From NCBI GenBank assembly GCA_025062045.1, contig JANXAF010000001.1:141256-205255 (forward strand): a stretch of DNA of 64,000 bases. The letters are read 5' to 3'. The position numbers were made by a program, and so were the translations under genes. Positions 1 to 64,000 of the stretch are shown in pieces (positions within the stretch are counted from its first letter, which is position 1; each line of letters opens with the position of its first letter). The notes beneath the pieces are model-generated. The model did not search any database, was not told where the DNA came from, and saw nothing but the letters and a program-made list of their open reading frames with translations. Source of the DNA: Thermodesulfobacteriota bacterium. GTDB lineage: Bacteria; Desulfobacterota; Syntrophorhabdia; Syntrophorhabdales; JANXAF01.

Positions 1-12
1 AAGGAGGTAGTG

Positions 13-1200
13 ATGGCCGTCTCGAGAAAGATATCCGAACTTATGAAGGACTCTTCATGGATAAGGGCAATGTTCGAAGAAGGGGTAAGACTCAAACAAA
101 TATACGGCGAGGAAAACATCTTCGATTTCACTTTGGGTAACCCTTCCACAGAACCTCCTAAGGAGGTAAAGGAGGAACTTATAAGGATTGTGAGCTCCCA
201 TGAGAAAGGCATCCATCGATATATGCCGAATAACGGTTACGAAGACGTAAGAAGTGAGATAGCGAGTCTTTATAGGGAAAATACCGGTCTTCCTTTCACC
301 GAGAATCACATAATAATGACGGTTGGGGCAGCAGGTGGAATGAATGTTGTGCTTAAGGCTTTGCTCGATCCGGGAGACGAAGTTATAGTTCCATCCCCTT
401 TCTTTGTGGAATTTAAATTCTACATAGACAACCACGGTGGTGTTATGAGACTCGTGGAAACAAAGGAGGATTTCCATCTAAATCTGGAGGCAATTGAGGC
501 TGCCATAAATGAGAGGACAAAGGCGATAATAATAAACTCTCCGCATAACCCAACAGGAGTGGTATACACTAAAGACGAACTTTTAGAACTCTCTTCTATT
601 CTTAGGGAGAAAAAGAAAAGAAACCAAACCATAGTTATTGTAGCGGACGAGGCGTATAGAAAACTCATCTACGACAATATAGAATTTCCCGATCTCTTCA
701 AAATATATGAGGACACAGTAGTTGTCATATCCCATTCCAAGGATTTGGCCTTGCCAGGAGAAAGAATTGGATACGTTGCCATCTCCCCCCTCATGGAGGA
801 GGCGGATAATTTCATCGGGGCTGCGGTTTTTGCCAATAGAACTTTGGGTTTTATCAACGCTCCTGCGCTCATGCAAAGGCTTGTTAAAGGATTCCAGAAA
901 AATAGCGTTGATATTGGAGAATACCAGAAAAAAAGGGATGCAATATATAGCATACTCATTGAAGCAGGAATTGAGACGATCAAACCCTCCGGTGCTTTTT
1001 ACATATTCCCCAAATCACCCATTCCTGACGATATAGAGTTTGTAAGACACTTACAAAAACACCGCATACTTGCCGTGCCAGGGCGGGGTTTTGGAAAACC
1101 TGGCCACTTTCGGTTGGCCTACTGTGTTGAGTACGAAATCATAGAAAGGTCGAGACCATACTTTCTTGAAGCCATGAGAACATTAAAAGAGAAAGATTAG
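13..1200 (+). CDS. PLP-dependent aminotransferase, class I/II (aspartate/alanine aminotransferase-like)
   Basis: 396-aa ORF with SPHNPTG and SHSKDLALPGERIGY (Schiff-base Lys) motifs of fold-type I aminotransferases. AAGGAGG at 1-7 favours ATG at 13 over GTG at 10. Confidence 0.85.
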   Translation: MAVSRKISELMKDSSWIRAMFEEGVRLKQIYGEENIFDFTLGNPSTEPPKEVKEELIRIVSSHEKGIHRYMPNNGYEDVRSEIASLYRENTGLPFTENHIIMTVGAAGGMNVVLKALLDPGDEVIVPSPFFVEFKFYIDNHGGVMRLVETKEDFHLNLEAIEAAINERTKAIIINSPHNPTGVVYTKDELLELSSILREKKKRNQTIVIVADEAYRKLIYDNIEFPDLFKIYEDTVVVISHSKDLALPGERIGYVAISPLMEEADNFIGAAVFANRTLGFINAPALMQRLVKGFQKNSVDIGEYQKKRDAIYSILIEAGIETIKPSGAFYIFPKSPIPDDIEFVRHLQKHRILAVPGRGFGKPGHFRLAYCVEYEIIERSRPYFLEAMRTLKEKD

Positions 1201-1892
1201 AGCGGAAGTAGTTTGTGACGGATGGAAGATTCGAAGAATTCAGCTAATTTCTCCCTCAAATCCCATATTTTTACTTTCCCAAGATACGGAAAGGACCCCA
1301 AAAAGGGTACAGGGAGGAACTCTTCTAGGACAGAGGCGTTCGATTGTGCAGAGATATCCAACTCTTCTTCTTTATTGTTGAGGATCACACCTAAAACGGG
1401 AACATTTTTTAAAATTAAATAATGGCAGGTAAGGAGAGTATGGTTTATTGTACCTAGTCTATTCTCAGAGACGACAAGGACTGGTACGTTCCACCTTTTT
1501 ACGAGATCTAAAAAGAAAAAACCCTCCTTTATTGGAACGAGTATTCCACCGGCACTTTCTACAATAACCAAATCATGTCTCGAAAGCAGCTTCTTATAAA
1601 CTTCATCAAGAACACCAAGATCTATATCTTTTTTTTCCGATCTTGCTGCCACAAGGGGTGCAACTGGTAGGTCGAATCTATACGGTACTATTTCCTCTAT
1701 CGGATCCTCGGAACCCGAAAGGACCTTTAATGTCATAGCATCTGAATTTTTTGGATCCCACCCTGTCTCAACCGGCTTCATAACTCCGACTTTTAAGCCT
1801 TTTTTGAGAGAAAGGTAGCTACAGAGTGCGCCTCCAACAACTGTTTTTCCCACACCTGTGCCTGTTCCTGTCACGAAGATCGCCTTCATCAT
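1197..1892 (-). CDS. bioD: dethiobiotin synthetase
   Basis: N-terminal FVTGTGTGVGKT P-loop, VESAGG motif, about 230 aa. Its stop overlaps the convergent aminotransferase stop. Confidence 0.9.
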   Translation of the reverse strand: MMKAIFVTGTGTGVGKTVVGGALCSYLSLKKGLKVGVMKPVETGWDPKNSDAMTLKVLSGSEDPIEEIVPYRFDLPVAPLVAARSEKKDIDLGVLDEVYKKLLSRHDLVIVESAGGILVPIKEGFFFLDLVKRWNVPVLVVSENRLGTINHTLLTCHYLILKNVPVLGVILNNKEEELDISAQSNASVLEEFLPVPFLGSFPYLGKVKIWDLREKLAEFFESSIRHKLLPL

Positions 1893-2089
1893 CTTGCCAA
1901 AGCAATGAAGATTAAGGCCACTCCGATGAAAAATGAAGAGATTATGATCGATAGTCCTATTGATCCATTAGGGGCTATCCTTTTTTCGAATTCAAGCGAA
2001 AATGCGGCAAATATTATCTTTGCGCCGACGGTGAGAATAAAAACATAGAGGGCCGAGTAGATGAAAACCTCAACGATTTCTCCTAACAT
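1889..2089 (-). CDS. small two-helix integral membrane protein (DUF350-like by eye)
   Basis: 66 aa with two hydrophobic segments. Stop overlaps the bioD start (ATGA), and the gene lies 12 nt downstream of rex. Confidence 0.5.
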   Translation of the reverse strand: MLGEIVEVFIYSALYVFILTVGAKIIFAAFSLEFEKRIAPNGSIGLSIIISSFFIGVALIFIALAR

Positions 2090-2101
2090 AGCAACCCCTT
2101 T

Positions 2102-2743
2102 TTACTTTGAAAGATAATATACGAGACTGTCCAAAGCGGCAGTAAAAAATAAGTTCCTCACTTTGACATGCTCAGGGGCTCTCACAGGGACAGGTGAAAG
2201 ATTAAGAATCCCTTTTACGTTTGCCTCCACCAAAAGATCTGCTACTTTTTGGGCTTCCTGCGGTGGTACGGTTATTATACCTATCTCGATATTCCTCTGC
2301 TTCACCACCTCTTTAAGTGTATCCACGTGGAGTATTTCTACTGGCCTTCCAAGCCTTTCAGAAATCCGTCCCGTAACACCGACCGGATCTATGTCGAAGG
2401 CCGCAACTATCTTGTAATTCTGTTTCAAAAAATCCTTGTAGACGAGAATGGCACTTCCCAGATTCCCTATTCCAACAACTGCAATCCTCCACTCCCTGTT
2501 TATCCCTAAAATGTCCTTTATGTGATTTTGGAGGTCCTTTATCTTGTAACCCATCCCCCTTACACCAAACTCGCCAAAATAGGCAAGGTCTTTCCGAACC
2601 TGAGCTGGGTTCACATTACACATGGCGGCCAAAGTGGCACTCGATACTACCTTTTCCCCTTTGGACTCGAGCTCTTCTAAGCATTTGAGGTAGTTGGAAA
2701 GCCTCCTTATTGTGGCCTCCGGTATCTTTGCGTGTTTTGCCAC
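2102..2743 (-). CDS. rex: redox-sensing transcriptional repressor Rex
   Basis: N-terminal winged helix (IPEATIRRLSNYLKCLEEL) plus Rossmann VVGIGNLGSA, 213 aa. Confidence 0.9.
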   Translation of the reverse strand: MAKHAKIPEATIRRLSNYLKCLEELESKGEKVVSSATLAAMCNVNPAQVRKDLAYFGEFGVRGMGYKIKDLQNHIKDILGINREWRIAVVGIGNLGSAILVYKDFLKQNYKIVAAFDIDPVGVTGRISERLGRPVEILHVDTLKEVVKQRNIEIGIITVPPQEAQKVADLLVEANVKGILNLSPVPVRAPEHVKVRNLFFTAALDSLVYYLSK

Positions 2744-2827
2744 CTTACCCTCTCTAATTTTTTAAAATTATTGATCTATTTGTAATATCAGCGGGACTAC
2801 AAAAAATCAAGAGAAAAATTTCTCAAG

Positions 2828-3625
2828 CTAGATTTTGAGACCTAAGACATCCTCCATAGAGTAGATGCCTTCCTCCATGTTGACTATCCATTTTGCGGCA
2901 ATGAGTGCGCCCCTTCCGAAGTTTTCTCTCGATGTGGCTTTGTGGGTTATTTCAAGTCTTTCGCCAGGGCCAAAAAATATGACCGTGTGTTCTCCGATAA
3001 CATCCCCCCCTCTTACACTTAGAATCCCAATTTCCCCTTTTTTTCTTTCACCCGTAATTCCGTGCCTTCCGTAGACAGGTTGCCAGCCCACTTCCGGATT
3101 GGTACCCATAATAATATCCCTCATCTTTAGGGCAGTTCCGCTTGGAGCATCTCTCTTTAGCCTGTGGTGGATCTCCACTATCTCTACGTCATAATCTTTT
3201 CCGAGAAGCGGTGCTAGTCTTTTAAGAATAGCGAACATAACATTTACACCCACGCTCATGTTAGGAGAGATTACAGCTCGGACATTTCTTTCTTTTCTTA
3301 TCGTTTGAATCTGATCTTCCGAAAAACCTGTTGTCCCTATAACGATGGCTTTTCTACGGTTTTTTGCGATTTCAAAATGGTAAAGAGAGGCACTAGGTTC
3401 AGTAAAGTCTATAACCACATCGCAATTTTCAATTACTAAAGATAGATCGCTAACGACAGGAATATTCGCTTTAGCCAAACCCAGCTCTTTTAAAGTCTTG
3501 CCGCACGCGGGATGATCTTTTTTCTCTACGGCCCCACATATATCGAATTCCTCCATAGTATCAGCCAGAGCTATTACTGTTTTTCCCATCCTTCCTAAAG
3601 CACCAGTTACGGCAATTCTAATCAT
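2828..3625 (-). CDS. dapB: 4-hydroxy-tetrahydrodipicolinate reductase
   Basis: GALGRMGK NAD(P) loop and EIHHRLKRDAPSGTA signature. Confidence 0.95.
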   Translation of the reverse strand: MIRIAVTGALGRMGKTVIALADTMEEFDICGAVEKKDHPACGKTLKELGLAKANIPVVSDLSLVIENCDVVIDFTEPSASLYHFEIAKNRRKAIVIGTTGFSEDQIQTIRKERNVRAVISPNMSVGVNVMFAILKRLAPLLGKDYDVEIVEIHHRLKRDAPSGTALKMRDIIMGTNPEVGWQPVYGRHGITGERKKGEIGILSVRGGDVIGEHTVIFFGPGERLEITHKATSRENFGRGALIAAKWIVNMEEGIYSMEDVLGLKI

Positions 3626-4514
3626 CTTTTCTCTCCTTTAGAAGGCCATAATTTTTTGAGATCTCTTCCAAGTATTTGCTTGTCTTTTCAGAGGGTGGAC
3701 AAAGAGGAAGCCTAAGTTCCCTTTCTATCATTCCCATAAAGAAAAGTATCTCCTTTATCGGAATTGGGTTTGTCTCAACAAATAAAGCTTGAAAAAACGG
3801 GAGTAACTCTGCGTGAAGCCTTATTGCCTTTTCCACATCCTTCTTTACGAGAAAAGCTTCGTACAACTCCTTTACTCTATTCGGCATAGCATTTGACGCA
3901 ACAGATATAACGCCCGTTCCACCAACACTCATAATTGGAAGGAAAAGGTTATCGTCACCGGAAAGTATTGCAAATTTTCCTTTCGTAAGCCTATATATCT
4001 CTGCTGCCTGTGTTAGGGAACCCGAAGCCTCTTTTATCCCGACTATGTTTGGGATCTCCGCAAGCCGGGCAACGGTCTCTGGTGCCATATTTACACCGGT
4101 CCTTCCGGGAATGTTATAAAGGATTATGGGAATATCAACCTCTTCCGCTACTTTTTTGAAATGCCTGTAGAGTCCCTCTTGGGTCGGTTTGTTATAGTAC
4201 GGCGTCGTAAGTAAACACATATCGGCCCCAACCCTTTTTGCCGCCTGGGTAAGCTCTATTGCCTCATGTGTGCTATTGGATCCTGTGCCCCCTATGACAG
4301 GTACCCTTTTATTTACGAATTTTACCGTGAGTTCTATTACCTTTTCGTGCTCTTCGTACGTAAGAGTGGGTGCCTCACCTGTTGTTCCGCACGGAACAAT
4401 CCCGTCAACCCCATTTTCTATTTGAAACTCTATAAGCCTCTTTAGGGATTCTTCATCTACCTTGTTATCCCTAAAAGGCGTAACTATAGCTGTAAATACG
4501 CCTTTCAATTCCAT
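3618..4514 (-). CDS. dapA: 4-hydroxy-tetrahydrodipicolinate synthase
   Basis: CGTTGEAPTL and YNIPGRTG motifs, 298 aa. Overlaps dapB by 8 nt. Confidence 0.95.
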   Translation of the reverse strand: MELKGVFTAIVTPFRDNKVDEESLKRLIEFQIENGVDGIVPCGTTGEAPTLTYEEHEKVIELTVKFVNKRVPVIGGTGSNSTHEAIELTQAAKRVGADMCLLTTPYYNKPTQEGLYRHFKKVAEEVDIPIILYNIPGRTGVNMAPETVARLAEIPNIVGIKEASGSLTQAAEIYRLTKGKFAILSGDDNLFLPIMSVGGTGVISVASNAMPNRVKELYEAFLVKKDVEKAIRLHAELLPFFQALFVETNPIPIKEILFFMGMIERELRLPLCPPSEKTSKYLEEISKNYGLLKERKDD

Positions 4515-4527
4515 CTTCTTCCTCCCT

Positions 4528-5340
4528 TTAATTTAATGCTTCTTGATGGAGTCTACCTTCGAATACAAATCTAACCTCCCCTTCTAGGAAAACCCCATCT
4601 CTTAAGTAAACCTTGAGGATCTCACCGCCCCTTGTTATCACGTTCACCTCATCTCCCACCATATCCTTTTTATTCAGTACCACAGCCGAAGCAACAGCAC
4701 CTGTCCCGCATGCGTAAGTTTCCCCTTCCACCCCCCTTTCATAAGTTCTCACCATAATTTCACCGCTATTTAAAACTTTTACAAAGTTCACATTCGTCCC
4801 ACCGGGGCTAAAAGCAGAATGGAAACGGATTTCTCTTCCAAGTTCGGACACGGGGGCAGACTCAATATTCTCATAAACCAGAACAACATGGGGTACTCCC
4901 GTATTCACACTGCTTATGAATATCTCTCTGTCATTTAGGCTTATCTCATAGTCGAGTTTTAATGAATGTGGCTCTGTGAGCTCAATCTTTACTCTTTTTC
5001 CACTGACTTCTGCTCTTATGATTCCAGACTTTGTCTCAAACCTCATAACGTTGGAAGCTATCCCCATCTCATAGGCGAAGCGGGCTACACATCTACCCCC
5101 ATTACCGCACATCTCTGCCTCCGACCCGTCTGAATTAAAAAATCTCCAACCAAAATCGGCTACATTCGACTTCTCAACGAGAATTACACCATCTGCACCC
5201 ACAGAGAGATTCCTTCTGCAAATGTTTTTTACAAATTCTGTGACGTTTTCGAAGTTCTTTTCGATGACGGACTCTCTATTGTCGATGATTATAAAATCGT
5301 TGCCGCAGGCGGTCATTTTGTAAAACTTAAGGCCCTTCAT
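4528..5340 (-). CDS. dapF: diaminopimelate epimerase
   Basis: Both catalytic Cys motifs are present (NSDGSEAEMCGNG and GETYACGTG). Confidence 0.95.
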   Translation of the reverse strand: MKGLKFYKMTACGNDFIIIDNRESVIEKNFENVTEFVKNICRRNLSVGADGVILVEKSNVADFGWRFFNSDGSEAEMCGNGGRCVARFAYEMGIASNVMRFETKSGIIRAEVSGKRVKIELTEPHSLKLDYEISLNDREIFISSVNTGVPHVVLVYENIESAPVSELGREIRFHSAFSPGGTNVNFVKVLNSGEIMVRTYERGVEGETYACGTGAVASAVVLNKKDMVGDEVNVITRGGEILKVYLRDGVFLEGEVRFVFEGRLHQEALN

Positions 5341-6605
5341 ATCCTTCCCTCTTTTAGAGGTTCTGGCACTATTTCGTTCCGCATAAGATCCTTGATCGTC
5401 TCCCTTTTCCTTATCAGATAGAATTCGCTTCCACTTACCATCACCTCAGCTGGCCTCTTTCTCAAGTTGTAGTTGGATGACATGGAAAAACCGTACGCGC
5501 CAGCGCTCATAATGGCCAAAAGGCTTCCCTCAAATTGCTCAGAAATCAGTCTTTCTTGGGCAAAGAAATCCCCTGACTCGCATACGGGGCCCACAATGTC
5601 TACTTTTACTTTGTCTCTTTCAGCGCCAGTTACGGGTAAAATCTCATGGTACGCGTTATAAAGAGTAGGTCTTATAAGGTCATTCATGGCCGCATCGACT
5701 ATGTAAAATACCTTTTCTTCAGTCCTTTTGATATAGATTATCCGGGTTAAAAGGATTCCGCTATTGCCCACTATTACCCGGCCAGGCTCAAGTATGAGGG
5801 TATAATCTTTACCGGAAAGAAGCTCTTTTATTTTCTCTCCATACTCCGTTGGATGGGGAGGAAGCTCATCTTTATACGTGATACCCAGTCCACCCCCTAT
5901 GTCCAAGAACTTTATATCGATGCCATCCATCTTCAGGTCCTCCGCGAGGCCAAGAAGCGACCTTAAGGCCTCAAGGAACGGTCCAAGTTCCAGGATTTGG
6001 GAACCTATATGGGATGAGATACCGCAAGGGACAAGATATCTACTCTTCTTCGTCGCCAGATAGAGTCTGCGAGCCTGAGATAGGGAAATTCCAAACTTGT
6101 TCTTTTTCAAACCTGTGGTTATGTATGGGTGGGTCTTAGGATCTATGTCTGGATTGACCCTTAGGGCCACATTCACTTCAGTCTTTAGGCGTTCAGAGAT
6201 CTCTATAAGTCTTTCAAGTTCGCTTTCCGACTCCACATTTATAAGGAGAATCCTCTTTTTTACCGCCTGTTCAAGCTCTTCTTTGGTCTTACCGACCCCA
6301 GAAAACACGATTTTTTTTGGCGGAATGCCGGCCTTTAGGGCTTTTGCGAGTTCCCCTCCAGAGACAACATCAGCTCCGCTTCCAAGTTTGCCTAAAAGAG
6401 TAAGGATTGCAAGGTTAGAATTCGCCTTAAGAGAATAGCAGACAATGTGCGGAATACCCAAGAAAGCTGAATCGAATACGTGAAAATGCCTTTTTAAGGT
6501 CTTCGCACTATATATGTAAACGGGTGTTCCGAAGGCACGTTCGATTTCTTTTAAAGGCACTTCCTCACAGTAAAGCTCACCATTTTTATACTCGAAATAA
6601 TGCAT
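5337..6605 (-). CDS. lysA: diaminopimelate decarboxylase
   Basis: Fold-III PLP decarboxylase (YSLKANSN Lys motif, DIGGGLG, CESGD), 422 aa. Confidence 0.95.
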   Translation of the reverse strand: MHYFEYKNGELYCEEVPLKEIERAFGTPVYIYSAKTLKRHFHVFDSAFLGIPHIVCYSLKANSNLAILTLLGKLGSGADVVSGGELAKALKAGIPPKKIVFSGVGKTKEELEQAVKKRILLINVESESELERLIEISERLKTEVNVALRVNPDIDPKTHPYITTGLKKNKFGISLSQARRLYLATKKSRYLVPCGISSHIGSQILELGPFLEALRSLLGLAEDLKMDGIDIKFLDIGGGLGITYKDELPPHPTEYGEKIKELLSGKDYTLILEPGRVIVGNSGILLTRIIYIKRTEEKVFYIVDAAMNDLIRPTLYNAYHEILPVTGAERDKVKVDIVGPVCESGDFFAQERLISEQFEGSLLAIMSAGAYGFSMSSNYNLRKRPAEVMVSGSEFYLIRKRETIKDLMRNEIVPEPLKEGRI

Positions 6606-7582
6606 CAGTCTTCCTCCAAATAGACTATTGCCATATTCGAATCCTCACTCTCCTCCCCTTTATGGCCGATGGATTTGATAGCGTATATCACGTATGTTCC
6701 GAAAGGAAAATTGTAGTCTTTAAATCTAGTCTCTTCGACAGATACTTCCCCTATGACTTCTCTTTTACCCTCCGAAAACCTATAGATGCGAAAAGACTTA
6801 ACATTTCCATTCCTTTTTGCTTCCCAGAAAATGGATATCCCATCATCCTCTTTTTGCGCAATAACGTTATAAGGCGGAGGAGGTATCACTTTTTTTCTTA
6901 TATCAACTTCCACACCCTTTCCCTCTCCCTCCCAAAGAAGATCTCCTTCTCTCTTTACCTTCCTTACCTCATATACATATACTCCTTCCTTTTCTAAGCT
7001 CGAATCCCTATACCAGGGAAGGTCGATAGGTTTTTCGTTTATCGGAAAGACAGAATAGGTTCCCTTCTCATACCTGTAAATGTTGTAAAGGTAGCCCTCT
7101 TCCTTTTTCCAACTTATGTTAACCACTCCATCTTCAACTTCTATTCTTAGATCTTCCACAGGCTCTGGAGGAACCCTCCATTTTATAAAGAAGGGATTTG
7201 AATGACCGGCGTTTAATCCTCCTTCACCATAGACAAAGACAGTGTACGTGTAAGTTGATCCTTGAGTGAGATCAGAATCAAAGAAGTAGATTCGATTTTT
7301 GTAAAAACCGTAGGAACCTTTTGAACCCATCCTTATGTACTTTTCTTTTTCAGACCCTCTTTTTCCGTTTATCGTTTCTTTTCGGATCACTTTGAACCCT
7401 TCGATAATTAATCCTTTCGGGACTGAAAAAGAAAGAAGAAGGGCACCGTCTTTCACTTCACCTTTAAGATCTGTTATTAGGTATCTTTCAGCCTCTATCT
7501 TTGGAACTGGCGGACCTTTTTTTCCGCAAGAGACGATGACTATTAAAAGGCTAAGAACTAAGATAAACCCTTTCTTCCTCAA
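6605..7582 (-). CDS. lipoprotein with LptM-like N-terminus and three FN3-like beta-rich repeats
   Basis: Signal peptide plus lipobox (LLIVIVSC) followed directly by GKKGPP. Three roughly 95-aa modules each end in Y-x-Y-x-V-type strands. The gene lies between argH and lysA. Confidence 0.7.
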   Translation of the reverse strand: MRKKGFILVLSLLIVIVSCGKKGPPVPKIEAERYLITDLKGEVKDGALLLSFSVPKGLIIEGFKVIRKETINGKRGSEKEKYIRMGSKGSYGFYKNRIYFFDSDLTQGSTYTYTVFVYGEGGLNAGHSNPFFIKWRVPPEPVEDLRIEVEDGVVNISWKKEEGYLYNIYRYEKGTYSVFPINEKPIDLPWYRDSSLEKEGVYVYEVRKVKREGDLLWEGEGKGVEVDIRKKVIPPPPYNVIAQKEDDGISIFWEAKRNGNVKSFRIYRFSEGKREVIGEVSVEETRFKDYNFPFGTYVIYAIKSIGHKGEESEDSNMAIVYLEED

Positions 7583-8924
7583 TCTGTTTCACCACCCCGT
7601 CGTACGAAGCACCACCATAGGTCATTCTCTTTTTTACTATCATGAGGGGGTCCATAAATTCGTAAACATCTTCATCGAATAGAGACGAAAATGACTTCAG
7701 TTCATTTATCTGGAGATCCTTTAGGCTGATCTTTCTTCTGTCGCATTCCTTTATAATGGTCCCCACGAGTCTGTGGGCCTCGCGGAAAGGCAAACCTTTC
7801 AGTACAAGATACTCAGCCAGCTCTGTTGCCTCTATGTAACCGGTCTTTAAAGCATTTTCTATCCCTTCTCTATTTATCTCCAATCCCTCTATGCACAGTC
7901 TCATTATAGAAATCGAAGATTTTGCAACGGATAAGGCATGAAAAAGTGGCTCTTTGTCCTCCTGCAAATCCCTATTATATGTGGAAGGAAGAGCTTTAAG
8001 CAGAACCAGAAGGCTAAAAAGGTCGCTTATCACCCGGGCAGTTCTTCCCCTTATAAGTTCTAAAGCGTCGGGGTTCTTTTTATGGGGCATAAGACTGCTC
8101 CCTGTAAGTAGCCTGTCTGGAAGTCTAAAGAAGGAAAACTCTTCGGTAGAAAAAATGATAAGATCTTCGCTCAATCTAGAAAGATGTACCATAAGTACGG
8201 AAAGCGCGTATGTGGCATCGAGCACGAAATCTCGATCCGAGGCGGTATCCATACTGTTTTCCGTTAGTCTAGAAAAACCGAGCCTCTCTCTTAGATACTC
8301 CCTATCTATGGGGATTGTAGAACCGGCAAGTGCTCCTGTACCGAGAGGCATGGCATCAGCCTGGGAGATTGCGAGTTTTATCCTTTCCCTATCCCTTTTG
8401 AACATGTAGTAGAAGGAAAGCATGTAGTGTCCAAAGGGAACAATCTGAGCTTTTCTCATGTGAGTGTATCCTGGCATAGAAAGGTCCTTGTACTTTTCCG
8501 CTTTTTCAAGTATGGAACCCATAAGGCGAACAAGCTCGCATTCAATCTCCCTTAGCTCATCCTTAAGGAACATTCTTACATCAAGCGATATCTGCTCGTT
8601 TCTACTCCTTCCCGTGTGGAGTTTATTTCCAGTCTCTCCTATCTTTTCGACAAGCCTTCGTTCTACGTGCATGTGTATATCTTCCAATTCATTCGAGAAT
8701 TTAAACCTTCCAGTCTCTATCTCCTCTTTTATCTCCTCTAGGGCTTTGACTATCTTTTTTCTCTCCGCCTCCGAAAGAATTCCAATCCTTTCCAACATCT
8801 CTGCGTAAGCTATACTGCCCATTATGTCATAAGCAAAGAGCCTTTTGTCAATCTCTATGGAGGCGGTAAAGTCCTCTATTTGGGGATCCGTGGGTTCCAA
8901 AAATCTACCACCCCAGGGCTTCAT
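7551..8924 (-). CDS. argH: argininosuccinate lyase
   Basis: Fumarate-lyase signature [11 protein letters not shown], 457 aa. Confidence 0.95.
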
Positions 8925-9598
8925 CTTCTCTCTCCAAAGATCGCGGTCCCTATTCTTACCATGGTTGCCCCTTCTTCTATTGCCACTTCAAAATCATTGG
9001 ACATGCCCATAGAAAGCTCCTTCATTTCAAGGCCAAATCTTTCATTTGTCCTTTGCAGAATCTCCTTGAGTCTTCTAAAGTACGGCCTTGCCATCTCTGG
9101 ATCTTCAAAATAGGGTGGCATCGTCATAAGCCCAATCGGTTCTATGTTTTCCATCTCTTTGGCCCTCTTTACGAGTTCAAAAAGCTCATCCTCAGTTCTC
9201 GCTCCAAATTTTGTCTCCTCCCCAGATAGGTTTACCTGAAATAGAACTTTAAGCGGTTTTCCAAAAGAATTTAGCAACTCGAGAACCTTTACTCTGTCTA
9301 CAGAATGAACGTACGAAAAGATATCCGGAATGAATTTCACCTTGTTTGTCTGAATATGTCCAATCATATGCCAGGTGACATTCCAATTTTTGAGCATTTC
9401 AGCCTTTTTTTTCGCCTCCTGAACGTAATTTTCGCCAATATCGGTAAGCCCCTCTTCAATGGCAAGAAGAATTCTATTCACATCTATACCTTTTGTTACA
9501 CCAATCAGTTTTACAGTTTTAGGGTCCCTTTTAGACTTTACACAAGCTTTTTCTATTTTATGCCGGACGATTTTGAGTGATTCTCGTACGTCTGTCAC
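8921..9598 (-). CDS. yggS: YggS-family PLP homeostasis protein
   Basis: Single-domain alanine-racemase-N-like fold, LIGVTKG Lys motif, 225 aa. Confidence 0.9.
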
Positions 9599-10185
9599 GA
9601 AACGATGCCTAAACTCTGGAGCGCCTCAACGAGTTCGCAGATAGGCAGGCCAACCACATTTGCATAAGAACCCCTTATCTCTTTCACCATGAACCCGCCT
9701 TTGCCTTGTATGGCGTAGGAACCCGCCTTCCCAAATGGCTCGCAGGTCTTTATGTACCTTACAATCTCCTCATCGGAAAGATCCTTCAAAAAAACCTTCG
9801 TTTCGACAGAATCTGTATGATAAACGTTTTTTTCGATATTTACTATACTAAACCCCGTTATCACCTTGTGCCATTTACCCTTAAGCATCTTTAACGTTCT
9901 ATACGCATCTTCCTCATTTTCAGGCTTTCCAATTAGCCTGTTTTTATGGACAACTACTGTGTCTGCTCCTATGACCCATTTGTCCGGAAAGAATTTGGCT
10001 ATTGTCATCGCCTTTTCCATAGATATGCGGCGGACGTAATCTTTAGGAGTCTCTCCCTTTTTCCTCTCCTCGTTTATCGAAGGCGGAATAATGGAAAAAG
10101 GAATTCCGAGCGTGCGCAGAAGGTCAACTCGCCTTGTGGACTCACTTGCAAGGATTATAGAATGTCCGTTATTGAGATGAAACAT
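9595..10185 (-). CDS. maf: Maf-like nucleoside triphosphate pyrophosphatase
   Basis: ILASESTRRVDLL N-terminus and GAYAIQG-like SYAIQGKG motif. Confidence 0.9.
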   Translation of the reverse strand: MFHLNNGHSIILASESTRRVDLLRTLGIPFSIIPPSINEERKKGETPKDYVRRISMEKAMTIAKFFPDKWVIGADTVVVHKNRLIGKPENEEDAYRTLKMLKGKWHKVITGFSIVNIEKNVYHTDSVETKVFLKDLSDEEIVRYIKTCEPFGKAGSYAIQGKGGFMVKEIRGSYANVVGLPICELVEALQSLGIVS

Positions 10186-10248
10186 GGATCTGTTAAATTA
10201 TATGAAATCCCAAATAAATTCAACACAAAATTCACTAAAGGAGGCGTT

Positions 10249-10572
10249 ATGGTCATACAAGTCCTAACTACTGGAGACAAAAGAGACGCTCTTGAAGCCA
10301 TAGCAAAGAACCTTTTAGAAGAAAAACTCATAGCCTGTGCGCAGATTGTGGGACCAATAAAGAGCATGTACTGGTGGAAAGGAGAAATTGCAGAGGACGA
10401 GGAGTATCTCTGTATTATGAAGACAAAGGATGAACTTTTTCATCTTGTTGAGGAAAAAATCCGGAAGTTACATCCATATGAAGTTCCTGAGATAGTGGCC
10501 GTGAGAGCTGATTTTGTTTCAAAGAATTATGAAAGCTGGCTTACAAATGAAGTCATTGGATCTATTGGTTGA
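10249..10572 (+). CDS. cutA: divalent-cation tolerance protein CutA
   Basis: LIACAQI...SMYWWKGEI...YEVPEI motifs. ATG at 10249 is preceded by AAAGGAGG. The longer ORF from 9946 would run antisense through maf. Confidence 0.85.
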   Translation: MVIQVLTTGDKRDALEAIAKNLLEEKLIACAQIVGPIKSMYWWKGEIAEDEEYLCIMKTKDELFHLVEEKIRKLHPYEVPEIVAVRADFVSKNYESWLTNEVIGSIG

Positions 10573-10619
10573 CCAGTAGGTAAAAAAAATAGTAGTATGT
10601 AGGAAAAAAAGGAGGAAGT

Positions 10620-12197
10620 ATGATTCACGGGGAAGAAAGGGAATTTTTCAATGCGGCGGACTATTTTATAGACAGAAATATAAGACAGGGAAGGGGTCAC
10701 AAAATAGCAATTTACACGGAAAACAGAAATTATACGTACAATGACGTTCAAAAAATGGTCAACAAAACTGGAAATGCTTTTAGGGAGCTTGGTGTAAGAA
10801 TAGATGACAGAATTGCCATGCTCATTCTCGATTCACCCGTTTTCTACGCTGTCTTTTTCGGAGCCATAAAAATAGGTGCAGTCCCTATCCCTCTTAACAC
10901 TATGTTGACACCAGACGACTACGAATATTACTTAAACGACAGTAGATCAAAGGTCCTTGTAGTTTCGGAAGAACTCTATCCATTGATAAAGCAGATAAAA
11001 GGGGATCTTCCCTACCTTAGAGATTTGATAATAGTTTCGGAGACAGAGGGAGCCCACGTGCCTTTCAAGCAGAAGTACAAACACGCTCCTTCTGAACTGA
11101 AACCAGAATTCACAACGAAAGACGATGTGGGATTCTGGCTTTATAGCTCAGGCTCTACGGGCTCCCCGAAAGGAGCCATCCATTCCCAGTACGATATGGT
11201 TGTTACCTCCAAATGCTATGCGCAGGGGGTTTTGCAACTTACCGAAAACGACATCTGCCTTTCCGCCTCGAGGCTATTTTTTGCTTATGGACTTGGAGGT
11301 GGAATGTATTTTCCCCTCTCTGTTGGGGCTTCCGCTGTGCTCAGCCCAAAAAGACCGACACCCGAACATATCTTCTCGCTCCTTCGAAGGTTTAGGCCAA
11401 CAGTATTTTTTGGAATTCCGACCCTTTACGCCCAAATGCTGGATTATAAAGAAAAGGAAGACAGAATCCTCGGTAGGAAACCCGATCCAAACTCCGATCA
11501 TGAGTTCTCTTCATGCCGAATATGCGTATCATCAGGAGAGGCTCTACCGCCCGATATCTTTTTTAGGTGGAAAGAGAGATTCGGATTAGAAATACTAGAT
11601 GGGATAGGTTCCACAGAGGTTCTCCATATATTCTGTTCCAATAGGCCAGGCGAGATAAAACCTGGTTCTGCTGGAAAACCAGTGCCTGGATACGAACTCA
11701 AAATAGTAGATGAGGAGGGAAGAGAGGTACCGCCAGGAGAGATAGGTACGCTTCTAGTAAAAGGGGATAGCATTGCTCAGCAGTACTGGAAGAAAAGGGA
11801 AAAAACGAGACTAACCATGCAAGGCGAGTGGATAAATACGGGGGACAAATTTTATAAGGATGAAGATGGATTCTATTTTTATGCCGGAAGATCGGACGAC
11901 ATGCTCAAGGTTGGAGGTATATGGGTCTCTCCCATTGAGGTGGAAAACTGCATAAGACAGCACCCTGCTGTCTTGGAAGTAGCGGTAGTCGGAAAAGAGG
12001 ATGAAAATGGTCTTATAAAGCCAAAGGCCTATGTCGTGCTGAGGGAAGGTTACGCGGCTTCCGAGGCCATGGAAGAGGAAATAAAAAAATGGGTCCTTGA
12101 AAGATTGGCTAAGTACAAATATCCCAGGTGGGTCGAGTTTGTAAAAGAACTACCGAAGAGCTCCACAGGAAAGATTCAGAGATTTAAACTCAGATGA
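10620..12197 (+). CDS. benzoate/aryl-carboxylate-CoA ligase family protein (AMP-forming)
   Basis: AMP-binding box YSSGSTGSPKG and GEWINTGD...GRSDDMLKVGG. The N-terminus resembles benzoate-CoA ligases. Confidence 0.8.
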   Translation: MIHGEEREFFNAADYFIDRNIRQGRGHKIAIYTENRNYTYNDVQKMVNKTGNAFRELGVRIDDRIAMLILDSPVFYAVFFGAIKIGAVPIPLNTMLTPDDYEYYLNDSRSKVLVVSEELYPLIKQIKGDLPYLRDLIIVSETEGAHVPFKQKYKHAPSELKPEFTTKDDVGFWLYSSGSTGSPKGAIHSQYDMVVTSKCYAQGVLQLTENDICLSASRLFFAYGLGGGMYFPLSVGASAVLSPKRPTPEHIFSLLRRFRPTVFFGIPTLYAQMLDYKEKEDRILGRKPDPNSDHEFSSCRICVSSGEALPPDIFFRWKERFGLEILDGIGSTEVLHIFCSNRPGEIKPGSAGKPVPGYELKIVDEEGREVPPGEIGTLLVKGDSIAQQYWKKREKTRLTMQGEWINTGDKFYKDEDGFYFYAGRSDDMLKVGGIWVSPIEVENCIRQHPAVLEVAVVGKEDENGLIKPKAYVVLREGYAASEAMEEEIKKWVLERLAKYKYPRWVEFVKELPKSSTGKIQRFKLR

Positions 12198-13366
12198 TCG
12201 CTATGTCTAGAAACTTTGCATTGCTTTTCATTTCAAACATTTTTAACTCCTTCGCCTTCTATTTGCTCGTCCCGACCCTTCCCTTGTACTTCCTTTCGGA
12301 CTTAAAGCTGAGTTTCCAAGAGATAGGATATGCGATATCCTCCTTTTCCATCTCTGTCATACTTTTTAGACCGTTTGCCGGTTACCTTGTGGACAGGTTT
12401 AGAAGGACAACTCTTTTAAGATTGACTCTTGTGGCTATAGCCCTCACGTACCTTCTCTATCCCAGAATCCACACATTTTTAGGTATTGTGGCAATTAGAA
12501 TCTTTCACGGGATGCTATTCGGTATAAGTTCATCCGTTCTTTCCGCGGTTGCGGCAGACCTAGGAGGGGATAGAATCGGTCAGGCTATAGCTCTCTACTC
12601 TTTAACGATCCCTTTAGGAATGATGGGCGGGTCCTTTCTTGGGCTTACGATTTTGAAGAGCTCTGGTGCGGAAATTATGTTTCTCTTTACGTTTCTTGTC
12701 TCTCTCATACCGCTTACGCTCTCTTTCTTTTTGAGCAGTCCCAGTGAAGATTCAAAGAAAGGAAGGTTTTTTAGCCTAGCTCACCTTATCTCTTTGGATG
12801 CACTACCTTTCTCAGTTTCCATGATCTTTCCCATGATGGTATACGGCTCAATTAATACCTTTGCGGCCATCCATGCAGAACAGGTCGGTTTTGGTTCTTG
12901 TGAGATCTTTTTCTTTCTTTTTTGTCTCTCCCTTATACTTTCTCGGCTATTTATGGGAAAACTCTTTGACAGTGGGATGATAAAAACGTTGGTTTTAGGA
13001 GGGCTTTTTCTGATCCTTCTTGGGACCCTCACTCTTAGCTTTTCTCATGGTATCTTTTCCTTTTCCATATCAGGGATCCTTTCTGGAGCTGGCTTCGGAA
13101 TCCTTATGCCAACTTGTCAGGCTGCCATAAATGCCATCTCAAGGCCAAACGAACGTGGATCGGCAAACTCGACGTATTTTTTATCTTACGATTTGGGAAT
13201 CGGGCTTAGTTCTTTTATTGTCGGGCACCTTCTCGATACGGCAACAGTGGCGGAAGTGTACAGAATATTTTCTTTTATTATCCCTTTTGCGGCAATCCCT
13301 TTCTTCCTCTTTGCCCTCCCGAGATTCCATATGAAGAAAGGGATTGCCAAACTCCAAACGATTTAG
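12194..13366 (+). CDS. MFS transporter
   Basis: 390 aa with about 12 hydrophobic helices and a loop 2-3 motif GYLVDRFRR. Overlaps the ligase stop by 4 nt. Confidence 0.8.
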   Translation: MIAMSRNFALLFISNIFNSFAFYLLVPTLPLYFLSDLKLSFQEIGYAISSFSISVILFRPFAGYLVDRFRRTTLLRLTLVAIALTYLLYPRIHTFLGIVAIRIFHGMLFGISSSVLSAVAADLGGDRIGQAIALYSLTIPLGMMGGSFLGLTILKSSGAEIMFLFTFLVSLIPLTLSFFLSSPSEDSKKGRFFSLAHLISLDALPFSVSMIFPMMVYGSINTFAAIHAEQVGFGSCEIFFFLFCLSLILSRLFMGKLFDSGMIKTLVLGGLFLILLGTLTLSFSHGIFSFSISGILSGAGFGILMPTCQAAINAISRPNERGSANSTYFLSYDLGIGLSSFIVGHLLDTATVAEVYRIFSFIIPFAAIPFFLFALPRFHMKKGIAKLQTI

Positions 13367-13374
13367 TGTGGGAT

Positions 13375-13470
13375 CTACGATTCCTTCTTTTTCTTCTTCT
13401 TAGGACGGTATTTGCCGAAAGTGTGCCTCCAGATCTTTCCTCTTCTCGTCTTTCTGTCTCCCTTTCCCAT
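13375..13470 (-). CDS. 30S ribosomal protein bTHX (31 aa)
   Basis: Hand translation gives [31 protein letters not shown]. It closely resembles my recollection of Thermus Thx ([26 protein letters not shown]...). GGGAG SD lies 5 nt upstream. Too short for the ORF track. Confidence 0.75.
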
Positions 13471-13523
13471 TTTTACTCCCACTTAACGTAAGGTTTTATT
13501 TCTATTCTATTTTTCGGTGATTG

Positions 13524-15275
13524 TCAATCCACAATAAAGCTTAAAGCCTCTTTTTGTCTTAAATCCACAAGCCCCCTGTCTGATACCCTCAAAAATGGGA
13601 TTGCCGGGGTTGTGAGCGTTTCAAGTGTCATAATAGGTTTGTTCCATCTTACTCCCCTTTTTTTTGCCTCTCCGTTTATAAAGGAGATCCTTTTTGCAAC
13701 CTCCTCAAAAGGAAGGTCAGATATGAGAGAGCCTATAGGTAAAGGAAGTTCCTCAACAATACGGCCCTCATCAACTATCACAATGCCTCCCCCAAGTTCT
13801 ATGATTCTATTTATAGCAATACACAGATCATCGATCCTTACCCCCACGGCCAAAACCCCGTACGCTTCCCAAAGACTGCTTGTCGCCAGTGCGCCGGTCT
13901 TCAGTCCGAAACTTTTAATTAGGTAGTTATAGCAACCTTCTGTCGTTACATAAGAAAGCCTAAGTATGTCCTCTTCCGGGTTTGGCGTAAGTTCCCCGTC
14001 TTTTGGCACAATCTCTTTTATTGACTCTCTGGTTATAAGATCTGTAACCTGTTCTACCAATCTTACCTTTACCCTTTCCCTTTTCGGTGCCCTAATTATG
14101 AGATCTTGGGTTTTTATAAACGGTCGTTTAAATCCCTGAAGCCTAAGAGGCTTTCTCTCTTTAAGACCAATTGAATTACCATTTTCGACAACGATCCTAC
14201 CGCCCGATATCACTGTTTGTGGCTCTATTTTCGTAAGGCTGGGGCTCACTACTAAATCTGCGTATTTACCAGGCGCTATTCCTCCAAGCACGTTGTCCAG
14301 TCCGAAATGGGAAGCGGGATTAAGTGTTACCATTTGGATAGCAGAGACTGGGTCTATCCCATTATCTATTGCCCTACTTACTACGTATTCCATGTATCCC
14401 TTACTCAGTATCTCTTCCGGAGACATAAAATCACTAACCAGTATTATCCTTCTTGTGTCTAGTCCAGATCTTTTAAGTTCGGCAAGGCATCCTATATCGC
14501 TCCTTACACTTCCTTCCCTCACCATCACATAAAGGCCGAGTCTCAACCTTTCAACAACTTCTTCATAACTTATTGGTTCGTGGCATGAACTAACACCTGT
14601 AAAAGCGTAAATTTGCAATTTTTCTCCCTTGCACCCTGCAGAATGGCCTTCTATAGTTTTTCTCATCCTTAAGGCATATGGAGCAAGCCTAAAGAAGAGT
14701 TCATGTCCTCTTAGAACTTCTTGCCAGAAACTCTCTCCTAACCCTAAGACATCTTCCCTTTTTAAAAGATTGAGGATCTTCTCAAACTCTGGTGTCCTTT
14801 TTTTCGAAGCCTCACTTAACGTTATAAAGACCGGGATTGTAGCAAAGACCTTACAAGGCGCACCTTTTGTGGCCTCCAAATATTCTTCCATCCCTTCTAA
14901 ATCCACTTTAAATGAAAGATCTAGAAGCTCAGTAACAACTGTAGTTACACCCCTTTTTGCAACTTCGTATAAGATCTCTTGAGGGTGGCAGTAGCTCAGT
15001 ATATGGGCATGTCCATCTATAAATCCGGGTACGATGTATTTTCCCTCTACATCGAGACACAAGGTTTCCGGTCCAATAACTGAAGATACGTCTTTGTCAA
15101 CCCGGATTATCCACCTATCTTTTATAGCAACCGAATATCCATTCAATATCTCCTTAGTGTAAACATTGATGAGATTCCCATTTGTTAACACAAGATCGGC
15201 ATGTCCTTTTTTCAAGTAGGACTCCAAGACCCGTCTCCTATCCATATCCATGAACTGGTCCATCAGAGCCTCCAT
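13524..15275 (-). CDS. ade: adenine deaminase (amidohydrolase superfamily)
   Basis: 583 aa with the GFIDGHAHI metal motif. Size and two-domain layout are typical of Ade. Confidence 0.8.
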   Translation of the reverse strand: MEALMDQFMDMDRRRVLESYLKKGHADLVLTNGNLINVYTKEILNGYSVAIKDRWIIRVDKDVSSVIGPETLCLDVEGKYIVPGFIDGHAHILSYCHPQEILYEVAKRGVTTVVTELLDLSFKVDLEGMEEYLEATKGAPCKVFATIPVFITLSEASKKRTPEFEKILNLLKREDVLGLGESFWQEVLRGHELFFRLAPYALRMRKTIEGHSAGCKGEKLQIYAFTGVSSCHEPISYEEVVERLRLGLYVMVREGSVRSDIGCLAELKRSGLDTRRIILVSDFMSPEEILSKGYMEYVVSRAIDNGIDPVSAIQMVTLNPASHFGLDNVLGGIAPGKYADLVVSPSLTKIEPQTVISGGRIVVENGNSIGLKERKPLRLQGFKRPFIKTQDLIIRAPKRERVKVRLVEQVTDLITRESIKEIVPKDGELTPNPEEDILRLSYVTTEGCYNYLIKSFGLKTGALATSSLWEAYGVLAVGVRIDDLCIAINRIIELGGGIVIVDEGRIVEELPLPIGSLISDLPFEEVAKRISFINGEAKKRGVRWNKPIMTLETLTTPAIPFLRVSDRGLVDLRQKEALSFIVD

Positions 15276-15344
15276 AAGATCTTTTGAAAAGGCTACTTTC
15301 TTTCTTTTTGCCTGTCAACATCTGTTTAAATGGTAAAAAGTAGG

Positions 15345-15353
15345 TGGTATAAT
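15345..15353 (+). promoter_or_regulatory. extended -10 promoter element (TGgTATAAT) for the MBL / Mo-enzyme operon
   Basis: TATAAT at 15348..15353 with TG at 15345-15346. ATG at 15364 has no SD, which implies a leaderless or near-leaderless mRNA. Confidence 0.45.
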
Positions 15354-15363
15354 TGTCACGAAA

Positions 15364-16374
15364 ATGTTCTTCGAAGAGATCCAAAAGGAATTCTATCGGC
15401 TGGTTATTCCTCTACATATTGACTCTCTCAGATCGGCCAATATTTACGTCATAAAGGGAAAGGATATTTCGCTTATTGTCGACACAGGAATGGGTGATGA
15501 GAAGATGTTCCTTGAGCTACTATCCTCACTAGATTCGATTGGGGTGAGCCTTGAGAGATCTCTTGTTGCGGTTACCCATTTTCACATAGACCACTTCGGT
15601 TTTGTAAGGAAAATGCAAAATTTTGGGGCAAGGTTCCTATTAAGTAGAAAGGACTGGGAGAAAGCAAAAAGAATCAGATCACAAACCCTCAAAGAAGAGG
15701 TCTATTCTTTCCTTTCCCTCTCTGGATTTCCACAGGACGAACAAAAAATCTCTTTCTTTGAGGATGTGGACGAAATATACGAGGTAGAGGAAAATAGGTG
15801 CGTCGAATTCGCATTCCACGGTCAAAGGATCGTTATAGGAAATTACGAATTTTTAGTTTTTTTTACACCGGGCCACACACCTGGCCATCTTACCCTCTTT
15901 GAGGTAAAAACCGGCTATTACCTCTCTGGCGATCACATTCTAAGGGAAATATCTCCGACACTCCAAGCGAGAAAGCCAGAAGATGACCCCTTGAAAGAGT
16001 ACTTTAAGAGTCTTCACTCTGTATCCAAACTCCCCATAAGCAGGGTTCTTCCTTCCCACGGTGATCCCTTCCATAACGCAAGGGAAAGGATTGCGGAACT
16101 CTTTGCCCACCACAGAAGAAGGCTTGCTGAGATTATATCCCTTATCGAGCGCGGAACTAAAACTATCTATGAACTGGCATCCAAGATGGATTGGGATTCA
16201 CCTACAGGCGATTTTTACGAGCTTCCAATAAAACACAAGATTTTTGCCATGGGAGAAGCCCTCGCTCATACAAATTACTTAAAGAACAAAGGTAGGATAA
16301 AGTATTTCTTTCATCCAAAAGGAACGATTCAAATGTCACTTAATTTGGAGGTAAAAAGGCGGTGCCTAAGGTAA
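15364..16374 (+). CDS. MBL-fold metallo-hydrolase with C-terminal helical (wHTH-like) extension
   Basis: HFHIDHFG (HxHxDH) motif and a later GHTPGH motif. Confidence 0.8.
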   Translation: MFFEEIQKEFYRLVIPLHIDSLRSANIYVIKGKDISLIVDTGMGDEKMFLELLSSLDSIGVSLERSLVAVTHFHIDHFGFVRKMQNFGARFLLSRKDWEKAKRIRSQTLKEEVYSFLSLSGFPQDEQKISFFEDVDEIYEVEENRCVEFAFHGQRIVIGNYEFLVFFTPGHTPGHLTLFEVKTGYYLSGDHILREISPTLQARKPEDDPLKEYFKSLHSVSKLPISRVLPSHGDPFHNARERIAELFAHHRRRLAEIISLIERGTKTIYELASKMDWDSPTGDFYELPIKHKIFAMGEALAHTNYLKNKGRIKYFFHPKGTIQMSLNLEVKRRCLR

Positions 16375-18410
16375 GAAGTGTCTGCAATCTCTGTCCATCC
16401 CTTTGTGGATTAGAGATAGAAGTTGATGGGGGAAAAATCTTAAGGCTCAAAGGTGACAAAAACTCGCCAATAAGTCGCGGTTTTTTATGCAGGAAGGGAA
16501 AAGCGCTTCTCGAGTACGCAGCTTGCAAAGAAAGGATCCTCCACCCTTTAAAGAGAGTGGACAAGGCAGGTTCCATCTTCTGGGAGAGGATCTCTTGGGA
16601 TGAGGCCTTTGATATCATAGTTTCGGAACTTAAAAGGGTAAGATCGGATTACGGTCCAGAGTCTGTCCTTTTTATAAGGGGGGCAGCTTCAGGCTTAGCT
16701 GACATATTGCTTACGAGACTTGCTTATGCTTTCGGTTCACCTAATGTAACATCTATGGGTTTTCTCTGCTTTATGCCTAGGGTTTACGCGTCATATGCCA
16801 CATTCGGTTCGTTTTTATTGCCTGATTACGATCATCCGCCAAAGACAATAGTTCTTTGGGGTATCAACCCCTACGCAACTTATCCATACATTCACCAAAA
16901 AGTATTATCTGCAAAAAGAAGGGGTTCAAAAATAATAATAATAGATCCTTTCGAGACGCACTTAGTAAAGATTGCGGATCTCTGGCTTAAACTGAGACCA
17001 GGTTCTGATCTTCTTTTGTGCTTAAGTATGCTTTACGTTGTTATAAATGAAAATCTTTACGACAGAACGTTTGTCGAGAGATGGACTTACGGATTCGACA
17101 AATTGAAAGACTTCGTGATGAAGTTCCCACCTGAGAAGACAGAGAGGTACACGTACGTAAAACCACACGAAATCAGAGCATTTCTAGAAATTTACATCCA
17201 AAATCGACCAGCATCGATCGTTGAGGGAAATGCCCTCGATCAAGGAGTAAATCCTTTTTTGACCCTAAGGGCCATATACGTTCTTGAAGCGATCTCTGGA
17301 AATATTGGGGTTCCGGGAGGAAAGATAAGATATAAAAACCCGAATGTAGTAAAAAAGTACGGTCCTTCCTTCACCCTAAGAAACCTTTTGCCAAAAGATG
17401 CCAAAGGCATAGGATATGAACTACTTGCTCCATTCGTACATTACGCTCTTCCCCAGGCAGTCGTAAAATCTTTAATCGAGGGGAGTGATAACAGTCCCAA
17501 AGCCGCCTTCGTAATGAGGGGAAATGTTGTCCTTACTTGGCCAGATACAAAAAAAACTTTGGAGGCCCTAAAAAGACTTAAGTTTTTGTTCGTCTCTGAC
17601 CAGTTCCTAACACCGACTTCAGCTTTGGCAAATGTAATACTTCCTGCGGCTACTTGTCTTGAGTATGATTCGATATGTCTTTCTCCGGACTTTCCTTTTC
17701 TCGTGCATGCCCAAAGGAAAGTTGTGGAATTCGGTGAAGCAAAATCAGATCTCTGGATAATAAATGAGCTGGGAAAGAGGCTCGGTCTTCAAGAATACTT
17801 CTTTGAAGACGAATATGCGCTATTTGATGAAATTTTAAAGGATGACGGACTTACCTTCGAAGAATTAAAAAAGAAAAACCTAATTACTGGCGAAAAAGAG
17901 TACATGTTTTTCGAAAAAGACGGATTCAATACCGAATCTAGAAAAGTAGAGATCTATTCGGAAAGTCTAAAGTCATATGGCTACGATCCCCTCTTTGATT
18001 TTGACGACTCTGTTTTTGAACAAGATGACCATTTTCCCTATGTTCTTACGAGCTATAAACCTAGAGATTTCAGGCACACAAACTTTAGACAGATCGAATC
18101 AATAAGAAAGAGAAACCCCTATCCAAACGTCTTTTTGAACAGTAAAACCGCAAAAAAACTAGGAATAAAGGAGAACCAATGGGTCTTTGTGAGCACAAAA
18201 ACCGGCCAGATTAAGGGATTAGCAAAGTTAATGGATAGAATTCATGAGACTCTTGTTGTTGTCGAACACGGCTGGTGGCTCCCTGAGGATGAAGACTCAT
18301 ACCTTGAATTGAACATAAACGTTCTCACATCCATCGAAAATACTTGGAGGATTACTGGATCCCCAATGCTTAGGGGTATACCTTGCAACGTAAGACACAA
18401 AGATGAATGA
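16362..18410 (+). CDS. cytoplasmic molybdopterin (bis-PGD) oxidoreductase, substrate unknown
   Basis: GTG start with GGAGGT 9 nt upstream. N-terminal C-x2-C-x3-C-x27-C [4Fe-4S] motif starts at residue 8, with no Tat signal. 682 aa. Confidence 0.85.
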   Translation: MPKVRSVCNLCPSLCGLEIEVDGGKILRLKGDKNSPISRGFLCRKGKALLEYAACKERILHPLKRVDKAGSIFWERISWDEAFDIIVSELKRVRSDYGPESVLFIRGAASGLADILLTRLAYAFGSPNVTSMGFLCFMPRVYASYATFGSFLLPDYDHPPKTIVLWGINPYATYPYIHQKVLSAKRRGSKIIIIDPFETHLVKIADLWLKLRPGSDLLLCLSMLYVVINENLYDRTFVERWTYGFDKLKDFVMKFPPEKTERYTYVKPHEIRAFLEIYIQNRPASIVEGNALDQGVNPFLTLRAIYVLEAISGNIGVPGGKIRYKNPNVVKKYGPSFTLRNLLPKDAKGIGYELLAPFVHYALPQAVVKSLIEGSDNSPKAAFVMRGNVVLTWPDTKKTLEALKRLKFLFVSDQFLTPTSALANVILPAATCLEYDSICLSPDFPFLVHAQRKVVEFGEAKSDLWIINELGKRLGLQEYFFEDEYALFDEILKDDGLTFEELKKKNLITGEKEYMFFEKDGFNTESRKVEIYSESLKSYGYDPLFDFDDSVFEQDDHFPYVLTSYKPRDFRHTNFRQIESIRKRNPYPNVFLNSKTAKKLGIKENQWVFVSTKTGQIKGLAKLMDRIHETLVVVEHGWWLPEDEDSYLELNINVLTSIENTWRITGSPMLRGIPCNVRHKDE

Positions 18411-18951
18411 AAAAGAGATATTGGAGTTAAAAAGGATAGCCCTAAAGTACATTGAGAGCCATAATACAATGACTATTGCCACATGTAAAGACAACGTTCC
18501 TTGGGCCGCCGATGTATTTTACGCAAGCTCTGGTTTCAGACTCTATTTCATTTCAAACCCTCAAGTTGCAATCCATTGCAAAAACATAGCGGCAAATCCT
18601 ATAGTTTCGGTTGCAATAAGCGAGGATTACAAATTAAAGGGATTTTCGGACTGGAAAAGGATAAAGGGTATTCAGATGGAAGGTCTTGCAGAAATGCTTG
18701 AACTGGAAAATGAGATAAAAGAAGCACTGGAAATCTACATCAAAAAGTATCCTTTCACTTCCCCCTACCTTAAAAAGCTCTTTCTGTATGAAGAATACAC
18801 ACCCTTGGAAAAACTTCTTATGCGCCTCAAGATCCTCCCAACTTTTACGCCTTCAAAAGAGAACAGGTTCTTTAAAGTGACCCCAAAAAGGCTGTTTCTC
18901 GTAGACAACAAAAGAAGCTTTGAAAAAAGGATCGAGATTCCACTTGAGTGA
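18403..18951 (+). CDS. pyridoxamine-5-phosphate-oxidase-like FMN-binding protein
   Basis: 182 aa with a split-barrel-like sequence (TMTIATC...PWAADVFY...). Overlaps the Mo-enzyme stop by 8 nt. Confidence 0.65.
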   Translation: MNEKEILELKRIALKYIESHNTMTIATCKDNVPWAADVFYASSGFRLYFISNPQVAIHCKNIAANPIVSVAISEDYKLKGFSDWKRIKGIQMEGLAEMLELENEIKEALEIYIKKYPFTSPYLKKLFLYEEYTPLEKLLMRLKILPTFTPSKENRFFKVTPKRLFLVDNKRSFEKRIEIPLE

Positions 18952-18954
18952 ACG

Positions 18955-18982
18955 TTGAAACCGACTTTTAAGTGATTATATT
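18955..18982 (+). promoter_or_regulatory. sigma-70-type promoter upstream of clpB
   Basis: TTGAAA (18955..18960), 16 nt spacer, TATATT (18977..18982). Confidence 0.4.
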
Positions 18983-19013
18983 AGAAGTACCGAAATTTTT
19001 TCGGAGGATAAAA

Positions 19014-21602
19014 ATGAACTGGGATAAACTGACGATCAAAGCACAAGAGGCCATAAGTTCCGCCCAGAGAAAGGCGGAGTCTTTAAACCATCAGATGATC
19101 GAAAACGAGCACCTTCTCTACTCCTTGATCACACAGAAAGATGGGATAGTAAAGCCGCTCCTAGAGAGGCTCGGAGCGAATCTCAATGTGATACTTAATG
19201 AGTTAGAGAGGGAGCTCGCAAAGATACCTTCCGTTGAAGGACCGGTGCAGATCTATATATCCCCAAGTCTAAAACACGCCTTAAGTTATGCCTTCGATGA
19301 GGCGGAAAGGCTAAAAGACGAGTATGTGAGCACAGAACACCTCTTAATCGGGATTACCGAGTCAAAAGAAAGCCCATCCCATAGGATACTCAAAAGCTTA
19401 GGCGTAACTAAAGAATCTATATACTCGGTCCTCAAAGAGATAAGGGGGAGCCAAAGGGTCGTCGACCAATCTCCAGAAGATAAGTACAGAGCTTTAGAAA
19501 GGTACTGTAGAGACTTAACGGAAGAGGCAAGGAAAGGAAAACTCGATCCTGTAATCGGCAGAGACGAAGAGATAAGGAGGGTCATGCAGGTCCTATCCAG
19601 AAGAACGAAGAACAATCCCGTGCTAATTGGAGAACCCGGAGTTGGAAAGACTGCCATAGTTGAGGGTCTGGCACAAAGAATAGTGAAGGGGGATGTACCT
19701 GAAACGCTAAGAAACAAGAAGGTTTTAGCTTTGGATATGGGTGCACTACTTGCGGGTGCCAAGTACAGGGGGGAGTTTGAGGATAGACTTAAGGCGGTTC
19801 TCAAAGAGATAGAGGATGCAGAAGGTTCCATAATCCTCTTTATAGATGAGCTACATACAATCGTCGGTGCGGGAGGTGCTCAAGGAGCCATAGACGCTTC
19901 AAATATGCTAAAACCGGCTCTCGCGAGAGGAGAACTCCGCTGTATTGGAGCCACAACACTCGATGAGTATAGAAAGTACATTGAGAAAGACGCTGCACTA
20001 GAGAGGAGATTCCAACCTGTATACGTACGGGAGCCTAATGTGGAGGAGACTATAGCGATACTTAGAGGATTAAAGGAACGTTATGAAATTCATCACGGCG
20101 TAAGAATTAAGGACTCGGCTATAATTGCGGCCGCAACCTTATCCCACAGATACATCACCGACAGGTTCTTGCCCGATAAAGCCATAGACTTAATAGATGA
20201 GGCGGCATCGAAATTGAGAATGGAAATTGATAGCGTTCCAACAGAGATAGACGAGATTGAAAGGAAGATCATGCAAATTCAGATAGAGATAGAGGCTTTA
20301 AAGAAAGAAAAGGATGAAGCATCTATAGAAAGAAGGGAGAAACTGGAAAAAGAACTCTTTGATTTAAAAAGGGATGTGGAAGAAAAAAGGAGGCACTGGG
20401 AAAAAGAAAAGGCTTTAATAACCGACATCAGGCTAATAAAGGAAAAGATAGAGAACGCGCGAATTAAGGCAGAAGAGTTCGAGAGAAAAGGTGATTTTGA
20501 GAAGGTTGCGGAGATAAGATACGGGATTATTGTGGGTCTGGAGAAAGAACTTAAGGAAAAGAACGAAGAGCTCCAAAATTTGCAGAAAAAAAGAAAGATG
20601 CTCAAAGAAGAAGTCGATGAGGAGGATATAGCGAAAGTTGTATCCAAATGGACCGGAATTCCTGTAAGCAAGATGTTGGAAGGAGAAATAGAAAAACTTG
20701 TGAAAATGGAGGAGAGACTCCATGAGAGAATAGTCGGTCAGGATGAGGCAATTCGGGCTGTCTCAGATACCATCCGGAGAGCAAGGGCCGGATTACAGGA
20801 TCCCAATAGACCTTTAGGTTCCTTTCTCTTTCTCGGTCCAACGGGGGTTGGGAAAACTGAGCTTGCAAAAGCTCTTGCGGAATTTCTATTCGACAATGAG
20901 CAGGCAATCGTGAGAATCGACATGAGTGAATACATGGAGAAACACTCCGTTGCGAGATTGATTGGAGCTCCCCCAGGCTATGTGGGATATGAAGAGGGAG
21001 GCTACTTAACAGAAGCCATAAGGAGGAGACCTTACTCCATAGTCCTCCTTGATGAAGTTGAGAAAGCCCATCCTGACGTCTTCAACGTGCTTCTTCAGGT
21101 TCTCGATGAAGGAAGACTCACCGACGGAAAGGGTAGGACCGTTGACTTTAAAAACACGGTTATAATTATGACTTCCAATATCGGAAGCCAGTGGATAAGC
21201 GAGATCGGCCCGAAAAATTACGAAGAGATGAAAAGGAGGGTCAATGAGGCCTTAAAGATCCAGTTTAAACCCGAGTTTTTAAATAGGATCGACGAGATAA
21301 TAATCTTTAGGAGTCTTACAAAAGACGACATAAAGGCTATAGTGAAATTGCAGCTTAAGGCTTTAAATAGAAGGGCCAAAGAGAGAGGGATAGAACTTAT
21401 ATTTTCTGAAAACCTAGAGAATATGCTTGCCACACACGGTTACGATCCCGCATATGGAGCAAGACCACTTAAGAGGTTGATCCAAAAGAGGATAGAGAAC
21501 GAACTTGCTCTCCAAATGTTAAAAGGGGAAATAAAGGAAGGTGATAAGGTTCTCGTAGATGTCACACCTTCACAAGAAATTGTGTTTAGGCAAGTATCTT
21601 AA
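19014..21602 (+). CDS. clpB: ATP-dependent chaperone ClpB
   Basis: Two AAA+ Walker A sites ([16 protein letters not shown]) and a long K/E coiled-coil M-domain. ATG at 19014 is preceded by GGAGGA. Confidence 0.95.
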
Positions 21603-23194
21603 CTTAGTGTGCGGAGTCCTTCGCACATAGATTTTATGTGTCTTATGACTCCTTCCAGGTTTATTAAGATGTCCACGTAGAGAGGTCCTGCCTCCCGTAG
21701 GCAGATTTTACAGTAGAATCTTTCGAGATGGTTTGAAAAAGCCTCTTTTATCTCTTTTTGTACTACTTCTGTCTTTTTCGTTAATTCCTCTATATCTTCG
21801 ATTTTGGGATCTTGGAGAAGATTTCGCGCACTTTTTAGCCCCATTAGTACCTTTTTTGAGATCGATTCAAGTTCTTTCTGGGCCGCATCCGAAAAATAGG
21901 TTTTTTTATCTCTTTTAATCTTTGCAATCTCCGAGATGTTTTGGGCATGATCGGCTATCCTCTCGATATCATGGACTATAGAAGTATAAACGAAGAGTCT
22001 CCTCGATTGATATTCTGTCATCTCAAAACATGAAATCTGCCAAAGGTATTTCAATATCTCTGTTTGCAGATTGTCCACGATGAGTTCCACGTAATTTATC
22101 CCACGCTCCAAAGACTTTTTGAACCCATATAGAAGCTTGAGACCGTCTTCTACCATGCTTTCTGCAAGCTCCGTCATTCTTAATAACTCTTTTTTCACGC
22201 AAAGAAGTGCCTCATCTGGGCTTCCAAGACAACTCTTTTCAAGATACTCGGGAAAGATGGAGAGAACCCTCCCTCTTTTCGGAATCAACTTTTCAAGGCC
22301 ATGTACGAGTGAGTCGATAAAGGGGTAAAAGACTATTGCAACTAAGAGATTGAAAAGAATATGGCTTAGAGCTATCTTCTGTGGAAGTTCAAAGGGAATA
22401 GACCTCAAAAGATCGTAAAAATGAGAACTAAAAATAGAAACCAAAAGAATACCGGTTCCCTTAAACAAAAACTGGCCCAAAGCCACTTTTTTACCTTCCG
22501 GACCTCCAGAGAGACTTCCAATTAATGGCGTCCCCACCACTCCCAAATTAGCCCCAAGCACGCAAAAGATTGCAGATTCTAGAACTATCATTTCCTTCTG
22601 AGCCATAATTATGACCATAGTTATAGGAACAGCCGAGGACTGGGCAAAAAAGGCAAATAAAAAGCTAACGAAGAATGCCGTAAATCTGTGTCTTTCACTG
22701 ATAACAGTATTCGAAAATATTGGGCTTTCCCTCAAAAGCTCAGAACCCATCGAAACCGTAAGAATTCCGAAAAGGAGAAGTCCAAAATAAAAGAGTCCTT
22801 CCCCTATTCTTCTCAATCTTTCATTCTCAAAAACGAAAAGTACAAAACCAGTAAGAAGGATTAAGGGGGATAACTTGGGTATTCTCCAGACGACAAGCTG
22901 GGCTGTGATTGTGCTACCGATGTCCGCGCCTAAAATCATGGGTAAAGCTCCTTTCACACTTAAAAGACCCGCGTTAACCAGGCTTAGTGCGACAAACGTC
23001 GCAGCCCCGCTACTTTGAAAGAGAATTGTAACGCAAAGACCAAAAATAAGCCCGTTTAACTTTTTTTGTACGGAAAATCTTATGTACTCCTTTATCCTAC
23101 TCCCGATCGCAAGCTGGAGTAGCCTACTTAGCATCGAAAGACCAAAAAGGAAGAGTGCCACTCCTCCAAAAAATAGACCAAAAGTGTAAAGCAT
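21599..23194 (-). CDS. Na/Pi cotransporter family protein with C-terminal PhoU-like domain
   Basis: 531 aa. N-terminal polytopic NptA-like half ([13 protein letters not shown]) plus a soluble helical C-terminal half. Confidence 0.8.
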
Positions 23195-23209
23195 AATGTT
23201 TCAAACTAA

Positions 23210-23539
23210 CTATGAGACTTTAGTTCCAGGGGGTACCTCTCTATCAACCGTCAAAATAGAGACAATACTCTTTTCTTCATCTAAAGCCGCAAGGAGCATC
23301 CCTTCCGAAAGGACACCCCGAAGCCTTTTAGGCTCTAAGTTTTTGAGTACAACAATCGTCTTTCCAATTAGCTCCTCTTTCTTATAGTATGGCTTTATAC
23401 CAGCCACAATCACTCTTTCCTCTCCAATATCTACCGTTATCTTATAGAGTCTATCCGATCCCTTTATTTCTTCGCACATAACTATCTTTCCCACTCTCAG
23501 ATCGAGTCTTTTGAATTCATCGAAGCTCACGTAGTCCAT
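23210..23539 (-). CDS. tRNA-binding domain protein (CsaA / MetRS-C-terminal-like)
   Basis: FKRLDLRVGKIV...DRLYKITVDIGEE...VAGIK OB-fold signature, 109 aa. Confidence 0.85.
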   Translation of the reverse strand: MDYVSFDEFKRLDLRVGKIVMCEEIKGSDRLYKITVDIGEERVIVAGIKPYYKKEELIGKTIVVLKNLEPKRLRGVLSEGMLLAALDEEKSIVSILTVDREVPPGTKVS

Positions 23540-23613
23540 AACTCCTCCTTCTTAAGGGTCTTTGAAAAAGTATAATTACAACTTTTATCCCGTTTTTTTA
23601 AAGAAAATTTCTT

Positions 23614-23643
23614 TTGACAATCGGACCGACCGTTCACTATATT
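23614..23643 (+). promoter_or_regulatory. sigma-70-type promoter of the corrinoid methyltransfer operon
   Basis: TTGACA (23614..23619), 18 nt spacer, TATATT (23638..23643). It lies about 30 nt upstream of AAAGGAGGA and the ATG at 23676. Confidence 0.5.
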
Positions 23644-23675
23644 TAAGGTCCGTAAACCTAAAAAGGAGGATACGG

Positions 23676-24305
23676 ATGAATGAGGATCTTGTAAGAAAGA
23701 TGGCAGACCTTATGGAAGATGAGGTTTTAGAGATAGTAAAAACGGAGATAGATAAGGGGACAGACCCTTTTTTAATCTTAGATTCGGCAAGAGCTGCGAT
23801 GGAGATAGTTGGAGCGAGGTTCGAAAGGGGTGAGTACTTTCTTCCGGATCTCATTATGGCAGGTGAGATACTAAGAGCAGTTTCAGAGCTCGTAAAGCCT
23901 CACATAAAGTATGAAAAAGGTAAGGAAAAACTTGGAAAGGTAGTTATAGGGACGGTGGAAGGTGACATTCATGACATAGGAAAAGACATAGTCGTTTTTA
24001 TGCTAGATGTTAACGGTTACGAGGTTTACGATTTAGGAGTCGATGTTCCACCATCTGTCTTCGTAGAAAAGATAAAAGAAGTAAAACCCCAAGTTGTGGG
24101 ACTTAGCGGCTTTCTGACCCTTGCCTTCGACTCCATGAAAAGAACGGTTGAGGAGATAAAGAAACATGGATTAAGGGAGAGCGTAAAAATAATGATAGGT
24201 GGCGGACAGATAGACGAGAAGGTGAAAGAATACGTGGGTGCTGATGCATATGGAAAGGATGCTGTCGCTGCTGTTACTCTCTGTAGAAAATGGATAGGAG
24301 GGTAA
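23676..24305 (+). CDS. cobalamin-binding corrinoid protein (MtaC/MtbC-like)
   Basis: N-terminal helical cap plus Rossmann B12 domain with DxHxxG (GDIHDIGK). ATG at 23676 has a strong SD. Confidence 0.9.
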   Translation: MNEDLVRKMADLMEDEVLEIVKTEIDKGTDPFLILDSARAAMEIVGARFERGEYFLPDLIMAGEILRAVSELVKPHIKYEKGKEKLGKVVIGTVEGDIHDIGKDIVVFMLDVNGYEVYDLGVDVPPSVFVEKIKEVKPQVVGLSGFLTLAFDSMKRTVEEIKKHGLRESVKIMIGGGQIDEKVKEYVGADAYGKDAVAAVTLCRKWIGG

Positions 24306-24306
24306 A

Positions 24307-25155
24307 GTGCAAACAAAAGTATTAAGCCCAAAAGGAAAGGAAGTTAAAATAGGGGACCTAAATCCGACAGCCATAATAGGAGAAAGAATTAACCCTTTTG
24401 GAAAATCGCAAATTAAGGAGGCGTTAGAGAAAAAAGACATAACCCCCATTTTAAAAATAGCCGAAGAGCAGATATCGGATGGTGCGGACATCCTAAATAT
24501 AAATGTTGGAGCCTTTGGGATAGACGAAAGAGAACTATTACCTTTTGTAGTGGAAAAGATAGTCGAAAGATTCGATGTTCCCCTCTGTTTAGAAAGTAGA
24601 AACAAAGAGGCTTTGAAAAGAACTTTAGAGCTTGGGCTTGGAAAACCGATAATAAATTCCGTACCTGGTGAAACTTCCGTCATTGAGTCCGTTTTCCCTC
24701 TTGTCAAAGAGTATAAAACTGCAGTTGTCATAATCGCTTCTGATGGAAGGGGTATACCAAAAGAGCCAGAACGGAGATTAGAAATAGTGGGGTCTATTCT
24801 TGAAGAAGCACAAAAATATGGGATCGACAAAGAGGATATAATAGTTGACTCCATAGTGGAATCCGTAGCTTTGAGTACGACTGCAGCTCATAATACTTTA
24901 AAAACAATGGCGGATGTAAGGTCCAGATGGGGACTAAATTTGATTCTCGGAGCGAGTAACATCTCTTTTGGGCTTCCCATGAGAAATTTCATCAATATAG
25001 TATTTCTTTCGGCTGCTGTTCTTTTTGGTTTAAGCTGCGTTATCACCAATCCAAAAATACTCAAACCATACATAATGGCGGCTGATCTAATCGCTGGGAA
25101 GGATCATCTTGCGCGCAGGTACACTGCCTACATGAAAGGCTTAAAAACGAAGTAG
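24307..25155 (+). CDS. pterin-binding methyltransferase (methyl-H4folate:corrinoid, MeTr/MtrH-like)
   Basis: GTG start 1 nt after the upstream TAA. DHPS-like TIM barrel features (IIGERINP, ADILNINVG, LGASNISFGLP). Confidence 0.8.
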   Translation: MQTKVLSPKGKEVKIGDLNPTAIIGERINPFGKSQIKEALEKKDITPILKIAEEQISDGADILNINVGAFGIDERELLPFVVEKIVERFDVPLCLESRNKEALKRTLELGLGKPIINSVPGETSVIESVFPLVKEYKTAVVIIASDGRGIPKEPERRLEIVGSILEEAQKYGIDKEDIIVDSIVESVALSTTAAHNTLKTMADVRSRWGLNLILGASNISFGLPMRNFINIVFLSAAVLFGLSCVITNPKILKPYIMAADLIAGKDHLARRYTAYMKGLKTK

Positions 25156-26019
25156 ATGACGGAGAAAAAGGAGCTTGTAAGGAAGGCTCTTAGCTTTTCT
25201 TGCGAGCCCCTTCCTCGGCTTCCAAAAGGAGAACTCTTTATATTCGATGAATTTCTGGATAGTTTCGTCCCTGAAAAGCTAGGACTTGGAGAAAGAATTG
25301 CAAGACTTTCATGGAATCTGGGACTCGATCTCGTCCCTTTTTCATATGACCGATTGGACTCTTTGGATACGACCGACCTAAAGATCCTTTCAGAATTTTT
25401 TTTAGTTCTTAACATACCTGGTCCATTCTCGTATTCTGTTTCGCAAAAAGGTTATCTTGAGACTTTAAAGATCCTCGGTAGGGATCCTAAAAGGTTTTTA
25501 CTTCTGGTTGAAGAACATCTCTTTAGGGTTTTGAGCGATCTACCAAAAATAAAAGAGAAAGGTTTCGACGGAATTTCAATAGTCGATGATATAGCCGGAA
25601 CTTCAGGTCTTTTATTCTCTTTTAGAATTTTCGATTCCATGATTAAACCTTTTCTTGAGAAAGTAACCATGTGTGCCAAATCCGAGGGGCTTTACGTTTT
25701 TTTCCACTCTGATGGATACGTAGAAGAAATCCTTCCTTTCTTGGTGGAGCTTAAAATCGATTGTCTTTCCACTTGGGACCAGCAGGCCCACATGGACATA
25801 TACGCCCATAAGGATAGGTTTTTTGGAAATGTCTCTTTCATGGGAACAATTGACCTTCTAAGTTGGGACGAAAAAAAGATAATTGAGGAGATAAAACGTG
25901 AGGAAGCCGAATTTTCTTCTGGTGGATTGATCCTCGGTTCTTCTTTAGGTCTCTCAAAGGAGATACCAATCGGGAAACTCTCTCTCCTTTATCCAAAGAT
26001 TAAACATCACATAAGATGA
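25156..26019 (+). CDS. uroporphyrinogen-decarboxylase (URO-D/MtaA)-like protein
   Basis: 287 aa. ATG directly abuts the upstream TAG. URO-D-like C-terminal half, but FFHSDG sits where MtaA-type enzymes carry H-x-C-G. Confidence 0.55.
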   Translation: MTEKKELVRKALSFSCEPLPRLPKGELFIFDEFLDSFVPEKLGLGERIARLSWNLGLDLVPFSYDRLDSLDTTDLKILSEFFLVLNIPGPFSYSVSQKGYLETLKILGRDPKRFLLLVEEHLFRVLSDLPKIKEKGFDGISIVDDIAGTSGLLFSFRIFDSMIKPFLEKVTMCAKSEGLYVFFHSDGYVEEILPFLVELKIDCLSTWDQQAHMDIYAHKDRFFGNVSFMGTIDLLSWDEKKIIEEIKREEAEFSSGGLILGSSLGLSKEIPIGKLSLLYPKIKHHIR

Positions 26020-27866
26020 GTAGAATTACGATCACAATCTATCCCTGGGGTAGAAAGATCAGGGCCCGAAAAGGAGAGAATCTTTTGGATATCCTACGAA
26101 GGGCAAATATATACATAGAATCCTACTGCGGAGGCGCAGGAACTTGTGGAAAATGTAAAGTGAGAGTTCTCAATGGGGATTCTCTTTCAGAAGTAACAGA
26201 AGAGGAAAGAAGACTTTTGGGAAACGACGAACTAAGATCCGGCCAAAGACTCTCATGTAAAGCAAAAGTATTTAGTGACATGGCTTTGTACGTCCCTTAT
26301 GAATTTGTCAATCACTATCCCTACACAAAGAAGGAAAAGTTCAATATCAAATCTAACCTAATTCCGGCGGTCAAATCTTTTAGACTTAAACTTTCTCCTC
26401 CGACTATCGACGACCCGAAATCGGACATGGAAAGGATATGTGAGTCTTTAAGTTCACTTTACGGAGTCCGAGTCTCGAGGGTTGACCCAATTTGTCTAGT
26501 TGATGCCCCAGTTGTTATACGAAAGTACAACTGGGATGTCGAAATCTGCGTGTGGATGGAAGAAGAGATAATAGCTGTAAGACCACCTTTCGGGAAAGGT
26601 CTTTATGGACTTGCCATAGATATCGGAACGACTCAGCTTGGTATGTATATTGTAGATCTAAAATGTGGCGAGATAGTAAGTTCTGGTTCAATTCTAAATC
26701 CACAGGTAAGATTTGGAGAGGATCTGATAACGAGACTAAATTACATCGTGAAGAAGGGAAAGAAGGGGCTTTTTGAGATGAACCGGGTTCTTGTAGAAGG
26801 CCTAAATGGCCTTATAGATCGGCTCGTAAAAGAAGCAAATATATCAAGAAGTGAAATCATGGATGTTGTGGCAGTGGGAAATACGCTTATGCACCACGTA
26901 TTTTTCAAAATAAATCCTCAGTCGCTAGCCATATCTCCTTTCGTACCCCATATTTGCTTCCCCTTCAATATTAAGGCCAGAGAGCTAGATCTCCAAGTTG
27001 CAGATACTGCTTACGTTCATTCTGTTCCTCTAAAAGCCGGATTTGTGGGGTCTGACACAATATCCTCTATCACCGCCGTGCTACCAGATCTTAAAGATAA
27101 ACCCAAGCTCATAATAGATATAGGCACAAACGGGGAGATTGTTTACGGAACGGAAGAGAGACTACTTTGTGCGTCCTGCGCAACAGGCCCAGCCTTCGAA
27201 GGCGGTAACATATCGCATGGAATGAGAGCGAGATTAGGAGCGATAGAGAAGGTAAAAATAGAAAGAGATACCCTGAATGTCACATATGGTGTTATCGGTG
27301 GCTGTAAACCCGAGGGTATATGCGGTTCAGGGATCATAGATGCGGTCTCCCAACTTTTCCAAGCAGGGCTTCTCGATAGATCAGGTAGATTCATAGAAGA
27401 AAGGCCCTGCGAAAGGTTAAGGAAAAAAGGCGAGTTTTTGGAATTCGTAATAGCATGGGGATACGAAACCAAAGACGGGAAAGACATAACCATCACCCAA
27501 AAAGACATAAGGAATGTACAGCTTGCGAAGGCAGCTCTTTACGCAGGAGCAAAAATCCTTATTGAGAGGTTTGGAGGTGGAAAACCTGAAAAAGTCTTTG
27601 TTGCTGGCTCATTTGGAACCCATATCGATCTTTTGAACGCGTACTTACTTGGCATGTTCCCTATTGTGGGGTTGGACGATATCATTCCTAAAGGAAATCT
27701 TGCAGGATTTGGGGCTCTAGTTGCCCTCCTTGACCGGTCGATGAGAAATGAGGCGGAAAAGTTCGCAAAAAAGGTAAAGTACGTTGAACTTTCCGCCTCG
27801 AGTGATTTTCGGAGAGAATTTTTCGACGCTTTGTACATACCCCATGCGAAGGACACCTTTTTATGA
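26016..27866 (+). CDS. ATP-dependent reductive activator of corrinoid enzymes (RACE/RACo-like)
   Basis: N-terminal plant-type [2Fe-2S] motif CGGAGTCGKC...C plus a large ASKHA-type ATPase body (DIGTT, DIGTNGE). ATGA overlap with the upstream gene. Confidence 0.85.
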   Translation: MSRITITIYPWGRKIRARKGENLLDILRRANIYIESYCGGAGTCGKCKVRVLNGDSLSEVTEEERRLLGNDELRSGQRLSCKAKVFSDMALYVPYEFVNHYPYTKKEKFNIKSNLIPAVKSFRLKLSPPTIDDPKSDMERICESLSSLYGVRVSRVDPICLVDAPVVIRKYNWDVEICVWMEEEIIAVRPPFGKGLYGLAIDIGTTQLGMYIVDLKCGEIVSSGSILNPQVRFGEDLITRLNYIVKKGKKGLFEMNRVLVEGLNGLIDRLVKEANISRSEIMDVVAVGNTLMHHVFFKINPQSLAISPFVPHICFPFNIKARELDLQVADTAYVHSVPLKAGFVGSDTISSITAVLPDLKDKPKLIIDIGTNGEIVYGTEERLLCASCATGPAFEGGNISHGMRARLGAIEKVKIERDTLNVTYGVIGGCKPEGICGSGIIDAVSQLFQAGLLDRSGRFIEERPCERLRKKGEFLEFVIAWGYETKDGKDITITQKDIRNVQLAKAALYAGAKILIERFGGGKPEKVFVAGSFGTHIDLLNAYLLGMFPIVGLDDIIPKGNLAGFGALVALLDRSMRNEAEKFAKKVKYVELSASSDFRREFFDALYIPHAKDTFL

Positions 27867-29198
27867 GAGCCTTCCGTATTCCTTTGCGGCCTCGATCATC
27901 GCTCTGATATTTTCTGGTTTTCCCTCGTCAAGGGAAGTTCCGCTTGTAAGAACAAACCCCCCATCCCTGCCTACCTTCTCGATAAGATCTTTACAGTAAG
28001 ATTTGATCTCTTCTGGAGTCCCAGTTAAAAGGAGACCTGCTGGAATATTGCCTCCTATGCATACCCGATCTTTGAGCACTTTTTTGGCCTTTTCCATGTC
28101 AGTTCTGTCGAAATGGCAGAAACAAGACTTCTCCGGAAGTTCCTTTAAATAGTCGAGTCTCGTGTTATACGCACCTTCTACGAAGAGGTAAGGCACGCAC
28201 CCTTCCTTTACAAGTCCATAAACCGTCTCAAGGAGTGAAGGCCAGTAGAATTTGCGGAACTGCTCATCGGACATAAATCCGTCAGCTCCTTTGTGGAGGG
28301 GAATGAATACAAAAGGAACACCACTCTGATTGACACCCCGAACACCCTGGTTTATGGCAAGAGGGGTGAGCCTCTCTACGGCCTTTAAGATCAATTCCGG
28401 TCTCCTGTAGAGGTCTATCATTATCTTTCTCGTACCCCTTAGAGTGTCACCGAGTATATCGAACGGAGCCTTCGTTGTTCCTCCCACAATCGGCGGATAC
28501 CCCATGCTTACAATCTCCATCCCACAAAGTCTCATCTTCTGGATCCACTCGAGAGCCAGTTTTCCAGCCTCAATGAGCCTATTTAGTCCGTCCGCAACTA
28601 GCGGATTGGAAAAGGGTACGAAATGGGGAGAAACGATCACTATCTCCCATAAATCTGTAAATGGAGGGATGTCCTTTAGGCCATCGAAAGCTCCAAACAT
28701 TCTCGGAAGCAGCTTTCTTAACCAGAAATCCGTAGGGTCATCGATTAGGTCCTTGTACTCATCATCCCGCATGTACTCCGCTTCCACATACTGGTAACCC
28801 ACCTCTTTGGATACACCCCTTCCCGGCCATCTGTACTGTTTGTAATCGAGTGCTTCAAGAACCCTCCCGGAACCTATAGATAGGGGAGTTAGGGCGTAGT
28901 CCGGTTTGTATTCCTCATGGAATTTTATGTGGGCATCCACGATCTTTTCGTAATCGTACATGGCTTCATAAGGGGTAAGCCTGTAAAGGGAGGCTACAAG
29001 AAAGGTTCCTCTGACAAGCACAGGCACTCTATCGGGGATCTTTTCCATCGTTAAACAGTCGATAAATCTTTGGCAGGAAGCCCTATACATCTCTTCCGCC
29101 TCTTCGTTTTTGAATTTCACGTTATCAGCCCTCTGCCATCTCTTCAATCTTTCTGAGAGCTTTTCTTGCCAAGACATGGATGACAAGTTTTTCTCCAT
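27861..29198 (-). CDS. URO-D family protein (putative substrate:corrinoid methyltransferase)
   Basis: 445 aa with URO-D/MtaA-like TIM-barrel sequence. Convergent with the activator gene, overlapping it by 6 nt. Confidence 0.65.
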   Translation of the reverse strand: MEKNLSSMSWQEKLSERLKRWQRADNVKFKNEEAEEMYRASCQRFIDCLTMEKIPDRVPVLVRGTFLVASLYRLTPYEAMYDYEKIVDAHIKFHEEYKPDYALTPLSIGSGRVLEALDYKQYRWPGRGVSKEVGYQYVEAEYMRDDEYKDLIDDPTDFWLRKLLPRMFGAFDGLKDIPPFTDLWEIVIVSPHFVPFSNPLVADGLNRLIEAGKLALEWIQKMRLCGMEIVSMGYPPIVGGTTKAPFDILGDTLRGTRKIMIDLYRRPELILKAVERLTPLAINQGVRGVNQSGVPFVFIPLHKGADGFMSDEQFRKFYWPSLLETVYGLVKEGCVPYLFVEGAYNTRLDYLKELPEKSCFCHFDRTDMEKAKKVLKDRVCIGGNIPAGLLLTGTPEEIKSYCKDLIEKVGRDGGFVLTSGTSLDEGKPENIRAMIEAAKEYGRLS

Positions 29199-29225
29199 AG
29201 TTCACCTCTCTATTTGATCCGTTTT

Positions 29226-30575
29226 TCAGCTTAAATGTTTTTTTGCAACTTCTGCTATTGCATGGCAGTATCCTTCGACCTTCTCCATATCGGGCCCCTC
29301 GACCATTATCCTTAGGAGGTTTTGGGTACCGGAATACCTCACAAGAACCCTGCCTTCGTCTTTTAACTCCTTTTTTACCTTTTCTACCGCGCAAAGCACT
29401 TCAGGAACGGTATCTAAGCTTCTCTTTTCCCTTACCTCCACGTTCATAATTTTCTGAGGATAAACCTCCATAAGCTTAGAGAGTTCTGAAAGTCTTTTAT
29501 TTGTCTTAAGCATAACAGAAATTAGCTGTAGGGCGGTAATTATCCCATCCCCTGTTGTGTGGTGTTCCAAAAAGATGGTATGACCAGACTCCTCTCCTCC
29601 GAGAACCGAGCCCAGTCTTAACATATCTTCGAGAACGTACCTGTCACCGACTCGGGTAAGGTGGTAATTGATACCGTATCTATTACAGGCCTTGCAGAAT
29701 CCGAAGTTACTCATCACCGTTGCGACTATAAGGTTATTTTTGAGACGGTTTTCGTCTTTTAACGTCTTCCCGCATATGATGAGAACCTGATCTCCCGTAA
29801 GAATATTCCCTTTCTCATCCACAGCGATTAAACGATCCCCATCTCCATCAAAAGCCAAACCGATATCTGCACCGGTCTCTAAGACTTTTTTTCTTAGGCC
29901 TTCCGGGTACAGAGAACCACACTGATCGTTGATATTAAGACCGTTCGGTGTGTTGTTTATCACGTAAGTTTCGGCTCCAAGTTCGAAAAATACCTCAGGC
30001 GCCACTCTATACGCCGCTCCATGGGCAGTATCGAGTACTACTTTTAGGTTCTCCATAGATAGTTCCCTTGGAAAAGTGTTTTTGAGAAAGACTATGTACC
30101 TTCCGTGGGCATCTTCTAACCTAAATGCTTGTCCCATATCTTTCGGTTTTGGAAGGAAACTTGCAAGTTTCTTTTGCAAAACCAGATCCTCGATCATCTC
30201 TTCCTGTCCGTCAGAGAGTTTAAAGCCATCCCTTCCAAAGATCTTTATGCCATTGTCCTCGTACGGATTATGGGAAGCGGAGACAACGATTCCTGCATCA
30301 GCCCTCATGCTTTGGGTTAAAAACGCAACAGCCGGTGTTGGTAAAACTCCTACAAGATAAGGATTTCCCCCCATGGATGTTATACCTGCCTCCAGTGAGC
30401 TTTCTAGCATATATCCCGAGATCCTTGTGTCCTTGCCTATGATTATTCTCGGTTTATGCCCTTCTTTTTTGAAAAGGTGGGTGACTGCCTGACCCACAAG
30501 GAATGCTGTCTCCGCATCCATGGGGTATCTGTTCGCTTCTCCCCGGATTCCGTCAGTGCCAAAAAGTTGACCCAT
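29226..30575 (-). CDS. glmM: phosphoglucosamine mutase
   Basis: SASHNP phosphoserine loop and DGDGDR metal loop, 449 aa. Confidence 0.95.
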   Translation of the reverse strand: MGQLFGTDGIRGEANRYPMDAETAFLVGQAVTHLFKKEGHKPRIIIGKDTRISGYMLESSLEAGITSMGGNPYLVGVLPTPAVAFLTQSMRADAGIVVSASHNPYEDNGIKIFGRDGFKLSDGQEEMIEDLVLQKKLASFLPKPKDMGQAFRLEDAHGRYIVFLKNTFPRELSMENLKVVLDTAHGAAYRVAPEVFFELGAETYVINNTPNGLNINDQCGSLYPEGLRKKVLETGADIGLAFDGDGDRLIAVDEKGNILTGDQVLIICGKTLKDENRLKNNLIVATVMSNFGFCKACNRYGINYHLTRVGDRYVLEDMLRLGSVLGGEESGHTIFLEHHTTGDGIITALQLISVMLKTNKRLSELSKLMEVYPQKIMNVEVREKRSLDTVPEVLCAVEKVKKELKDEGRVLVRYSGTQNLLRIMVEGPDMEKVEGYCHAIAEVAKKHLS

Positions 30576-30602
30576 CCTTACAACCCTCCATGGAGATTGG
30601 GT

Positions 30603-31841
30603 TTAAGTTCTAAACCTAGTCAGTATTCCGAAAGAGGGAAGGACCTTGTCTACTTGAAGTAGGTAATTTTCTATCACACCGGTGAGCCATCTCACTCCCC
30701 AAGAGACCGACTCCTCATTGAGACTCTTTATCGATTGAACGTATTCAAGGCCAGATTCGCAAAAACTTAGTATCCTCTCCTTGAACTTTTCTTTAAGTTC
30801 AGAAGAATTCTTTTGTGTATCTTCATCCAAAAAGATCTCATCGATTCTTCTCATTCCTTCTTTTAGCTCCACCTCTTCCGTTTTTCTAAAAGATAGGTTA
30901 AAGACAAGTTCATTCAACCTTTTTAGCCTTTCTTTCACTGAAATGTCGACGGTTTCGATAAGCCCTTCGTATATCCATTCACCGAATTCCTCTTTTTTTA
31001 GAAATTCGAATCTCACATGCCTATACCATTCTTTCAGGGCTTTAAGATTTGAAAGATAAATTACATTATTCGCCACAATTCTCTTTAAGTCAGGATAAAG
31101 GCTGCGTCGGAAATCTAAAATCTGATCCTTCCCTTTTTTGGCCATGATCAACTTATTCTCGTCAAGGTAATCTTTCCTCAATATGGACCCCGCGGCAACG
31201 ACGTTTCCGTAGCCTAGCCTGATCGGTCCTACAGCACCACCCTGCCCACCAAGAAATATGGGTGGCTCCCGGAGCATAACTCCCCTCGGTACATCTCCAA
31301 AAAGGGATGGTGTGGCTTTATCGTAATGGGGCGTAAAATTAAAATGGACATATGAACTTCCAACCTCCGAATGCTCCTTTCTACTCCTTCCGCCTGCAAT
31401 CAAACAGTCACAGAAATTGATAAGACTCCCAAGGGTAACAAAAGGAAAAAGAATGGTCTGTTTTAGACCGCACGAGTGGGCACATGAAGCTTCCTCCTCA
31501 AATATGCATCCCTCCCTTACGTGAGATCCATAACCGGCCACAGATTTTTGCAGAAAAACAGAGTTTTCAAAAAAGCCACTCTTTAATTCAACATGTGGTC
31601 CGACTCTTACGTCAAGGATGGTCACCGGTCCTTCTGTTCCTATTCGTGATCCTTTGGATATAACAGTTTTCTTTCCATGTATCCTGCAGTTGGGATAGAT
31701 AGTAACATCATCTCCAGATATCCTGCCTAGGTCTACCTCCTCTCCCACATACACACTTTGTGGATTTAAAACTTTAACACCCTTCTCCATTAGTATCTTT
31801 ACCCTTTTTAATGAGCTATCGAGTTCTAAGTTCCAACTCAT
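30603..31841 (-). CDS. left-handed beta-helix (GlmU C-terminal-like) protein with helical C-terminal domain
   Basis: Hexapeptide-like periodicity in residues 30-240. No nucleotidyltransferase domain. About 170-aa K/E-rich helical tail. Confidence 0.5.
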   Translation of the reverse strand: MSWNLELDSSLKRVKILMEKGVKVLNPQSVYVGEEVDLGRISGDDVTIYPNCRIHGKKTVISKGSRIGTEGPVTILDVRVGPHVELKSGFFENSVFLQKSVAGYGSHVREGCIFEEEASCAHSCGLKQTILFPFVTLGSLINFCDCLIAGGRSRKEHSEVGSSYVHFNFTPHYDKATPSLFGDVPRGVMLREPPIFLGGQGGAVGPIRLGYGNVVAAGSILRKDYLDENKLIMAKKGKDQILDFRRSLYPDLKRIVANNVIYLSNLKALKEWYRHVRFEFLKKEEFGEWIYEGLIETVDISVKERLKRLNELVFNLSFRKTEEVELKEGMRRIDEIFLDEDTQKNSSELKEKFKERILSFCESGLEYVQSIKSLNEESVSWGVRWLTGVIENYLLQVDKVLPSFGILTRFRT

Positions 31842-32521
31842 TGTCCCTTAATCCCTTTCACCACGTTTGTAAAACGTTTCGAATCATCCTTTCTTACGGC
31901 TTTTGTAACCAAAATGTCGATGGGGGTAACTTCCCGTCCATAATATGCCCTGTTTAGATCTCCCCTTACCTTTATGACACCGCCATCTAAAGAGAGGCCT
32001 CCGAAAAGCCCTTTCGAGGTGTAGTACGCCAAAACATCGGCACTTAAATTTGCAGACCCGGCCTTTGCCCCTCCTCCTTTTGGCCCTATCGCAATTCCAA
32101 GATCGAGCCCAATTTTAACATTCGTTGCAAGCATTGCGCTCAAACCTCTCTGCGTCATAAAGAGCAAAAGGACCTCAGAGATAGATCCACCCGCCTGAAG
32201 TCCAAAGCTAAGCCCCCCTAGAGTGTAAAATGCGGGACCAATGTAGTTTTTCTCTTTGTCGTCCCACACAAGGAATACCCCATTTCCTCCTGAGACTCCA
32301 AAGACGAAAGCGCCCCTCATAAGCTCAGGACAGATAAAAACACCTTTTGAATTTGAAACTAGCTTTCTAAAGGTCTCTTCCTGCCTTTCTTTTAAGAATC
32401 TTTCGAAAGAGAGTAAAGAAAGCTCAACAAGCCTTTGAGCATCGTAGGAAGGCTCTGCCTTTGTTCTTCCTGCGATAAAAAGAGATGTAACAAGAATCAA
32501 ATAAAGGGTGATCCTTTTCAT
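31838..32521 (-). CDS. secreted SYLF (DUF500/Ysc84-like) lipid-binding domain protein
   Basis: Signal peptide followed by GAFVFGVSGGNGVFL...GPAFYTLGGLSFGLQAGG, typical of SYLF. Confidence 0.7.
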   Translation of the reverse strand: MKRITLYLILVTSLFIAGRTKAEPSYDAQRLVELSLLSFERFLKERQEETFRKLVSNSKGVFICPELMRGAFVFGVSGGNGVFLVWDDKEKNYIGPAFYTLGGLSFGLQAGGSISEVLLLFMTQRGLSAMLATNVKIGLDLGIAIGPKGGGAKAGSANLSADVLAYYTSKGLFGGLSLDGGVIKVRGDLNRAYYGREVTPIDILVTKAVRKDDSKRFTNVVKGIKGQ

Positions 32522-32576
32522 GACGAAATCATATAAAAATCGCCTATTAGTGTCAACCTTAGGCTAAGTAGGCCGT

Positions 32577-32605
32577 TTGAAAATGAAAAGTGACAAAGTT
32601 AAAAT
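32577..32605 (+). promoter_or_regulatory. sigma-70-type promoter upstream of mnmA
   Basis: TTGAAA (32577..32582), 17 nt spacer, TAAAAT (32600..32605). Confidence 0.45.
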
Positions 32606-32624
32606 AAATTCAGGATTGTAAAAG

Positions 32625-33707
32625 ATGAAGATTGCTGTCGGACTAAGTGGGGGTTTTGATTCTTCCATAGCAGCTTATCTTTTGGCAAAGAAAGGATACG
32701 AGCTTATCGGTGTAACCATGAGGATATGGGATGGGAAGATAAGTTGCACTACAAAGAAAAACGCGTGTTACGGGCCGGATGAAGAAAAAGACATAGAATT
32801 TGCACAGAAAATAAGCGAAAAACTCTCCATCCCACACTATGTAATCGATTTAAGAGACGAGTACAGAGAGTTCGTCCTTAATTACTTTTTCCTAGAGTAC
32901 AGAAAAGGAAGAACACCAAATCCCTGTGTTGTGTGTAACTCAAAGATAAAATTCGGGTTTTTGATAGAAAAGGTCCGTTCTTTGGGCCTCGATTTCGATT
33001 GCTTTGCTACGGGACACTACGCACGGATTGAGTTCGATCCGGAAAGGAAAAGATACCATTTAAAGAGGGGTGTCGACGAGCAAAAAGACCAATCCTACTT
33101 TCTCTACAGACTTACTCAAGACCAGTTAAAAACGATTCTATTTCCCCTTGGGGATTTTAGGAAAAATGAGCTAAAAATGAAGGCTTTAGATTTTGGACTG
33201 GAAGAACTTGCAAAAAGAAGGGAAAGCCAGGATTTTTTTGCCGACGATTATAGACTTCTCTTTGAGGACTGTGGCGAACCGGGAAACATAGTCGATGTTT
33301 ACGGTAACGTAATAGGCAGACACAAAGGAATATGCCACTACACTGTAGGTCAAAGGAGGTACCTTAATCTCGCTGGTCTAAAAGAGCCCTATTATGTGCT
33401 AAAAATCGATCCCGAAAGGAACGAGATCGTAGCGGGGCCTAAAAGGTATCTTTTTAGCTCTTCTCTTTTAGCAAAAGATCTTAACTGGCTATTACCTCCA
33501 GAAGAAGTAAAAGGGAAAAAAGTTTTCGCCAAAGTTCGGTCAACAGCAAGGCTTGCCGAATGTACTTTCGATTTTGTAGAAGACATGATTGTTGTTAGAT
33601 TTACCCAACCCCAAGAGGGTATAACACCGGGTCAATCTGTTGTCCTTTACGATGGGGAGGTTGTAATCGGTGGGGGTATTATAGAATCGTATCTAAGCTA
33701 TGAATGA
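32625..33707 (+). CDS. mnmA: tRNA 2-thiouridine(34) synthase
   Basis: PP-loop GLSGGFDSS and catalytic PNPCVVCN. Confidence 0.95.
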   Translation: MKIAVGLSGGFDSSIAAYLLAKKGYELIGVTMRIWDGKISCTTKKNACYGPDEEKDIEFAQKISEKLSIPHYVIDLRDEYREFVLNYFFLEYRKGRTPNPCVVCNSKIKFGFLIEKVRSLGLDFDCFATGHYARIEFDPERKRYHLKRGVDEQKDQSYFLYRLTQDQLKTILFPLGDFRKNELKMKALDFGLEELAKRRESQDFFADDYRLLFEDCGEPGNIVDVYGNVIGRHKGICHYTVGQRRYLNLAGLKEPYYVLKIDPERNEIVAGPKRYLFSSSLLAKDLNWLLPPEEVKGKKVFAKVRSTARLAECTFDFVEDMIVVRFTQPQEGITPGQSVVLYDGEVVIGGGIIESYLSYE

Positions 33708-35293
33708 TGGACATCACAAAAACTGATATAATATCAAAAGCTTTGGTCCGCCTAAAGGGCCTTACAAGTTCTGTTGGAACAAAACTCTTCCTTATCCTCG
33801 TTGCTCTTCTTGCGTTTTCTTTCATAGTAGTCCTCTACCATAATGTTCGAACCTACACGAACCATCTACACGAAAACGTTCTCAAAAATGCCATTCAGAT
33901 AAGCAATATAATAAAGAGCGCCTGTTATCACAGCATGCTGAAAAACGACAGAGAAGGATTGCAGAATATAATCATGAGCGTTGGAAAAGAAGAGGGTATC
34001 GATGCAATAAGGATTTACAACCGGGAAGGAATAATATCTTTTTCGAAGGATAAGGGAGAGATCCACCATGTGGCTGACAAAAGGGCAGAACAGTGCTACG
34101 TCTGCCACAGGGAGGAACCGGCAAAGGGTTTGATTCCAACAAAGGATCTCACAAGGATCCTTGTATCTCCCGAGGGATACAGGCAGCTTGGACTTGTGAA
34201 TCCCATCGAAAATAGTCCGGAATGTTACAATGCGGCTTGCCATGCCCACTCAAAGGATCAGCAGAAACTCGGTTTACTTGATGTCAAACTGTCACTAAAA
34301 AAGATAGATGAAGAAATAGTTCAGACCAAAAGGAGAATGGTCATATACTCTATCCTCCTTATACTTTTTACTGCCCTTCTTAAAGGGGCTTTCATCATTC
34401 TTCTTGTCCACAAGCCCATAAAAAAACTCATAAAAGGCGTAAGAGAGGTGGCAAAACTGAATCTGGATTACAAGGTTGATGTGAAATCGAACGATGAGCT
34501 TGGTGAGCTTGCCGCCTCTTTCAACGAGATGACAAAGGAGTTGAAGAATGCCCAAAACCATCTCATCTTTTCTGAGAGGATGGCCTCTTTAGGTAAAATA
34601 TCGGCCTCTGTTGCGCACGAGATAAATAATCCACTTTCAGGAATACTATCCTACGCAAAACTCACTGCAAGGTTTCTCGAAGAGAACGGCAATGATCCTG
34701 AAAAGATAAAAATGGCGATAGAGAATCTCAAATTTATAAGCGAGGAGAGTAAAAGATGCGGGGAGATAGTGAAGAATCTGCTCCTTTTCTGTAAGAAAAC
34801 CTTTGGTACCATAAGAGGAGAACATCTAAGTACTATAATAGAGAACAGCATAAAGCTCGTGGAGCACAGCGCAAAACTCCAAAAGGTTAAATTTGTAAAG
34901 GAGATAGATACGGAAAACGATATAGTGGTTGTCGATACTGGAGCTATAGAACAGGTTTTTGTCGATCTATTCATAAACGCCATAGAGGCTATGCCAAATG
35001 GTGGAGTGATTAAGGTAAGTACAAAAAACGGAAAGGACGAAATATTGATCACTGTGACAGATACCGGATGTGGTATCCCGGAAAATGTTTTACCCCGTAT
35101 ATTTGAACCTTTTTTCACCACTAAAGACCCAAAAAAGAGCACGGGACTTGGCCTTTGTGTAGTGTATAGTATCATTGAAGATCACGGCGGCAAAATAGAG
35201 GTATCGTCAAAAGTAAACGAAGGAACGACATTCACTATAGTCTTGCCCAGACTTTCGAAGAGATTGCCCAATGAGAAAGGGGGGTTAAGATAG
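33704..35293 (+). CDS. sensor histidine kinase with periplasmic domain carrying two c-type heme-binding motifs, HAMP, HisKA, HATPase
   Basis: TM helices near aa 27-45 and 212-235 flank about 165 aa containing CYVCH (CxxCH, nt 34094..34108) and CYNAACH (Cx4CH, nt 34223..34243). H-box SVAHEINNPL, plus N, G1 and G2 boxes. Confidence 0.9.
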   Translation: MMDITKTDIISKALVRLKGLTSSVGTKLFLILVALLAFSFIVVLYHNVRTYTNHLHENVLKNAIQISNIIKSACYHSMLKNDREGLQNIIMSVGKEEGIDAIRIYNREGIISFSKDKGEIHHVADKRAEQCYVCHREEPAKGLIPTKDLTRILVSPEGYRQLGLVNPIENSPECYNAACHAHSKDQQKLGLLDVKLSLKKIDEEIVQTKRRMVIYSILLILFTALLKGAFIILLVHKPIKKLIKGVREVAKLNLDYKVDVKSNDELGELAASFNEMTKELKNAQNHLIFSERMASLGKISASVAHEINNPLSGILSYAKLTARFLEENGNDPEKIKMAIENLKFISEESKRCGEIVKNLLLFCKKTFGTIRGEHLSTIIENSIKLVEHSAKLQKVKFVKEIDTENDIVVVDTGAIEQVFVDLFINAIEAMPNGGVIKVSTKNGKDEILITVTDTGCGIPENVLPRIFEPFFTTKDPKKSTGLGLCVVYSIIEDHGGKIEVSSKVNEGTTFTIVLPRLSKRLPNEKGGLR

Positions 35294-36637
35294 ATGAAGC
35301 CAAAAGATGTAAGCATCCTTATTGTTGATGACGAACCTTCCATCAGGAACTCTCTTGCGGGCTGGTTCAAAATGGATGGATACAAGACAGAAGTCGCTGA
35401 GGACGCGTATGAAGCTTTAAAAAAACTTCAAGAGAACAATTTCGATATTGCCCTCCTCGACATAAAGATGCCGGAGATGGACGGGATTGAGCTTCAAAGA
35501 AGGATAAAGGAGATAGACAAAAACATAATCACGATAATAATTACTGCATACGCGACAGTAGAGACAGCAATTCAGGCCATGAAAGATGGTGCATTCGACT
35601 ATATCACAAAGCCCATCGATCCTGATGAACTCTCGAGACTCATAAAAAAGGCCATAGAACAGAGGAGACTCATTGCCGAAAATATCATGCTCAGAGGAAA
35701 GATCGAGGAATTACAAAGCCTAGACGAAATAATAGGAGAAAGCCCAGCGATTAAAAAAGTGATGGAGCTTATAAATACAGTTGCGGAGACGGATTCAACG
35801 GTAATGATAAGAGGAGAAAGTGGCACTGGCAAAGAACTCGTAGCAAGAGCAATACATGCTAAAAGCAAAAGGAGATACTTCCCGATTGTCACGATAAACT
35901 GCGGGGCTTACCCGGAGGGACTCTTGGAGAGTGAACTTTTTGGCCATGAAAAAGGTGCTTTTACCGGTGCTCTTTATCAGAGGAAAGGAAAACTCGAGAT
36001 GGCAAATAAAGGTACACTTTTTCTGGATGAAGTCGGAAACATAAGCTTAAAGATGCAGATGGACCTTTTGCGCGTCCTCGAGACGAAGAAGTTCACAAGG
36101 CTTGGCGGCGACAAGGTTATAGAAGCAGATTTTAGGGTTATTTCGGCGACAAACCGTGATCTCGAACAGGCAGTTAGAGAGGGTAGCTTCAGGGAGGACC
36201 TCTATTACAGACTTAACGTTTTTACAATATTCCTTCCTCCTCTGAGGGAGAGAAAGAGCGATATTCCTCTCCTTACATACCATTTCATAAAGAAGTTTTC
36301 GCTCTCAATGAACAAAGACGTAAAAGAGATATCTAAGGAGGCCATGAATCTCCTTATGGACTACGATTGGCCCGGAAATGTAAGGGAGCTAAGAAATGTG
36401 ATCGAGAGGGCAATGGTCAACGTAAAAGGCAGTAGAATTGAAGTCGATGATCTTTACTTTAGCATATCTTCTCCCTATCCCAAGCCTGAAGGAGAGACTC
36501 TCGAAGACGTGGAAAAAGCCCACATAAAGAAGATTCTCAACAAAACGGGATGGAACATCACAAAGGCCGCCGAGATCTTAAACATAGATCGGGTGACCCT
36601 TTATAACAAGATCGAGAAGTACAAACTCAGAAAATAA
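35294..36637 (+). CDS. sigma-54-dependent response regulator (NtrC family: REC-AAA+-Fis HTH)
   Basis: REC (LLDIKMPEMDG), Walker A GESGTGKE, GAFTGA sigma-54 contact loop and a C-terminal Fis-type HTH. Confidence 0.95.
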   Translation: MKPKDVSILIVDDEPSIRNSLAGWFKMDGYKTEVAEDAYEALKKLQENNFDIALLDIKMPEMDGIELQRRIKEIDKNIITIIITAYATVETAIQAMKDGAFDYITKPIDPDELSRLIKKAIEQRRLIAENIMLRGKIEELQSLDEIIGESPAIKKVMELINTVAETDSTVMIRGESGTGKELVARAIHAKSKRRYFPIVTINCGAYPEGLLESELFGHEKGAFTGALYQRKGKLEMANKGTLFLDEVGNISLKMQMDLLRVLETKKFTRLGGDKVIEADFRVISATNRDLEQAVREGSFREDLYYRLNVFTIFLPPLRERKSDIPLLTYHFIKKFSLSMNKDVKEISKEAMNLLMDYDWPGNVRELRNVIERAMVNVKGSRIEVDDLYFSISSPYPKPEGETLEDVEKAHIKKILNKTGWNITKAAEILNIDRVTLYNKIEKYKLRK

Positions 36638-36646
36638 CTACTTTAA

Positions 36647-37174
36647 ATGCCATCCATATACATAGTGCCGGCGTGGCTTGAGGAGAACCATGATCTCGAA
36701 TTTTTGCGACTCCGCATCTCAGAAGTCTTCAGAAAAAAAACGGTCATATACGAGTCAAAAAAGATAGACTTCCACTCCATCTACAACCCCTCAAGGAAAC
36801 AGTACAACTCGTCCCAGTTTCTAATCCAGCTTCTCAATAACCACCCTAAGGACGCATTAAGAATACTGGGAGTCACAGATGTGGATCTATTCATACCAAT
36901 CCTCACGTTTGTCTTCGGAGAAGCCCAGCTTAACGGGATAGCGGGGGTAGTCTCTGTCCACAGACTGAATAACAAGTTCTACGGGTTACCTGAAAATGAG
37001 GAGCTTTTAAGAAAGAGACTTATAAAAGAGGCCATTCATGAGCTTGGACACACTTATGGCCTCGTCCACTGTCTCACTCCTGGGTGTGTGATGAATTCTT
37101 CCACCTATGTGGAAGACATAGATGAAAAATCTGAGTTTTTCTGTTCTTACTGCTCTTCCGTGATCAGGGGTTAA
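36647..37174 (+). CDS. amzA: archaemetzincin-type zinc metalloprotease
   Basis: HELGHTYGLVHCLTPGCVM...CSYC matches the archaemetzincin signature HExxHxxGx3Cx4CxM...CxxC (x16 here versus x17 in the published pattern). Confidence 0.85.
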   Translation: MPSIYIVPAWLEENHDLEFLRLRISEVFRKKTVIYESKKIDFHSIYNPSRKQYNSSQFLIQLLNNHPKDALRILGVTDVDLFIPILTFVFGEAQLNGIAGVVSVHRLNNKFYGLPENEELLRKRLIKEAIHELGHTYGLVHCLTPGCVMNSSTYVEDIDEKSEFFCSYCSSVIRG

Positions 37175-37863
37175 AGGAAGGTTTCTATCAGTTTCAAGTA
37201 ATCTTTCTTTGAGAGTTCCCTAAGTAGCTCCACAAACCTCTTTGAGCCACCGTCCTGCATCGTTGGTCCGACTCTTTCCTTCTGGCTTAATTGAAGTAGA
37301 AAGTTATAAAGCCTCCTTTCATCCCTCTTAAGCCAAAGTAGAGCTTCTTTTCCGGAGAGGAGCTTCTTTATGTCCTTTTCGAAGTTGTCGGGTCTCATCT
37401 TCACTAGAAAACCTTCGTTTAGAGGATCGGAAAGTAGAAGTTCCGGCTTTTTCTTCAAAGAACCATTGACAGATATTACGACACCTGAAACAGGCGAGGG
37501 AAGTGGCAGTATACCCCTTCCCTCAACTATGTGGCAAAACCTTTCACCTTGGACAAACCTATCGCCAGGATTGGGAAAAACAATCGATCTTACGCTCGAT
37601 AAAAAGGACGAAAGGAAGCTATCTATCCCTACTGTGACCTTAGATGGGTTTTCCACTCGGACCCAGAGGTGGTTTGGATGGTAAAAGTTGAAGAATTCTA
37701 TCTTAAAAAAGGGAGCCTCTTCTTTTTCCAGATCTTCGGCCCCTCCACGCATAGCAATATCGAATGGACAGGACGTACAATCGTATTCCCTGTCGCATAG
37801 CTTATAAAGTACGAGGCCCGCTGTCATCCAGACACATCTTTCGTCCACGGCTCTAATCCCCAT
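37171..37863 (-). CDS. GcvH-fold protein with N-terminal 4-Cys segment, no lipoyl-lysine
   Basis: C10-x12-C23-x5-C29-x2-C32, then a GcvH-like core (VGIDSF...SPVSGVVISVN...DPLNEGFLVKM). By hand alignment, Arg occupies the lipoyl-Lys position. ATG abuts the upstream TAG. Confidence 0.65.
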   Translation of the reverse strand: MGIRAVDERCVWMTAGLVLYKLCDREYDCTSCPFDIAMRGGAEDLEKEEAPFFKIEFFNFYHPNHLWVRVENPSKVTVGIDSFLSSFLSSVRSIVFPNPGDRFVQGERFCHIVEGRGILPLPSPVSGVVISVNGSLKKKPELLLSDPLNEGFLVKMRPDNFEKDIKKLLSGKEALLWLKRDERRLYNFLLQLSQKERVGPTMQDGGSKRFVELLRELSKKDYLKLIETFL

Positions 37864-38562
37864 CTACACGTCCTTTGTCATGAAATATTCCTTTACCATC
37901 TCATCCCAGGATTCCGGATTCAAGCTCTTTGCCATTCCAGAGATTGGCAAACCACCATCCTGCAAGAGGTAACCGAGGTTGTAGTTCATTCTGGAAAATA
38001 AACTCTCTTTTAAAGCATCTACCCATCTTATTGCGAGCCGTCCGTTAAGGAGATTTTTTAAATTGGACTTCAAGTTCGGAGAGTAAACCTTAAGTAGCCA
38101 ACCATCGCCGTATGGGTCTTCCGAAAGCTTTTTCGGATTCTTTATCACCTTTTCGTTTATCTCTATTATCTCTCCGTCCAAAGGAGAAAGCATCTTTATC
38201 TCCTTTCCGTCAACAAATAGACTCCAGCCAACTTCCCCTTGGATTATCTCTTCTCCCCTTTTAGGTACCTTTATCGCCTCCACGTTTCCTACAAGTTTTT
38301 GGGCAAAGTCGTCTATTCCAACCCTTGCGATTCTTTCGCCCTCAGGAAAGACCCAAGTGTGTCCCTGGTGGTAGTAAAGGTAATCTGGGATCCTAAAGAG
38401 CCTGCTCATAATCGTCCTTGGCGATTGACTTGGACCTGTGGAGGCTCGGCGGGGTCTTAAGGTCATATAAGAGAAGACCACAAAGGCCGCAAGAAAGAGT
38501 ATCACTAAGATGTACTCGATCCCTTTTGTGGCGAATATGTCGATATAGGTGAATCCTTCCAT
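37864..38562 (-). CDS. N-terminally membrane-anchored GcvH-fold protein
   Basis: TM helix YILVILFLAAFVVFSYMTL followed by RPRR, which predicts a cytoplasmic domain. GcvH-like core VGIDDFAQ...SPLDGEIIEIN...DPYGDGWLLKV. Confidence 0.65.
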   Translation of the reverse strand: MEGFTYIDIFATKGIEYILVILFLAAFVVFSYMTLRPRRASTGPSQSPRTIMSRLFRIPDYLYYHQGHTWVFPEGERIARVGIDDFAQKLVGNVEAIKVPKRGEEIIQGEVGWSLFVDGKEIKMLSPLDGEIIEINEKVIKNPKKLSEDPYGDGWLLKVYSPNLKSNLKNLLNGRLAIRWVDALKESLFSRMNYNLGYLLQDGGLPISGMAKSLNPESWDEMVKEYFMTKDV

Positions 38563-38574
38563 TTTTAACCCTCC

Positions 38575-39927
38575 TTAATAGTCTCTGTATCTTTGGCCAC
38601 CATTTGCCATTGTAAAACCTAGTTCAGCTTGATACTCCTCCTCTTCGAGCTCTTTTTCCTTCGCCCATTCAGGAACTTCCCCATAGACCGGCATCCTATT
38701 GACGACCCATCTGAAGATCCAAAGCTGAGTAAAAACAATCGTTAAAGTTATAACTATCTCTTGCCACGTAGGTATGTACTTCTCGCTAAGCGGGAGGTAC
38801 CACTTGTAAGCGATCATGGAGTAGTTGATCCTGTTTATTATGACGCCGAGCATCGTTACTAAAGCCGCAACTCTAATGAGATTTATCCTTCTGTCCCTTT
38901 GCCCGTAGTAAAACATAAGGCAAGGAATGAGCACGAACCCTAAAACTTCCACAAGATACCAGATCCCCATGGGGCTTGAGATGTATACCCAGCTCTTTCC
39001 GTGTATGAAGATCAAAACCTTAAGGAAGAAGTACACAAAAAGTGTTATGGCACATCCTCTCGCAAGCCCAATAACTATATCATCGTAGTTTTTGAGATAC
39101 TCCTCAGACATCCTATGTCTGAAAACTTTCTTACTTATGGTCCCCTCAACAATCACACAGGAGAGTCCGGCAAATATACTGGAGACGAAAAAGAGAACCG
39201 GAATGAATTCCGTGTACCAGAGGGGGTGTAACTTATTCTTCGCCATCATAAATAGAGCTCCGAGCCCGGACTGGTGAAGGGTTGAGAGGGCTATTCCAAA
39301 GACGCACGCACCGAGCGTCATAGAGCTTAGAATCTTTCTTAGTCTTTTTAGCTCTAGCCACTCGGCAATGGCAGGAGAAAACTCTATAAACTGTGCGATC
39401 ATGTAAAGGAGAAAGTGCCATGCAACAAGAAAAAGTACTGAATTTACACCGAACTCATTTCCGATAATAGGGTTTAGAATGTTCCATTTCCTTCCTAAGT
39501 CCAAAAATATGGCGGATGCATAAAACACATAGGCCAAAAAACCGTTTAATATGGTCGCTCTCAAAATCGGATGGTATTTTTCGGCGTTAAGGATATAAAC
39601 GACGAATGCTAGGACATAGGCACCACCGGCGAATGGCACTCCAACCATGACGTTAAAACCTATAAATATGCCCCACGGAAAGTCTTGAGAAACGTTACTT
39701 CCGTGGGAGAGTCCGTAAAACATGTGGGTTATGATGAGATAGGTCCCCAAAAGGATAATAGGAAGAGTAATGACGTTAAATGCGGTAAGGACCTTTCCTT
39801 TTGGCTTTAATTCTTTAATGAGAAGTACAAGAAAACCGATGAAGTAAAAGGTTAAGAGAACTAGTTTCGATAACGCTAAAGTGAGACCATTTCTCGCAAT
39901 AGTTATGGATTCAAACTCTTTTCTCAT
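38575..39927 (-). CDS. NrfD/PsrC/HybB-family polytopic membrane (quinone-interacting) subunit
   Basis: 450 aa with about 10 TM helices and an acidic cytoplasmic C-terminal tail. ATGA overlap with the upstream Fe-S gene. Confidence 0.8.
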   Translation of the reverse strand: MRKEFESITIARNGLTLALSKLVLLTFYFIGFLVLLIKELKPKGKVLTAFNVITLPIILLGTYLIITHMFYGLSHGSNVSQDFPWGIFIGFNVMVGVPFAGGAYVLAFVVYILNAEKYHPILRATILNGFLAYVFYASAIFLDLGRKWNILNPIIGNEFGVNSVLFLVAWHFLLYMIAQFIEFSPAIAEWLELKRLRKILSSMTLGACVFGIALSTLHQSGLGALFMMAKNKLHPLWYTEFIPVLFFVSSIFAGLSCVIVEGTISKKVFRHRMSEEYLKNYDDIVIGLARGCAITLFVYFFLKVLIFIHGKSWVYISSPMGIWYLVEVLGFVLIPCLMFYYGQRDRRINLIRVAALVTMLGVIINRINYSMIAYKWYLPLSEKYIPTWQEIVITLTIVFTQLWIFRWVVNRMPVYGEVPEWAKEKELEEEEYQAELGFTMANGGQRYRDY

Positions 39928-40790
39928 CTTTCAATCTCCTTTTTACGTTCCTTAGTTAGGTAATGGATACCTGTGAGAAAAGCAGGCCAAAGGATTAGAA
40001 TCACAGGCACAGAGTAGAGAAAGCCTGTCGTGTATTCCGGATAAGGCGTGTAACCCAGATCCATCTGGAAGTTGAGCTTTTCAAATGGATAAGATGAGAT
40101 GTAGAGAAAGGCTGTGCCTCCGACCTCGTTTTCCCCGTAAATGTAAGGCACGTACAAACCGGGGGTTTGATAGATCCTCTTTTTTGCCTCATTTAAAATA
40201 TCCCTTCTTGTACCGAACGTTAAAGCCTCCTTTGGGCAGACTTCGACACAGGCTGGGACTTTCCCAGAACTTATCCTTCCGTAGCACATATCACACTTCA
40301 TGATCCTACCGAAGGCCTCGTCGTATTCGAATTTCGGTATGTCGAAAGGGCATGAAACCATGCAGTACCTGCAACCCATGCAGTTCTCATCCCAGGTTAC
40401 AGGTCCCTCCTTTCGCTTTTTCATTGCCTTTACAAGACAGGCTGCAACACATCCTGGTTGGTTGCAGTGCATACATTGAATTTTTACGTAGATCTCGCCT
40501 TTTTCTGTTAGGAACCTATTGACAACTGTGAGGGTTTTTTCATCCGGCTTTCTTATCTTTGTGAAGACACTTTTGTCCTCTATGTTTGGAATTGGAAGGG
40601 AGTGGGATTCCGCACAGCTCGCCTCACACGTCCTACAACCTATGCACCTTGTCGTATCGACAAGGACACCGAAAAACTCCTTAGTTTTCGCTTTTATCTC
40701 AGAAGAAAAGACGGTTTTGCTACAAATAGCCGAAGATGCGAAAAGACCAAGTCCCGAGAGGGCCACCTTAAGAAACTCTCGTCTTTTCAT
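39924..40790 (-). CDS. Tat-exported 4x[4Fe-4S] ferredoxin subunit with C-terminal TM anchor (HybA/NrfC/DsrO-like)
   Basis: Twin-arginine signal MKRREFLK. Four Cys clusters (CIGCRTCEASC, CMHCNQPGCVAAC, CMGCRYCMVSCP, CDMC...CVEVCP). C-terminal helix VPVILILWPAFLTGI. Confidence 0.9.
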   Translation of the reverse strand: MKRREFLKVALSGLGLFASSAICSKTVFSSEIKAKTKEFFGVLVDTTRCIGCRTCEASCAESHSLPIPNIEDKSVFTKIRKPDEKTLTVVNRFLTEKGEIYVKIQCMHCNQPGCVAACLVKAMKKRKEGPVTWDENCMGCRYCMVSCPFDIPKFEYDEAFGRIMKCDMCYGRISSGKVPACVEVCPKEALTFGTRRDILNEAKKRIYQTPGLYVPYIYGENEVGGTAFLYISSYPFEKLNFQMDLGYTPYPEYTTGFLYSVPVILILWPAFLTGIHYLTKERKKEIER

Positions 40791-41022
40791 CCTCTGCCTC
40801 CTCTTTTTCTTGAACTTTCTCTCCCCCGTCTGCTAGTGTGAAACCGAGCTCAGGAGTGTAAAACAGCGACTTTTCTCTAAGTTTTACTTCCATGGCCTTT
40901 TTTGTCGGATATAGACCCATAAAGAATAGATGCCATGCGAGATACCCGAAAATGAGCCCAAGGATCAATCCACCCCCCAAAAGAAGGACTGGGTAAATTT
41001 CTATGAATCTTCCGGCTTCCAT
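40768..41022 (-). CDS. 84-aa single-pass membrane protein with acidic tail
   Basis: GGAGGTGA SD 5 nt upstream of the ATG. One TM helix followed by basic residues. Carries the ELGFTLADGG motif shared with the NrfD-like C-terminus. 23-nt overlap with the next gene. Confidence 0.6.
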   Translation of the reverse strand: MEAGRFIEIYPVLLLGGGLILGLIFGYLAWHLFFMGLYPTKKAMEVKLREKSLFYTPELGFTLADGGEKVQEKEEAEDEKTRVS

Positions 41023-41052
41023 AAACTCACCTCCTTTCTAACTTATAAATTG

Positions 41053-41067
41053 GCAATATGCGTGCCA
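41053..41067 (-). promoter_or_regulatory. sigma-54 (-24/-12) promoter
   Basis: Minus strand reads TGGCAC-GCATA-TTGC (TGGCAC = 41067..41062, TTGC = 41056..41053), an exact match to TGGCAC-N5-TTGC. It lies 31 nt upstream of the ATG at 41022. Confidence 0.7.
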
Positions 41068-41159
41068 AACTTTTTGCTTTTCTCCCCTTCTGCTAACTAT
41101 TTGGTATTATTTGGGTTTTTTGAAAGAGTGTGGAAAAAATCAAAAGAAGGATTTATTAG

Positions 41160-41202
41160 ATCGTTGAATTTTTCAACGATGGGCTATTGAATTTTTCAAC
41201 GA
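41160..41202. promoter_or_regulatory. tandem palindromic enhancer-like (UAS) sites
   Basis: A perfect 21-bp palindrome ATCGTTGAA-TTT-TTCAACGAT (41160..41180). An exact 16-nt repeat of its core, TTGAATTTTTCAACGA, occurs at 41187..41202. Centres are 23 bp apart and about 104 and 127 bp upstream of the -24 element. Confidence 0.55.
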
Positions 41203-41414
41203 CTCGTGGATAGGTCCAATTCGTATCCTTCCGACTCAATAGCTCGTTTTAATGCCTCTAAATCTATTTCACCCTCGTACGTTACTTTTAGTGTTTCGGT
41301 CTCTACATTTGCCTCACACGCGATCACATTTTTTATCCGTTTTACGGCAGATTCGATCCTTCTTTCGCAATGACTACATCCCATGCCTTTTACTTGCAGG
41401 GTAATCGTTTTCAT
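41196..41414 (-). CDS. copZ: copper chaperone CopZ (HMA domain)
   Basis: 72 aa with the GMGCSHC metal-binding loop. Confidence 0.9.
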   Translation of the reverse strand: MKTITLQVKGMGCSHCERRIESAVKRIKNVIACEANVETETLKVTYEGEIDLEALKRAIESEGYELDLSTSR

Positions 41415-43867
41415 CTTCTTACTCCCAGATTGAGTGCTTTTATTCTCAAAGAATTGAGTACCACAAAAAGCGAGCTCAATGTCATCGCAAAGGAAGCATA
41501 AAGAGGTTTAAGTAGGATCTGAAACGTTGGATAGAATAGACCTGATGCGCACGGTATAAGAAGGACATTATAGAAAAAAGCCCAAAAAAGGTTTTCTTTT
41601 ACTATTTTATTCGTCTTTCTGGAGAGCTTTAAAAATCTCACTATGCCCCTTAAGTCCTCGTTTATGAGGATTACGTCAGACGTTTGAGCAGCGATATCCG
41701 TTCCCTTACCCATCGCGAATCCCAAATCAGAAAGGCTAAGGGCAGGAGCATCATTTATACCATCTCCCACCATCGCAACCTTATATCCTCTCTTTTTGAG
41801 ATCTTCAACTTTTAAAGACTTCTCATGGGGAAGCATATCTCCAAAGACTTCATCTATATTTGCTCTTTTAGCAAAGATTTTAGCCACATTCATGCTATCT
41901 CCAGTGAGAAGACCGATTCTTATCCCCATCTTTTTAAGTTCCGAAATAGTCTCAATCGATTCCTCTCTTAGCGTGTCCCCTATGGCTATAAAACCGGCAA
42001 GAATCCCATCAATTGCTACACAAAGACAAGTACTTCCGTCACCTGTTAGCCTTTCATAAACCTCTCTGTGAGGTTCTATTTCCACGCCCATTCTTTTTGC
42101 AAAAGATAGACTGCCAACTAGTACCTTTTTTGAAGTAACTTCTCCTATCAACCCTTCACCAGGAACGTAACTGAATGACTCCGGTTCAGAAAGAAAAAGA
42201 TTTCTTGCCATGGCGTATCTCACAATGGCACGTCCTAAAGGATGTTCAGAGTTCTTCTCAAGGGACCCTGCAATGGCAACGATCTCTTCCTCTTCAAACC
42301 CATTTACAGGAAAGACCGTCTTTACTTCCACTTTACCGTAAGTTAGAGTTCCCGTCTTGTCGATGAGTACGTAATTTATCTTTTTTGCCGAATCAAAAGC
42401 TTCCCCGTTTCTTACTAGGATTCCATACTCTGCCGCCTTTGAACTGGCCACAAAGATCGCAATCGGAGTTGCGAGACCCAAAGCGCAAGGACAAGCAACG
42501 ATGAGTACCGAAACGAAAATCATAAGCGAAAAAGAAGCCGGATATCCCGAAGTAAGCCAGACTAGAAAAGAAAAAAAGGCAATAAAAAAAACGGTGGGCA
42601 CAAAAATACTTGCTATCTTATCAGCCAGGGCTTGGACAGGTGCTTTTCGGGCTTGAGCCCTTTTTACCATCTCCACAATTTGGGAAAGAAGCGTATCCTT
42701 GCCGATTCTTTGCACCTTTAACTTGAATGCTCCTAAAAGGTTGAGACTCGAAGCGTAAACCCAATCCCCAGTCTTCTTCTCTTTAGGTATGGCTTCTCCT
42801 GTAATCGAAGACTCATCTAGTGTACCATACCCGTCTATTATCAGCCCATCTACAGGGATCCTCTCTCCTGGCCTCACAAGTAGTACGTCTTCTTCTTTTA
42901 TCTCCTTTAAAGGGACCTCTTTTATCTTTCCGTCTCTTATAACGGTTGCTTTTTTGGGTAGTAGTGAGGCCAGTCTTCTTATTGCCTCGTACGCTCTTTT
43001 TTTTGCCTTAAGTTCAAGAAGTCTTCCAAAGAGTACAAGCGTTATTATTACGGCACATGTCTCATAGTAAACATCGAGTGGTGGTGAACCTTTTTTTATA
43101 TATGGAAAAAAAGTATTGAAGGAACTGTATAGGTAAGCTGAACCACTACCCACCGAGATGAGCGCGTTCATATCGAATGAGAGATGCTTTGCGGAGCGCA
43201 AAAATGCGAAGAGAAATCCGCTTCCGCCGTAAAAAAAGATGGGCGTTGTGAGAAAAAAAAGGGCAAGGTTTATGCTCTGTCTGTCAAAGCTCATAAAAAA
43301 GAAGTGAAGAAACATATCCGAAAGGACAAAGAAAGTAAGAATAGCTGAAAGAACGAGTCTTTTTTTTAGTCGTTTCTTTTCTTTTTCTTTTTTTACTTCC
43401 TCGAATGATTCTACATCCTCATCCTCGATATGAAGAATTGAGAGTCCAAGATCGGTCAAAATCTTTTTCACATCTTCGAGAGAGACAATTGTCGGCACAA
43501 ACTCTACGGTTATTTCCTCTGCTAAGGGATTGACATGGACATACGTAATTCCGATCTTACTTTTAAGCCTTTTATCTATGATATCAAAAGCCGGGATCAT
43601 CGATAGTCCCTGAACAGGTATCACCGCTTTGTTTGTTTCAACCTCATAACCTAAATCTTTCACGGTTTTTATTATCTTTTCGAGCAACTCTCGAGAAAAT
43701 TCTTTGGCCTCTACGGTTGCCCTTTCCAAAACGAGATTCAACGAAACTCTTTCTAACTCCTTTATCTTCGAAAGGCTATCCTCTATTCTTTTCACACATG
43801 CAGAACAGGTCATACCGGATATTGGGATTATGAGTATTTGTGTCCCTTCTTGAGCCACCCGGTTCAT
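41411..43867 (-). CDS. copA: copper-translocating P1B-type ATPase
   Basis: HMA GMTCSAC, a second HMA-like repeat lacking the Cys pair (GLSMIPAF), TM CPC, DKTGTLT and GDGINDAP. ATG at 43867 chosen, because the TTG at 43912 would read through the hcp terminator. Confidence 0.9.
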   Translation of the reverse strand: MNRVAQEGTQILIIPISGMTCSACVKRIEDSLSKIKELERVSLNLVLERATVEAKEFSRELLEKIIKTVKDLGYEVETNKAVIPVQGLSMIPAFDIIDKRLKSKIGITYVHVNPLAEEITVEFVPTIVSLEDVKKILTDLGLSILHIEDEDVESFEEVKKEKEKKRLKKRLVLSAILTFFVLSDMFLHFFFMSFDRQSINLALFFLTTPIFFYGGSGFLFAFLRSAKHLSFDMNALISVGSGSAYLYSSFNTFFPYIKKGSPPLDVYYETCAVIITLVLFGRLLELKAKKRAYEAIRRLASLLPKKATVIRDGKIKEVPLKEIKEEDVLLVRPGERIPVDGLIIDGYGTLDESSITGEAIPKEKKTGDWVYASSLNLLGAFKLKVQRIGKDTLLSQIVEMVKRAQARKAPVQALADKIASIFVPTVFFIAFFSFLVWLTSGYPASFSLMIFVSVLIVACPCALGLATPIAIFVASSKAAEYGILVRNGEAFDSAKKINYVLIDKTGTLTYGKVEVKTVFPVNGFEEEEIVAIAGSLEKNSEHPLGRAIVRYAMARNLFLSEPESFSYVPGEGLIGEVTSKKVLVGSLSFAKRMGVEIEPHREVYERLTGDGSTCLCVAIDGILAGFIAIGDTLREESIETISELKKMGIRIGLLTGDSMNVAKIFAKRANIDEVFGDMLPHEKSLKVEDLKKRGYKVAMVGDGINDAPALSLSDLGFAMGKGTDIAAQTSDVILINEDLRGIVRFLKLSRKTNKIVKENLFWAFFYNVLLIPCASGLFYPTFQILLKPLYASFAMTLSSLFVVLNSLRIKALNLGVRR

Positions 43868-43897
43868 AAAAAAAGGGACGGAGGGTAGCCCTCCGTC
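43868..43897 (-). terminator. rho-independent terminator after hcp
   Basis: Minus strand reads GACGGAGGG-cta-CCCTCCGTC followed by CCTTTTTTT. The 9-bp GC-rich stem occupies 43877..43897 and the T7 run 43868..43874. The T-run leads directly into the copA ATG. Confidence 0.7.
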
Positions 43898-43902
43898 TAA
43901 AA

Positions 43903-45537
43903 TCAGACACAAGAAAGCATAGCTTTCACATCTTCTTCCGCAGAAGAGATCGGTTTTAGATCGAACCTTTCAACTATCATCTTTCCGACACGGGGAGAGA
44001 TAAAAGCAGGCAGTGTCGGGCCAAGCCTAATACCTTTAAAACCGAGATACAAAAGGGCAAGAAGGACACTTACCGCTTTCTGTTCATACCAGGCGATATC
44101 AAAAGAAATTGGTAGGCTATCTAGGTCCGAAAACCCAAGTAACTCCTTAAGTTTAAGCGCCACATATGCCAAGGAGTAGGAATCGTTACACTGGCCCGCA
44201 TCGATCACTCTTGGTATACCCTTTATATCACCGAGGGGTAAGGTGTTGTATCTGAATTTGGCGCACCCCGCAGTAAGTATCACTGTGTCTTTAGGCAAAA
44301 TCTTTGCGACTTCCGTAAAGTACTCCCTCGTCTTATGCCTTCCATCACAACCCGCCATCACTACGAATCTCTTTATATCTCCGGATTTTAAAAGATCCAA
44401 AATCCTATCCGCAAAAGATAGGATCTGATTGTGACCGAATCCTCCATAGATTTTTTTATCCTTTAACGGCTTTGGAGGAGAACATCTCTTAGCCACCTCA
44501 ATTATCTTTGTGAAATCTTTAGGCTTTCCATCTTCTCTGTCCGGGATGTGAATAGCCCCCGGATAGCTTACGGGACCTAGTGTGAATAACCTAGAAAGAT
44601 AGGTATTTTCCTTTCTTAGTGGGATTAAGCAGTTCGTTGTGGCAAGAATAGGTCCATTGAAGGATTCAAACTCGTCGTTTTGAGCTGGCCACGAACCTCC
44701 ATAGTTACCTATAAGATTTTTGAATTTTTTGAAGACAGGATAGAAGTGGGCTGGGAGCATCTCTCCGTGTGTGTAAACGTCTATGTTTTCACCCTGTGTC
44801 TGCTCAAGAAGCTCGTACAGATCTTTTAGATCGTGCCCTGTAATTAGGATCCCAGGGTTTGAGCCAACTTTTGTTTTTACTTCCGTAAACTCCGGGTGCC
44901 CGAAAGTCTTCGTATTTGCTTCATCAAGCAAAGCGATAGTTTTGACTGCAATCTCCCCGGTTTTTACAACAAGGGAGAAAAGTTCCTCTTCTTTTAGTTC
45001 CTTCGTTAGAGATGCCAAACCCTCAACTATGAAATTGTAAATTTCGTCACTCTCATAACCAAGATTCGCAGCATGTTCTGCATAAGCCGAAATACCCTTT
45101 ATTCCGAATGTGATTAGGGACTTTAAGGATCTTACGTCTTCATCGGGAATCGAGTTTATCCGAACTTCAAAAGAGGATGCTTTTTCTTTGATATCCTCCT
45201 TTTTATCAGCCGACCATGTCGCACAGTCAGGAAGATCAGTAAGTGGGGACTTTAGTTTTCCTTTTAAAGAATCGCGCAATCTCAGCCCCTCTTTTATCCT
45301 CTCGATTATAATTTCATCATCCCATCCCACATTGGTAAGTGTTGTAAAAAGGGCCCGACATAGAAACCTACCTATCTCTCGATCCAACTTTTCGAGTCTT
45401 GAAGCGTAAATGCTTATCCCCTTGCAAACGTAAATTAGAAGATCCTGTAAGTTCGCTGTAGTTTCGGTCTTGCCGCAAACTCCTCTCGTCGTGCAAGCTA
45501 CGTTCTTTGCCGTCTCCTGACACTGAAAACAAAACAT
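43903..45537 (-). CDS. hcp: hybrid-cluster protein / hydroxylamine reductase
   Basis: N-terminal MFCFQCQET...C...GVCGK cluster motif, 544 aa. Confidence 0.95.
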   Translation of the reverse strand: MFCFQCQETAKNVACTTRGVCGKTETTANLQDLLIYVCKGISIYASRLEKLDREIGRFLCRALFTTLTNVGWDDEIIIERIKEGLRLRDSLKGKLKSPLTDLPDCATWSADKKEDIKEKASSFEVRINSIPDEDVRSLKSLITFGIKGISAYAEHAANLGYESDEIYNFIVEGLASLTKELKEEELFSLVVKTGEIAVKTIALLDEANTKTFGHPEFTEVKTKVGSNPGILITGHDLKDLYELLEQTQGENIDVYTHGEMLPAHFYPVFKKFKNLIGNYGGSWPAQNDEFESFNGPILATTNCLIPLRKENTYLSRLFTLGPVSYPGAIHIPDREDGKPKDFTKIIEVAKRCSPPKPLKDKKIYGGFGHNQILSFADRILDLLKSGDIKRFVVMAGCDGRHKTREYFTEVAKILPKDTVILTAGCAKFRYNTLPLGDIKGIPRVIDAGQCNDSYSLAYVALKLKELLGFSDLDSLPISFDIAWYEQKAVSVLLALLYLGFKGIRLGPTLPAFISPRVGKMIVERFDLKPISSAEEDVKAMLSCV

Positions 45538-45598
45538 GCTTACCTCCTCATTTTTCGTTAAGCTTTCTTAATATTACCCCTTCTTTCATAAACTTTCT

Positions 45599-45612
45599 TT
45601 GCTCTAGATCAA
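45599..45612 (-). promoter_or_regulatory. FNR/CRP-type operator in the hcp promoter
   Basis: Minus strand reads TTGAT-CTAG-AGCAA, a 9/10 match to TTGAT-N4-ATCAA. TAATAT (-10) lies at 45576..45571. The site centre falls near -41.5 if the TSS is 7 nt past the -10. Confidence 0.5.
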
Positions 45613-45614
45613 AA

Positions 45615-46304
45615 TCACCCGGTAGATCCCTTCGTGACATCATCTATGGCATCGGGATCGATAATTACTATTTTTTTCCTCCTAGAGGCTATCCATCCCT
45701 TTGATTCCCAGTCTTTCAAGATTCTGCTCACGGAGTAAAGTGTTGTACAAGCGTATTGAGCAAGCTCTTCCCTCGATATCGGAAGATCGATAGAGATTCC
45801 CGCACTAACTCTTTTTCTCTCATATGCCGTGAGCCTTAGAAGAGCTCGACCTATTCTTTTTTTTAGGTCTTCCGAATAAAGCTCCAATAGCCGGTTTTGC
45901 ACCTCTTCAAATCGGTCTATTACGACCTTTAAGATATTCAGAGTCAATTGGGGGTATACCCTCAATGCTTCTAGTATCACACCTTTCGGCCATGAAAGTA
46001 CACTCGAATCGTGAACCGCTTCTGCACTCACCCCATAACATTTTTCACCAAAAAGCGAAGTGGCACCAAGTATTTCCCCAGGCCCAGCATACCTAATTAG
46101 GACCGATTTACCATCGTCATTTGTCTTAGTAAGCTTAAATTTTCCATTGAGCACAAGATAGAATCTCTGTGCAGTCTGCCCTTCGAGGAATAGTTTTCCT
46201 TTTTTTTTGACACTTCCATGGTCTGCACTTTTGATTATGCCTTCTTTTGCTTTCTCGCTCAGCCCTGATAATATTGCAAAATCGAATACATTCTCCTCAA
46301 TCAT
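45615..46304 (-). CDS. Crp/Fnr-family transcriptional regulator (HcpR-like by context)
   Basis: cNMP-binding-like beta-barrel plus C-terminal HTH (REELAQYACTTLYSVSRILKDWE). Its ATG overlaps the cbiH stop (ATGA). Confidence 0.85.
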   Translation of the reverse strand: MIEENVFDFAILSGLSEKAKEGIIKSADHGSVKKKGKLFLEGQTAQRFYLVLNGKFKLTKTNDDGKSVLIRYAGPGEILGATSLFGEKCYGVSAEAVHDSSVLSWPKGVILEALRVYPQLTLNILKVVIDRFEEVQNRLLELYSEDLKKRIGRALLRLTAYERKRVSAGISIDLPISREELAQYACTTLYSVSRILKDWESKGWIASRRKKIVIIDPDAIDDVTKGSTG

Positions 46305-47074
46305 CCCTCGATTCCGTAGCCTCTTGGCGTTATCATGTACTTCCCCTTTATAAATGTGGAAGAGTTTCCGACGATAAGTGTAGAGACCATATCAATCGTT
46401 TCTAGACCTGATATTCTATTAAGATTCGTGATTATCACTTCTTGGGATTTTCTTTTTGCATTCTTTACAATTCCGACAGGTGTCGATGGAGGCCTAAATT
46501 TTAAGAGTATCTCTAAGGCTACTTGGAACGGTTTTTCCCTATTTTTAGCTTTAGGGTTGTAAAATACAATTACGAAATCTCCCTCACATGCAGCTTTTAC
46601 CCTCTTTTTTATGATCTCTAAACTAACTAAATGGTCGCTTAAAGATATTACCGCAAAGTCGTTCATAAGAGGTGCTCCGAGAAGGCTTGCGCAGACAGAG
46701 GCAGCTGTTACACCGGGAATTATCTCTATCGCTATCTTTTCCATCGCTTCGTTATTCAAAAGCTCTAAAATCGGTCCCGCCATACCGTAAATTCCAGGAT
46801 CCCCACTAGAGACTACACAAACATCAAATCCTTCCAAAACCTTTTCTATCGCCTTTTTTGCGCGAGTTAGCTCACGGCCCATACCCGTAGAAATGACCTC
46901 TTTTTCTGAGAGTATCTCTTGAGAAAAAATCTCTTTTACGATATCGATGTAACCTTCGTAGCCAACTACGATGTCGCATTCTTCTATTGCCCTTTTTGCC
47001 CCAAAGGTCACATCGTCTTTACTTCCGGGCCCAATGCCAACTATCCTAAGTCTTCCTTTGCTATTGCAACGCAT
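46301..47074 (-). CDS. cbiH: cobalt-precorrin-3 (C17)-methyltransferase
   Basis: LRIVGIGPGS and the class III SAM methyltransferase fold. The start is uncertain: ATG at 47074 is preferred to the TTG at 47137, which would overlap cbiG by 97 nt. Confidence 0.85.
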   Translation of the reverse strand: MRCNSKGRLRIVGIGPGSKDDVTFGAKRAIEECDIVVGYEGYIDIVKEIFSQEILSEKEVISTGMGRELTRAKKAIEKVLEGFDVCVVSSGDPGIYGMAGPILELLNNEAMEKIAIEIIPGVTAASVCASLLGAPLMNDFAVISLSDHLVSLEIIKKRVKAACEGDFVIVFYNPKAKNREKPFQVALEILLKFRPPSTPVGIVKNAKRKSQEVIITNLNRISGLETIDMVSTLIVGNSSTFIKGKYMITPRGYGIEG

Positions 47075-47778
47075 ACCTTTCCGTGCCTCTTTTTTGGAAC
47101 GACTAAGCTTGTGTTCTTCCCCGCAAGAAGGGCACAAGGTTCGCTTACTCCCTCCACCCCTATCTTTTCCTTCACGAAAGGCGATCTTCCGTAGGATCCC
47201 CCAAAATTCTTGACAAGTTCGAAGGGTATGATTCTCAATGGTAAACCGAGACTAACACAGGCCTCCTTCAGAGCCCGATCTTGCCCTTTAAAATCGATGG
47301 TGGAAATAAAAAGGACATCATTTAGAGAGTATCCTTCTTCCATCAAAGTCTCTCTCACCGCATCCTCTATCTCTTTGCCTTTTGTTCCCTTTCTAAAGCC
47401 GACTCCCACAATAAGTGACCTTTTAGAATCCGAACGAGTTGTTACTATCGGCTCGGCTCCCAAGATTGCCGCAACCTGATTTGCTAATCTATTCGCACCA
47501 CCTTCGTGACCGGAAAGGGCGCTTATGGCGAACCTCTTTTTCTCATCCACAACCACAACTGCAGGATCCTCGTACTTGTTTCTTATATACGGCGCAATCA
47601 CCCTCACAACTATACCAAGTGCCATGACAAAGATTAGCTCACTGTAGTGGTAGAAAACCTCACCCACTACCTCCCGTAAACTCTTAGTGTATATGATCTT
47701 ACAGTCCCCAAAGAAATCCGAAAGTTCATTGGCAATCTTTAGGCCCTCCTCACTTATAACTATGATTGCGAGGCTCAC
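47041..47778 (-). CDS. cbiG: cobalt-precorrin-5A hydrolase
   Basis: CbiG N- and C-terminal domains (ALSGHEGGAN, VGVGFRKG, VSEPCALLA). The start is uncertain: GTG at 47778 has AAGGAG 8 nt upstream. The ATGs at 47796 and 47832 lack an SD. Confidence 0.8.
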   Translation of the reverse strand: MSLAIIVISEEGLKIANELSDFFGDCKIIYTKSLREVVGEVFYHYSELIFVMALGIVVRVIAPYIRNKYEDPAVVVVDEKKRFAISALSGHEGGANRLANQVAAILGAEPIVTTRSDSKRSLIVGVGFRKGTKGKEIEDAVRETLMEEGYSLNDVLFISTIDFKGQDRALKEACVSLGLPLRIIPFELVKNFGGSYGRSPFVKEKIGVEGVSEPCALLAGKNTSLVVPKKRHGKVCVAIAKEDLG

Positions 47779-48529
47779 TCTTTTTTCTCCTTCCATGTTC
47801 GAATTGAGGATCGTAGAGTTTCGACCTGCCATAGGTTGGTCTTAGGACATCTCCGACTATTATGAGAGCGTGTTTTGTGATTCCATGAAGTTTCACTTTT
47901 TCGGAGATGTCCTTTAAAGTTCCGGTCAATATTTTTTGATCTGGCCACGTTACCCTTTGAATAACTGCACATGGGGTGCCATCGCTCAATCCGGCTCTTT
48001 TAAGTTTAGATACGACCTTTTCTATTTCGTGGACGCTTAAAAAAAGAACGATTGTGGCCTTGCTTTTAGCTAAAACCTCTAAATCTTGGGACTCTAAAAC
48101 GGAAGTCCTTCCGCCTATCCTTGTAATTATGACTGTCTGGCTTACGTCGGGTAGGGTCAGTTCTCTCTTTAATGCACTGGAGGCGGCTTGAAATGAGCTT
48201 ACTCCCGGAATAAGCTCATAGTCTATCCCTTCTTTTTCACATGCGTTTATCTGTTCCTGCAGCGCACTGTAAATCGAGAGATCGCCGCTATGAAGCCTTA
48301 CGACCTTCTTCCCTTCCCTTATAGATCTTTTTATAACTTCGATTATCTCTTCCAAAGTCATCTTAGACGAGTCAAATATCTCTGCGCCCTCTTTTGCAAA
48401 CGAAAGAATATCAGGATTAACGAGAGATCCGGCATAGATTATGGTATCAGCCTCCTCTAAAACCTTCCTACCTTTTATCGTCAAAAGCTCTGGGTCTCCT
48501 GGTCCTGCACCAACGAAGTAAACTTTCAT
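47750..48529 (-). CDS. cbiF: cobalt-precorrin-4 (C11)-methyltransferase
   Basis: MKVYFVGAGPGDPELLT N-terminus, 259 aa. Confidence 0.9.
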   Translation of the reverse strand: MKVYFVGAGPGDPELLTIKGRKVLEEADTIIYAGSLVNPDILSFAKEGAEIFDSSKMTLEEIIEVIKRSIREGKKVVRLHSGDLSIYSALQEQINACEKEGIDYELIPGVSSFQAASSALKRELTLPDVSQTVIITRIGGRTSVLESQDLEVLAKSKATIVLFLSVHEIEKVVSKLKRAGLSDGTPCAVIQRVTWPDQKILTGTLKDISEKVKLHGITKHALIIVGDVLRPTYGRSKLYDPQFEHGRRKKSEPRNHSYK

Positions 48530-48539
48530 TTTGCCTTTT

Positions 48540-49259
48540 TTAGTCTTTTCTTACGACTATTATTGACATGTATCCTTCCTTTCCTACTTTTTTAAGACCA
48601 GAAAGACCATGAATCACTCTTTCCCCATCTTGACCGACTCTAGTTATGAGGTAAGCCTTATCTAAAAGACCCATCTTTTTTAGCCTTTGAAGCACATTTT
48701 CTAATTTTGAGCCAATCTTCATTATCACCACAGTTTCAAAATTTTTAAGCGCGTACTCGAAAACTTTAGGTTTTGCATTGGAAGGGACTATTGCCATCGA
48801 TTCGTCTCCTTGAAGTAGAGGGATTTCTGCCTTTGCCGATGCCGCATTAATTGCGCTTACCCCTGGGACCGTTTCGATTTCCATTGTCGGATAAAGATTT
48901 CTCAGTGTTTTTAGGAGATAGATGTATGTGCTGTAGATAAGAGGATCACCAAGTGTGATAAAAGCGCAGTTTTTTCCTTTTTCGATTTCTGAAAAGATCC
49001 TTTTTGCCGCTCCTTCCCAGTAGTTTCTGAGAACCTCTTTGTCTTTCGTCATGGGGAATACGAGATCGACGAATTCCTTTGAAGAATCTACAAGTCTTTC
49101 GACAATCGAACGGGCAATAGAGCTACCTTTTTCATCTCCTTTAGGACAGAAGATAACATCAACCTCTTTAAGTATCCTTAGTGCCTTTAGCGTGAGTAAC
49201 TCCCAATCTCCAGGACCTATACCGACACCGAAGAGCTTTCCGAACGATTTTTTCTTCAT
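48540..49259 (-). CDS. cbiL: cobalt-precorrin-2 (C20)-methyltransferase
   Basis: LFGVGIGPGDWELLT. The ATG at 49259 overlaps the cbiE stop (ATGA). Confidence 0.9.
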   Translation of the reverse strand: MKKKSFGKLFGVGIGPGDWELLTLKALRILKEVDVIFCPKGDEKGSSIARSIVERLVDSSKEFVDLVFPMTKDKEVLRNYWEGAAKRIFSEIEKGKNCAFITLGDPLIYSTYIYLLKTLRNLYPTMEIETVPGVSAINAASAKAEIPLLQGDESMAIVPSNAKPKVFEYALKNFETVVIMKIGSKLENVLQRLKKMGLLDKAYLITRVGQDGERVIHGLSGLKKVGKEGYMSIIVVRKD

Positions 49260-49891
49260 GAAGCTTCCCCTTTGATTATCATCACACATAAGCCGAAGCC
49301 TCTCTGTTTGGCAATATTTTTCAGATCTGAATCTATTATCTTCTCGTTCGAATACGTGAGATTCTCCATTACTATGGCCCTTCTATTTTCGACCCCATTA
49401 TTTAGCAAAAATTCGGCTATTTTATCCGGTGGAAATTCGGGCCCTGTGTAGAGGAAGATGTTTTCGCTCGATTTGACCTTTTCTACAAGGTCGAAAGGTT
49501 CTCTTCCGTGCAGACTTATGATCTTTGCGTCATGCCAACTCTCACCGAGCCTTGCATACGCAACTTGGACAACACTTATGCCAGGAATTACATCTAACGC
49601 CCCTTTATCCATCTCCTTAGAAAAAACTTGAAGTAGGCTATATAGTCCTGGGTCTCCGGTGACTAAGACAGCAACCTTTTTTTCCTTGCTTTTATCTTTA
49701 GCGATCTTTACAAAATCCTGAAGGCTGCCTTTTAGCGGAATCTTCTCTTTTTCCAATTCGGCAAACAAAGCCAAAGCTCTCTCACTTCCCATAAGCACAT
49801 CAGATTCTTCAATTTTGCGCCTTGCAATTGGGGTCACATAATCTATAGAACCTGGTCCAATACCTACGATCGTTATATTCTTTAGGGTCAT
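49256..49891 (-). CDS. cbiE: cobalt-precorrin-7 (C5)-methyltransferase
   Basis: ITIVGIGPGS, 211 aa. No fused or adjacent CbiT domain. Confidence 0.8.
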   Translation of the reverse strand: MTLKNITIVGIGPGSIDYVTPIARRKIEESDVLMGSERALALFAELEKEKIPLKGSLQDFVKIAKDKSKEKKVAVLVTGDPGLYSLLQVFSKEMDKGALDVIPGISVVQVAYARLGESWHDAKIISLHGREPFDLVEKVKSSENIFLYTGPEFPPDKIAEFLLNNGVENRRAIVMENLTYSNEKIIDSDLKNIAKQRGFGLCVMIIKGEAS

Positions 49892-50961
49892 AAACCCCCT
49901 TTTGGATATAACCCTAGAAGCCTTCCTTCAAGGGAGAGGACGAAACACCTTATATCGAGAGTAGAATCGGTAATAGAAGACAAAGCCTTAACGACATCTT
50001 TAGCTATCATGTCGAACAGGTCCGAAAGACCCGCTTTTTCGATTATTTCGACGGTTGCCTGAGCCGATCGTTCATTTAGGATTCTTTCAACTGTCTCTTT
50101 TTTTGCTCCTTGACTTTCCGCGTACGTGGCTATTGTCTCTATGCGAAGGTCTCCAAAACTTTTATGGGTGTTTAGCTGGCCTTTTGCGATTTTAACAAGT
50201 TTACCCAAGTATCCGGCAAGAATGACTTCTTTAAACCCTTTTTCTTTGCATGCTCCAACCATAAAACCCACATGATCTCCCACTCTCACTATCATCTCTT
50301 CCGAAAGACCTAATACCTCTCTACAGTATCTTTCTCCCAAGTATCCTAAAACGAGGGCCACCTTTTTATGCCCCGAAGCTTTAACCATATCAAGCTGAAG
50401 CACAAGTGACGTTTTATAAGCATCAACCGATCTAGGCTCCACAAAACCGGTCGTTCCTAGTATGGAGATTCCTCCCACAATCCCAAGTTTTGGGTTGAAT
50501 GTCCGTTTTGCAATCTCCTCCCCTAAAGGGACAGAGATTATGACTTCTAAACCTTTCACCATTATAAGAAACTGTGAAAGCTCTTTAATTATCATCATTC
50601 TGGGTACTGGATTTATGGCGTACTCACCCTTTGGGATAGGAAGACCCGCCTTTGTTACAATCCCAATACCTTCTCCGCCTTTAATCGTTATGCCCGGTTT
50701 TTCTGACACACGAACGGTTGAGTAGACTTTTATCTTATCTGTCACATCTGGCTCATCTCCTGCGTCTTTTATAACGGCACACCTTGCAAAATCCTCGTCC
50801 ACCTTTTGATCGACTATGGGTAGACGGAGTGGAACACCTATGGGTGTTACGATAGAAACCTCATCTATAACTTTTTTTTCAAAAAGCATTATAGCGGAAG
50901 CCTTCGATGCGGCTTGCGCGCATGTACCTGTCGTATAGCCTTTTCTCAGTTCATGAGTCAT
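49888..50961 (-). CDS. cbiD: cobalt-precorrin-5B (C1)-methyltransferase
   Basis: LRKGYTTGTCAQAASKA N-terminus typical of CbiD, 357 aa. Confidence 0.9.
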   Translation of the reverse strand: MTHELRKGYTTGTCAQAASKASAIMLFEKKVIDEVSIVTPIGVPLRLPIVDQKVDEDFARCAVIKDAGDEPDVTDKIKVYSTVRVSEKPGITIKGGEGIGIVTKAGLPIPKGEYAINPVPRMMIIKELSQFLIMVKGLEVIISVPLGEEIAKRTFNPKLGIVGGISILGTTGFVEPRSVDAYKTSLVLQLDMVKASGHKKVALVLGYLGERYCREVLGLSEEMIVRVGDHVGFMVGACKEKGFKEVILAGYLGKLVKIAKGQLNTHKSFGDLRIETIATYAESQGAKKETVERILNERSAQATVEIIEKAGLSDLFDMIAKDVVKALSSITDSTLDIRCFVLSLEGRLLGLYPKGGL

Positions 50962-50994
50962 CGTTTAGATCGTCACATAAAAAGTTTTCGTTTT

Positions 50995-52239
50995 TTACGA
51001 CTCCTTTTTGGTTTTCCTAATCATAGAGTAGTAAGCCTTAACCTCTTCCGGTGACATAGGTACGAACTCCTCTTGGCCTGCGGGAATCGGGAAGGATTCT
51101 CTTTTCGGAACAACTGTTCCCCTTATGTCTTTTAGGTTTAAGGACTCTTTTATCCTCTTTTGCACAAGATCGACTAAAACCTCGTCGAATCCCAATCCCT
51201 TACCAAGGATGAGTTTTACGTCCGGGTATTTCTCAGCCTCTTTTAACATCATCTCCGGCACATCCACCACAAGGTGGAGTCCCTCGTGGAGAAAATAAGG
51301 AATGACTACAATCGTCTTTAAGCCTTCCTTTACCAATTTTTCAAATACTTCTGGAAAGTGTGGTCCGAGCCTAGACACGTAGCAGACACTAACATTTTCG
51401 TAGCCGTATTTTCGCTTTAGCTCATCTGCTACCCTTTCCATATACCTTCCAGCGTTCGGTACCCTGCTTCCATGGCCCATAAGAATGATTCCAACCGAAG
51501 AAATACCTTCTATTTTTTCCAAAGGCTGTCTTTCCTCGGACTTAGACGTATTAGCATCAGAATCTCTCGTACAGAGTCCATGAAGGGCACTTATTGCAAG
51601 GGTACTTCCGCCCCTTTTTCCCGCAACCATTATGTGTGGGATACCCAGAGATAAAAACTCTTCCTTGCTTTCATTTACATGAACGAAACCAACAGGCATG
51701 GCAATCACAAAAGATGGTCTTTTTTTCTCCTCCATGATTAGACGGTTGAGTTCTAAAAGGGCAAGAGGTGAATTTCCAATAATCACTATTCCTCCGTCGA
51801 TGATTGGCCTTGCCTTCCTTATGGCAATGACGGATCGGGGAATAGAGCTTCTCAAAGACTCAAAATGTACGTCCTCATCGTCTATGTGACAGAAGATAAG
51901 CTCTTCTGTATATGCCAAATTCATAGCCTTGAGCCTTCCTATAGAGATACCGTGGCGTATCATTTTCGAATCAACGTATATTGGAACACCTTTTCTTAGC
52001 GCCTCTTTTGCTATTTTTATTGCATCGTTCGAAAATCTCACATAATCCATTATGCTCATGTCTCCCGTTGCGTGTATCATTCTACGTACGATTTGCCATT
52101 CATCGGAACTAAAGGTGTGAGGCGGAGCCTCTTTTTCGATTCTCATAAAAGAAAGGTTCTCTATCTCTTCTCCGGTTAGGGGTCCATGAAGTATATCAAG
52201 AATCATTGGTCTTTTTTTTGATGTATCACAAACGCTCAT
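50995..52239 (-). CDS. fusion protein: precorrin-8X methylmutase (CbiC) plus small sirohydrochlorin cobaltochelatase (CbiX-S)
   Basis: The N-terminal ~225 aa carry CbiC motifs (IHATGD, IIGNSPLAL, MPVGFV, KRGGS). The C-terminal ~150 aa are CbiX-like (ILMGHGSR...VVIPYFLHEGLH). Confidence 0.85.
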   Translation of the reverse strand: MSVCDTSKKRPMILDILHGPLTGEEIENLSFMRIEKEAPPHTFSSDEWQIVRRMIHATGDMSIMDYVRFSNDAIKIAKEALRKGVPIYVDSKMIRHGISIGRLKAMNLAYTEELIFCHIDDEDVHFESLRSSIPRSVIAIRKARPIIDGGIVIIGNSPLALLELNRLIMEEKKRPSFVIAMPVGFVHVNESKEEFLSLGIPHIMVAGKRGGSTLAISALHGLCTRDSDANTSKSEERQPLEKIEGISSVGIILMGHGSRVPNAGRYMERVADELKRKYGYENVSVCYVSRLGPHFPEVFEKLVKEGLKTIVVIPYFLHEGLHLVVDVPEMMLKEAEKYPDVKLILGKGLGFDEVLVDLVQKRIKESLNLKDIRGTVVPKRESFPIPAGQEEFVPMSPEEVKAYYSMIRKTKKES

Positions 52240-52274
52240 CTATTCTCTCCTTCGAATCTTTCGACTCAAAAATG

Positions 52275-52904
52275 TCAGAGGGTACTTCCACACCTAGGAT
52301 TACTCCGCTGCCACTCTAAAATTCGAGGATCGACTTTTTTTAGATAGACGACAGCAAAACCCGAGATAATTCCTTCAATGGCCGAAATTGGAAGATGCAT
52401 CATAAAAATAACAGAAATTAAAGGATAGAAGTTTCTGTCACTTAGGATTAGGGCAAAACTTACAATCGCGGCACAAAGTAGCGGACCCAGAAAACCAAAA
52501 AGGAACCCTCCAAGAAAAGGAGTTGTCCTACTGGAATTTATAAACCTTCTTAAAGTATAGTGGAGTAATACCGCGGGAAGCGCGCTTGCACAAGTATTTA
52601 CACCTATTGCAGTCACCCCTCCAAACTGTAAAACTACGCTTTGGACTACTAAAGCTACAAATATTGAGGGAAACGAAGTCCAGCCGAGAATAAGACCTAT
52701 AAGTCCGTTCATTCCCGGATGAACGCATGAAGGCCCAACCGGAACATGGATGAGCGAAACTGTAAAGAAAACTGAAGACAGAACTGCTACCTTTGGAATG
52801 TCTTCTGTTTTTACCCTTTTAAGACCGAAAAAGATGCCTGCAAGACTCCCAATGGCTCCTCCTGCAAGAATAGGTACTGAAAGGACCCCATCTTGAATAT
52901 GCAT
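52275..52904 (-). CDS. cbiM: ECF-type cobalt transporter substrate component CbiM
   Basis: N-terminal MHIQDG metal-binding motif and about 6 TM helices. No cbiN, cbiQ or cbiO follows. Confidence 0.85.
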   Translation of the reverse strand: MHIQDGVLSVPILAGGAIGSLAGIFFGLKRVKTEDIPKVAVLSSVFFTVSLIHVPVGPSCVHPGMNGLIGLILGWTSFPSIFVALVVQSVVLQFGGVTAIGVNTCASALPAVLLHYTLRRFINSSRTTPFLGGFLFGFLGPLLCAAIVSFALILSDRNFYPLISVIFMMHLPISAIEGIISGFAVVYLKKVDPRILEWQRSNPRCGSTL

Positions 52905-52994
52905 TTAGATTATTCTCTTCTGTGAATTTCTTCTAAAAATTCGTTCAGGTCTTTTCTCTTTATGGGATGCTTCTCAATGGGCATTTAACGATGA

Positions 52995-53024
52995 ATGATA
53001 TGAAATTTCCAGAGTTTAAGTCAA
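52995..53024 (-). promoter_or_regulatory. sigma-70-type promoter of the cbi operon
   Basis: Minus strand reads TTGACT (53024..53019), 18 nt spacer, TATCAT (53000..52995). This leaves a leader of about 85 nt to the cbiM ATG. Confidence 0.4.
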
Positions 53025-53107
53025 GTCTAGAAAAAATCTGAAAAAATGGTGGAGAAACTCTTTTGACTCTAATAGAGACGATAAAGTACACGGAGATCCT
53101 TGATAAA

Positions 53108-53179
53108 AGCCGATGGTGGGATTTGAACCCACGACCTGCTCATTACGAGTGAGCTGCTCTTCCACTGAGCCACATCGGC
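53108..53179 (-). tRNA. tRNA-Thr (anticodon CGU)
   Basis: Hand-folded cloverleaf. Acceptor GCCGATG/CATCGGC, D-arm GCTC/GAGC, anticodon stem GCTCA/TGAGC with loop CT-CGT-AA, T-arm GTGGG-TTCAAAT-CCCAC. CCA is not encoded. Confidence 0.9.
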
Positions 53180-53263
53180 CTTTAAGGAATCTTTGTATCA
53201 CAAAAGTCTCATTCGGTCAATGGGTTTGACAAACTCGTGCACATTATGTAAAGTAACGATCCT

Positions 53264-53863
53264 ATGTTGGGGGTTAGAGTTACTGTCTCCTTTCTACTCT
53301 TTTTTAGTTTTCTTTTTGGATCTTCGGTAATCCTTAAGAAAAACAATGCCTTAAGGGAGGTCAAAGAGGAAAAAAACAGAGAGGAGTACGTGGTTTCTAC
53401 GACAGTGGATTTTCTAACAAAAGATGGGGTCGACGTGGATAGGAAAACATTAGAAGGAGTTGTGAGGTCGATTTATAGAGTTGCGAAAACAAAAGGTGTA
53501 GACTACAGGATAGTTCTTGCTCTAGCCAAAGTAGAAAGTAACTTTAGAAACGATGCTGTCTCTCCGAAAGGAGCAAGAGGGATCTTACAGATAAAACCGT
53601 CTGTTGCGCAGGCTGTCGCAAAGGATTTGGGCATAAAGTTAGAAGGAAAAAAAAGCTTACATGAATCCGAAAAGAACATAGTTATTGGTACGCATCTTTT
53701 GTCTAGCCTAATAGACAAATATTTCGACATCCACGGAGCTCTAAGCGCGTATAATATGGGACAGACGAGGCTTGCCGAAAAAGGCAAAAATTACGAAACC
53801 AAGTTTTCAAAACTGGTTCTGAAGGAGTATAAAAGGTACATCGAGATTCTTCCTGACCCATAA
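53264..53863 (+). CDS. lytic transglycosylase (SLT domain)
   Basis: N-terminal hydrophobic anchor. Catalytic motif LALAKVESNFRNDAVSPKGARGILQI and AYNMG. Confidence 0.85.
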   Translation: MLGVRVTVSFLLFFSFLFGSSVILKKNNALREVKEEKNREEYVVSTTVDFLTKDGVDVDRKTLEGVVRSIYRVAKTKGVDYRIVLALAKVESNFRNDAVSPKGARGILQIKPSVAQAVAKDLGIKLEGKKSLHESEKNIVIGTHLLSSLIDKYFDIHGALSAYNMGQTRLAEKGKNYETKFSKLVLKEYKRYIEILPDP

Positions 53864-53869
53864 GACAAA

Positions 53870-56800
53870 ATGTTCGACTTTGGCCCGGGCCGAAAATTCA
53901 CTTTACGTGGGGTTTGCGGCTCTTTTCCTTCCTTTTTAGTTTCGCGTTCAGGAAAGAAGACTCTCTTTTTGTATGAAAACGAAGAGGAGGCTCTTTTAGT
54001 AAAAGAAGAAATCGAGTTTTTCTCTGGAAGAGAGGTCCATTTTTTTCCCATAAAAAAAAACAGGATCTTCGAAAAGGATGACGAACTCAAAAGAATTGGC
54101 TTTTTCTTCAAATTCTACAGGGATTTCACATCGATTGGTCTTTTCCCTGAGGAGGAAGTAACACAAGCCGTAATCCTTCCAGAAGAGATAGGATCGCTTC
54201 TTTTTGAAGTAAAAGTGGGAGATTCTGTTTATCAGGAAGATCTCCTAAATTTTCTCATTGAAGGGGGCTACAGTCAAACTTCCCTTGTTAGGGAAAGGGG
54301 TGAATTTTCAAAAAGGGGTGGGATACTTGACATTTTCTCCCCCAATTACGATGAACCCGTAAGGATCGAATTTATGGGGGATGACGTAATCTCCATAAGG
54401 TTTTTTGACCCCCATTCACAGAGGTCAAAAAAACACATAGATAAAGCTGAGCTCTTGGATCTTCGGTATGAAGTAAAAAAAGTCGGCTCCATACTCTCCT
54501 ATCTCGATGCAGGATCCTTAATAGTTCATAACGGGCTCCACGAAAAGCTAAAGATACGGGGAGATTTGTCCCTTTTCAAAAAGTGGAATGAAACTGTTAA
54601 CCATTGTTTAAGTCTTGATCTTTCCGGCCTCACAGAGGAATATTCCGAAGTAATTCGTGCCACTTCCAATGAGGATATAAAAGCCGTCTTTAACGCAAAG
54701 AAGAATGAAGTTTTCAAAATCCTTGTGGAAATGATGAAAAATGAATGGCGAAATGTTCCCTGTGTATACATAGTTGCGAATTCTGAACATCAAGCTCATA
54801 GATTGAGAGAGATTCTCATAAACTACGGGATCTTCCTTCCTTGTGTGGAAAAACCCTCCTTCGATCCCCAACTAAGGGAGTGGGCGATCACCTACGGTAC
54901 CTTAAGGAGGGGTTTTAGAACTGATAGTATAGTCGTAATTGCAGAAGACGAGCTACTCGGTCCGAAAAGAAGGACTGTAAAAGTAAAATCTCAGGCTCTC
55001 GACGAATTTGTAGAATCATTCAAAGAGTTGTCCTACGGTGACTACGTGGTTCACATTGACTACGGAATAGGGATATTTAGGGGAACAAAAGAGCTTAAAA
55101 TAGACGGATGCGTTAAGGATTTTTTAGTCATTGAGTATGAGGGTGGAGACAAGCTTTATGTTCCAACCCATGATTTACATCTCGTGCAGAAGTACATAGC
55201 TACTGAGAAGGCAAAACCAAAGATAGATAGACTCGGGTCGACAAGATGGGCATATACTAAGGCAAAAGTTAGAAAGAAAATAGAAGACATGGCGCAAGAA
55301 CTGATTGAAATCTACGCCGAAAGACGGTGTAGAGAAGGTTTTGCATTTTCCGAAGAAGACGAGATTTATAAAGAGATGGAGTCTAAATTTCAGTATGAGG
55401 AGACGGAGGGGCAAAAAAGGGCAATAGAAGAAGTTCTTTCGGATATGAAGTCACCAAGGCCAATGGATAGACTTCTTTGTGGCGATGCTGGTTTTGGGAA
55501 AACGGAAGTTGCTTTAAGAGCCGCTTTTAAAGCTGTAATGGACAATAAACAGGTTGCCGTGCTTGTTCCAACAACGGTTCTTGCCGAGCAGCATTACAAG
55601 ACCTTCACCGAAAGGTTAAAAGAGTATCCGGTAAACATAGAGGTACTTAGCCGTTTCAAATCGCAAGAAGAACAGAAAGAGATTATCGAGCGACTCAAAA
55701 AAGGGACAATCGACATAGTCATAGGGACCCATAGGATCCTCCAAAAAGATGTGGAATTTAGAGATCTCGGGCTACTGATTATAGATGAAGAGCACAAATT
55801 CGGTGTGAAGCACAAAGAAAAGTTAAGGTCCATAAAAAAGACCGTAGATGTTTTGACTCTCAGTGCAACACCCATCCCTCGAACACTTTACATGGCCCTC
55901 ATGGGCATTAAAGACTTAAGTATCATCGATACTCCGCCTCTCGACAGACTCGCCATAAAAACATACGTCACAAAGTTTGACGACGAGATCATAAAAAGAG
56001 GTGTACTAAGAGAACTCGAGAGAAATGGTCAGGTCTTCTTTGTCCATAACTACATCTACAACATTGACAAGGTAAAAGATCATTTGCAAAAGCTCCTTCC
56101 AGAGGTGAGGATCGCTATTGCTCACGGAAAAATGAAAGAGTCCCATCTTGAAAAGGTGATGCTCGACTTTATCGATAGAAAGTACGATCTTCTTCTGTCA
56201 ACGAACATAGTTGAATCCGGCCTCGACATTACCAATGCAAATACAATTTTCATAAATAACGCCCATAGGATGGGGCTCTCAGAACTTTATCAGCTTAGGG
56301 GAAGGGTTGGAAGGGGGCCGAGACAAGCCTATGCCTACCTTCTAATTCCCTCAGGGGAGATACTCACAAAAGACGCGATGCTTAGGTTGAAAATAATAGA
56401 GGAGATGTCCCATGTGGGATCAGGCTTCCAAATAGCTAATTACGATCTCGAAATAAGGGGATGTGGGAACCTTTTGGGTAAGGAGCAGTCAGGTAATGTG
56501 AATTCTATTGGATTTGAGCTATTCGTTTCAATGCTCGAAGAGGCGATAAAGCGGCTAAGCAAAAAAGAGGTCGCGGAAGAAGATATAATACCAGAGATCT
56601 CCCTACCTATTGAGGCTTATATCCCTGACTCGTACGTTGAGGATCCCTCTCAGAAGTTGCTCCTCTACAAAAGACTCGCAAGGATAAAAACCGAAACCGA
56701 ATTACAAGATATAGAAAGCGAAATAGTGGACAGGTACGGAAAGATGCCTGAGCCCGTAAAAAACCTACTAAAAATCATCGAATTTAGGCTTTTTCTTTCA

Positions 56801-57016
56801 AAGGCGAGAATCAAAAAGGTCGAAAAGACTGATAAAGGACTTTTTATTTACCTTACGGAAAAAACCCCGATAAACACTGAAAAATTAATAGAGTGCGCAA
56901 TGAGGGATGGATTGAAACTTATGTCAGATCGTAGAATCTTTGTCCCATTAGCGGGCAAATTTTCGGAAATTACCGAATTTGCAAGGAATGTGTTGTTGAA
57001 GGTTTTGTCTCTGTGA
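53870..57016 (+). CDS. mfd: transcription-repair coupling factor
   Basis: 1048 aa. UvrB-homology N-terminus, RNAP-interaction (CarD-like) region, and superfamily-2 helicase motifs GDAGFGKTEV, DEEHKFG and QLRGRVGR. Confidence 0.95.
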   Translation: MFDFGPGRKFTLRGVCGSFPSFLVSRSGKKTLFLYENEEEALLVKEEIEFFSGREVHFFPIKKNRIFEKDDELKRIGFFFKFYRDFTSIGLFPEEEVTQAVILPEEIGSLLFEVKVGDSVYQEDLLNFLIEGGYSQTSLVRERGEFSKRGGILDIFSPNYDEPVRIEFMGDDVISIRFFDPHSQRSKKHIDKAELLDLRYEVKKVGSILSYLDAGSLIVHNGLHEKLKIRGDLSLFKKWNETVNHCLSLDLSGLTEEYSEVIRATSNEDIKAVFNAKKNEVFKILVEMMKNEWRNVPCVYIVANSEHQAHRLREILINYGIFLPCVEKPSFDPQLREWAITYGTLRRGFRTDSIVVIAEDELLGPKRRTVKVKSQALDEFVESFKELSYGDYVVHIDYGIGIFRGTKELKIDGCVKDFLVIEYEGGDKLYVPTHDLHLVQKYIATEKAKPKIDRLGSTRWAYTKAKVRKKIEDMAQELIEIYAERRCREGFAFSEEDEIYKEMESKFQYEETEGQKRAIEEVLSDMKSPRPMDRLLCGDAGFGKTEVALRAAFKAVMDNKQVAVLVPTTVLAEQHYKTFTERLKEYPVNIEVLSRFKSQEEQKEIIERLKKGTIDIVIGTHRILQKDVEFRDLGLLIIDEEHKFGVKHKEKLRSIKKTVDVLTLSATPIPRTLYMALMGIKDLSIIDTPPLDRLAIKTYVTKFDDEIIKRGVLRELERNGQVFFVHNYIYNIDKVKDHLQKLLPEVRIAIAHGKMKESHLEKVMLDFIDRKYDLLLSTNIVESGLDITNANTIFINNAHRMGLSELYQLRGRVGRGPRQAYAYLLIPSGEILTKDAMLRLKIIEEMSHVGSGFQIANYDLEIRGCGNLLGKEQSGNVNSIGFELFVSMLEEAIKRLSKKEVAEEDIIPEISLPIEAYIPDSYVEDPSQKLLLYKRLARIKTETELQDIESEIVDRYGKMPEPVKNLLKIIEFRLFLSKARIKKVEKTDKGLFIYLTEKTPINTEKLIECAMRDGLKLMSDRRIFVPLAGKFSEITEFARNVLLKVLSL

Positions 57017-57045
57017 TATAAATTTCGGTAAAAGGAGGCTTCCGG

Positions 57046-57924
57046 ATGAAAAAGCTAATATTAACAATTGTCGTAGTATTTTTGATTCTTGGATGTGGAA
57101 AGAAGGATGATTCGAAAGTTGTTGCTGAGATAGATGGAGAGAAGATAACTTTGAACGAATTCAACAAAGAGCTCGACAAGATTCCTACGGAACTTAAGAT
57201 GCTTGTCGCAACTGAGATGGGCAAGAGGGCTTACCTTGAGAGGCTGATCATGAAGCGGCTTCTTTTGAAGGAGGCTAAAAAGGAAAAGATAGAGAAGGAT
57301 AAAGAGTTCCAGGAAAAACTGGCAGAGATAAGGGAACAGCTCCTTATAGACATGCTCGTTAAAAAAAGATTGGAGAAAGCGGAGATAAAGGAGGAGGAGA
57401 TAAGGAAATATTACGAGGAGAATAAAGAGCAGTTTAAAAAACCCCCGGAAATAAATACGAGACACATCCTTTTGAGAACAGCGGAAGAAGCAAAGCAGAT
57501 CCAGGAAAGATTGTCGAAGGGTGAAGATTTTGTTGAGCTTGCAAAGAAGTACTCGATAGACCCAGCTGCTAAGACTACGGGAGGGGAAATAGGCTATCAT
57601 CCGAAAGGAACACTTGTCCCTGAGTACGAGGAGGAAGCATTCAAGCTTAAAAAAGTCGGTCAGATAAGCGGGATCGTTAAAACGCGGTTCGGATACCATA
57701 TAATAAGACTCGAAGGAATAAAACCGCCTTCGTATGCTTCTTACGAAGAGGTAAGGGAGATAATAAGGCAAAAGCTTCTACAAGAAAAGAGAGGAAAGAT
57801 GCTGGAAGATTACTTTGCGGAGCTAAAAAATAATGCCAAAATAAAGATAAATGAGGAGGTCTTGAAAGAGGAAAGGATAGAAAAGAGAGAGGCTCCAAAG
57901 CCCGAGGAAAAGCCTAAAAAATGA
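57046..57924 (+). CDS. parvulin-type peptidyl-prolyl isomerase lipoprotein (PrsA/SurA-like)
   Basis: Lipobox VFLILGCG. SurA-N-like helical region plus PpiC domain (RHILL...FGYHIIRL). Confidence 0.85.
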   Translation: MKKLILTIVVVFLILGCGKKDDSKVVAEIDGEKITLNEFNKELDKIPTELKMLVATEMGKRAYLERLIMKRLLLKEAKKEKIEKDKEFQEKLAEIREQLLIDMLVKKRLEKAEIKEEEIRKYYEENKEQFKKPPEINTRHILLRTAEEAKQIQERLSKGEDFVELAKKYSIDPAAKTTGGEIGYHPKGTLVPEYEEEAFKLKKVGQISGIVKTRFGYHIIRLEGIKPPSYASYEEVREIIRQKLLQEKRGKMLEDYFAELKNNAKIKINEEVLKEERIEKREAPKPEEKPKK

Positions 57925-58853
57925 AACGGGTCCTTTTTTTCGTCCTTTCTGTGTTTTTTACCCTTTTTCCTTTCGCTTTTACGGCCGGTGAGATCATAGA
58001 CAGGATCGTTGCCGTAGTGAACGATGACATAATCACATTAAAAGAGGTGGAGCAGTTCGTACACGTCGAAAAAAAAGAGAGATTTAAGTCAGTTGATGAT
58101 TACGTTTTAGGTCTTAGACTTCGAGATAAGCTTGAAATCCTCATAGAAGGTACCCTCATCAAACAACAGGCAAAAAAGATGAAGATTGACGTTTCAGAAA
58201 AAGAAGTACAAGCGGTAATCGAAAACATAAAGAGGCAGAATTTGATAACAGAAGACGAATTAAAAGAACAGCTAAGGCGTGAAAACATAACCTATGAGGA
58301 CTTTATAAAAGGTATAAAATTGAGCCTCCTTAGAAATAAGGTTCTCGCTAGGGTCATAACTCCTGAAATTAACCTTTCGGAAAAGGATTTGATGGACTAT
58401 TACAAAAATCATCCGGAGGAGTTTACAGACGAGGAGATCCACATCCACCAAATCTTTATCTCTGGCCTACGGGAGGATTCGAAGGAGAGAGCAAAAAGAG
58501 TTTATGAGTCGATAAAGGAGGGAGTTCCGTTCGAGGAACTTGCGAAAACGTACTCGGACGATCCCTCAGGTAAGTACGGCGGCGACGTTGGGTTTGTAAA
58601 AAAGGGAGATCTGATGCCAGAACTCGGTGAAGCTTTGAAAGGATTGAAGGAGGGAGAGTATACGGGGATCGTCCAGTCCCGCTACGGCTTCCACATACTG
58701 AAAGTAGTGGAAAGGAAAAAAGGTGAGATAGAACCCTTCGAGAATGTAAAGGATGAAATTAGAAAAAGACTCATAATGAGGGAGTCGGAAAAAAGATACA
58801 AGGATTACATAGAGAAACTTAAAAAGAATTCCTACATAGAGGTTAAGCTTTGA
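57921..58853 (+). CDS. SurA-like periplasmic chaperone / PPIase
   Basis: Signal peptide, SurA N-terminal domain (DRIVAVVNDDIIT) and one parvulin domain (HIHQIF...YGFHILKV). Immediately upstream of pdxA, as surA-pdxA is in E. coli. Confidence 0.85.
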   Translation: MKRVLFFVLSVFFTLFPFAFTAGEIIDRIVAVVNDDIITLKEVEQFVHVEKKERFKSVDDYVLGLRLRDKLEILIEGTLIKQQAKKMKIDVSEKEVQAVIENIKRQNLITEDELKEQLRRENITYEDFIKGIKLSLLRNKVLARVITPEINLSEKDLMDYYKNHPEEFTDEEIHIHQIFISGLREDSKERAKRVYESIKEGVPFEELAKTYSDDPSGKYGGDVGFVKKGDLMPELGEALKGLKEGEYTGIVQSRYGFHILKVVERKKGEIEPFENVKDEIRKRLIMRESEKRYKDYIEKLKKNSYIEVKL

Positions 58854-59830
58854 TTAGGATACTCGTTTCGATGGGTGACCCTTCTGGGGTAGGAAGCGAA
58901 ATAATACTTAAATCGATTCCCAAGATAAAAAAGAGGAGCATCCCTGTTATTGTTGGCGACTTGGAGGTTTTAAAAGAGACAGGGAGAATACTCGGGATGG
59001 ATATTTCCAATTTGTTCTTGCCTTACATGGAGGGCAAAAAGGGAGATGTGGAACTTATAGACCTAGGTCTTCTAAAAGATGTAAGGTACGGTCTTGTTAA
59101 TAAGGATTACGGGTACGCGGCTTACCAGTACGTTTTTGAGGGGTTAAAGCGGGTTCTAAACGGGGAAGTTTATGGCATAGTTACCTGCCCCATAAACAAG
59201 AAGTCCTTCGAGCTTGCAAACATCCAATTTACCGGGCATACCGAGATGCTTGGCCGGCTGGCTGGTGTTAATGACTACGTCATGATGCTGCAGAATAGAA
59301 AAATGAGGGTCTCACTTGTTACAACCCACGTTCCTTTTAAGGAAGTACCGAACCTACTATCGGTCGAAAGGGTCTTCAAGACCATATACATAACCCACAG
59401 ATCTCTTGTAGAACTATTCAATATCGATTCGCCTAATTTAAAAGTTTGCGGATTAAACCCACACGCGGGAGAAGAAGGCCTTATAGGAGATGAGGAGCAC
59501 ATAATCGTAGAGGCCATAGAAAGAGCAAAAAACCTAAATATTATTGTTTCAGGTCCGTATCCTGCAGATTCTGTCTTTTCAAAAATTGACTGTGATGCTT
59601 ACGTATCAATGTACCACGATCAGGGACTCATTCCACTAAAGACCATTGACTTCAAAAGAACCGTGAACGTTACACTTGGTCTTCCATTCGTTAGGACATC
59701 CCCCGGTCACGGTACGGCTTTCGATATAGCCGGTAGAGGGATTGCCGATCCTACAAGCTTTATTGAAGCCTACCTTTTAGCTGAGAAGCTTACAAAAAAC
59801 CTTTTGACAAAGTCTCACGATAAGGATTAA
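58850..59830 (+). CDS. pdxA: 4-hydroxythreonine-4-phosphate dehydrogenase
   Basis: GDPSGVG, GLNPHAGE and YHDQGLIP motifs. Confidence 0.95.
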   Translation: MIRILVSMGDPSGVGSEIILKSIPKIKKRSIPVIVGDLEVLKETGRILGMDISNLFLPYMEGKKGDVELIDLGLLKDVRYGLVNKDYGYAAYQYVFEGLKRVLNGEVYGIVTCPINKKSFELANIQFTGHTEMLGRLAGVNDYVMMLQNRKMRVSLVTTHVPFKEVPNLLSVERVFKTIYITHRSLVELFNIDSPNLKVCGLNPHAGEEGLIGDEEHIIVEAIERAKNLNIIVSGPYPADSVFSKIDCDAYVSMYHDQGLIPLKTIDFKRTVNVTLGLPFVRTSPGHGTAFDIAGRGIADPTSFIEAYLLAEKLTKNLLTKSHDKD

Positions 59831-59890
59831 AATAAGAAAAACCGCTTGGATCCAGGATACTGGACTGAGACGGAGGGTTTTTTTGGAGGT

Positions 59891-59926
59891 AAAACCTTCT
59901 GGGCAATGTCCAGAAGGTTTTTTTTT
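59891..59926 (+). terminator. rho-independent terminator between pdxA and panB
   Basis: AAAACCTTCTGG-gcaatgt-CCAGAAGGTTTT, a 12-bp perfect stem followed by a T9 tract. The tract runs directly into the panB SD GGAGGGG. Confidence 0.65.
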
Positions 59927-59936
59927 GGAGGGGTCG

Positions 59937-60722
59937 ATGGAGAAAGTTACGGTACCACTTATAAAGCAGAGAAAGAATAAAGAGAAGATCACGATGCTTA
60001 CGGCTTACGATTATTGCTTTGCGCAGATTCTCGATGAGGCAGGAATAGACATTATTCTTATTGGCGATTCTCTTGGGGTTTGCGTTCTTGGTTATCCGAC
60101 TACAATTCCTGTTACGATCTCAGATATGATCCATCACGCAAAGCCTGTAGTAAGAGCGGTAAAAAGGGCTCTTGTCGTCATAGATATGCCCTTTATGTCA
60201 TATCAGGAAAGCGTAGAGATGGCAAAGAGAAACGCGGGGAGGATGATAAAAGAGAGTGGAGCAGAGGCGGTAAAGATAGAAGGTGGTGAAAAAATGAAGG
60301 ACGTCATAAAGGCCCTTGTGGACATAGACATTCCTGTCATGGGACACATAGGTCTCACGCCTCAGTCTTATTACGCCTTAGGTGGTTATAAAGTCCAAAA
60401 AGAGGAAGAAAGACTAATTAAGGACGCAAAGGCCGTCGAGGAAGCTGGTGCCTTCTCTCTCGTACTTGAATGCATACCTAGACAGATAGCAAAAAGGATC
60501 ACACAAGAGCTCACAATCCCAACAATCGGGATAGGGGCAGGACCTGAATGCGACGGCCAAGTACTTGTCACCCACGATCTTCTTGGACTCCTTGGAGAAT
60601 TCCGGCCAAAATTCGTAAAGCGGTATGTGAATTTAAAAGATATCATAAAGAAATCTGTAGAGGATTTTATAGCTGAGGTAAAAGGTGGTGTCTTTCCTGA
60701 CGATTCGCATTCCTTCCATTGA
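59937..60722 (+). CDS. panB: 3-methyl-2-oxobutanoate hydroxymethyltransferase
   Basis: ITMLTAYDY, GDSLG and VKIEGG motifs. ATG at 59937 with GGAGGGG upstream. Confidence 0.95.
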   Translation: MEKVTVPLIKQRKNKEKITMLTAYDYCFAQILDEAGIDIILIGDSLGVCVLGYPTTIPVTISDMIHHAKPVVRAVKRALVVIDMPFMSYQESVEMAKRNAGRMIKESGAEAVKIEGGEKMKDVIKALVDIDIPVMGHIGLTPQSYYALGGYKVQKEEERLIKDAKAVEEAGAFSLVLECIPRQIAKRITQELTIPTIGIGAGPECDGQVLVTHDLLGLLGEFRPKFVKRYVNLKDIIKKSVEDFIAEVKGGVFPDDSHSFH

Positions 60723-60731
60723 GAAGATAAC

Positions 60732-61583
60732 ATGCTTTTTGTGACAAAAGTTAAAGAAATGCAGTCCCTTTCCGAAAGCCTAAGAAAAACGAAAACGATA
60801 GGCTTTGTTCCCACAATGGGATTCTTACACGAGGGCCACCTCTCCCTTATCAGAACTTCAAAGAGAATGGCAGAAGTTACTGTTGTGAGTATTTTTGTAA
60901 ATCCAATCCAATTTGGACCGCAGGAAGACTTTGAAAGATATCCAAGAGATCTAGAAAGGGACAAGGGTATACTCGAAAAAGAACAAGTCGACATTCTCTT
61001 TTATCCTTCGGTTGACGAGATGTATCCCGAAGGCTACAAAACCTATGTTAGGGTTTTGGAGATGGAGGATTATCTGTGCGGCAGAACCAGAAAGGGTCAT
61101 TTTCAGGGAGTAGCCACTGTCGTGACAAAGTTATTCAACATTGTCAAACCACATTTCGCTTTTTTCGGGGAAAAAGATTATCAGCAGTTAAAGATAATCG
61201 AAAGGATGGTAAAAGACCTGAATATGGATGTGAATATAATCGGCTGCCCGGTTGTGAGAGAGAGTGATGGTCTTGCTATGAGCTCAAGGAATACTTATCT
61301 GAGCCCAGAAGAGAGACAAAAAGCCGCAAATATCTACGTTGCTTTAAGGGAAGTTCAGAGGCTTTTTTTGGACGGGGAAAAAAAAGCAGAAAAGCTTATA
61401 GAAGCAGCACATAAAATACTTTCTTCTACTTCGGGTTTGGAGATTGAGTATGTGGAAGTGGTGGATACGGAGACCTTAAGGAAGCTAAGTACTGTCGAAG
61501 ACAAAGCTTTGGTCGCTTTGGCTGTTTGGATAGGGAAAACGAGACTTATAGACAACGTAATTCTTCGGAGGGATAGAGTATGA
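60732..61583 (+). CDS. panC: pantoate-beta-alanine ligase
   Basis: [13 protein letters not shown] (HIGH-like) and FGEKDYQQ motifs. Confidence 0.95.
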
Positions 61584-61933
61584 TGAGAGCTATGATGAAA
61601 TCTAAGATTCACAGAGCTACCGTAACAGAAAGTAACATAGACTACGAGGGAAGTATAACTATCGACGAGGCTCTCATGGAGGAGGCCAATCTGCTCCCGT
61701 ATGAACAGGTCGATGTCTATAACATCACAAATGGTGAACGCTTTACAACTTACGTGATAAAGGGTGAAAAAAACTCAGGAACCATTTGTATAAATGGAGC
61801 AGCTGCTCATAAGGCGAAGAAAGGTGACCTTATAATAATTGTTTCCTACGCTTACTACGACGAAAGAGAACTTAGCTCTTTCGAGCCAAAAAAGGTTTAC
61901 GTGGATGAGAAAAACAGGGTTTTACGGAAATAA
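61580..61933 (+). CDS. panD: aspartate 1-decarboxylase
   Basis: [12 protein letters not shown] and the self-processing YEGSITID site. ATGA overlap with panC. Confidence 0.9.
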
Positions 61934-61938
61934 CCGTT

Positions 61939-62739
61939 TCACTTCGTAAGATTTTCTTTGAGTTTAACTCCTATGCAATCGTATGTGACGATACCTCCCT
62001 GATAGGTATTAGATGCTTTTCTTAAGATCCGCCATCCACCTGCGTGGAATACCCCCTCGTTTTCAATTTTTTCAACCAAATCTTCTGACCACTGTAGTTG
62101 CTCGAGAAGGGCTGGGTTGTGGGTGAGTATCAAAGGTTTCGTCTTTGGTACGGCAACGATGGTCATGGGCTCGATTATGAGGTTAGAAAGATCGTGAAAA
62201 ATGTAGGCTTCTTTCTGAGGACGGGCCTGAAGTCTTATCATCCTTGCCCTAGAATCAGGACCTATCGTCTCTTTTGTGGAGTCTATAAGGTCTAGAAGGT
62301 AGTTTCTCACATCGTTTAAACTACTCACATATCTTATCTTTTCAACGTCCGGATACGTTTCTATAGCCTTTGCGATCATTGAAACTTCGCGGAGATAGTG
62401 GTTTCTTTGGTTTTCCGGGACGAGGTACATGACGATCAGGTGGACAGGTTTTCCATCGGGAGCTCCATATTCGATACCCTGGGGGCTCCACCCTACCACG
62501 CATTTAAGATCTTCCTCAAATGGAACTCTCGCATGTGGACATGCCCATCCTTTGCCCAGAGCAGTATTTACAGTTTCCTCCCTCTTCATTACCAGTCCCA
62601 CAACATCAGTATCGGGGGGGATTTCTGGAAAAGCTTCTATTACGTGAGCAAGAAACTGTAATGCATCCTTCTTTTCGTTCTCTGGTAACTCAAAGAGTCT
62701 TCCTTCTTGAAGGGCATCGAGTAGCGAATCCATTCTCAT
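61939..62739 (-). CDS. PTS EIIA type-2 (PtsN-like) domain protein with ~110-aa C-terminal extension
   Basis: N-terminal ~150 aa resemble EIIA-Ntr/Fru, with His in GKGWACPHAR. Its ATG overlaps the mgtA stop (ATGA). Confidence 0.65.
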   Translation of the reverse strand: MRMDSLLDALQEGRLFELPENEKKDALQFLAHVIEAFPEIPPDTDVVGLVMKREETVNTALGKGWACPHARVPFEEDLKCVVGWSPQGIEYGAPDGKPVHLIVMYLVPENQRNHYLREVSMIAKAIETYPDVEKIRYVSSLNDVRNYLLDLIDSTKETIGPDSRARMIRLQARPQKEAYIFHDLSNLIIEPMTIVAVPKTKPLILTHNPALLEQLQWSEDLVEKIENEGVFHAGGWRILRKASNTYQGGIVTYDCIGVKLKENLTK

Positions 62740-64000
62740 TCACCTCCATATCTTTTGAAAAACCAAACTTTTACTCTGTGGGTGAGAAGACAATATGAGG
62801 CAAGAAATAGAATTATCCATAGCCAGTATGTCGGAGGAAGAGGAACAAATCCTAAACTTTCCGCAAAAGGGGAATAGGGAAGGTATACTCCTATTGCCAT
62901 TATCGTTAGAGTTGCAACAAAAAGCGGGATGGATGGAAAACTTTCGATTATTGGCACTTTCTTCGTTCTTATAACGTGTATTATCAGGGTTTGAGTGAGA
63001 AGCGACTCCACAAACCATCCCGTCTGGAATAGTCTCTCACTAGCAAGTTTTACTTCTTCAGCTACTCCTGGCAAAGTGTACATTCCACATCCAAAAACGA
63101 ACCATAATAGTGCAAAGGTCAAGTAATCGAAAATTGAACTTATAGGCCCGATAAACATCATAAATTTTCTTATCCCTTCGATATTCCACTTGAGAGGCTT
63201 TTCAACCACTTCCTTATCCACATTGTCAGTAGGGATTGCAGTTTGCGAAAGGTCATAGAGGAGGTTGTTTGTGAGAACCTGAATTGGTTGCATCGGTAAA
63301 AACGGAAGAAGGTAACTCGATCCAACAACACTGAACATGTTTCCAAAATTTGAACTCGATCCCATCCTTATGTACTTCACTATGTTTGCAAAAACCTTTC
63401 TCCCCTCGACTATTCCTTCTTCTAGTACTCCCAGACTCTTCTCCAAAAGGACTATATCCGCGCTTTCCTTAGCTACATCCACCGCCGTATCTACAGAGAT
63501 ACCGACATCTGCTGCCTTCATGGCCGGTGCGTCATTTATGCCGTCCCCCAAGAATCCCACAACGTGGCCGTTGGCTCTAAGTTGACGAACAATCTGTTCC
63601 TTCTGCACAGGTGAAAGTTTAACGAATATGTCATATTCCTCAACTGCTTTTGCGAAAGCCTCCGCATCCAAAGATGAAAGCTCACCCCCTGTGATGAGTT
63701 TTTCAGCTTTGAGGCCCACGTCTTCGCACACCTTTTTTGTGACAAGCCCGTTGTCACCTGTAAGAACCTTTATCCTCACACCCCTTTCCTTTAGGAGTCT
63801 TATGGCCTGAATCGCCGAGTCTTTTGGGGGATCGTAAAAAGCTATGTATCCGAGGAGAATTAAGTTACTCTCATCCTCAACTGTGAAGGTCTTTTTCTCT
63901 CTGGGAAATTCCCTATATGCTATTCCCAGGACCCTAAATCCGTCCCTATTTAGCGCTTCCACATCTTCAAAAAGATCGGCTCTTATAAGATCTATGAGTG
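62736..64000 (-). CDS. mgtA: magnesium-translocating P-type ATPase, C-terminal part (truncated by window edge)
   Basis: LTGDN, GDGINDAPAMK and MgtA-type TM region LLPFLPMQPIQVLTNNLLYDLSQ. The reading frame stays open to the window end. Confidence 0.9.
   Translation of the reverse strand, partial: LIDLIRADLFEDVEALNRDGFRVLGIAYREFPREKKTFTVEDESNLILLGYIAFYDPPKDSAIQAIRLLKERGVRIKVLTGDNGLVTKKVCEDVGLKAEKLITGGELSSLDAEAFAKAVEEYDIFVKLSPVQKEQIVRQLRANGHVVGFLGDGINDAPAMKAADVGISVDTAVDVAKESADIVLLEKSLGVLEEGIVEGRKVFANIVKYIRMGSSSNFGNMFSVVGSSYLLPFLPMQPIQVLTNNLLYDLSQTAIPTDNVDKEVVEKPLKWNIEGIRKFMMFIGPISSIFDYLTFALLWFVFGCGMYTLPGVAEEVKLASERLFQTGWFVESLLTQTLIIHVIRTKKVPIIESFPSIPLFVATLTIMAIGVYLPYSPFAESLGFVPLPPTYWLWIILFLASYCLLTHRVKVWFFKRYGGE

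Follow-up and report, generated by a model that had tools for sequence, protein, structure and literature searches.

What does a histidine kinase with c-type heme motifs in its extracytoplasmic loop sense, and which genes answer to it? Both questions are raised by a locus in a 64,000-nucleotide stretch of DNA from a Thermodesulfobacteriota bacterium (hereafter the window), in which an earlier note had proposed a di-heme sensor kinase acting through a sigma-54 activator. All the sequence features listed in that note are found where it placed them. In our judgment the whole locus is probably explained by an NtrC-class two-component system, made up of a two-heme Cache kinase and a response regulator that drives a nearby sigma-54 operon. 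The nature of the signal, redox state or a diatomic gas, is the part of this reading that we state most conditionally.

An NtrC-class kinase–regulator pair

The kinase is a 529-residue protein encoded on the plus strand (33704..35293; open reading frame and Pfam assignments) and is 100% identical to NCBI entry MCS7280170.1 from a Thermodesulfobacteriota metagenome-assembled genome. Hydropathy windows place a first transmembrane helix (TM1) at about residues 27–46 (33782..33841) and a second (TM2) at about residues 212–236 (34337..34411), with the sensor domain, residues 47–211 (33842..34336), between them. A HAMP domain follows TM2 (residues 231–281, 34394..34546; PF00672, E=1.5e-12), and behind it Pfam identifies HisKA (residues 297–362) and HATPase_c (residues 412–516) domains that together span 34592..35251. 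The H-box SVAHEINNPL occupies residues 302–311, with His305 (nt 34616–34618) as the phospho-acceptor, so that the helices flanking the loop and the HAMP, H-box and ATPase domain described earlier are all present. Since a Lys/Arg-rich segment precedes TM1, the N-terminus is most simply placed in the cytoplasm; this positive charge ahead of TM1 and the HAMP domain behind TM2 make the loop extracytoplasmic, and the hydropathy profile and the Cache/PDC prediction described below bear out the periplasmic location that had been proposed.

The start codon of the next gene (ATG at 35294) directly abuts the kinase stop codon (TAG, 35291–35293). As previously noted, this gene (35294..36637, plus strand) encodes a sigma-54-dependent response regulator, with Response_reg, Sigma54_activat, AAA_lid_14 and HTH_8 domains, the receiver residue Asp56, a GAFTGA motif at residue 221 (nt 35954–35971) and a Fis-type helix-turn-helix (nt 36497–36622). 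It is the sole GAFTGA protein in the window. Together with the HisKA histidine and HATPase_c domain of the kinase these elements define an NtrC-class system, and phosphotransfer from kinase to regulator is the expected connection between the two. The closest families are AtoS/AtoC and ZraS/ZraR, both for the transmitter (HisKA and HATPase_c; best NCBIfam similarity to AtoS and ZraS) and for the regulator (REC, AAA+ and HTH_8), but the scores fall far below the curated equivalog cut-offs and the sensor domains of those kinases are unrelated to this one. A third plus-strand gene (36647..37174) completes a kinase–regulator–protease trio; it encodes an archaemetzincin (Peptidase_M54) whose zinc motif, HELGHTYGLVH, is intact.

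A Cache sensor domain with two heme motifs

The AlphaFold2 (AF2) model of the sensor domain (mean pLDDT 75) has a helix-helix-strand topology, and its top Foldseek matches are the Cache domains of WalK, CitA and DctB (E 4e-7 to 5e-4), with KinD also matched. The order of secondary-structure elements and these matches identify a single Cache (PDC) fold. Single-sequence searches with the window kinase returned no match for the sensor domain. The search against known heme-sensor families that the earlier note had suggested gave matches when a family profile was used: it aligned with PDB entries 3B42 (E=1e-6) and 3B47 (E=3e-4), the sensor domains of the Geobacter sulfurreducens proteins GSU0935 and GSU0582. 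At the level of sequence profiles, then, the loop is homologous to two solved heme-c domains. The window kinase scores 15.8 bits against the corresponding Pfam family, PF21563 (Mcp40H-20_sensor; cut-off 27), which is matched at E<=1 by 32 of 38 family members and already appears in the precomputed annotation of several close homologs.

Both heme motifs claimed for the loop were found, at the residues and nucleotides given for them. A CxxCH motif (C131-Y-V-C134-H135, 34094..34108, plus strand) lies in the loop joining strands 2 and 3, and a Cx4CH motif (C174-YNAA-C179-H180, 34223..34243, plus strand) lies between the last two strands, where it aligns on the CQSCH of both GSU0935 and GSU0582. 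Met78 (33935..33937, plus strand), on the N-terminal helix, aligns with Met60 of GSU0935, which is the distal heme ligand of that protein (PMC8396549), and is the predicted distal axial ligand of a heme at the Cx4CH site. His182 (34247..34249, plus strand) is a candidate distal ligand of a second heme.

These residues are strongly conserved. Clustered at 50% identity, the kinase family comprises no fewer than 424 representatives at E<=1e-30, and among the 150 best-matching of these, which share at most 50% identity with one another, 139 carry a CxxCH followed by a Cx4CH. In an alignment of 142 family sequences M78, C131, C134 and H135 are invariant, C179 is kept in 141, C174 and H180 each in 140, and H182 in 130. 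By chance about 0.001 C-x(2-4)-CH motifs are expected per 165-residue loop (Cys 1.2%, His 1.7%), and the other long open reading frames of the window contain none except a putative one at 8870..9226 (CPFFYCH).

Could these cysteines serve some purpose other than heme attachment, by coordinating zinc or some other metal ion, or by forming a reversible periplasmic disulfide switch? Both motif loops are low-confidence, disordered parts of the apo model, and neither cytochrome c maturation genes nor rpoN were found within the window; the former would fit a domain lacking heme. On the other hand, each motif places a histidine directly after its second cysteine in no fewer than 140 of the 142 sequences, which is a signature of heme c and not of zinc sites or disulfides, and one motif falls where heme attachment is proven in GSU0935 and GSU0582, with the invariant Met78 on the axial Met60. 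We regard a heme-free domain as very improbable. Cache homology, the alignment of Cx4CH and Met78 and the near-invariance of both motifs instead support the periplasmic di-heme sensor first proposed, and we infer that the domain carries two covalently bound hemes.

The likeness to GSU0935 and GSU0582 extends to the arrangement of an extracytoplasmic PAS-like/Cache domain between two transmembrane helices, followed by HAMP, and to a heme motif between the last two strands with a methionine on the N-terminal helix. However, those proteins are chemoreceptors that bind one heme at a CxxCH, whereas the window protein is a histidine kinase that carries Cx4CH there, with CxxCH as its second motif in a longer loop; the equivalent segment of GSU0935 is shorter and has no heme motif in its aligned parts. 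Two other assignments were set aside. The sCache_heme family (DUF3365/Tll0287-like, PF11845) is described as having a single strictly conserved CXXCH, with two-heme forms not mentioned (Deshpande et al., 2026 preprint); the window kinase has two motifs and no PF11845 match, and only eight of 38 family members touch that model, all weakly (best E=0.073). The earlier comparison with cytochrome c3-type multiheme proteins holds for the Cx4CH spacing but not for the fold, which is that of a Cache domain and not of c3. Heme-c Cache sensors have been recognised as a large family only recently and the characterised members all contain a single heme; the present family would be a defined two-heme subfamily whose predicted ligands (Met78, His135, His180 and His182) are open to direct mutagenesis.

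A sigma-54 promoter and tandem palindromes upstream of a membrane redox operon

Convergent with the kinase–regulator pair lies a minus-strand operon of five genes. The first (40768..41022) encodes an 84-residue membrane protein with the sequence ELGFTLADGG and has counterparts in loci L001, L002 and L066 of the comparison described below. It is followed by a periplasmic iron-sulfur subunit resembling HmcB/HybA, which has the twin-arginine signal RREFLK (39924..40790; 335 bits against the HmcB model, cut-off 420), and by an HmcC/HybB-like membrane subunit of the NrfD family whose C-terminal tail contains ELGFTMANGG (38575..39927; 390 bits against the HmcC model, cut-off 550). The last two genes encode GcvH-like proteins without the lipoyl-lysine: protein A (37864..38562) has an N-terminal transmembrane helix, and protein B (37171..37863) has an N-terminal C-x13-C-x6-C-x2-C arrangement and the sequence VGPTMQDGG.

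Upstream of the operon, 31 nt from its first start codon, is a sigma-54 (−24/−12) promoter, TGGCACGCATATTGC (41053..41067, minus strand), the sole intergenic exact sigma-54 match in the window. It stands 95 nt downstream of two tandem palindromes, TCGTTGAATTTTTCAACGA (41161–41179) and ATTGAATTTTTCAAC (41186–41200), which have the form GTTGAA-N3-TTCAAC (0.28 matches expected by chance) and, in the manner of upstream activator sites, are candidate binding sites for the regulator. The same arrangement recurs elsewhere: in distant lineages tandem GTTnAA-N3-TTnAAC palindromes followed by a −24/−12 element precede the gene set, with two to four copies of the palindrome per locus, and TGGC-N8-TG occurs within 200 nt of 16 of 17 palindrome clusters compared with 15% of random anchors. 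This recurrence supports control of the gene set by the regulator. The −12 element of Syntrophales-type loci is TTGA or ATGG rather than TTGC, which is unusual for sigma-54 promoters. The palindromes together with the −24/−12 element make up a candidate regulator-binding motif with which genomes can be scanned.

A comparison of 82 related loci from several phyla revealed a near-universal order of kinase, sigma-54 regulator and archaemetzincin. The regulator lies downstream of the kinase in 68 of 70 loci; of the 66 with space beyond the regulator, 62 have the archaemetzincin there. In 36 of the 41 loci that offered sufficient sequence, iron-sulfur and NrfD genes of the HmcB/HmcC/GcvH-like set lie no more than 10 kb away, and the kinase–regulator pair stays linked to this module across phyla although the flanking genes differ. 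The module had earlier been called an orphan; that description fails, as the gene set belongs to a conserved cluster that includes the archaemetzincin.

These data bear on whether the pair might control genes elsewhere, with its nearness to the promoter at 41053–41067 a coincidence and the operon driven by another activator. The pair is 4.4 kb from that promoter, is convergent with the operon and appears to be co-transcribed with mnmA, and sigma-54-like patterns that deviate at one position are no rarity (1.47 expected in 64 kb). Against this stand the linkage of pair and module in those 36 of 41 loci despite their differing flanks, the pairing of palindromes with the −24/−12 element in 16 of 17 cases and the lack of a second GAFTGA protein within the window, and we judge such a coincidence very unlikely. 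The lone activator, the lone intergenic exact site and the conserved linkage instead favor control of the promoter by this regulator, as had been proposed; the regulator probably switches on the neighboring membrane redox gene set, and would do so by binding the palindromes.

A proposed signaling route and the nature of the signal

By analogy with GSU0935 and GSU0582, one heme would be attached at Cys174 and Cys179, with His180 as proximal ligand and Met78, on the N-terminal helix extending from TM1, as distal ligand. The other would be attached in the loop absent from those two proteins, through Cys131, Cys134 and His135, and would probably be bis-His ligated with His182. Oxidation or reduction of the hemes, or binding of NO or CO, could displace Met78; the resulting shift of the helix–transmembrane bundle would be relayed through HAMP to autophosphorylation at His305 and phosphotransfer to Asp56. 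The phosphorylated regulator might then assemble on the palindromes at 41161–41200 and open the promoter at 41053–41067, giving rise to the small membrane protein, the HmcB-like and HmcC-like subunits and the two GcvH-like proteins, presumably as a quinone-linked membrane redox module.

The same architecture would also serve if the signal were a diatomic gas, chiefly NO, sensed at the Met-ligated heme, with the module serving nitrosative-stress or related metabolism. Single-heme Cache signal receptors bind NO tightly and form no stable O2 complexes, and those characterised act as NO sensors (PMC12889525), GSU0582 and GSU0935 take up NO and CO with displacement of Met60, and a hybrid-cluster protein gene and a gene for a CRP/FNR-family regulator lie 3–5 kb away in the window. 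Those two neighbors, however, are not kept in related loci, the target that is conserved, an HmcBC/HybAB-like quinone module, includes no recognisable NO-handling enzyme, and the second, probably bis-His heme would suit electron relay more than gas binding. A gas signal therefore seems to us an unlikely but serious alternative, the strongest of those considered.

The proposed system has a precedent of similar design in G. sulfurreducens. There the kinase GSU0599, which has two heme motifs, adjoins BccR (GSU0598), the sigma-54 regulator required for induction of the quinone oxidoreductase CbcBA (cbcBA) from a sigma-54 promoter at low potential; the BccR paper does not connect the kinase with this regulator. 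Compared by published description, both systems place two C-x(2-4)-CH motifs in a kinase beside a REC/sigma-54/HTH regulator, and as BccR activates a membrane quinone-oxidoreductase operon when the redox potential falls, so the target here is an HmcBC-like membrane module. In contrast, the order in Geobacter appears from locus numbering to be regulator then kinase rather than kinase, regulator, protease, and the target of BccR is a b/c-type cytochrome pair rather than an HmcB-like, HmcC-like and GcvH-like set. Since two-heme-motif sensors such as GSU0599 have already been noted in Geobacter, the sensor is of a known type.

A conserved eight-gene cluster

While the sensor type is known, the conserved cluster to which it belongs has no earlier description. 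Its eight members are the kinase, the regulator, the archaemetzincin, the small membrane protein, the HmcB-like and HmcC-like subunits and the two non-lipoylated GcvH-like proteins. Neither the HmcBC-like/GcvH-like module nor the adjoining archaemetzincin has a known role, and as the kinase would report when the module is needed, it offers a practical way into the function of both. A more speculative reading, in which we place little confidence, is that the kinase–regulator pair is the regulatory head of a single eight-gene system, present in Thermodesulfobacteriota, Acidobacteriota, Gemmatimonadota and other phyla, in which four proteins share an LGxTMxDGG motif that might be recognised or processed by the archaemetzincin or the GcvH-like domains. 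If true, bacterial archaemetzincins would gain a first physiological role, and the system would represent a new membrane electron-transfer complex under redox control.

A kinase with two heme-c motifs and an adjoining σ54 regulator

The ORF at 33704..35293 (+) encodes a 529-residue histidine kinase in which two strongly hydrophobic segments (residues ~27–46 and ~212–236) flank a sensor loop (residues 47–211). Pfam places HAMP, HisKA and HATPase_c domains at residues 231–281, 297–362 and 412–516, respectively, with His305 as the H-box histidine. Within the loop lie CYVCH at residues 131–135 (nt 34094–34108) and CYNAACH at residues 174–180 (nt 34223–34243). The kinase stop codon (TAG) abuts the ATG of a 447-residue response regulator gene (35294..36637, +) with Response_reg, Sigma54_activat, AAA_lid_14 and HTH_8 domains, Asp56, and a GAFTGA motif at residue 221, which no other protein in the window carries. 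Every coordinate in the earlier note proved exact and its observation of these features is confirmed, while its reading of the pair as a periplasmic di-heme sensor and its regulator is supported by motif, homology and context evidence.

At Cys and His frequencies of 1.2% and 1.7%, chance would give a loop of 165 residues about 0.001 C-x(2-4)-CH matches, so that the two present are far above chance. Elsewhere in the window a single long ORF, a putative one at 8870..9226, carries a motif of this type (CPFFYCH). Both motifs were kept in the 17 relatives found by a first homolog search. A profile built from these relatives and run against a library clustered at 50% identity matched 2481 cluster representatives at E ≤ 0.001; tightening the limit to 1e-10 leaves 1320 of them, and to 1e-30 leaves 424. 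CxxCH followed by Cx4CH occurs in 139 of the 150 best-matching representatives, the remainder having CxxCH plus Cx3CH (four), two CxxCH (two) or a single motif (five fragments). When 142 of these 150 sequences were aligned, Met78, Gly109, Cys131, Cys134, His135 and Gly190 were invariant, while Cys174, Cys179 and His180 were kept in 140–141 of 142 and His182 in 130.

The kinase start is overlapped by 4 nt (ATGA) by the stop codon of a tRNA 2-thiouridylase (MnmA-type) gene (32577–33707, +) that has a σ70-like promoter upstream. This adjacency is shared by L001, the locus of a close relative, and is absent from more distant loci. Proteins of the window are identical to entries of an uncultured Thermodesulfobacteriota MAG.

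The sensor loop resembles heme-c Cache domains

Single-sequence searches, Pfam with the whole kinase and phmmer against the PDB, returned no family match for residues 47–211, and the Geobacter sensors described here were reached by family profiles only. The solved periplasmic heme-c sensor domain of GSU0935 (3B42) was matched at E = 4.5e-4 with a first family profile and at E = 1e-6 with a broader 38-sequence profile, which also matched GSU0582 (3B47) at E = 3e-4. In these alignments the Cx4CH motif falls on the Geobacter CQSCH (Cys140, Cys143, His144) and Met78 falls on Met60 of GSU0935 (residue 26 of the chain), a distal ligand that binds the reduced heme and is itself displaced upon oxidation or by NO or CO (PMC8396549). 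PF21563 (Mcp40H-20_sensor) matches 32 of the 38 family members at E ≤ 1 (best E 1e-7), and several close homologs bear it in precomputed annotation; the window kinase itself reaches only 15.8 bits, below the cut-off of 27.

An AlphaFold2 model of residues 40–240 (mean pLDDT 75) consists, in order, of a long helix, a helix, two strands, the CxxCH loop, two strands, the Cx4CH stretch, a fifth strand and a helix leading into TM2. Both the CxxCH loop and the Cx4CH stretch are modeled with low confidence, as is to be expected of cofactor-dependent loops. The Foldseek neighbors of the model are single Cache/PDC sensor domains such as those of WalK, CitA, DctB and KinD. We rejected a cytochrome c3 fold because the predicted fold is Cache, and the c3-type comparison made in the earlier note applies to the motif spacing only. 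Compared with GSU0935, the kinase segment holding CxxCH 131–135 is about 20 residues longer, and the parts of GSU0935 aligned to it contain no heme motif. Profile homology to GSU0935 and GSU0582, taken together with this extra CxxCH segment, argues that the loop represents a divergent, two-motif branch of the heme-c Cache sensors.

Sensors of this class with two heme motifs have been noted earlier in G. sulfurreducens (GSU0591, GSU0599) and Anaeromyxobacter (Adeh_2011, Adeh_3383). The account of sCache_heme domains published in 2026 includes single-CXXCH forms only. GSU0599 adjoins BccR (GSU0598), a σ54 regulator on which induction of the quinone oxidoreductase CbcBA at falling redox potential depends.

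From these comparisons we infer the switch, relay and ligand steps of a possible mechanism. The Cx4CH heme would, by homology, be ligated by His180 and Met78 and act as the switch and, because Met78 lies on a helix continuing from TM1, a change in its ligation could pass to TM2, HAMP and His305. A second heme, at the extra CxxCH and perhaps ligated by His135 and His182, may pass on electrons from carriers in the periplasm or adjust the potential. A search of the 64-kb window for the WWD motif of cytochrome c maturation proteins gave no match. By analogy with GSU0582 and GSU0935, for which redox potential has been proposed as the signal (PMC8396549), the kinase may respond to redox potential; NO, the sensing of which has been shown for single-heme Cache receptors (PMC12889525), may be the signal instead.

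A conserved gene cluster surrounds the sensor–regulator pair

The sensor–regulator pair is of a kind already described, and more of the novelty lies in the conserved cluster of eight genes to which it belongs. L001 (82% identity) and L002 (58% identity, from a Syntrophales MAG) share the same arrangement in otherwise unrelated neighborhoods: kinase, regulator and Peptidase_M54 genes facing two GcvH-like genes, NrfD, an FeS subunit and a small ORF. Scanning one genome per species gave 239 relatives, from which we retained 80 loci, and linkage was counted over 82 non-redundant loci, each count limited to loci with room. The gene after the kinase is the regulator in 68 of 70 loci, and the archaemetzincin comes next in 62 of 66, across phyla. 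Of the 41 loci with enough sequence on both sides, 36 have FeS and NrfD genes no more than 10 kb away and 34 have GcvH-like genes. The module is placed either downstream and convergent or upstream on the same strand. Its carriers, all of them MAGs, include Syntrophales, Syntrophorhabdus, Acidobacteriota, Gemmatimonadota and Limnocylindrales. A third homolog search returned only short fragments, with no cultured organism and no Geobacter entry among the matches, and a literature search on the cluster (archaemetzincin with σ54, NrfD or GcvH) found nothing relevant.

The module (37171–41022, −) encodes a predicted Tat-exported HmcB/HybA-like iron–sulfur protein, an HmcC/HybB-like NrfD subunit and two GcvH-fold proteins without the lipoyl-lysine (37171–38562, −). 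In most GcvH-like homologs the lipoyl-lysine column, placed with E. coli GcvH as the reference, holds Ser, Gly, Glu or Asp, and we reject a role as lipoylated H-proteins on these grounds. The A-type protein has an N-terminal TM helix. The B-type instead starts with a cysteine-containing region, and 34 of 38 homologs carry C-x(4-8)-C-x2-C there. A short peptide, LGxT(M/L)x(D/N)GG, is common to four operon proteins, namely the small ORF (40771–41037), the C-terminal tail of NrfD (38578–39930) and both GcvH-like proteins (37867–38574 and 37174–37863; all −). It is found in none of the other long ORFs of the window, recurs in Gemmatimonadota and Acidobacteriota counterparts, and is present in 27 of 38 B-type homologs. 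Taken together, the module proteins look like a quinone-linked transmembrane redox module.

Directly 3′ of the regulator, the archaemetzincin (Peptidase_M54) gene (36647–37174, +; counterparts at 12915–13445 in L001 and 13168–13746 in L002) encodes an intact HExxHxxGxxH motif. We know of no physiological role for archaemetzincins. The archaemetzincin gene is convergent with the last GcvH-like gene (−); the two share 4 nt (37171–37174), which leaves no room for terminators between them.

A σ54 promoter and tandem palindromes precede the module

The sole exact σ54 match in the window is TGGCACGCATATTGC on the minus strand (41067..41053), placed 31 nt before the start codon (ATG) of an 84-residue ORF with a strong ribosome-binding site. 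One further site, at 47967–47981, carries one mismatch and falls within a tetrapyrrole methylase gene, and we treat it as chance. The promoter is preceded, at a distance of 95 nt, by the tandem palindromes TCGTTGAATTTTTCAACGA and ATTGAATTTTTCAAC; chance would give 0.28 such matches in the whole window. Clusters of two to four copies of the same motif, GTTnAA-N3-TTnAAC, stand upstream of the module in many loci, and TGGC-N8-TG occurs within 200 nt of 16 of 17 such clusters, compared with 15% of random anchors, mostly 95–165 nt from the last palindrome. Examples of the element come from a Blastocatellia MAG (TGGCATGCCGGTTGCA) and a Gemmatimonadota MAG (TGGCCCGCACATTGCC).

When related loci were scanned with a strict σ54 consensus over the 600 nt preceding the FeS gene, hardly any sites emerged apart from that of L001, the closest relative, and two near-start sites (L066 and L069). 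The scan missed Syntrophales-type sites because their −12 element reads TTGA or ATGG rather than TTGC (L016, L019, L023, L024, L027, L031–L035, and L002 at ~17980), the TGGC of the −24 element and the palindrome spacing being kept; in many loci the operon start also lies further upstream than the range scanned. Anchoring the search on the palindromes recovered sites that the strict scan missed. With a sole GAFTGA protein and a sole exact site in the window, and 16 of 17 palindrome clusters so accompanied, the proposal that the regulator controls the promoter at 41053..41067 gains support. The evidence is comparative, rather than proof of binding, and suggests that the co-inherited regulator drives the module.

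At L079, another related locus (5315–5564), three perfect GTTGAA-N3-TTCAAC palindromes lie between two outward-facing −24/−12 elements (minus-strand TGGCATGCGGCTTGCA and plus-strand CGGCACATCGATTGCC), an arrangement that suggests divergent σ54 promoters with one common set of activator sites.

Upstream of the operon and on the same strand (41196–46304, −) are genes for a CRP/FNR-family regulator, a hybrid-cluster (prismane) protein, a copper-type P-type ATPase with an HMA domain and a 72-residue HMA protein, the stop codon of the HMA gene (41196–41198) falling inside the distal palindrome. These neighbors are not conserved in related loci. A 412-residue ORF at 30603–31841 (−), for which Pfam gave no match at E ≤ 1e-5, is conserved in L001, where it lies beside a Ysc84-domain gene.

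Follow-up and report, generated by a model that had tools for sequence, protein, structure and literature searches.

Within the window (the whole 64-kb stretch of DNA that was analysed), five tightly packed minus-strand open reading frames (ORFs) were confirmed at the coordinates of an initial annotation (Table 1). Their junctions were also reproduced: the first two genes overlap by 23 nt, the next pair by an ATGA, a gap of 12 nt follows, and the last two genes abut as TAG-ATG. All five start codons were preceded by a Shine-Dalgarno sequence and no internal terminator was found within the operon; as far as can be judged from the sequence, the five genes are one unit served by a single predicted sigma-54 promoter, in line with the single operon initially proposed. 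The five-gene set stands as the structural operon, but the true unit is larger and occupies window positions 33704-41200, taking in the promoter/UAS as well as genes for a sensor kinase, for a sigma-54 regulator and for an M54 peptidase. No catalytic subunit was encoded in or beside the operon, as already annotated, and the sole molybdopterin enzyme of the window (16362-18410) lay 19 kb away and lacked a Tat signal. No cytochrome c gene was found within the 64-kb window.

Table 1. Features of the operon and its surroundings (window coordinates; TM, transmembrane; SD, Shine-Dalgarno sequence).
Feature	Position	Strand	Basis
Sensor histidine kinase, putative di-haem	33704-35293	+	Domain matches, Cys-His motifs
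NtrC-type sigma-54 activator	35294-36637	+	Domain matches
M54 zinc peptidase	36647-37174	+	PF07998
Soluble Cys4 + H-protein-fold protein, 230 aa	37171-37863	-	Pfam, AlphaFold, Foldseek
VGPTMQDGG in C-terminal extension of 230-aa protein	37246-37272	-	
HmcD-like TM helix + H-protein-fold domain, 232 aa	37864-38562	-	Pfam, AlphaFold, profile
NLGYLLQDGG in C-terminal extension of 232-aa protein	37951-37977	-	
HmcC/HybB-like NrfD-type subunit, 450 aa	38575-39927	-	Pfam, NCBIfam
ELGFTMANGG in cytoplasmic C-terminal tail of NrfD subunit	38596-38622	-	
HmcB/HybA-like periplasmic FeS subunit, 288 aa	39924-40790	-	Pfam, NCBIfam, sequence reading
Small single-TM protein, 84 aa	40768-41022	-	ORF with SD
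ELGFTLADGG, end of predicted cytoplasmic tail of 84-aa protein	40822-40848	-	
Sigma-54 promoter TGGCACGCATATTGC	41053-41067	-	Consensus match
Two 15-bp palindromes GTTGAAAAATTCAAC	41163-41200		Seen in sequence

The 288-aa protein possessed an RREFLK Tat motif, four complete [4Fe-4S] cysteine motifs and a C-terminal hydrophobic anchor, as read from its sequence. Its description as a Tat-exported, membrane-anchored FeS protein was borne out by matches to Fer4_11 (Pfam; 4e-20) and, in NCBIfam, to HmcB (NF045715; 3e-100, 335 bits, below the equivalog cut-off of 420 bits) and HybA (7e-68, 229 bits), and its closest solved relative was FdnH (1kqf_B; 9e-34). The 450-aa protein, previously described as NrfD/PsrC/HybB-like, indeed matched NrfD (PF03916; 5e-12, 46.5 bits), HmcC (NF045714; 9e-117, 390 bits, below the cut-off of 550 bits) and HybB (2e-68). 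Across 58 family members, the HybB residues R89, Y99, E148, H184, D109, S129, E291, H200 and R329, whose role has been described (PMC8076601), were invariant. Homology shows the predicted core to be a quinone module of the Hmc/Nhc/Hyb lineage, with a membrane subunit of the haem-free NrfD type that retains the residues for quinone chemistry and proton conduction in HybB. The C-terminus of this subunit was assigned to the cytoplasm because a related locus (L089) encodes an NrfD::TM::cytochrome c7 fusion. The 84-aa protein had no match in Pfam or NCBIfam.

The GcvH fold first suggested by eye for the two remaining proteins was supported by PF01597 (GCV_H) matches (2e-22 for the 232-aa and 9e-20 for the 230-aa protein), by AlphaFold models of the domain (pLDDT about 90 and >90, respectively), and by Foldseek, which aligned the 230-aa model with the Thermus H-protein (1onl_A; TM 0.93, rmsd 1.3 Å) and also with GcvH-L (5a35). 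In the 232-aa protein, a TM helix at about residues 9-35 (38458-38538; AlphaFold) precedes the H-protein-fold domain (residues 62-174; 38041-38379). A profile of its N-terminal 42 aa matched an ORF of locus L002 annotated as PF28260 (DVU_0533/HmcD) with an E-value of 2.4e-5, and on this similarity the anchor is HmcD-like, a homology that the initial annotation had missed. The 230-aa protein was modelled with a pLDDT of 82 overall and of 54-70 in its N-terminal Cys4 domain (C10, C23, C29 and C32; 37768-37836); the C-x12-C-x5-C-x2-C segment, already noted, is conserved across the soluble family alignment, and the domain also exists as a stand-alone 69-aa gene within a related module.

HMMER and MAFFT alignments with solved and E. 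coli H-proteins agreed with the earlier hand alignment at the lipoyl-lysine column, where the soluble protein has Arg and the anchored one Gly, with a Lys one residue later. Among relatives, this column holds S/G in the anchored family, D/N/R in the Cys4 family and assorted residues in other paralogues. Both proteins therefore lack the lipoyl-lysine, and would not be lipoylatable in the canonical way; an unusual modification of the displaced lysine of the anchored protein (K120; 38203-38205), which is nearly invariant across family alignments, is not excluded. The GcvH domains of relatives are fused to receiver (REC) domains, to hemerythrin, or to cytochromes (tetrahaem::HmcD-TM::GcvH and TM-GcvH::TM::c7). 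From the receiver fusions and from the cytochrome-c::TM::GcvH and NrfD::TM::cytochrome fusions of relatives, the domains were placed in the cytoplasm, the side deduced before from charge distribution. Relatives also gave weak matches to the NQRA_N and RnfC_N profiles.

The proteins also share a feature that had escaped the initial annotation, an LGxTMxDGG motif common to four of the five and cytoplasmic in each. The six-frame translation of the window contained four copies, and shuffled sequences none. The motif is invariant in both GcvH-like families, yet had a pLDDT <50 in the AlphaFold monomer models. In related loci, a P-[QEH]-LG[LF]TMADGG tail was carried by 33 small ORFs upstream of the HmcB-like gene, and the motif by 14 further NrfD tails.

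The sigma-54 promoter, a perfect -24/-12 element that precedes the first start codon by about 30 nt, was the only match in the window (0.02 expected). It is identical in locus L007 (TGGCACGCATATTGC), and comparable sites precede the operon in at least 15 further loci. The palindromes GTTGAAAAATTCAAC, 23 bp apart, lie some 100-130 bp upstream of the promoter's -24 element, and both are kept in L007 despite diverged flanks; pairs of GTTGA-N5-TCAAC-like sites occurred in 34 of 82 loci (1 of 82 when shuffled), and many of these pairs precede sigma-54 sites by 100-200 bp. These palindromes are putative enhancer-binding-protein sites, without binding data. Of the genes beyond the operon, the NtrC-type regulator combines REC, AAA+ sigma-54 interaction and Fis-type HTH domains, and the kinase has a periplasmic domain with CxxCH and Cx4CH motifs, followed by HAMP, HisKA and HATPase domains. 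Both Cys-His motifs were present in 40 of 43 orthologues, and the domain is a putative di-haem c sensor. The M54 gene (archaemetzincin-type; PF07998, 5e-25) is convergent with the operon, with whose last gene it shares 4 nt; the HELGHxxGLxHC motif and cysteine residues of the peptidase were conserved in 47 orthologues. Control of the operon by the adjacent kinase and regulator is inferred from co-occurrence and the conserved upstream sites, in the absence of binding data.

A neighbourhood survey, proposed at the outset, recovered this set of genes, in unchanged order, at 82 distinct loci spread over more than 10 phyla, with 40-74% identity and several of the loci from Deferrimicrobia; all family members found came from MAGs or SAGs. 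Of the 28 loci flanked by 6 kb or more on each side, 25 possessed the M54 peptidase, 25 the NtrC-type regulator and 23 the sensor kinase (82-93% for each partner), and the M54 gene often shared one operon with the other two. In the best explanation, the five genes would form the structural operon within a conserved system that comprises at least eight genes. No molybdopterin or hydrogenase subunit recurred near the operon among the 82 loci, so that the refutation initially envisaged, an adjacent catalytic gene in all orthologous loci, fails. Nor did a lipoate ligase, Hdr or sulfur-transfer gene recur in this set. A multihaem ORF was present in 25 of the 82 loci (~30%), as small c3/c7 cytochromes fused, in-operon or nearby, with a c3 gene directly after the NrfD gene in eight; CbcBA-like genes neighboured the module in about ten loci. 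The earlier term "orphan" thus holds for the window but not for these ~30% of related loci, and because of them the periplasmic partner is probably a small cytochrome supplied in trans, which is assumed here, none being encoded in the window.

Among the closest known systems are two complexes of Desulfovibrio, Hmc (HmcABCDEF) and Nhc (NhcABCD): HmcB and HmcC are the best family matches of the FeS and membrane subunits, the anchor helix resembles HmcD/DVU_0533, and the place of HmcA/NhcA is taken in relatives by small multihaem cytochromes, either carried separately or fused. Unlike these complexes, the operon lacks a cytochrome subunit, HmcE (cytochrome b) and HmcF (HdrD-like), fuses its HmcD-like helix to a cytoplasmic H-protein-fold domain, possesses extra GcvH-like and motif-tail proteins, and does not meet the equivalog cut-offs. 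As in E. coli hydrogenase 2 (HybA-HybB), an FeS protein with Tat signal and tail anchor accompanies a 10-TM NrfD-type subunit, and every HybB residue implicated in quinone or proton function is conserved in the latter; but the operon has no hydrogenase subunits or maturation genes, 27% identity to HybB, and cytoplasmic accessory proteins without counterpart in hydrogenase 2. The H-protein fold has been recruited beyond glycine cleavage, in a redox or stress context, in LbpA, which binds lipoate in the sulfur-oxidising sHdr system, and in GcvH-L of Streptococcus pyogenes; both retain the lipoyl-lysine and depend on lipoylation, whereas the operon proteins lack it and are unlinked to Hdr, lipoate ligase or SirTM genes. 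NqrA and RnfC offer a further parallel: their N-terminal barrel-sandwich hybrid domains are also lipoyl-like, have no lipoyl-lysine and lie at the cytoplasmic face of membrane redox complexes. The likeness is limited to fold and role; the complex, its partner subunits and the sequence family are all different.

In Melioribacter, MBNT15/Deferrimicrobia and the Cbc clusters of Geobacter, FeS/NrfD modules are paired with multihaem cytochromes and not with a molybdoenzyme, and in published genome analyses such modules have been proposed to act as quinol:periplasmic-cytochrome oxidoreductases (PMC9386147); their descriptions include no GcvH-like subunits, DGG motif or kinase/regulator/M54 set. The kinase/regulator pair resembles in its architecture GSU0599/BccR (GSU0598)-cbcBA of Geobacter sulfurreducens, where a two-haem periplasmic sensor lies beside a sigma-54 response regulator, BccR, under which a sigma-54-dependent operon is switched on that encodes an inner-membrane quinone oxidoreductase for use at low redox potential (bioRxiv 10.1101/2021.04.15.440034; PMC3831638); the Geobacter target is a cytochrome bc complex and not an FeS/NrfD/GcvH module. 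In the literature searched, no paper connecting GcvH with NrfD-type complexes was found, consistent with the initial impression that this composition had not been described.

Our leading interpretation, held tentatively and at slightly less than even confidence, is a sigma-54-controlled Hmc/Nhc-type cytochrome-c:menaquinone module whose pseudo-H-proteins are probably docking or regulatory subunits and not lipoyl carriers. Electrons would be exchanged between small periplasmic c3/c7-type cytochromes, which would here be encoded elsewhere but are fused, in-operon or adjacent in relatives, and the menaquinone pool; they would not cross the membrane to the GcvH-like proteins, because the NrfD subunit has no haems. 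On the cytoplasmic face, one pseudo-H-protein would be tethered by the HmcD-like helix and the other, with its Cys4 domain, would be soluble, and the LGxTMxDGG peptide borne by all cytoplasmic pieces may be a docking element that becomes ordered only once the complex has assembled. That the GcvH-like proteins and tails associate physically with the NrfD subunit is inferred only from gene linkage, the HmcD-like anchor and fusions. As adaptor or regulatory subunits, the pseudo-H-proteins might let cytoplasmic signals act on how active or stable the module is, possibly at its cytoplasm-facing proton half-channel; the signals would be thiol or metal state, received by Cys4, and elsewhere O2, NO or iron, received by hemerythrin, or the phosphorylation of receiver domains. 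The module would be made in response to the periplasmic redox state, through the di-haem kinase and the NtrC-type regulator. The role of the GcvH-like parts is inferred and not shown, there being no experimental data; of the "carrier or docking" function first suggested, docking or regulation is favoured and a lipoyl-type carrier disfavoured.

The constant link of the module to a two-component system and a peptidase could also mean that it is mainly a sensor and not an energy-transducing enzyme, FeS/NrfD/HmcD reading the quinone-pool or periplasmic redox state and relaying it via the tethered GcvH-fold domain and soluble paralogues to cytoplasmic targets such as the kinase, the sigma-54 regulator or the M54 peptidase. 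Receiver domains do have GcvH-like output domains, others are joined to sensor-type domains (hemerythrin and Cys4), and the several copies of the motif in a locus might be rivals for a single site. We consider this unlikely, though still credible, since an operon behind a sigma-54 promoter and UAS is an output of the regulator and not its input, the four clusters and the HybB proton-path residues are all kept, beyond the needs of a sensor, and the cytochrome fusions suggest real electron flux.

The M54 peptidase may, speculatively, process or remove the motif-bearing tails even in the cytochrome-c:menaquinone module. That the motifs are primarily processing sites, at which it cleaves the small TM, NrfD and GcvH-like tails for maturation or inactivation, by a logic comparable to C-terminal processing of [NiFe]-hydrogenase large subunits, would suit its near-constant, often co-operonic presence, its conserved catalytic residues and a motif that is conserved, exposed and disordered in monomer models. 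There are no cleavage data, we know of no defined substrates of prokaryotic archaemetzincins, and the conserved, confidently modelled helix after the motif in the GcvH-like proteins suggests that the C-terminus is kept; this proposal is improbable.

Swinging-arm carriers comparable to LbpA, ferrying sulfane sulfur, lipoate or a different prosthetic group to the complex or away from it, are very unlikely. The fold itself, the near-invariance of K120, the DsrE, TusA and DsrMK-like genes beside the module in L002, and a distant relative in which a GlcD-like flavoenzyme and an HdrD-like CCG domain are joined to three of these domains speak for such a function. Against it stand the variable residues in the lipoyl-lysine column, the displacement of the lysine in the anchored protein (in lipoyl domains, a shift by one residue abolishes lipoylation), the lack of recurring lipoate ligase, Hdr or sulfur-transfer genes in the 82 loci, and a haem-free NrfD that gives no electron route to the cytoplasm. 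A decayed or rearranged hmc/nhc/psr/hyb remnant with unrelated GcvH-like neighbours, to which the sub-cut-off HmcB and HmcC matches and the missing catalytic gene might point, is practically refuted by the comparative data: conserved gene set and order across phyla, invariant functional residues, an anchored family of 153 clusters at 50% identity (E <= 1e-30), and genes bound together by tight translational coupling, by a promoter of their own and by the motif they have in common.

The proposed Hmc/Nhc-type module with its pseudo-H-proteins belongs to a widespread bacterial membrane redox system that has apparently remained undescribed.

All five minus-strand ORFs that the initial annotation had assigned to one operon were found at their positions, each with a Shine-Dalgarno sequence, and the junctions between them (a 23-nt overlap, an ATGA overlap, a 12-nt gap and a TAG-ATG abutment) were verified. 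Profile searches for NrfD, 4Fe-4S and GCV_H domains confirmed and sharpened the family assignments; the 84-aa small transmembrane (TM) protein had no match in them. The best family of the 288-aa protein was HmcB (NF045715; 3e-100, 335 bits, under the 420-bit equivalog cut-off; model positions 1-288 of 307 covered), followed by a HybA profile match at 7e-68. As read initially, it possesses a RREFLK Tat signal, four complete [4Fe-4S] motifs and a C-terminal hydrophobic TM anchor, which is the tail-anchored Tat arrangement of HybA. The 450-aa protein belongs to the NrfD family (PF03916; 46.5 bits, gathering score 25.8), with HmcC as its best family (NF045714; 9e-117, 390.5 bits, under the 550-bit equivalog cut-off) and a HybB profile match at 2e-68. 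Its residues 1-47 form an N-terminal extension before the HmcC/HybB-aligned region, with an extra hydrophobic segment at 19-37 that would place the N-terminus in the periplasm if it crosses the membrane; the NrfD homologue of L089, one of the related loci from other genomes, has no such segment. No close NrfD relative with a solved structure was found by sequence.

Coordinates of the features discussed (window numbering unless a related locus is named). The last column gives occurrence as a partner in the 28 related loci flanked on either side by 6 kb or more, counted with conservative score thresholds.
Feature	Position	Strand	Remarks	Well-flanked loci
Five-gene operon	37171-41022	minus
Small TM protein		minus	84 aa
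FeS protein, HmcB-like		minus	288 aa	26/28
NrfD-type protein, HmcC-like	38575-39927	minus	450 aa	26/28
Anchored GcvH-like protein	37864-38562	minus	232 aa
Soluble Cys4-GcvH-like protein	37171-37863	minus	230 aa
Overlap of last operon gene and convergent M54 gene	37171-37174		4 nt at the stop codons (TTAA)
Sensor kinase	33704-35293	plus		23/28
NtrC-type sigma-54 regulator	35294-36637	plus		25/28
M54 peptidase	36647-37174	plus		25/28
Sigma-54 promoter element	41053-41067
Two UAS palindromes	41163-41200
CopZ, CopA-type P-type ATPase, hybrid-cluster protein (Prismane, 3e-159), Crp/Fnr-type regulator	41196-46304	minus	directly upstream of the operon
Molybdopterin oxidoreductase	16362-18410		682 aa, N-terminal Fe4S4 domain
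RACo-type corrinoid activase region	23562-27866		activase 616 aa, Pfam-checked; preceding ORFs methyltransferase- or corrinoid-related (guess from sequence)
ORF run	46301-52239		cobalamin-biosynthesis genes (guess from sequence)
L002, second cluster and downstream genes (first stretch)	1442-5833
L002, second cluster and downstream genes (second stretch)	11996-15004
L091, GcvH-like gene fragments	84-1245

Aligned with E. coli HybB (27% identity), the 450-aa protein showed R123, Y133, E182, H218, D143, S163, E327, H234 and R366 conserved in 58 of 58 family members; the HybB counterparts of these invariant positions are R89, Y99, E148, H184, D109, S129, E291, H200 and R329. Replacement of R89, Y99, E148 or H184 in HybB impairs Hyd-2 (cited in PMC8076601). 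At the level of sequence, this argues for a membrane subunit that would be a working quinone and proton subunit, not a relic.

Both large remaining ORFs were GcvH-like, with PF01597 (GCV_H) scores of 79.6 bits (2e-22) and 71.3 bits (9e-20) against a cut-off of 22.2. In AlphaFold models built on family alignments, the GcvH-like domains reached pLDDT values >90, and the soluble protein matched the Thermus H-protein 1onl with a Foldseek TM of 0.93 and an rmsd of 1.3 Å. The position of the lipoyl-lysine was fixed by HMMER alignments to solved H-proteins and by a MAFFT alignment that combined 150 GcvH-like ORFs and E. coli GcvH. Compared with the Thermus, pea and E. coli H-proteins, this column contains Gly119 in the anchored protein, with Lys120 as the next residue, and Arg115 in the soluble one, so that the displaced lysine and the arginine inferred from a hand alignment both stood. 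Across the two families the column holds S/G and D/N/R, with assorted residues in other paralogues, and K120 is nearly invariant in the anchored family. In a lipoyl domain, moving the lysine by one position abolishes lipoylation.

The two proteins scored 73.4 and 63.4 bits with TIGR00527, far under its equivalog cut-off of 115.85, and no gcvT- or gcvP-like family recurred in the window operon or in the 82 related loci described below. LbpA-type proteins of sHdr systems are marked by a conserved lipoyl-lysine, linked shdr genes and a dedicated lipoate ligase; the GcvH-like proteins here have no lipoyl-lysine, and no Hdr or lipoate ligase family recurred in the 82 loci. A canonical GcvH or LbpA carrier identity was thus rejected, the lipoyl-lysine and the partner genes both being missing. 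A special HxxH metal site in these domains was also rejected: of its two histidines, the second alone is invariant in the two families, and it corresponds to the conserved His of ordinary H-proteins. The database label of these genes, 'glycine cleavage system protein H', is misleading.

Other architectures were found among the homologous proteins and related loci. P0307 (1391 aa) combines three GcvH-like domains without lipoyl-lysine with a GlcD-like FAD oxidase, a 4Fe-4S dicluster and two CCG (HdrD-like) domains, and is another instance of pseudo-H-protein domains joined to an Hdr-type redox enzyme. The fragments of anchored GcvH-like and Cys4-GcvH genes in L091, broken into three short ORFs, are probably a frameshifted copy (decaying or mis-assembled) that lacks the module's normal surroundings.

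The anchored protein's N-terminal helix (MEGFTYIDIFATKGIEY...) shows strong conservation. The criterion taken for membership of the HmcD / DVU_0533 family was a short conserved N-terminus (F-x-A-T-[KN]-G-x-x-Y) with a single TM helix after it, in a gene adjoining HmcB/HmcC-type genes; DVU0533 is HmcD of the D. vulgaris hmc operon. PF28260 ('DVU_0533') is precomputed for many 53-54%-identical homologues but not for the anchored protein itself, and a profile of the first 42 residues of the anchored family retrieved a PF28260-annotated small ORF of L002 (E 2.4e-5), which belongs to a cytochrome-linked NrfCD cluster. From the profile match and the annotation of the homologues, the operon appears to encode an HmcD-like part, fused to the H-fold domain, besides its HmcB- and HmcC-like parts.

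The anchored protein had 961 word-indexed homologues, of which the best 120 shared 48-74% identity with it and covered 98-100% of its length. It also had 153 clusters at 50% identity (E <= 1e-30). When species-representative genomes were scanned, 171 relatives were obtained, and 80 loci were kept. These belonged to Syntrophales and other Thermodesulfobacteriota, Calditrichia, Bacteroidota/Ignavibacteria/Chlorobiota, Gemmatimonadota, Deferrimicrobia, Rokubacteria, Nitrospinota, Planctomycetia, Myxococcota, KSB1 and others. When a cultured host was sought among the relatives, only MAG or SAG records were found. In the neighbourhood survey, HmcB-like, HmcC-like and anchored GcvH-like genes occurred together in 82 distinct loci, with one to three further GcvH-like genes, and the kinase, NtrC-type sigma-54 activator and M54 peptidase genes beside the window operon proved to be members of the conserved set. 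Gene order varies, the regulatory genes being either convergent with the operon or arranged as a co-directional kinase-regulator-M54 operon. The possibility that the locus is merely a rearranged psr/hyb/dsr locus was rejected in view of this conserved synteny.

Some loci carry additional genes. In L002, a second paralogous cluster, divergent from the GcvH-linked module, comprises an HmcD-like ORF, Fer4_11, NrfD, and 13-haem and 4-haem cytochromes, with DsrE-like, TusA, NarI-like and CCG (DsrMK-like) genes downstream; such sulfur-trafficking neighbours were restricted to L002 and its near-duplicate contigs L003/L004. Bacteroidota-type loci (L048, L058, L067, L078, L083) possess an additional upstream unit in their first ~5.8 kb. 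It encodes another NrfD-like subunit and another histidine kinase, along with a cytochrome of 13 haems and two fusions of receiver and GcvH domains, which suggests both post-translational and transcriptional control.

The absence of a catalytic partner extended beyond this window: when all other ORFs of the 82 loci were clustered, molybdopterin, hydrogenase and Dsr-type genes were not recurrent. The window's one molybdopterin enzyme is unrelated to the operon, and was discarded as the missing subunit because it has no Tat signal (and is probably cytoplasmic for that reason), lies 19 kb away and has no counterpart in the related loci. An HmcA-type cytochrome partner is also absent, no ORF with more than one CXXCH motif being present anywhere in the window. 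Of the 82 loci, 25 include one or more ORFs in which CXXCH occurs at least three times. A class III cytochrome c (118-140 aa) directly follows the NrfD gene in eight loci, and CbcBA-like pairs, in which cytochrome b561 is joined by a cytochrome c of 7 to 13 haems, are present in about 10 (L008, L013, L016, L022, L025, L026, L027, L074, L082, L005), where they adjoin the kinase/regulator genes or diverge from the operon, recalling the Geobacter BccR-cbcBA arrangement.

In L089/L090, the NrfD subunit is extended by an extra eleventh helix and a tri-haem c7 domain; P0186 and P0203 are fusions of a tetrahaem cytochrome, an HmcD-like helix and GcvH, and P0290 joins the anchored GcvH to a second helix and c7. 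By these three independent predicted fusions, the cytochrome link is made physical. They also fix the topology with high confidence, with the N-terminus of the anchor in the periplasm and the GcvH domain and core NrfD C-terminus in the cytoplasm, in agreement with the cytoplasmic placement previously derived from the positive-inside rule and with the model of 10 helices that the review of the NrfD family gives for HybB/NhcC (PMC8076601). The observations of the initial annotation were thus confirmed and its interpretation supported, with one refinement: 'orphan' applies only in the sense that the likely cytochrome partner has no gene close to the module in this genome. Confidence is high for the composition and conservation of the module, and moderate for a cytochrome c:menaquinone function.

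Four of the five operon proteins share a motif (LGxTMxDGG): ELGFTLADGG in the tail of the small TM protein, ELGFTMANGG at the NrfD C-terminus, and NLGYLLQDGG and VGPTMQDGG in the C-terminal extensions of the two GcvH-like proteins. In a six-frame translation of the window, the strict pattern matched exactly these four places (0 in 200 shuffles). Both GcvH-like families keep D-G-G without exception. In 30 of the 82 loci, the HmcB-like gene is preceded by small TM proteins with the ending P-[QEH]-LG[LF]-TMADGG (33 ORFs of this kind in total), and 14 NrfD subunits elsewhere have the motif at the C-terminus. In P0173 (413 aa), a tandem duplication in which the anchored GcvH-like protein is followed by a second GcvH-like domain, the motif is substituted in both copies, by LGLVLPDRHASDGCD and LGLVLPHNYGKDGCD. 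In both GcvH-like monomer models the motif segment had a pLDDT <50 between confident helices, the behaviour expected of a peptide that would fold on a partner.

NrfD subunits contain no haem, so electrons cannot cross to the cytoplasm, and together with the missing lipoyl-lysine this makes a redox-carrier role of the GcvH-like proteins unlikely. The cysteines noticed at the N-terminus of the soluble protein form a conserved Cys4 domain in the family (C-x12-KLCDR-x3-C-x2-CPFD), and in the same module it is found on its own too, encoded by a 69-aa gene. Its AlphaFold pLDDT was 54-70, and used alone as query it retrieved only 13 short proteins, without informative fusion or name. GcvH-like paralogues elsewhere carry an N-terminal hemerythrin domain (L001) or response-regulator receiver domain (L048, L058, L078, P0178), and, with Cys4, these fusion partners are indicative of signalling. 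Since a receiver domain works in the cytoplasm and governs the output joined to it, the H-fold domain would behave as an effector or adaptor, and the GcvH-like proteins and DGG-motif tails are read as docking or regulatory subunits, which would act on the cytoplasmic face of the module through an inferred motif-binding site and may affect assembly, turnover or proton coupling. Confidence in any specific mechanism for the GcvH-like proteins, the motif or the peptidase is low. One speculative possibility, which we consider rather unlikely in its full form, is that lipoate-free pseudo-H-proteins are a new class of cytoplasmic subunit of NrfD-type quinone modules that docks via LGxTMxDGG, a peptide that membrane-tethered tails would also present, bears exchangeable sensor domains (Cys4, hemerythrin or receiver) and, on cytoplasmic signals, switches activity or proton coupling.

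Concerning regulation, a sigma-54 promoter (TGGCACGCATATTGC) lies ~30 nt upstream of the first start codon; the window contains no other (0.02 matches expected), and its -24/-12 element TGGCAC-N5-TTGC occurs once. Two GTTGAAAAATTCAAC palindromes, 23 bp apart, are located 100-130 bp further upstream, and the adjacent NtrC-type regulator matched Sigma54_activat (4e-72). The promoter and both palindromes are kept in L007 despite a different surrounding sequence and upstream gene. The exact TTGAA-N3-TTCAA form is not conserved across loci; pairs of GTTGA-N5-TCAAC-like sites were detected in 34 of the 82 loci, compared to 1 of 82 shuffled loci, typically 100-200 bp upstream of a sigma-54-like site before the operon. 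From sequence evidence alone, the operon is predicted with high confidence to be under sigma-54 control, which would be exerted through the adjacent NtrC-type regulator. The first palindrome overlaps the CopZ stop codon, and the stop codon of the CopA-type ATPase overlaps the CopZ start by 4 nt. At the other end of the operon, the overlap of stop codons leaves no space for a terminator between the last gene and the convergent M54 gene.

The periplasmic domain of the kinase has CxxCH and Cx4CH conserved in 40 of 43 orthologues, which suggests a putative di-haem sensor. A similar architecture is known in Geobacter, where the two-haem sensor protein GSU0599 (PMC3831638) adjoins BccR, a sigma-54 regulator that is needed for CbcBA, a quinone oxidoreductase of low potential (bioRxiv 10.1101/2021.04.15.440034); this is a parallel, orthology not being established. 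The M54 peptidase (PF07998; 89 bits, cut-off 24.4) has its HExxHxxGxxH zinc site (HELGHTYGLVHC) and Cys residues conserved in 47 orthologues.

Full-text literature searches found nothing relevant that links GcvH (or glycine cleavage) to NrfD, Hmc, HybA/B, archaemetzincin or sigma-54. The 2021 review of the NrfD family (PMC8076601) lists fifteen complex types, none of this composition or with such cytoplasmic accessory proteins, and genome papers describe FeS/NrfD modules in which cytochromes replace the molybdoenzyme and which are putative oxidoreductases of the quinol:cytochrome type (PMC9386147). In its redox core, the system is therefore of a known kind. What appears to be undescribed is the layer of pseudo-H-proteins on the cytoplasmic side, together with the shared motif and the system's dedicated set of kinase, regulator and M54 peptidase.

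NrfD-type modules link many anaerobic respirations to the quinone pool, and it is still unresolved what sets or regulates their energy coupling. The system described here is widespread (>10 phyla, e.g. Syntrophales, Bacteroidota, Calditrichia, Gemmatimonadota and Deferrimicrobia) and adds a cytoplasmic, apparently signal-responsive layer whose fold is otherwise known solely as that of a lipoyl carrier. It offers ready-made testable parts (docking motif, sensor fusions, promoter/UAS, dedicated kinase and peptidase) and would correct the routine mis-annotation of the GcvH-like genes. If the proposed switching role is true, respiratory energy conservation would possess a 'gear shift' under signal control, with a dedicated di-haem kinase, sigma-54 regulator and archaemetzincin behind it, and prokaryotic M54 peptidases would gain their first defined cellular context.

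What the first reader, a model, noticed from the sequence alone, without database searches (positions are those of the whole stretch)
37246..40851. A shared [LV]-G-[FYP]-[TL]-[LM]-[AQ]-[DN]-G-G peptide recurs near the C-terminus of four of the five operon proteins
Seen directly by hand translation:
- The 84-aa protein has PELGFTLADGGE (nt 40822..40851).
- The NrfD-like protein ends ...AELGFTMANGGQRYRDY (motif nt 38596..38625).
- The anchored GcvH-like protein has NLGYLLQDGGL (37951..37977).
- The Cys-rich GcvH-like protein has RVGPTMQDGGS (37246..37272).
- The Fe-S subunit has only a partial DLGYTP.
- In the two membrane proteins, the motif sits in predicted cytoplasmic, acidic tails.
- In all four, it is followed by a short tail of 6-28 residues.

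Inference: four unrelated folds in one operon sharing a 9-residue motif points to a common docking, recognition or modification element. One option is strand addition onto the GcvH-like domains. A more speculative option is a processing site exposing a C-terminal Gly-Gly, given the archaemetzincin protease gene next door. I have not seen this motif described.
Basis: seen in the sequence. Interest (0 to 1): 0.7.

Follow-up and report, generated by a model that had tools for sequence, protein, structure and literature searches.

The report
Shared DGG peptide in respiratory-complex subunits
A nine-residue peptide (h-G-x-T-M/L-A/Q-D-G-G) really does recur in four proteins of one operon and is conserved across many bacterial phyla as the hallmark of an undescribed cytoplasmic add-on to quinone-linked membrane electron-transfer complexes. 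It is most likely a common recognition handle, but its binding partner has not been identified.

Summary
The motif occurs exactly four times in the six-frame translation of the 64-kb window, all in this operon, and never in shuffled sequence.

It is conserved in orthologous operons from Syntrophales, Deferrimicrobiaceae, Calditrichia, Bacteroidota, Gemmatimonadota, Planctomycetia and soil or peat metagenomes. It is nearly confined to this system.

Two carriers are paralogous GcvH-like proteins. The other two are unstructured tails: a single-pass membrane peptide and the C-terminus of the NrfD/HmcC-like subunit.

AlphaFold gives pLDDT below 50 for the motif in both models, although it is among the best-conserved stretches. 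Similarity between carriers is limited to 18 columns. This is the signature of a short linear motif.

The module comprises GcvH-like proteins, small motif peptides, a haem-sensor kinase, a sigma-54 regulator and an archaemetzincin protease. It accompanies both HmcBC-like and QrcABCD-like complexes.

My best reading is a cytoplasmic docking or assembly peptide (0.42). The main rival is an archaemetzincin recognition or cleavage site (0.28). A ubiquitin-like exposed Gly-Gly is unlikely, because no carrier ends within five residues of GG.

No partner was demonstrated. No description was found in the libraries or literature searched.

The parts
40768..41022 (-). 84-aa single-pass membrane peptide. 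It has an N-terminal TM helix followed by a basic stretch, so the C-terminus is cytoplasmic. Motif LGFTLADGG lies at nt 40822-40848, followed by a 17-residue K/E-rich tail.
   Evidence: ORF and translation. No Pfam or NCBIfam family. A 61%-identical homologue keeps FYTPELGFTLADGGE unchanged. 63 distinct small TM proteins with the motif were found in genome and metagenome loci.
39924..40790 (-). Periplasmic four-cluster Fe-S subunit (HmcB/HybA-like) with a Tat signal and a C-terminal TM anchor. It has no motif.
   Evidence: NCBIfam HmcB 335 bits (cut-off 420) and HybA 229 bits; Pfam Fer4_11. 0 of 80 orthologues carry the motif.
38575..39927 (-). NrfD-family membrane subunit (HmcC/HybB-like). 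Its acidic cytoplasmic C-terminal tail carries LGFTMANGG (nt 38596-38622), six residues before the stop.
   Evidence: NCBIfam HmcC 390 bits (cut-off 550); Pfam NrfD. Tail residues 427-450 have pLDDT<50. The tail with motif occurs in 10 of the 120 closest homologues and in 15 of 85 ORFs in the loci. 10-TMH NrfD-like subunits have their termini on the N-side (PMC8076601).
37864..38562 (-). Membrane-anchored GcvH-like protein. It has an HmcD-like N-terminal TM helix, a GcvH fold and a C-terminal helix-loop-helix extension. The loop is the motif LGYLLQDGG (nt 37951-37977).
   Evidence: Pfam GCV_H 79.6 bits. AF2: domain pLDDT>90, residues 194-203 <50. Foldseek to solved GcvH structures, target-normalised TM 0.85-0.92. 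G197, D202, G203, G204, G209 and A211 are invariant in 108 homologues. The anchor aligns to a PF28260 (DVU_0533) protein, hhalign 93%.
37171..37863 (-). Soluble Cys-rich GcvH-like protein, with N-terminal C-x13-C-x5-C-x2-C. Motif VGPTMQDGG lies at nt 37246-37272, 24 residues before the C-terminus.
   Evidence: Pfam GCV_H 71.3 bits. 29 of 50 ORFs of this class match the stricter pattern, mostly V/LGPTMQDGG, and 31 match the looser one.
41052..41067 (-). Sigma-54-type promoter TGGCACGCATATTGCC, about 30 nt upstream of the first gene of the operon.
   Evidence: It is one of two one-mismatch matches in the window. The strict consensus lies upstream of the first operon gene in 14 of 67 related loci, out of 23 matches in 926 kb.
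36647..37174 (+). Archaemetzincin (peptidase M54), cytoplasmic, with the catalytic motif intact. It is convergent with the operon and overlaps its last gene by 4 nt.
   Evidence: NCBIfam archmetzin 165 bits (cut-off 145). HELGHTYGLVHC...C..C is in the translation. Syntenic in 23 of 27 loci with at least 3.5 kb flanks. 51 of 57 Amz-class ORFs have the full consensus; four others keep the HExxH...H residues and two are spurious.
35294..36637 (+). Sigma-54-dependent response regulator (receiver + AAA+ + HTH), the likely activator of the operon.
   Evidence: Translation. Pfam domains of orthologues. Synteny.
33704..35293 (+). Sensor histidine kinase whose periplasmic domain carries c-type haem motifs (CYVCH, CYNAACH).
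   Evidence: Translation. 37 of 37 long orthologues have CxxCH and 36 of 37 have at least two haem motifs.

Best explanation
The peptide h-G-x-[TV]-[ML]-[AQ]-D-G-G-x-x-[IVL] is a short linear recognition motif. It sits on flexible, cytoplasm-facing segments of the subunits of an uncharacterised accessory module of NrfD-type (HmcBC-like and QrcABCD-like) quinone-interacting membrane complexes.

**Proposed mechanism**
1. Each cytoplasm-exposed subunit presents one copy. The carriers are the single-pass membrane peptides, the tail of the NrfD subunit in some lineages, and every GcvH-like protein.
2. The copy is disordered on its own.
3. It becomes ordered, probably as a strand-turn-strand around the invariant D-G-G, when it binds one common site.
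4. This holds the soluble Cys-rich GcvH-like protein, and possibly the archaemetzincin, at the cytoplasmic face of the complex. In short, it is a docking or assembly handle.

**Shown**
- Presence of the motif.
- Its conservation.
- Its near-exclusive association with this system.
- Predicted disorder.
- Restriction of similarity to the motif itself.

**Inferred**
- Cytoplasmic location.
- The binding function.
- The fold on binding.
- The partner.

My ranking of the partner, as a direct reader of the motif whether or not it cleaves it: archaemetzincin about 0.3, a GcvH-like domain or motif-motif pairing about 0.25, the N-side face of NrfD/Fe-S about 0.15, something else about 0.3.
For: **Real and non-random.** Four matches, none elsewhere in the window, none in shuffles.

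**Conserved**
- G, D, G, G are invariant in 108 homologues of the anchored GcvH-like protein at 48-74% identity.
- A 61%-identical small protein has an identical motif.
- Class consensus sequences come from 126 anchored-type GcvH-like, 31 Cys-rich GcvH-like, 28 small and 14 NrfD-tail sequences.

**Specific**
- Of 7393 ORFs in 86 loci, the motif occurs only in GcvH-like proteins, small TM proteins and NrfD tails, plus one chance ORF.
- Of 80 metagenome loci encoding G-x-T-M-A-D-G-G, 43 are small TM proteins with the motif 5-45 residues (median 13-14) from the C-terminus and 1 is an NrfD tail.
- Wherever flank exists, these are next to GcvH-like, Fe-S or NrfD genes.

**Linear-motif behaviour**
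- pLDDT<50 at the motif in both AF2 models, against >90 in the GcvH domain.
- hhalign between small-protein tails and GcvH-like extensions gives 95.6%, E 1.2e-8, but over only 18 columns.
- The small proteins have at least three different TM-helix types and share only the motif.

**Same side of the membrane**
- Basic residues follow the TM helices.
- 10-TMH NrfD-like termini are on the N-side (PMC8076601).

**Portable module.** The same module accompanies HmcBC-like and Qrc-like complexes.
Against: - No binding partner was demonstrated.
- Neither AF2 model docked the motif in cis, onto the GcvH domain or onto the NrfD subunit. The NrfD model is only of moderate quality (mean pLDDT 68).
- Motif copies outnumber GcvH-like domains (4 against 2 in the window), which is awkward for a simple one-to-one docking.
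- In one operon variant the motif is degenerate or lost in the Cys-rich and first GcvH-like proteins. Not every copy is therefore essential.
- Part of the conservation evidence for the anchored GcvH-like protein in L007-L086 is circular, because one seed of the locus search was DGG[VLI]PVxG[IM]A.
- The profile search of 1.84 billion proteins had little power: 4 hits at E<=1e-3.
Confidence: 0.42

Rival explanations
1. The motif is the recognition and cleavage site of the co-inherited archaemetzincin. The cytoplasmic protease, encoded with the haem-sensor kinase and sigma-54 regulator, clips the flexible tails or loops of the complex's cytoplasmic subunits. This could serve maturation, as hydrogenase endopeptidases trim a C-terminal extension, or regulated inactivation.
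For: - The archaemetzincin gene is syntenic in 23 of 27 loci with enough flank. This holds across phyla, in several gene orders, and beside both Hmc-like and Qrc-like versions.
- Catalytic residues are kept in all true orthologues.
- The protein has no signal peptide, so it is on the same side as the motif.
- Archaemetzincins have no known physiological substrate and an occluded cleft thought to need a trigger (PMC3427221).
- The motif is exposed and disordered, as protease sites are.
- Its 9-12 conserved residues, with a central Met or Leu, would fit an extended peptide in a metzincin cleft with a hydrophobic P1' residue. This last point is inference from general metzincin knowledge.
Against: - The protease is encoded with the regulators, not with the structural genes, so its substrate could be a regulator.
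- In GcvH-like proteins the 18-53 residues after GG (15 in one case) are conserved and modelled as packed helices. This is not what a discarded propeptide looks like.
- Three loci with full flanks keep intact motifs but have no archaemetzincin within about 3.5 to 7 kb (L050, L053, L083).
- No cleavage data exist.
Confidence: 0.28
2. The motif is a small-ligand, metal or post-translational-modification site centred on the invariant Asp, for example a loop that binds a cofactor or is chemically modified, rather than a protein-protein contact.
For: - Only D-G-G and the first G are invariant across all classes.
- D-G and N-G are chemically reactive dipeptides (general knowledge).
- The loop is exposed.
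- The GcvH fold is a carrier-protein fold.
Against: - There is no conserved Cys, His or Lys in the motif.
- Met and Thr are not kept in the anchored GcvH-like class.
- No modifying enzyme other than the protease is conserved in the neighbourhood.
- The motif also works as a bare tail on membrane peptides with no fold around it.
Confidence: 0.1
3. Ubiquitin-like chemistry. Processing exposes a C-terminal Gly-Gly that is then activated or conjugated.
For: - An invariant G-G is followed by a short tail in the small proteins and NrfD tails.
- A protease gene lies next door.
Against: - None of 223 distinct carriers ends at GG or within four residues of it. The minimum is 5.
- A conserved hydrophobic residue sits at GG+3.
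- There is no beta-grasp fold. The carriers are a TM peptide, an NrfD tail and GcvH folds.
- No ThiF/MoeB/E1-like gene appears among the called genes of the loci examined.
- The segment after GG is conserved in GcvH-like proteins.
Confidence: 0.03
4. There is no common function. The recurrence is a by-product of paralogy between the two GcvH-like proteins, plus an accidental fusion or duplication that copied the small protein's tail onto the NrfD subunit.
For: - Two carriers are paralogues.
- The NrfD tail is lineage-restricted, at 15 of 85 ORFs.
- Within a lineage the NrfD tail resembles the small protein: F-type in the window's lineage, L-type in Syntrophales.
Against: - The motif is the best-conserved part of otherwise divergent sequences.
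- The DNA copies are diverged at synonymous positions.
- The motif persists on at least three unrelated TM scaffolds and across many phyla.
- Similarity stops at the motif edges.
- Neutral leftovers would not behave like this.
Confidence: 0.05

Closest known systems
Hmc complex (HmcABCDEF) of Desulfovibrio, and the HybA-HybB module of E. coli hydrogenase 2
   Same: - A Tat-exported four-cluster Fe-S subunit with a C-terminal anchor, plus a 10-helix NrfD-family subunit. The best NCBIfam matches are HmcB, HmcC, HybA and HybB.
- The TM anchor of the anchored GcvH-like protein is HmcD-like (PF28260 'DVU_0533').
   Different: - Scores are below the equivalog cut-offs: 335 against 420, and 390 against 550.
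- The operon has no HmcA cytochrome, no HmcE/HmcF and no hydrogenase.
- Instead there are GcvH-like cytoplasmic proteins and a motif-bearing membrane peptide. Neither is part of Hmc or Hyb as I know them (own knowledge), and the 49-aa HmcD-family protein examined has no DGG.
QrcABCD menaquinone reductase / alternative complex III type
   Same: A soil or peat variant of the same module sits on genes that score as QrcB, QrcC and QrcD, plus a multihaem cytochrome c. QrcD scores 563.6 against a cut-off of 570.
   Different: - The window's own complex is the HmcBC type, not Qrc.
- The GcvH-like proteins, DGG peptides, archaemetzincin and sigma-54 system are additions not mentioned in the review of NrfD-like complexes (PMC8076601).
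Glycine-cleavage H protein and lipoate-binding GcvH-like proteins (for example LbpA of sulfur-oxidiser sHdr systems, or GcvH-L of Firmicutes)
   Same: The GcvH fold: Pfam GCV_H, and Foldseek target-normalised TM 0.85-0.92 to solved H proteins.
   Different: - The lipoyl-lysine position is occupied by Gly or Ser in the anchored protein, whose Lys is one position later. The Cys-rich protein has no Lys there.
- Scores are below the GcvH cut-offs.
- There are no gcvT, gcvP or lipoate-ligase neighbours.
- There is an extra C-terminal helix-loop-helix carrying the DGG motif, plus TM or Cys-rich N-termini.
Motif plus dedicated-protease pairs: [NiFe]-hydrogenase C-terminal endopeptidases (HybD/HycI), and sorting signals such as GlyGly-CTERM/rhombosortase or PEP-CTERM/exosortase
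   Same: A short conserved peptide near the C-terminus of several proteins co-occurs in the genome with one dedicated protease gene.
   Different: - The protease here is an M54 archaemetzincin.
- The motif is not followed by a TM helix and basic cluster. The TM helix is N-terminal to it, and the tail is hydrophilic.
- In GcvH-like proteins the motif is internal.
- Cleavage is unproven.
Short linear motifs (SLiMs) / docking peptides
   Same: It is short, lies in predicted-disordered segments, is more conserved than its flanks, and is present on non-homologous carriers.
   Different: No partner domain has been identified. Such motifs are rarely described for bacterial respiratory complexes (own knowledge).

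Membership tests
Short linear (docking/recognition) motif | Short (under about 12 residues) and located in an intrinsically flexible segment | tested here: met
   9-12 conserved positions. pLDDT<50 at residues 194-203 of the anchored GcvH-like protein and 427-450 of the NrfD-like protein.
Short linear (docking/recognition) motif | More conserved than its flanks, and present on otherwise non-homologous carriers | tested here: met
   Invariant G/D/G/G in 108 homologues. hhalign similarity between small-protein tails and GcvH-like extensions covers only 18 columns. There are at least three TM scaffold types.
Short linear (docking/recognition) motif | Binds a defined partner domain | not testable with these tools
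   No multimer prediction or experiment was available. The two monomer models show no cis docking.
Glycine cleavage H protein (GcvH) | GcvH fold | tested here: met
   Pfam GCV_H 79.6 and 71.3 bits. Foldseek E about 1e-12 to 1e-13, target-normalised TM 0.85-0.92 to solved H proteins.
Glycine cleavage H protein (GcvH) | Lipoyl-lysine at the hairpin tip (E-S-V-K-A) | tested here: not met
   In the HMMER alignment to 1onl, the lipoyl Lys column is Ser in the family profile and Gly in the window protein. The family Lys (K120) is one position later. The Cys-rich protein has Arg/Gly there and no Lys.
Glycine cleavage H protein (GcvH) | Reaches the curated family score and lies with gcvT/gcvP | tested here: not met
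   NCBIfam 83.8 and 70.5 bits against a cut-off of 117. The neighbours are Fe-S/NrfD genes, not gcvT/P.
Hmc complex (HmcB/HmcC equivalogs) | Scores at or above the NCBIfam equivalog cut-offs, with HmcA, E and F present | tested here: not met
   335 against 420 and 390 against 550. No cytochrome, NarI-like or CCG-domain gene is in the operon.
HmcD family (PF28260, DVU_0533) | N-terminal TM helix homologous to the small Hmc subunit | tested here: inconclusive
   PF28260 is precomputed for many homologues but not for the window protein itself. hhalign of a 49-aa PF28260 protein to the family alignment gives 93%, E 3.4e-7 over 33 columns. The model itself is not in the local Pfam copy.
Archaemetzincin (peptidase M54) | HEXXHXXGXXHCX4CXMX17CXXC and the curated family score | tested here: met
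   NCBIfam archmetzin 165.1 bits against a cut-off of 145. The motif is present in the translation and in 51 of 57 Amz-class ORFs.
Ubiquitin-like / ThiS-MoaD type Gly-Gly carriers | Beta-grasp fold, C-terminal or exposable GG, and an E1-like partner | tested here: not met
   The carriers are a TM peptide, an NrfD tail and GcvH folds. No carrier ends within four residues of GG. No E1-like gene appears among the called genes of the loci examined.
C-terminal sorting signals (GlyGly-CTERM, PEP-CTERM and similar) | Signature motif followed by a TM helix and a basic cluster at the extreme C-terminus | tested here: not met
   The TM helix precedes the motif. The post-motif tail is 5-45 hydrophilic K/E-rich residues.

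The most novel reading that the evidence does not exclude
The DGG peptide is the physiological recognition and cleavage site of bacterial archaemetzincin.

In this reading, a periplasmic haem-sensor kinase and a sigma-54 regulator switch on an NrfD-type complex. Its cytoplasmic GcvH-like subunits and tether peptides are then matured or shut off by a dedicated metzincin that reads one shared peptide.

This would give the first substrates for a protease family conserved from archaea to humans. It would also be a new kind of post-translational control of a quinone-interacting respiratory complex.
Probability: 0.25. Interest if true: 0.8.

Novelty: new variant of a known kind. Interest (0 to 1): 0.6.

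Why it matters
- **A testable handle on an unstudied system.** NrfD-type complexes (Hmc, Qrc, ACIII, Hyb, Psr, Dsr) are central to anaerobic energy metabolism. Their cytoplasmic partners, and how they are controlled, are poorly known. Here a conserved add-on is defined by one short peptide that can be synthesised, mutated and used as bait. The add-on comprises GcvH-like proteins without the canonical lipoyl-lysine, tiny membrane peptides, a haem-sensing kinase, a sigma-54 regulator and an archaemetzincin. Relatives of its anchored GcvH-like protein were found in 429 species-level genomes.
- **A lead on archaemetzincins.** It gives the first concrete candidate partners or substrates for these proteases, whose biological role is unknown.
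- **Annotation.** The motif makes very small membrane-protein genes (51-145 aa) recognisable. No Pfam or NCBIfam family matched the one tested here.

Tried and rejected
- **Homologues of the 84-aa protein.** Only 2 were found, too few for a family analysis. Loci were used instead.
- **Profile of the four window motif segments against 1.84 billion proteins.** Only 4 hits at E<=1e-3. Three were small TM proteins and one was a spurious LQLGFTLQDGQ repeat protein without GG. The profile carries too little information to survey other families.
- **AF2 of the anchored GcvH-like protein and of the NrfD-like protein with its tail.** The aim was to see cis docking. The motif stayed unplaced in both, so neither a GcvH nor an NrfD receptor could be supported or excluded.
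- **Foldseek and PDB sequence searches.** Only canonical GcvH proteins were found, with nothing for the C-terminal extension.
- **AFDB50 fold search.** The library was unavailable.
- **Literature.** No paper links GcvH-like proteins with NrfD/Hmc/Qrc complexes or archaemetzincin with such operons. The glycine-cleavage hit in D. desulfuricans is the canonical system. The Thi4 paper mentions archaemetzincin only as a structural neighbour of DUF6775.
- **Small proteins as GcvH-less derivatives of TM-anchored GcvH-like proteins.** The pairwise alignments are suggestive (the TM start and the motif align) but not significant, so this is not claimed.
- **The second conserved NrfD tail type...IRKEVPQWKVSAM.** I rejected it as a peptide motif. 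It overlaps the Shine-Dalgarno sequence and the start (MEGF...) of the next gene in another frame.
- **The 608-aa 'archaemetzincin fusion' in L065.** It is an ORF-extension artefact of high-GC sequence.

Full report
**1.

The minus strand between 37171 and 41022 carries five tightly packed genes:
- an 84-aa single-pass membrane peptide;
- a Tat-exported four-cluster Fe-S protein;
- a 450-aa NrfD-family membrane protein;
- a membrane-anchored GcvH-like protein (232 aa);
- a Cys-rich soluble GcvH-like protein (230 aa).

A six-frame regular-expression scan of the whole 64-kb window finds [LV]G[FYP][TL][LM][AQ][DN]GG exactly four times. The sites are 40822-40848, 38596-38622, 37951-37977 and 37246-37272. 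The much looser G.[TL][LMIV].[DN]GG finds the same four and nothing else. One hundred shuffles gave 0 strict matches and a mean of 0.03 loose matches.

The four DNA copies share only 18-29 of 51 bases. The similarity is maintained at the protein level.

The 'partial DLGYTP' of the Fe-S subunit exists but is not an instance:
- It has no DGG.
- It lies on the exported part of the protein.
- None of 80 orthologues has the motif.

**2. What the genes are**

- *Fe-S protein.* Its best match is HmcB (335 bits, cut-off 420), followed by HybA.
- *Membrane protein.* Its best matches are HmcC (390 bits, cut-off 550) and HybB. Both are relatives, not equivalogs.
- *The last two proteins.* They have a GcvH fold. 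Pfam gives 79.6 and 71.3 bits. Foldseek to solved H proteins gives target-normalised TM 0.85-0.92. They score below the GcvH cut-offs.
- *Lipoyl-lysine.* The column is Gly in the window's anchored protein and Ser in its family profile. The family's conserved Lys sits one residue later. The Cys-rich protein has no Lys there.
- *Anchor.* The anchored protein's N-terminal helix resembles the small Hmc subunit family PF28260 'DVU_0533'. This rests on precomputed hits in homologues, the family name and hhalign at 93%, E 3.4e-7. That DVU0533 is HmcD is my own knowledge of the D. vulgaris hmc operon.

Convergent with the operon are three further genes:
- a histidine kinase with periplasmic c-haem motifs;
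- a sigma-54 response regulator;
- an archaemetzincin with an intact HEXXHXXGXXHCX4CXMX17CXXC.

A sigma-54 promoter, TGGCACGCATATTGCC, sits about 30 nt upstream of the first gene.

The organism is an uncultured Desulfobacterota/Thermodesulfobacteriota MAG.

**3. Conservation**

*Small protein.* It has only two relatives in the 5.8-billion-protein collection. The one that is 61% identical keeps FYTPELGFTLADGGE unchanged.

*Anchored GcvH-like protein.* It has 961 relatives. In 108 of them (48-74% identity) G197, D202, G203, G204, G209 and A211 are invariant.

*Orthologous operons.* Contigs of distant relatives and 80 genome loci (429 species genomes encode a relative) show the same operon. I called all ORFs of at least 35 aa in 86 loci (7393 ORFs) and classified them by BLASTP against the window proteins. 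Presence of the motif by class:

| Class | With motif |
|---|---|
| Anchored-type GcvH-like | 98 of 154 |
| Cys-rich GcvH-like | 29 of 50 |
| Small-protein homologues | 22 of 22 |
| Further small TM ORFs, unclassified | 7 |
| NrfD subunits (always a C-terminal tail) | 15 of 85 |
| Fe-S subunits | 0 of 80 |
| Regulators | 0 of 73 |
| Kinases | 0 of 63 |
| Archaemetzincins | 0 of 58 |
| Chance ORFs elsewhere | 1 |

With G....[DN]GG, most GcvH-like proteins of these operons have it, 15-53 residues before the end.

*Consensus.* Across classes it is h-G-x-[TV]-[ML]-[AQ]-D-G-G-x-x-[IVL].

*Caveat.* One seed of the locus search was DGG[VLI]PVxG[IM]A. The presence of the motif in the anchored protein of L007-L086 is therefore partly circular. 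The motifs in the other proteins of those loci, and the word-based protein search, are independent of that seed.

**4. Specificity**

A scan of the metagenome collection for DNA encoding G-x-T-M-A-D-G-G returned 80 readable loci. They break down as follows:
- 43 hits are small single-pass membrane proteins of 51-145 aa. The motif lies 5-45 residues (median 13-14) from the end, often as [HD]xHxFxxPxLG[LV]TMADGGE followed by a K/E-rich tail.
- 1 is an NrfD tail.
- A few more are probably small proteins.
- About 28 look like chance matches in unrelated frames or proteins.

Wherever flank is available, the small gene lies next to GcvH-like, Fe-S or NrfD genes.

A profile of the four window segments searched against 1.84 billion proteins gave only 4 hits at E<=1e-3. 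Three were small TM proteins and one was a spurious repeat. That search has little power.

**5.

- Two carriers are paralogues.
- The small-protein tail and the NrfD tail are very alike within a lineage: ELGFT in the window's lineage and QLGLTMADGG in Syntrophales.
- The NrfD tail is lineage-restricted, at 10 of the 120 closest homologues.
- It is still not one homologous domain. hhalign between small-protein tails and GcvH-like C-terminal extensions is significant (95.6%, E 1.2e-8) but covers only 18 columns.
- The small proteins use at least three different TM helices.

**6. Structure and topology**

*Anchored GcvH-like protein* (AF2, 108-sequence alignment, mean pLDDT 78.7):
- The GcvH domain is modelled at pLDDT>90.
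- The flanking helices 174-191, 210-214 and 219-227 fall in blocks of pLDDT 75-90.
- Residues 194-203, the motif, are below 50.

*NrfD-like protein* (mean pLDDT 68.3): the tail 427-450 stays at about 36.

The motif is thus one of the most conserved and least placeable parts of both proteins. This is typical of a peptide that folds on a partner. No cis docking onto the GcvH domain or the NrfD subunit was predicted.

*Topology* is inferred from three points:
- Basic residues follow the TM helices of the small and anchored proteins.
- 10-helix NrfD-like subunits have both termini on the N-side (PMC8076601).
- The GcvH-like proteins have no signal peptides.

All four copies should therefore face the cytoplasm, as does the archaemetzincin.

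**7. The neighbourhood is a module**

*Synteny.* Of 27 loci with at least 3.5 kb on both sides, 23 have the archaemetzincin, 23 the sigma-54 regulator and 22 the kinase. Gene order varies: HK-RR-Amz downstream, convergent or co-directional, or HK-Amz-RR upstream.

*Regulatory and catalytic features.*
- All 37 long kinases have CxxCH.
- The strict sigma-54 consensus lies upstream of the first gene in 14 of 67 loci, out of only 23 matches in 926 kb.
- All true archaemetzincin orthologues keep the catalytic residues.

*Operon variants*:
- small-B-C-Ha-Hc (the window and Syntrophales);
- Ha'-B-C-Ha-Hc;
- H-Ha'-B-C-Ha (Deferrimicrobiaceae).

Here B is the Fe-S subunit, C the NrfD subunit, Ha an anchored GcvH-like protein and Hc the Cys-rich one.

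*A soil or peat variant* has the small peptide and GcvH-like proteins around a multihaem cytochrome c and QrcB-, QrcC- and QrcD-like genes. QrcD scores 563.6 against a cut-off of 570. The DGG/GcvH-like module therefore accompanies two kinds of NrfD complex.

In the second variant, the motif is often degenerate in Hc and Ha'.

**8. Mechanism**

Shown:
- a conserved, system-specific, flexible peptide;
- present on every subunit with a substantial cytoplasm-exposed part.

Inferred:
- that it is read by one common partner.

*Best reading: a docking or assembly handle (0.42).* The small proteins are nothing but a membrane helix plus the motif. That makes sense as tethers for a soluble component such as the Cys-rich GcvH-like protein or the protease.

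*Main rival: the archaemetzincin recognises and possibly cuts the motif (0.28).* The tight synteny, the intact active site, the absence of known substrates (PMC3427221) and the exposed nature of the motif speak for it. Three points speak against it:
- The protease is encoded with the regulators.
- The post-motif helices are conserved in the GcvH-like proteins.
- Three full-flank loci lack a nearby protease gene.

*A ubiquitin-like exposed Gly-Gly is unlikely (0.03).* No carrier ends within four residues of GG. A conserved hydrophobic residue sits at GG+3. There is no beta-grasp fold and no E1-like neighbour.

*Other readings.* A ligand or modification site (0.1) and pure paralogy or chance (0.05) are less consistent with the data.

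**9. Novelty**

- The small protein has no Pfam or NCBIfam family.
- No Pfam family credibly covers the GcvH-like C-terminal extension; the only hit there is a weak, sub-threshold Mre11_C match.
- The review of NrfD-like complexes lists no GcvH-containing complex.
- Literature searches found nothing that links these components.

I rate it as a new variant of a known kind: a new accessory module, and a new linear motif, on known NrfD-type complexes. Its function remains to be shown.

Noticed in passing
window 41052-41067 (- strand): Sigma-54-type promoter TGGCACGCATATTGCC about 30 nt upstream of the 84-aa gene. The strict consensus is also found upstream of the first operon gene in 14 of 67 related loci (23 matches in 926 kb overall).
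   Followed up: partly
window 33704-35293 (+): The histidine kinase has c-type haem-binding motifs (CYVCH, CYNAACH) in its periplasmic domain. 37 of 37 long orthologues have CxxCH. It looks like a periplasmic redox or haem sensor controlling the operon.
   Followed up: partly
HmcC-like homologues P0134-P0242; loci such as L034 5739-7022: Most 430-aa NrfD homologues end in a conserved ...IRKEVPQWKVSAM. This stretch overlaps the Shine-Dalgarno sequence and the start (MEGF...) of the next gene in another frame (CAA TGG AAG GTT TC / A ATG GAA GGT TTC). Its conservation is therefore probably due to overlapping coding, not to a peptide motif.
   Followed up: partly
L149 3321-7635; also L147, L087, L104: Soil or peat variant. 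The same small DGG peptide and GcvH-like proteins flank a multihaem cytochrome c plus QrcB-, QrcC- and QrcD-like genes. In L149 the RR, archaemetzincin and HK follow.
   Followed up: yes
L002 8710-9690: A hemerythrin-GcvH-like fusion (326 aa) with the same C-terminal DGG extension, in a Syntrophales operon. Other loci (L024, L047, L104) have GcvH-like proteins with one or two N-terminal CPFL...C...C Cys-rich modules that match no Pfam family.
   Followed up: partly
window 38575-39927 (-), N-terminal about 40 residues: The window's NrfD-like protein has an extra N-terminal hydrophobic helix (LALSKLVLLTFYFIGFLVLLI) that the 430-aa homologues lack. This would put its N-terminus in the periplasm.
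   Followed up: no
window 41196-45537 (-): Directly upstream of the operon lie a CopZ-like HMA protein (41196-41414), a copper-type P-type ATPase (41411-43912) and a hybrid-cluster protein (43903-45537). The HMA gene is also next to the small-protein gene in the related contig L001.
   Followed up: no
P0133: A 384-aa NrfD-like protein with the same LGFTMADGG tail is labelled 'Candidatus Bathyarchaeia archaeon' in NCBI. It is 76% identical to the window protein, so this may be a binning error or a transfer.
   Followed up: no
L003 107-3833 (-): Next to the DGG operon sits a second, classical Hmc/Nhc-like set (multihaem cytochrome, Fe-S, NrfD and a 49-aa PF28260 protein) without any DGG motif. 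DsrE2, TusA, NarI-like and CCG-domain genes lie downstream.
   Followed up: no
window 37171-37174: The stop regions of the archaemetzincin gene (+) and the Cys-rich GcvH-like gene (-) overlap by 4 nt. The 84-aa gene overlaps the start of the Fe-S gene by 23 nt.
   Followed up: no
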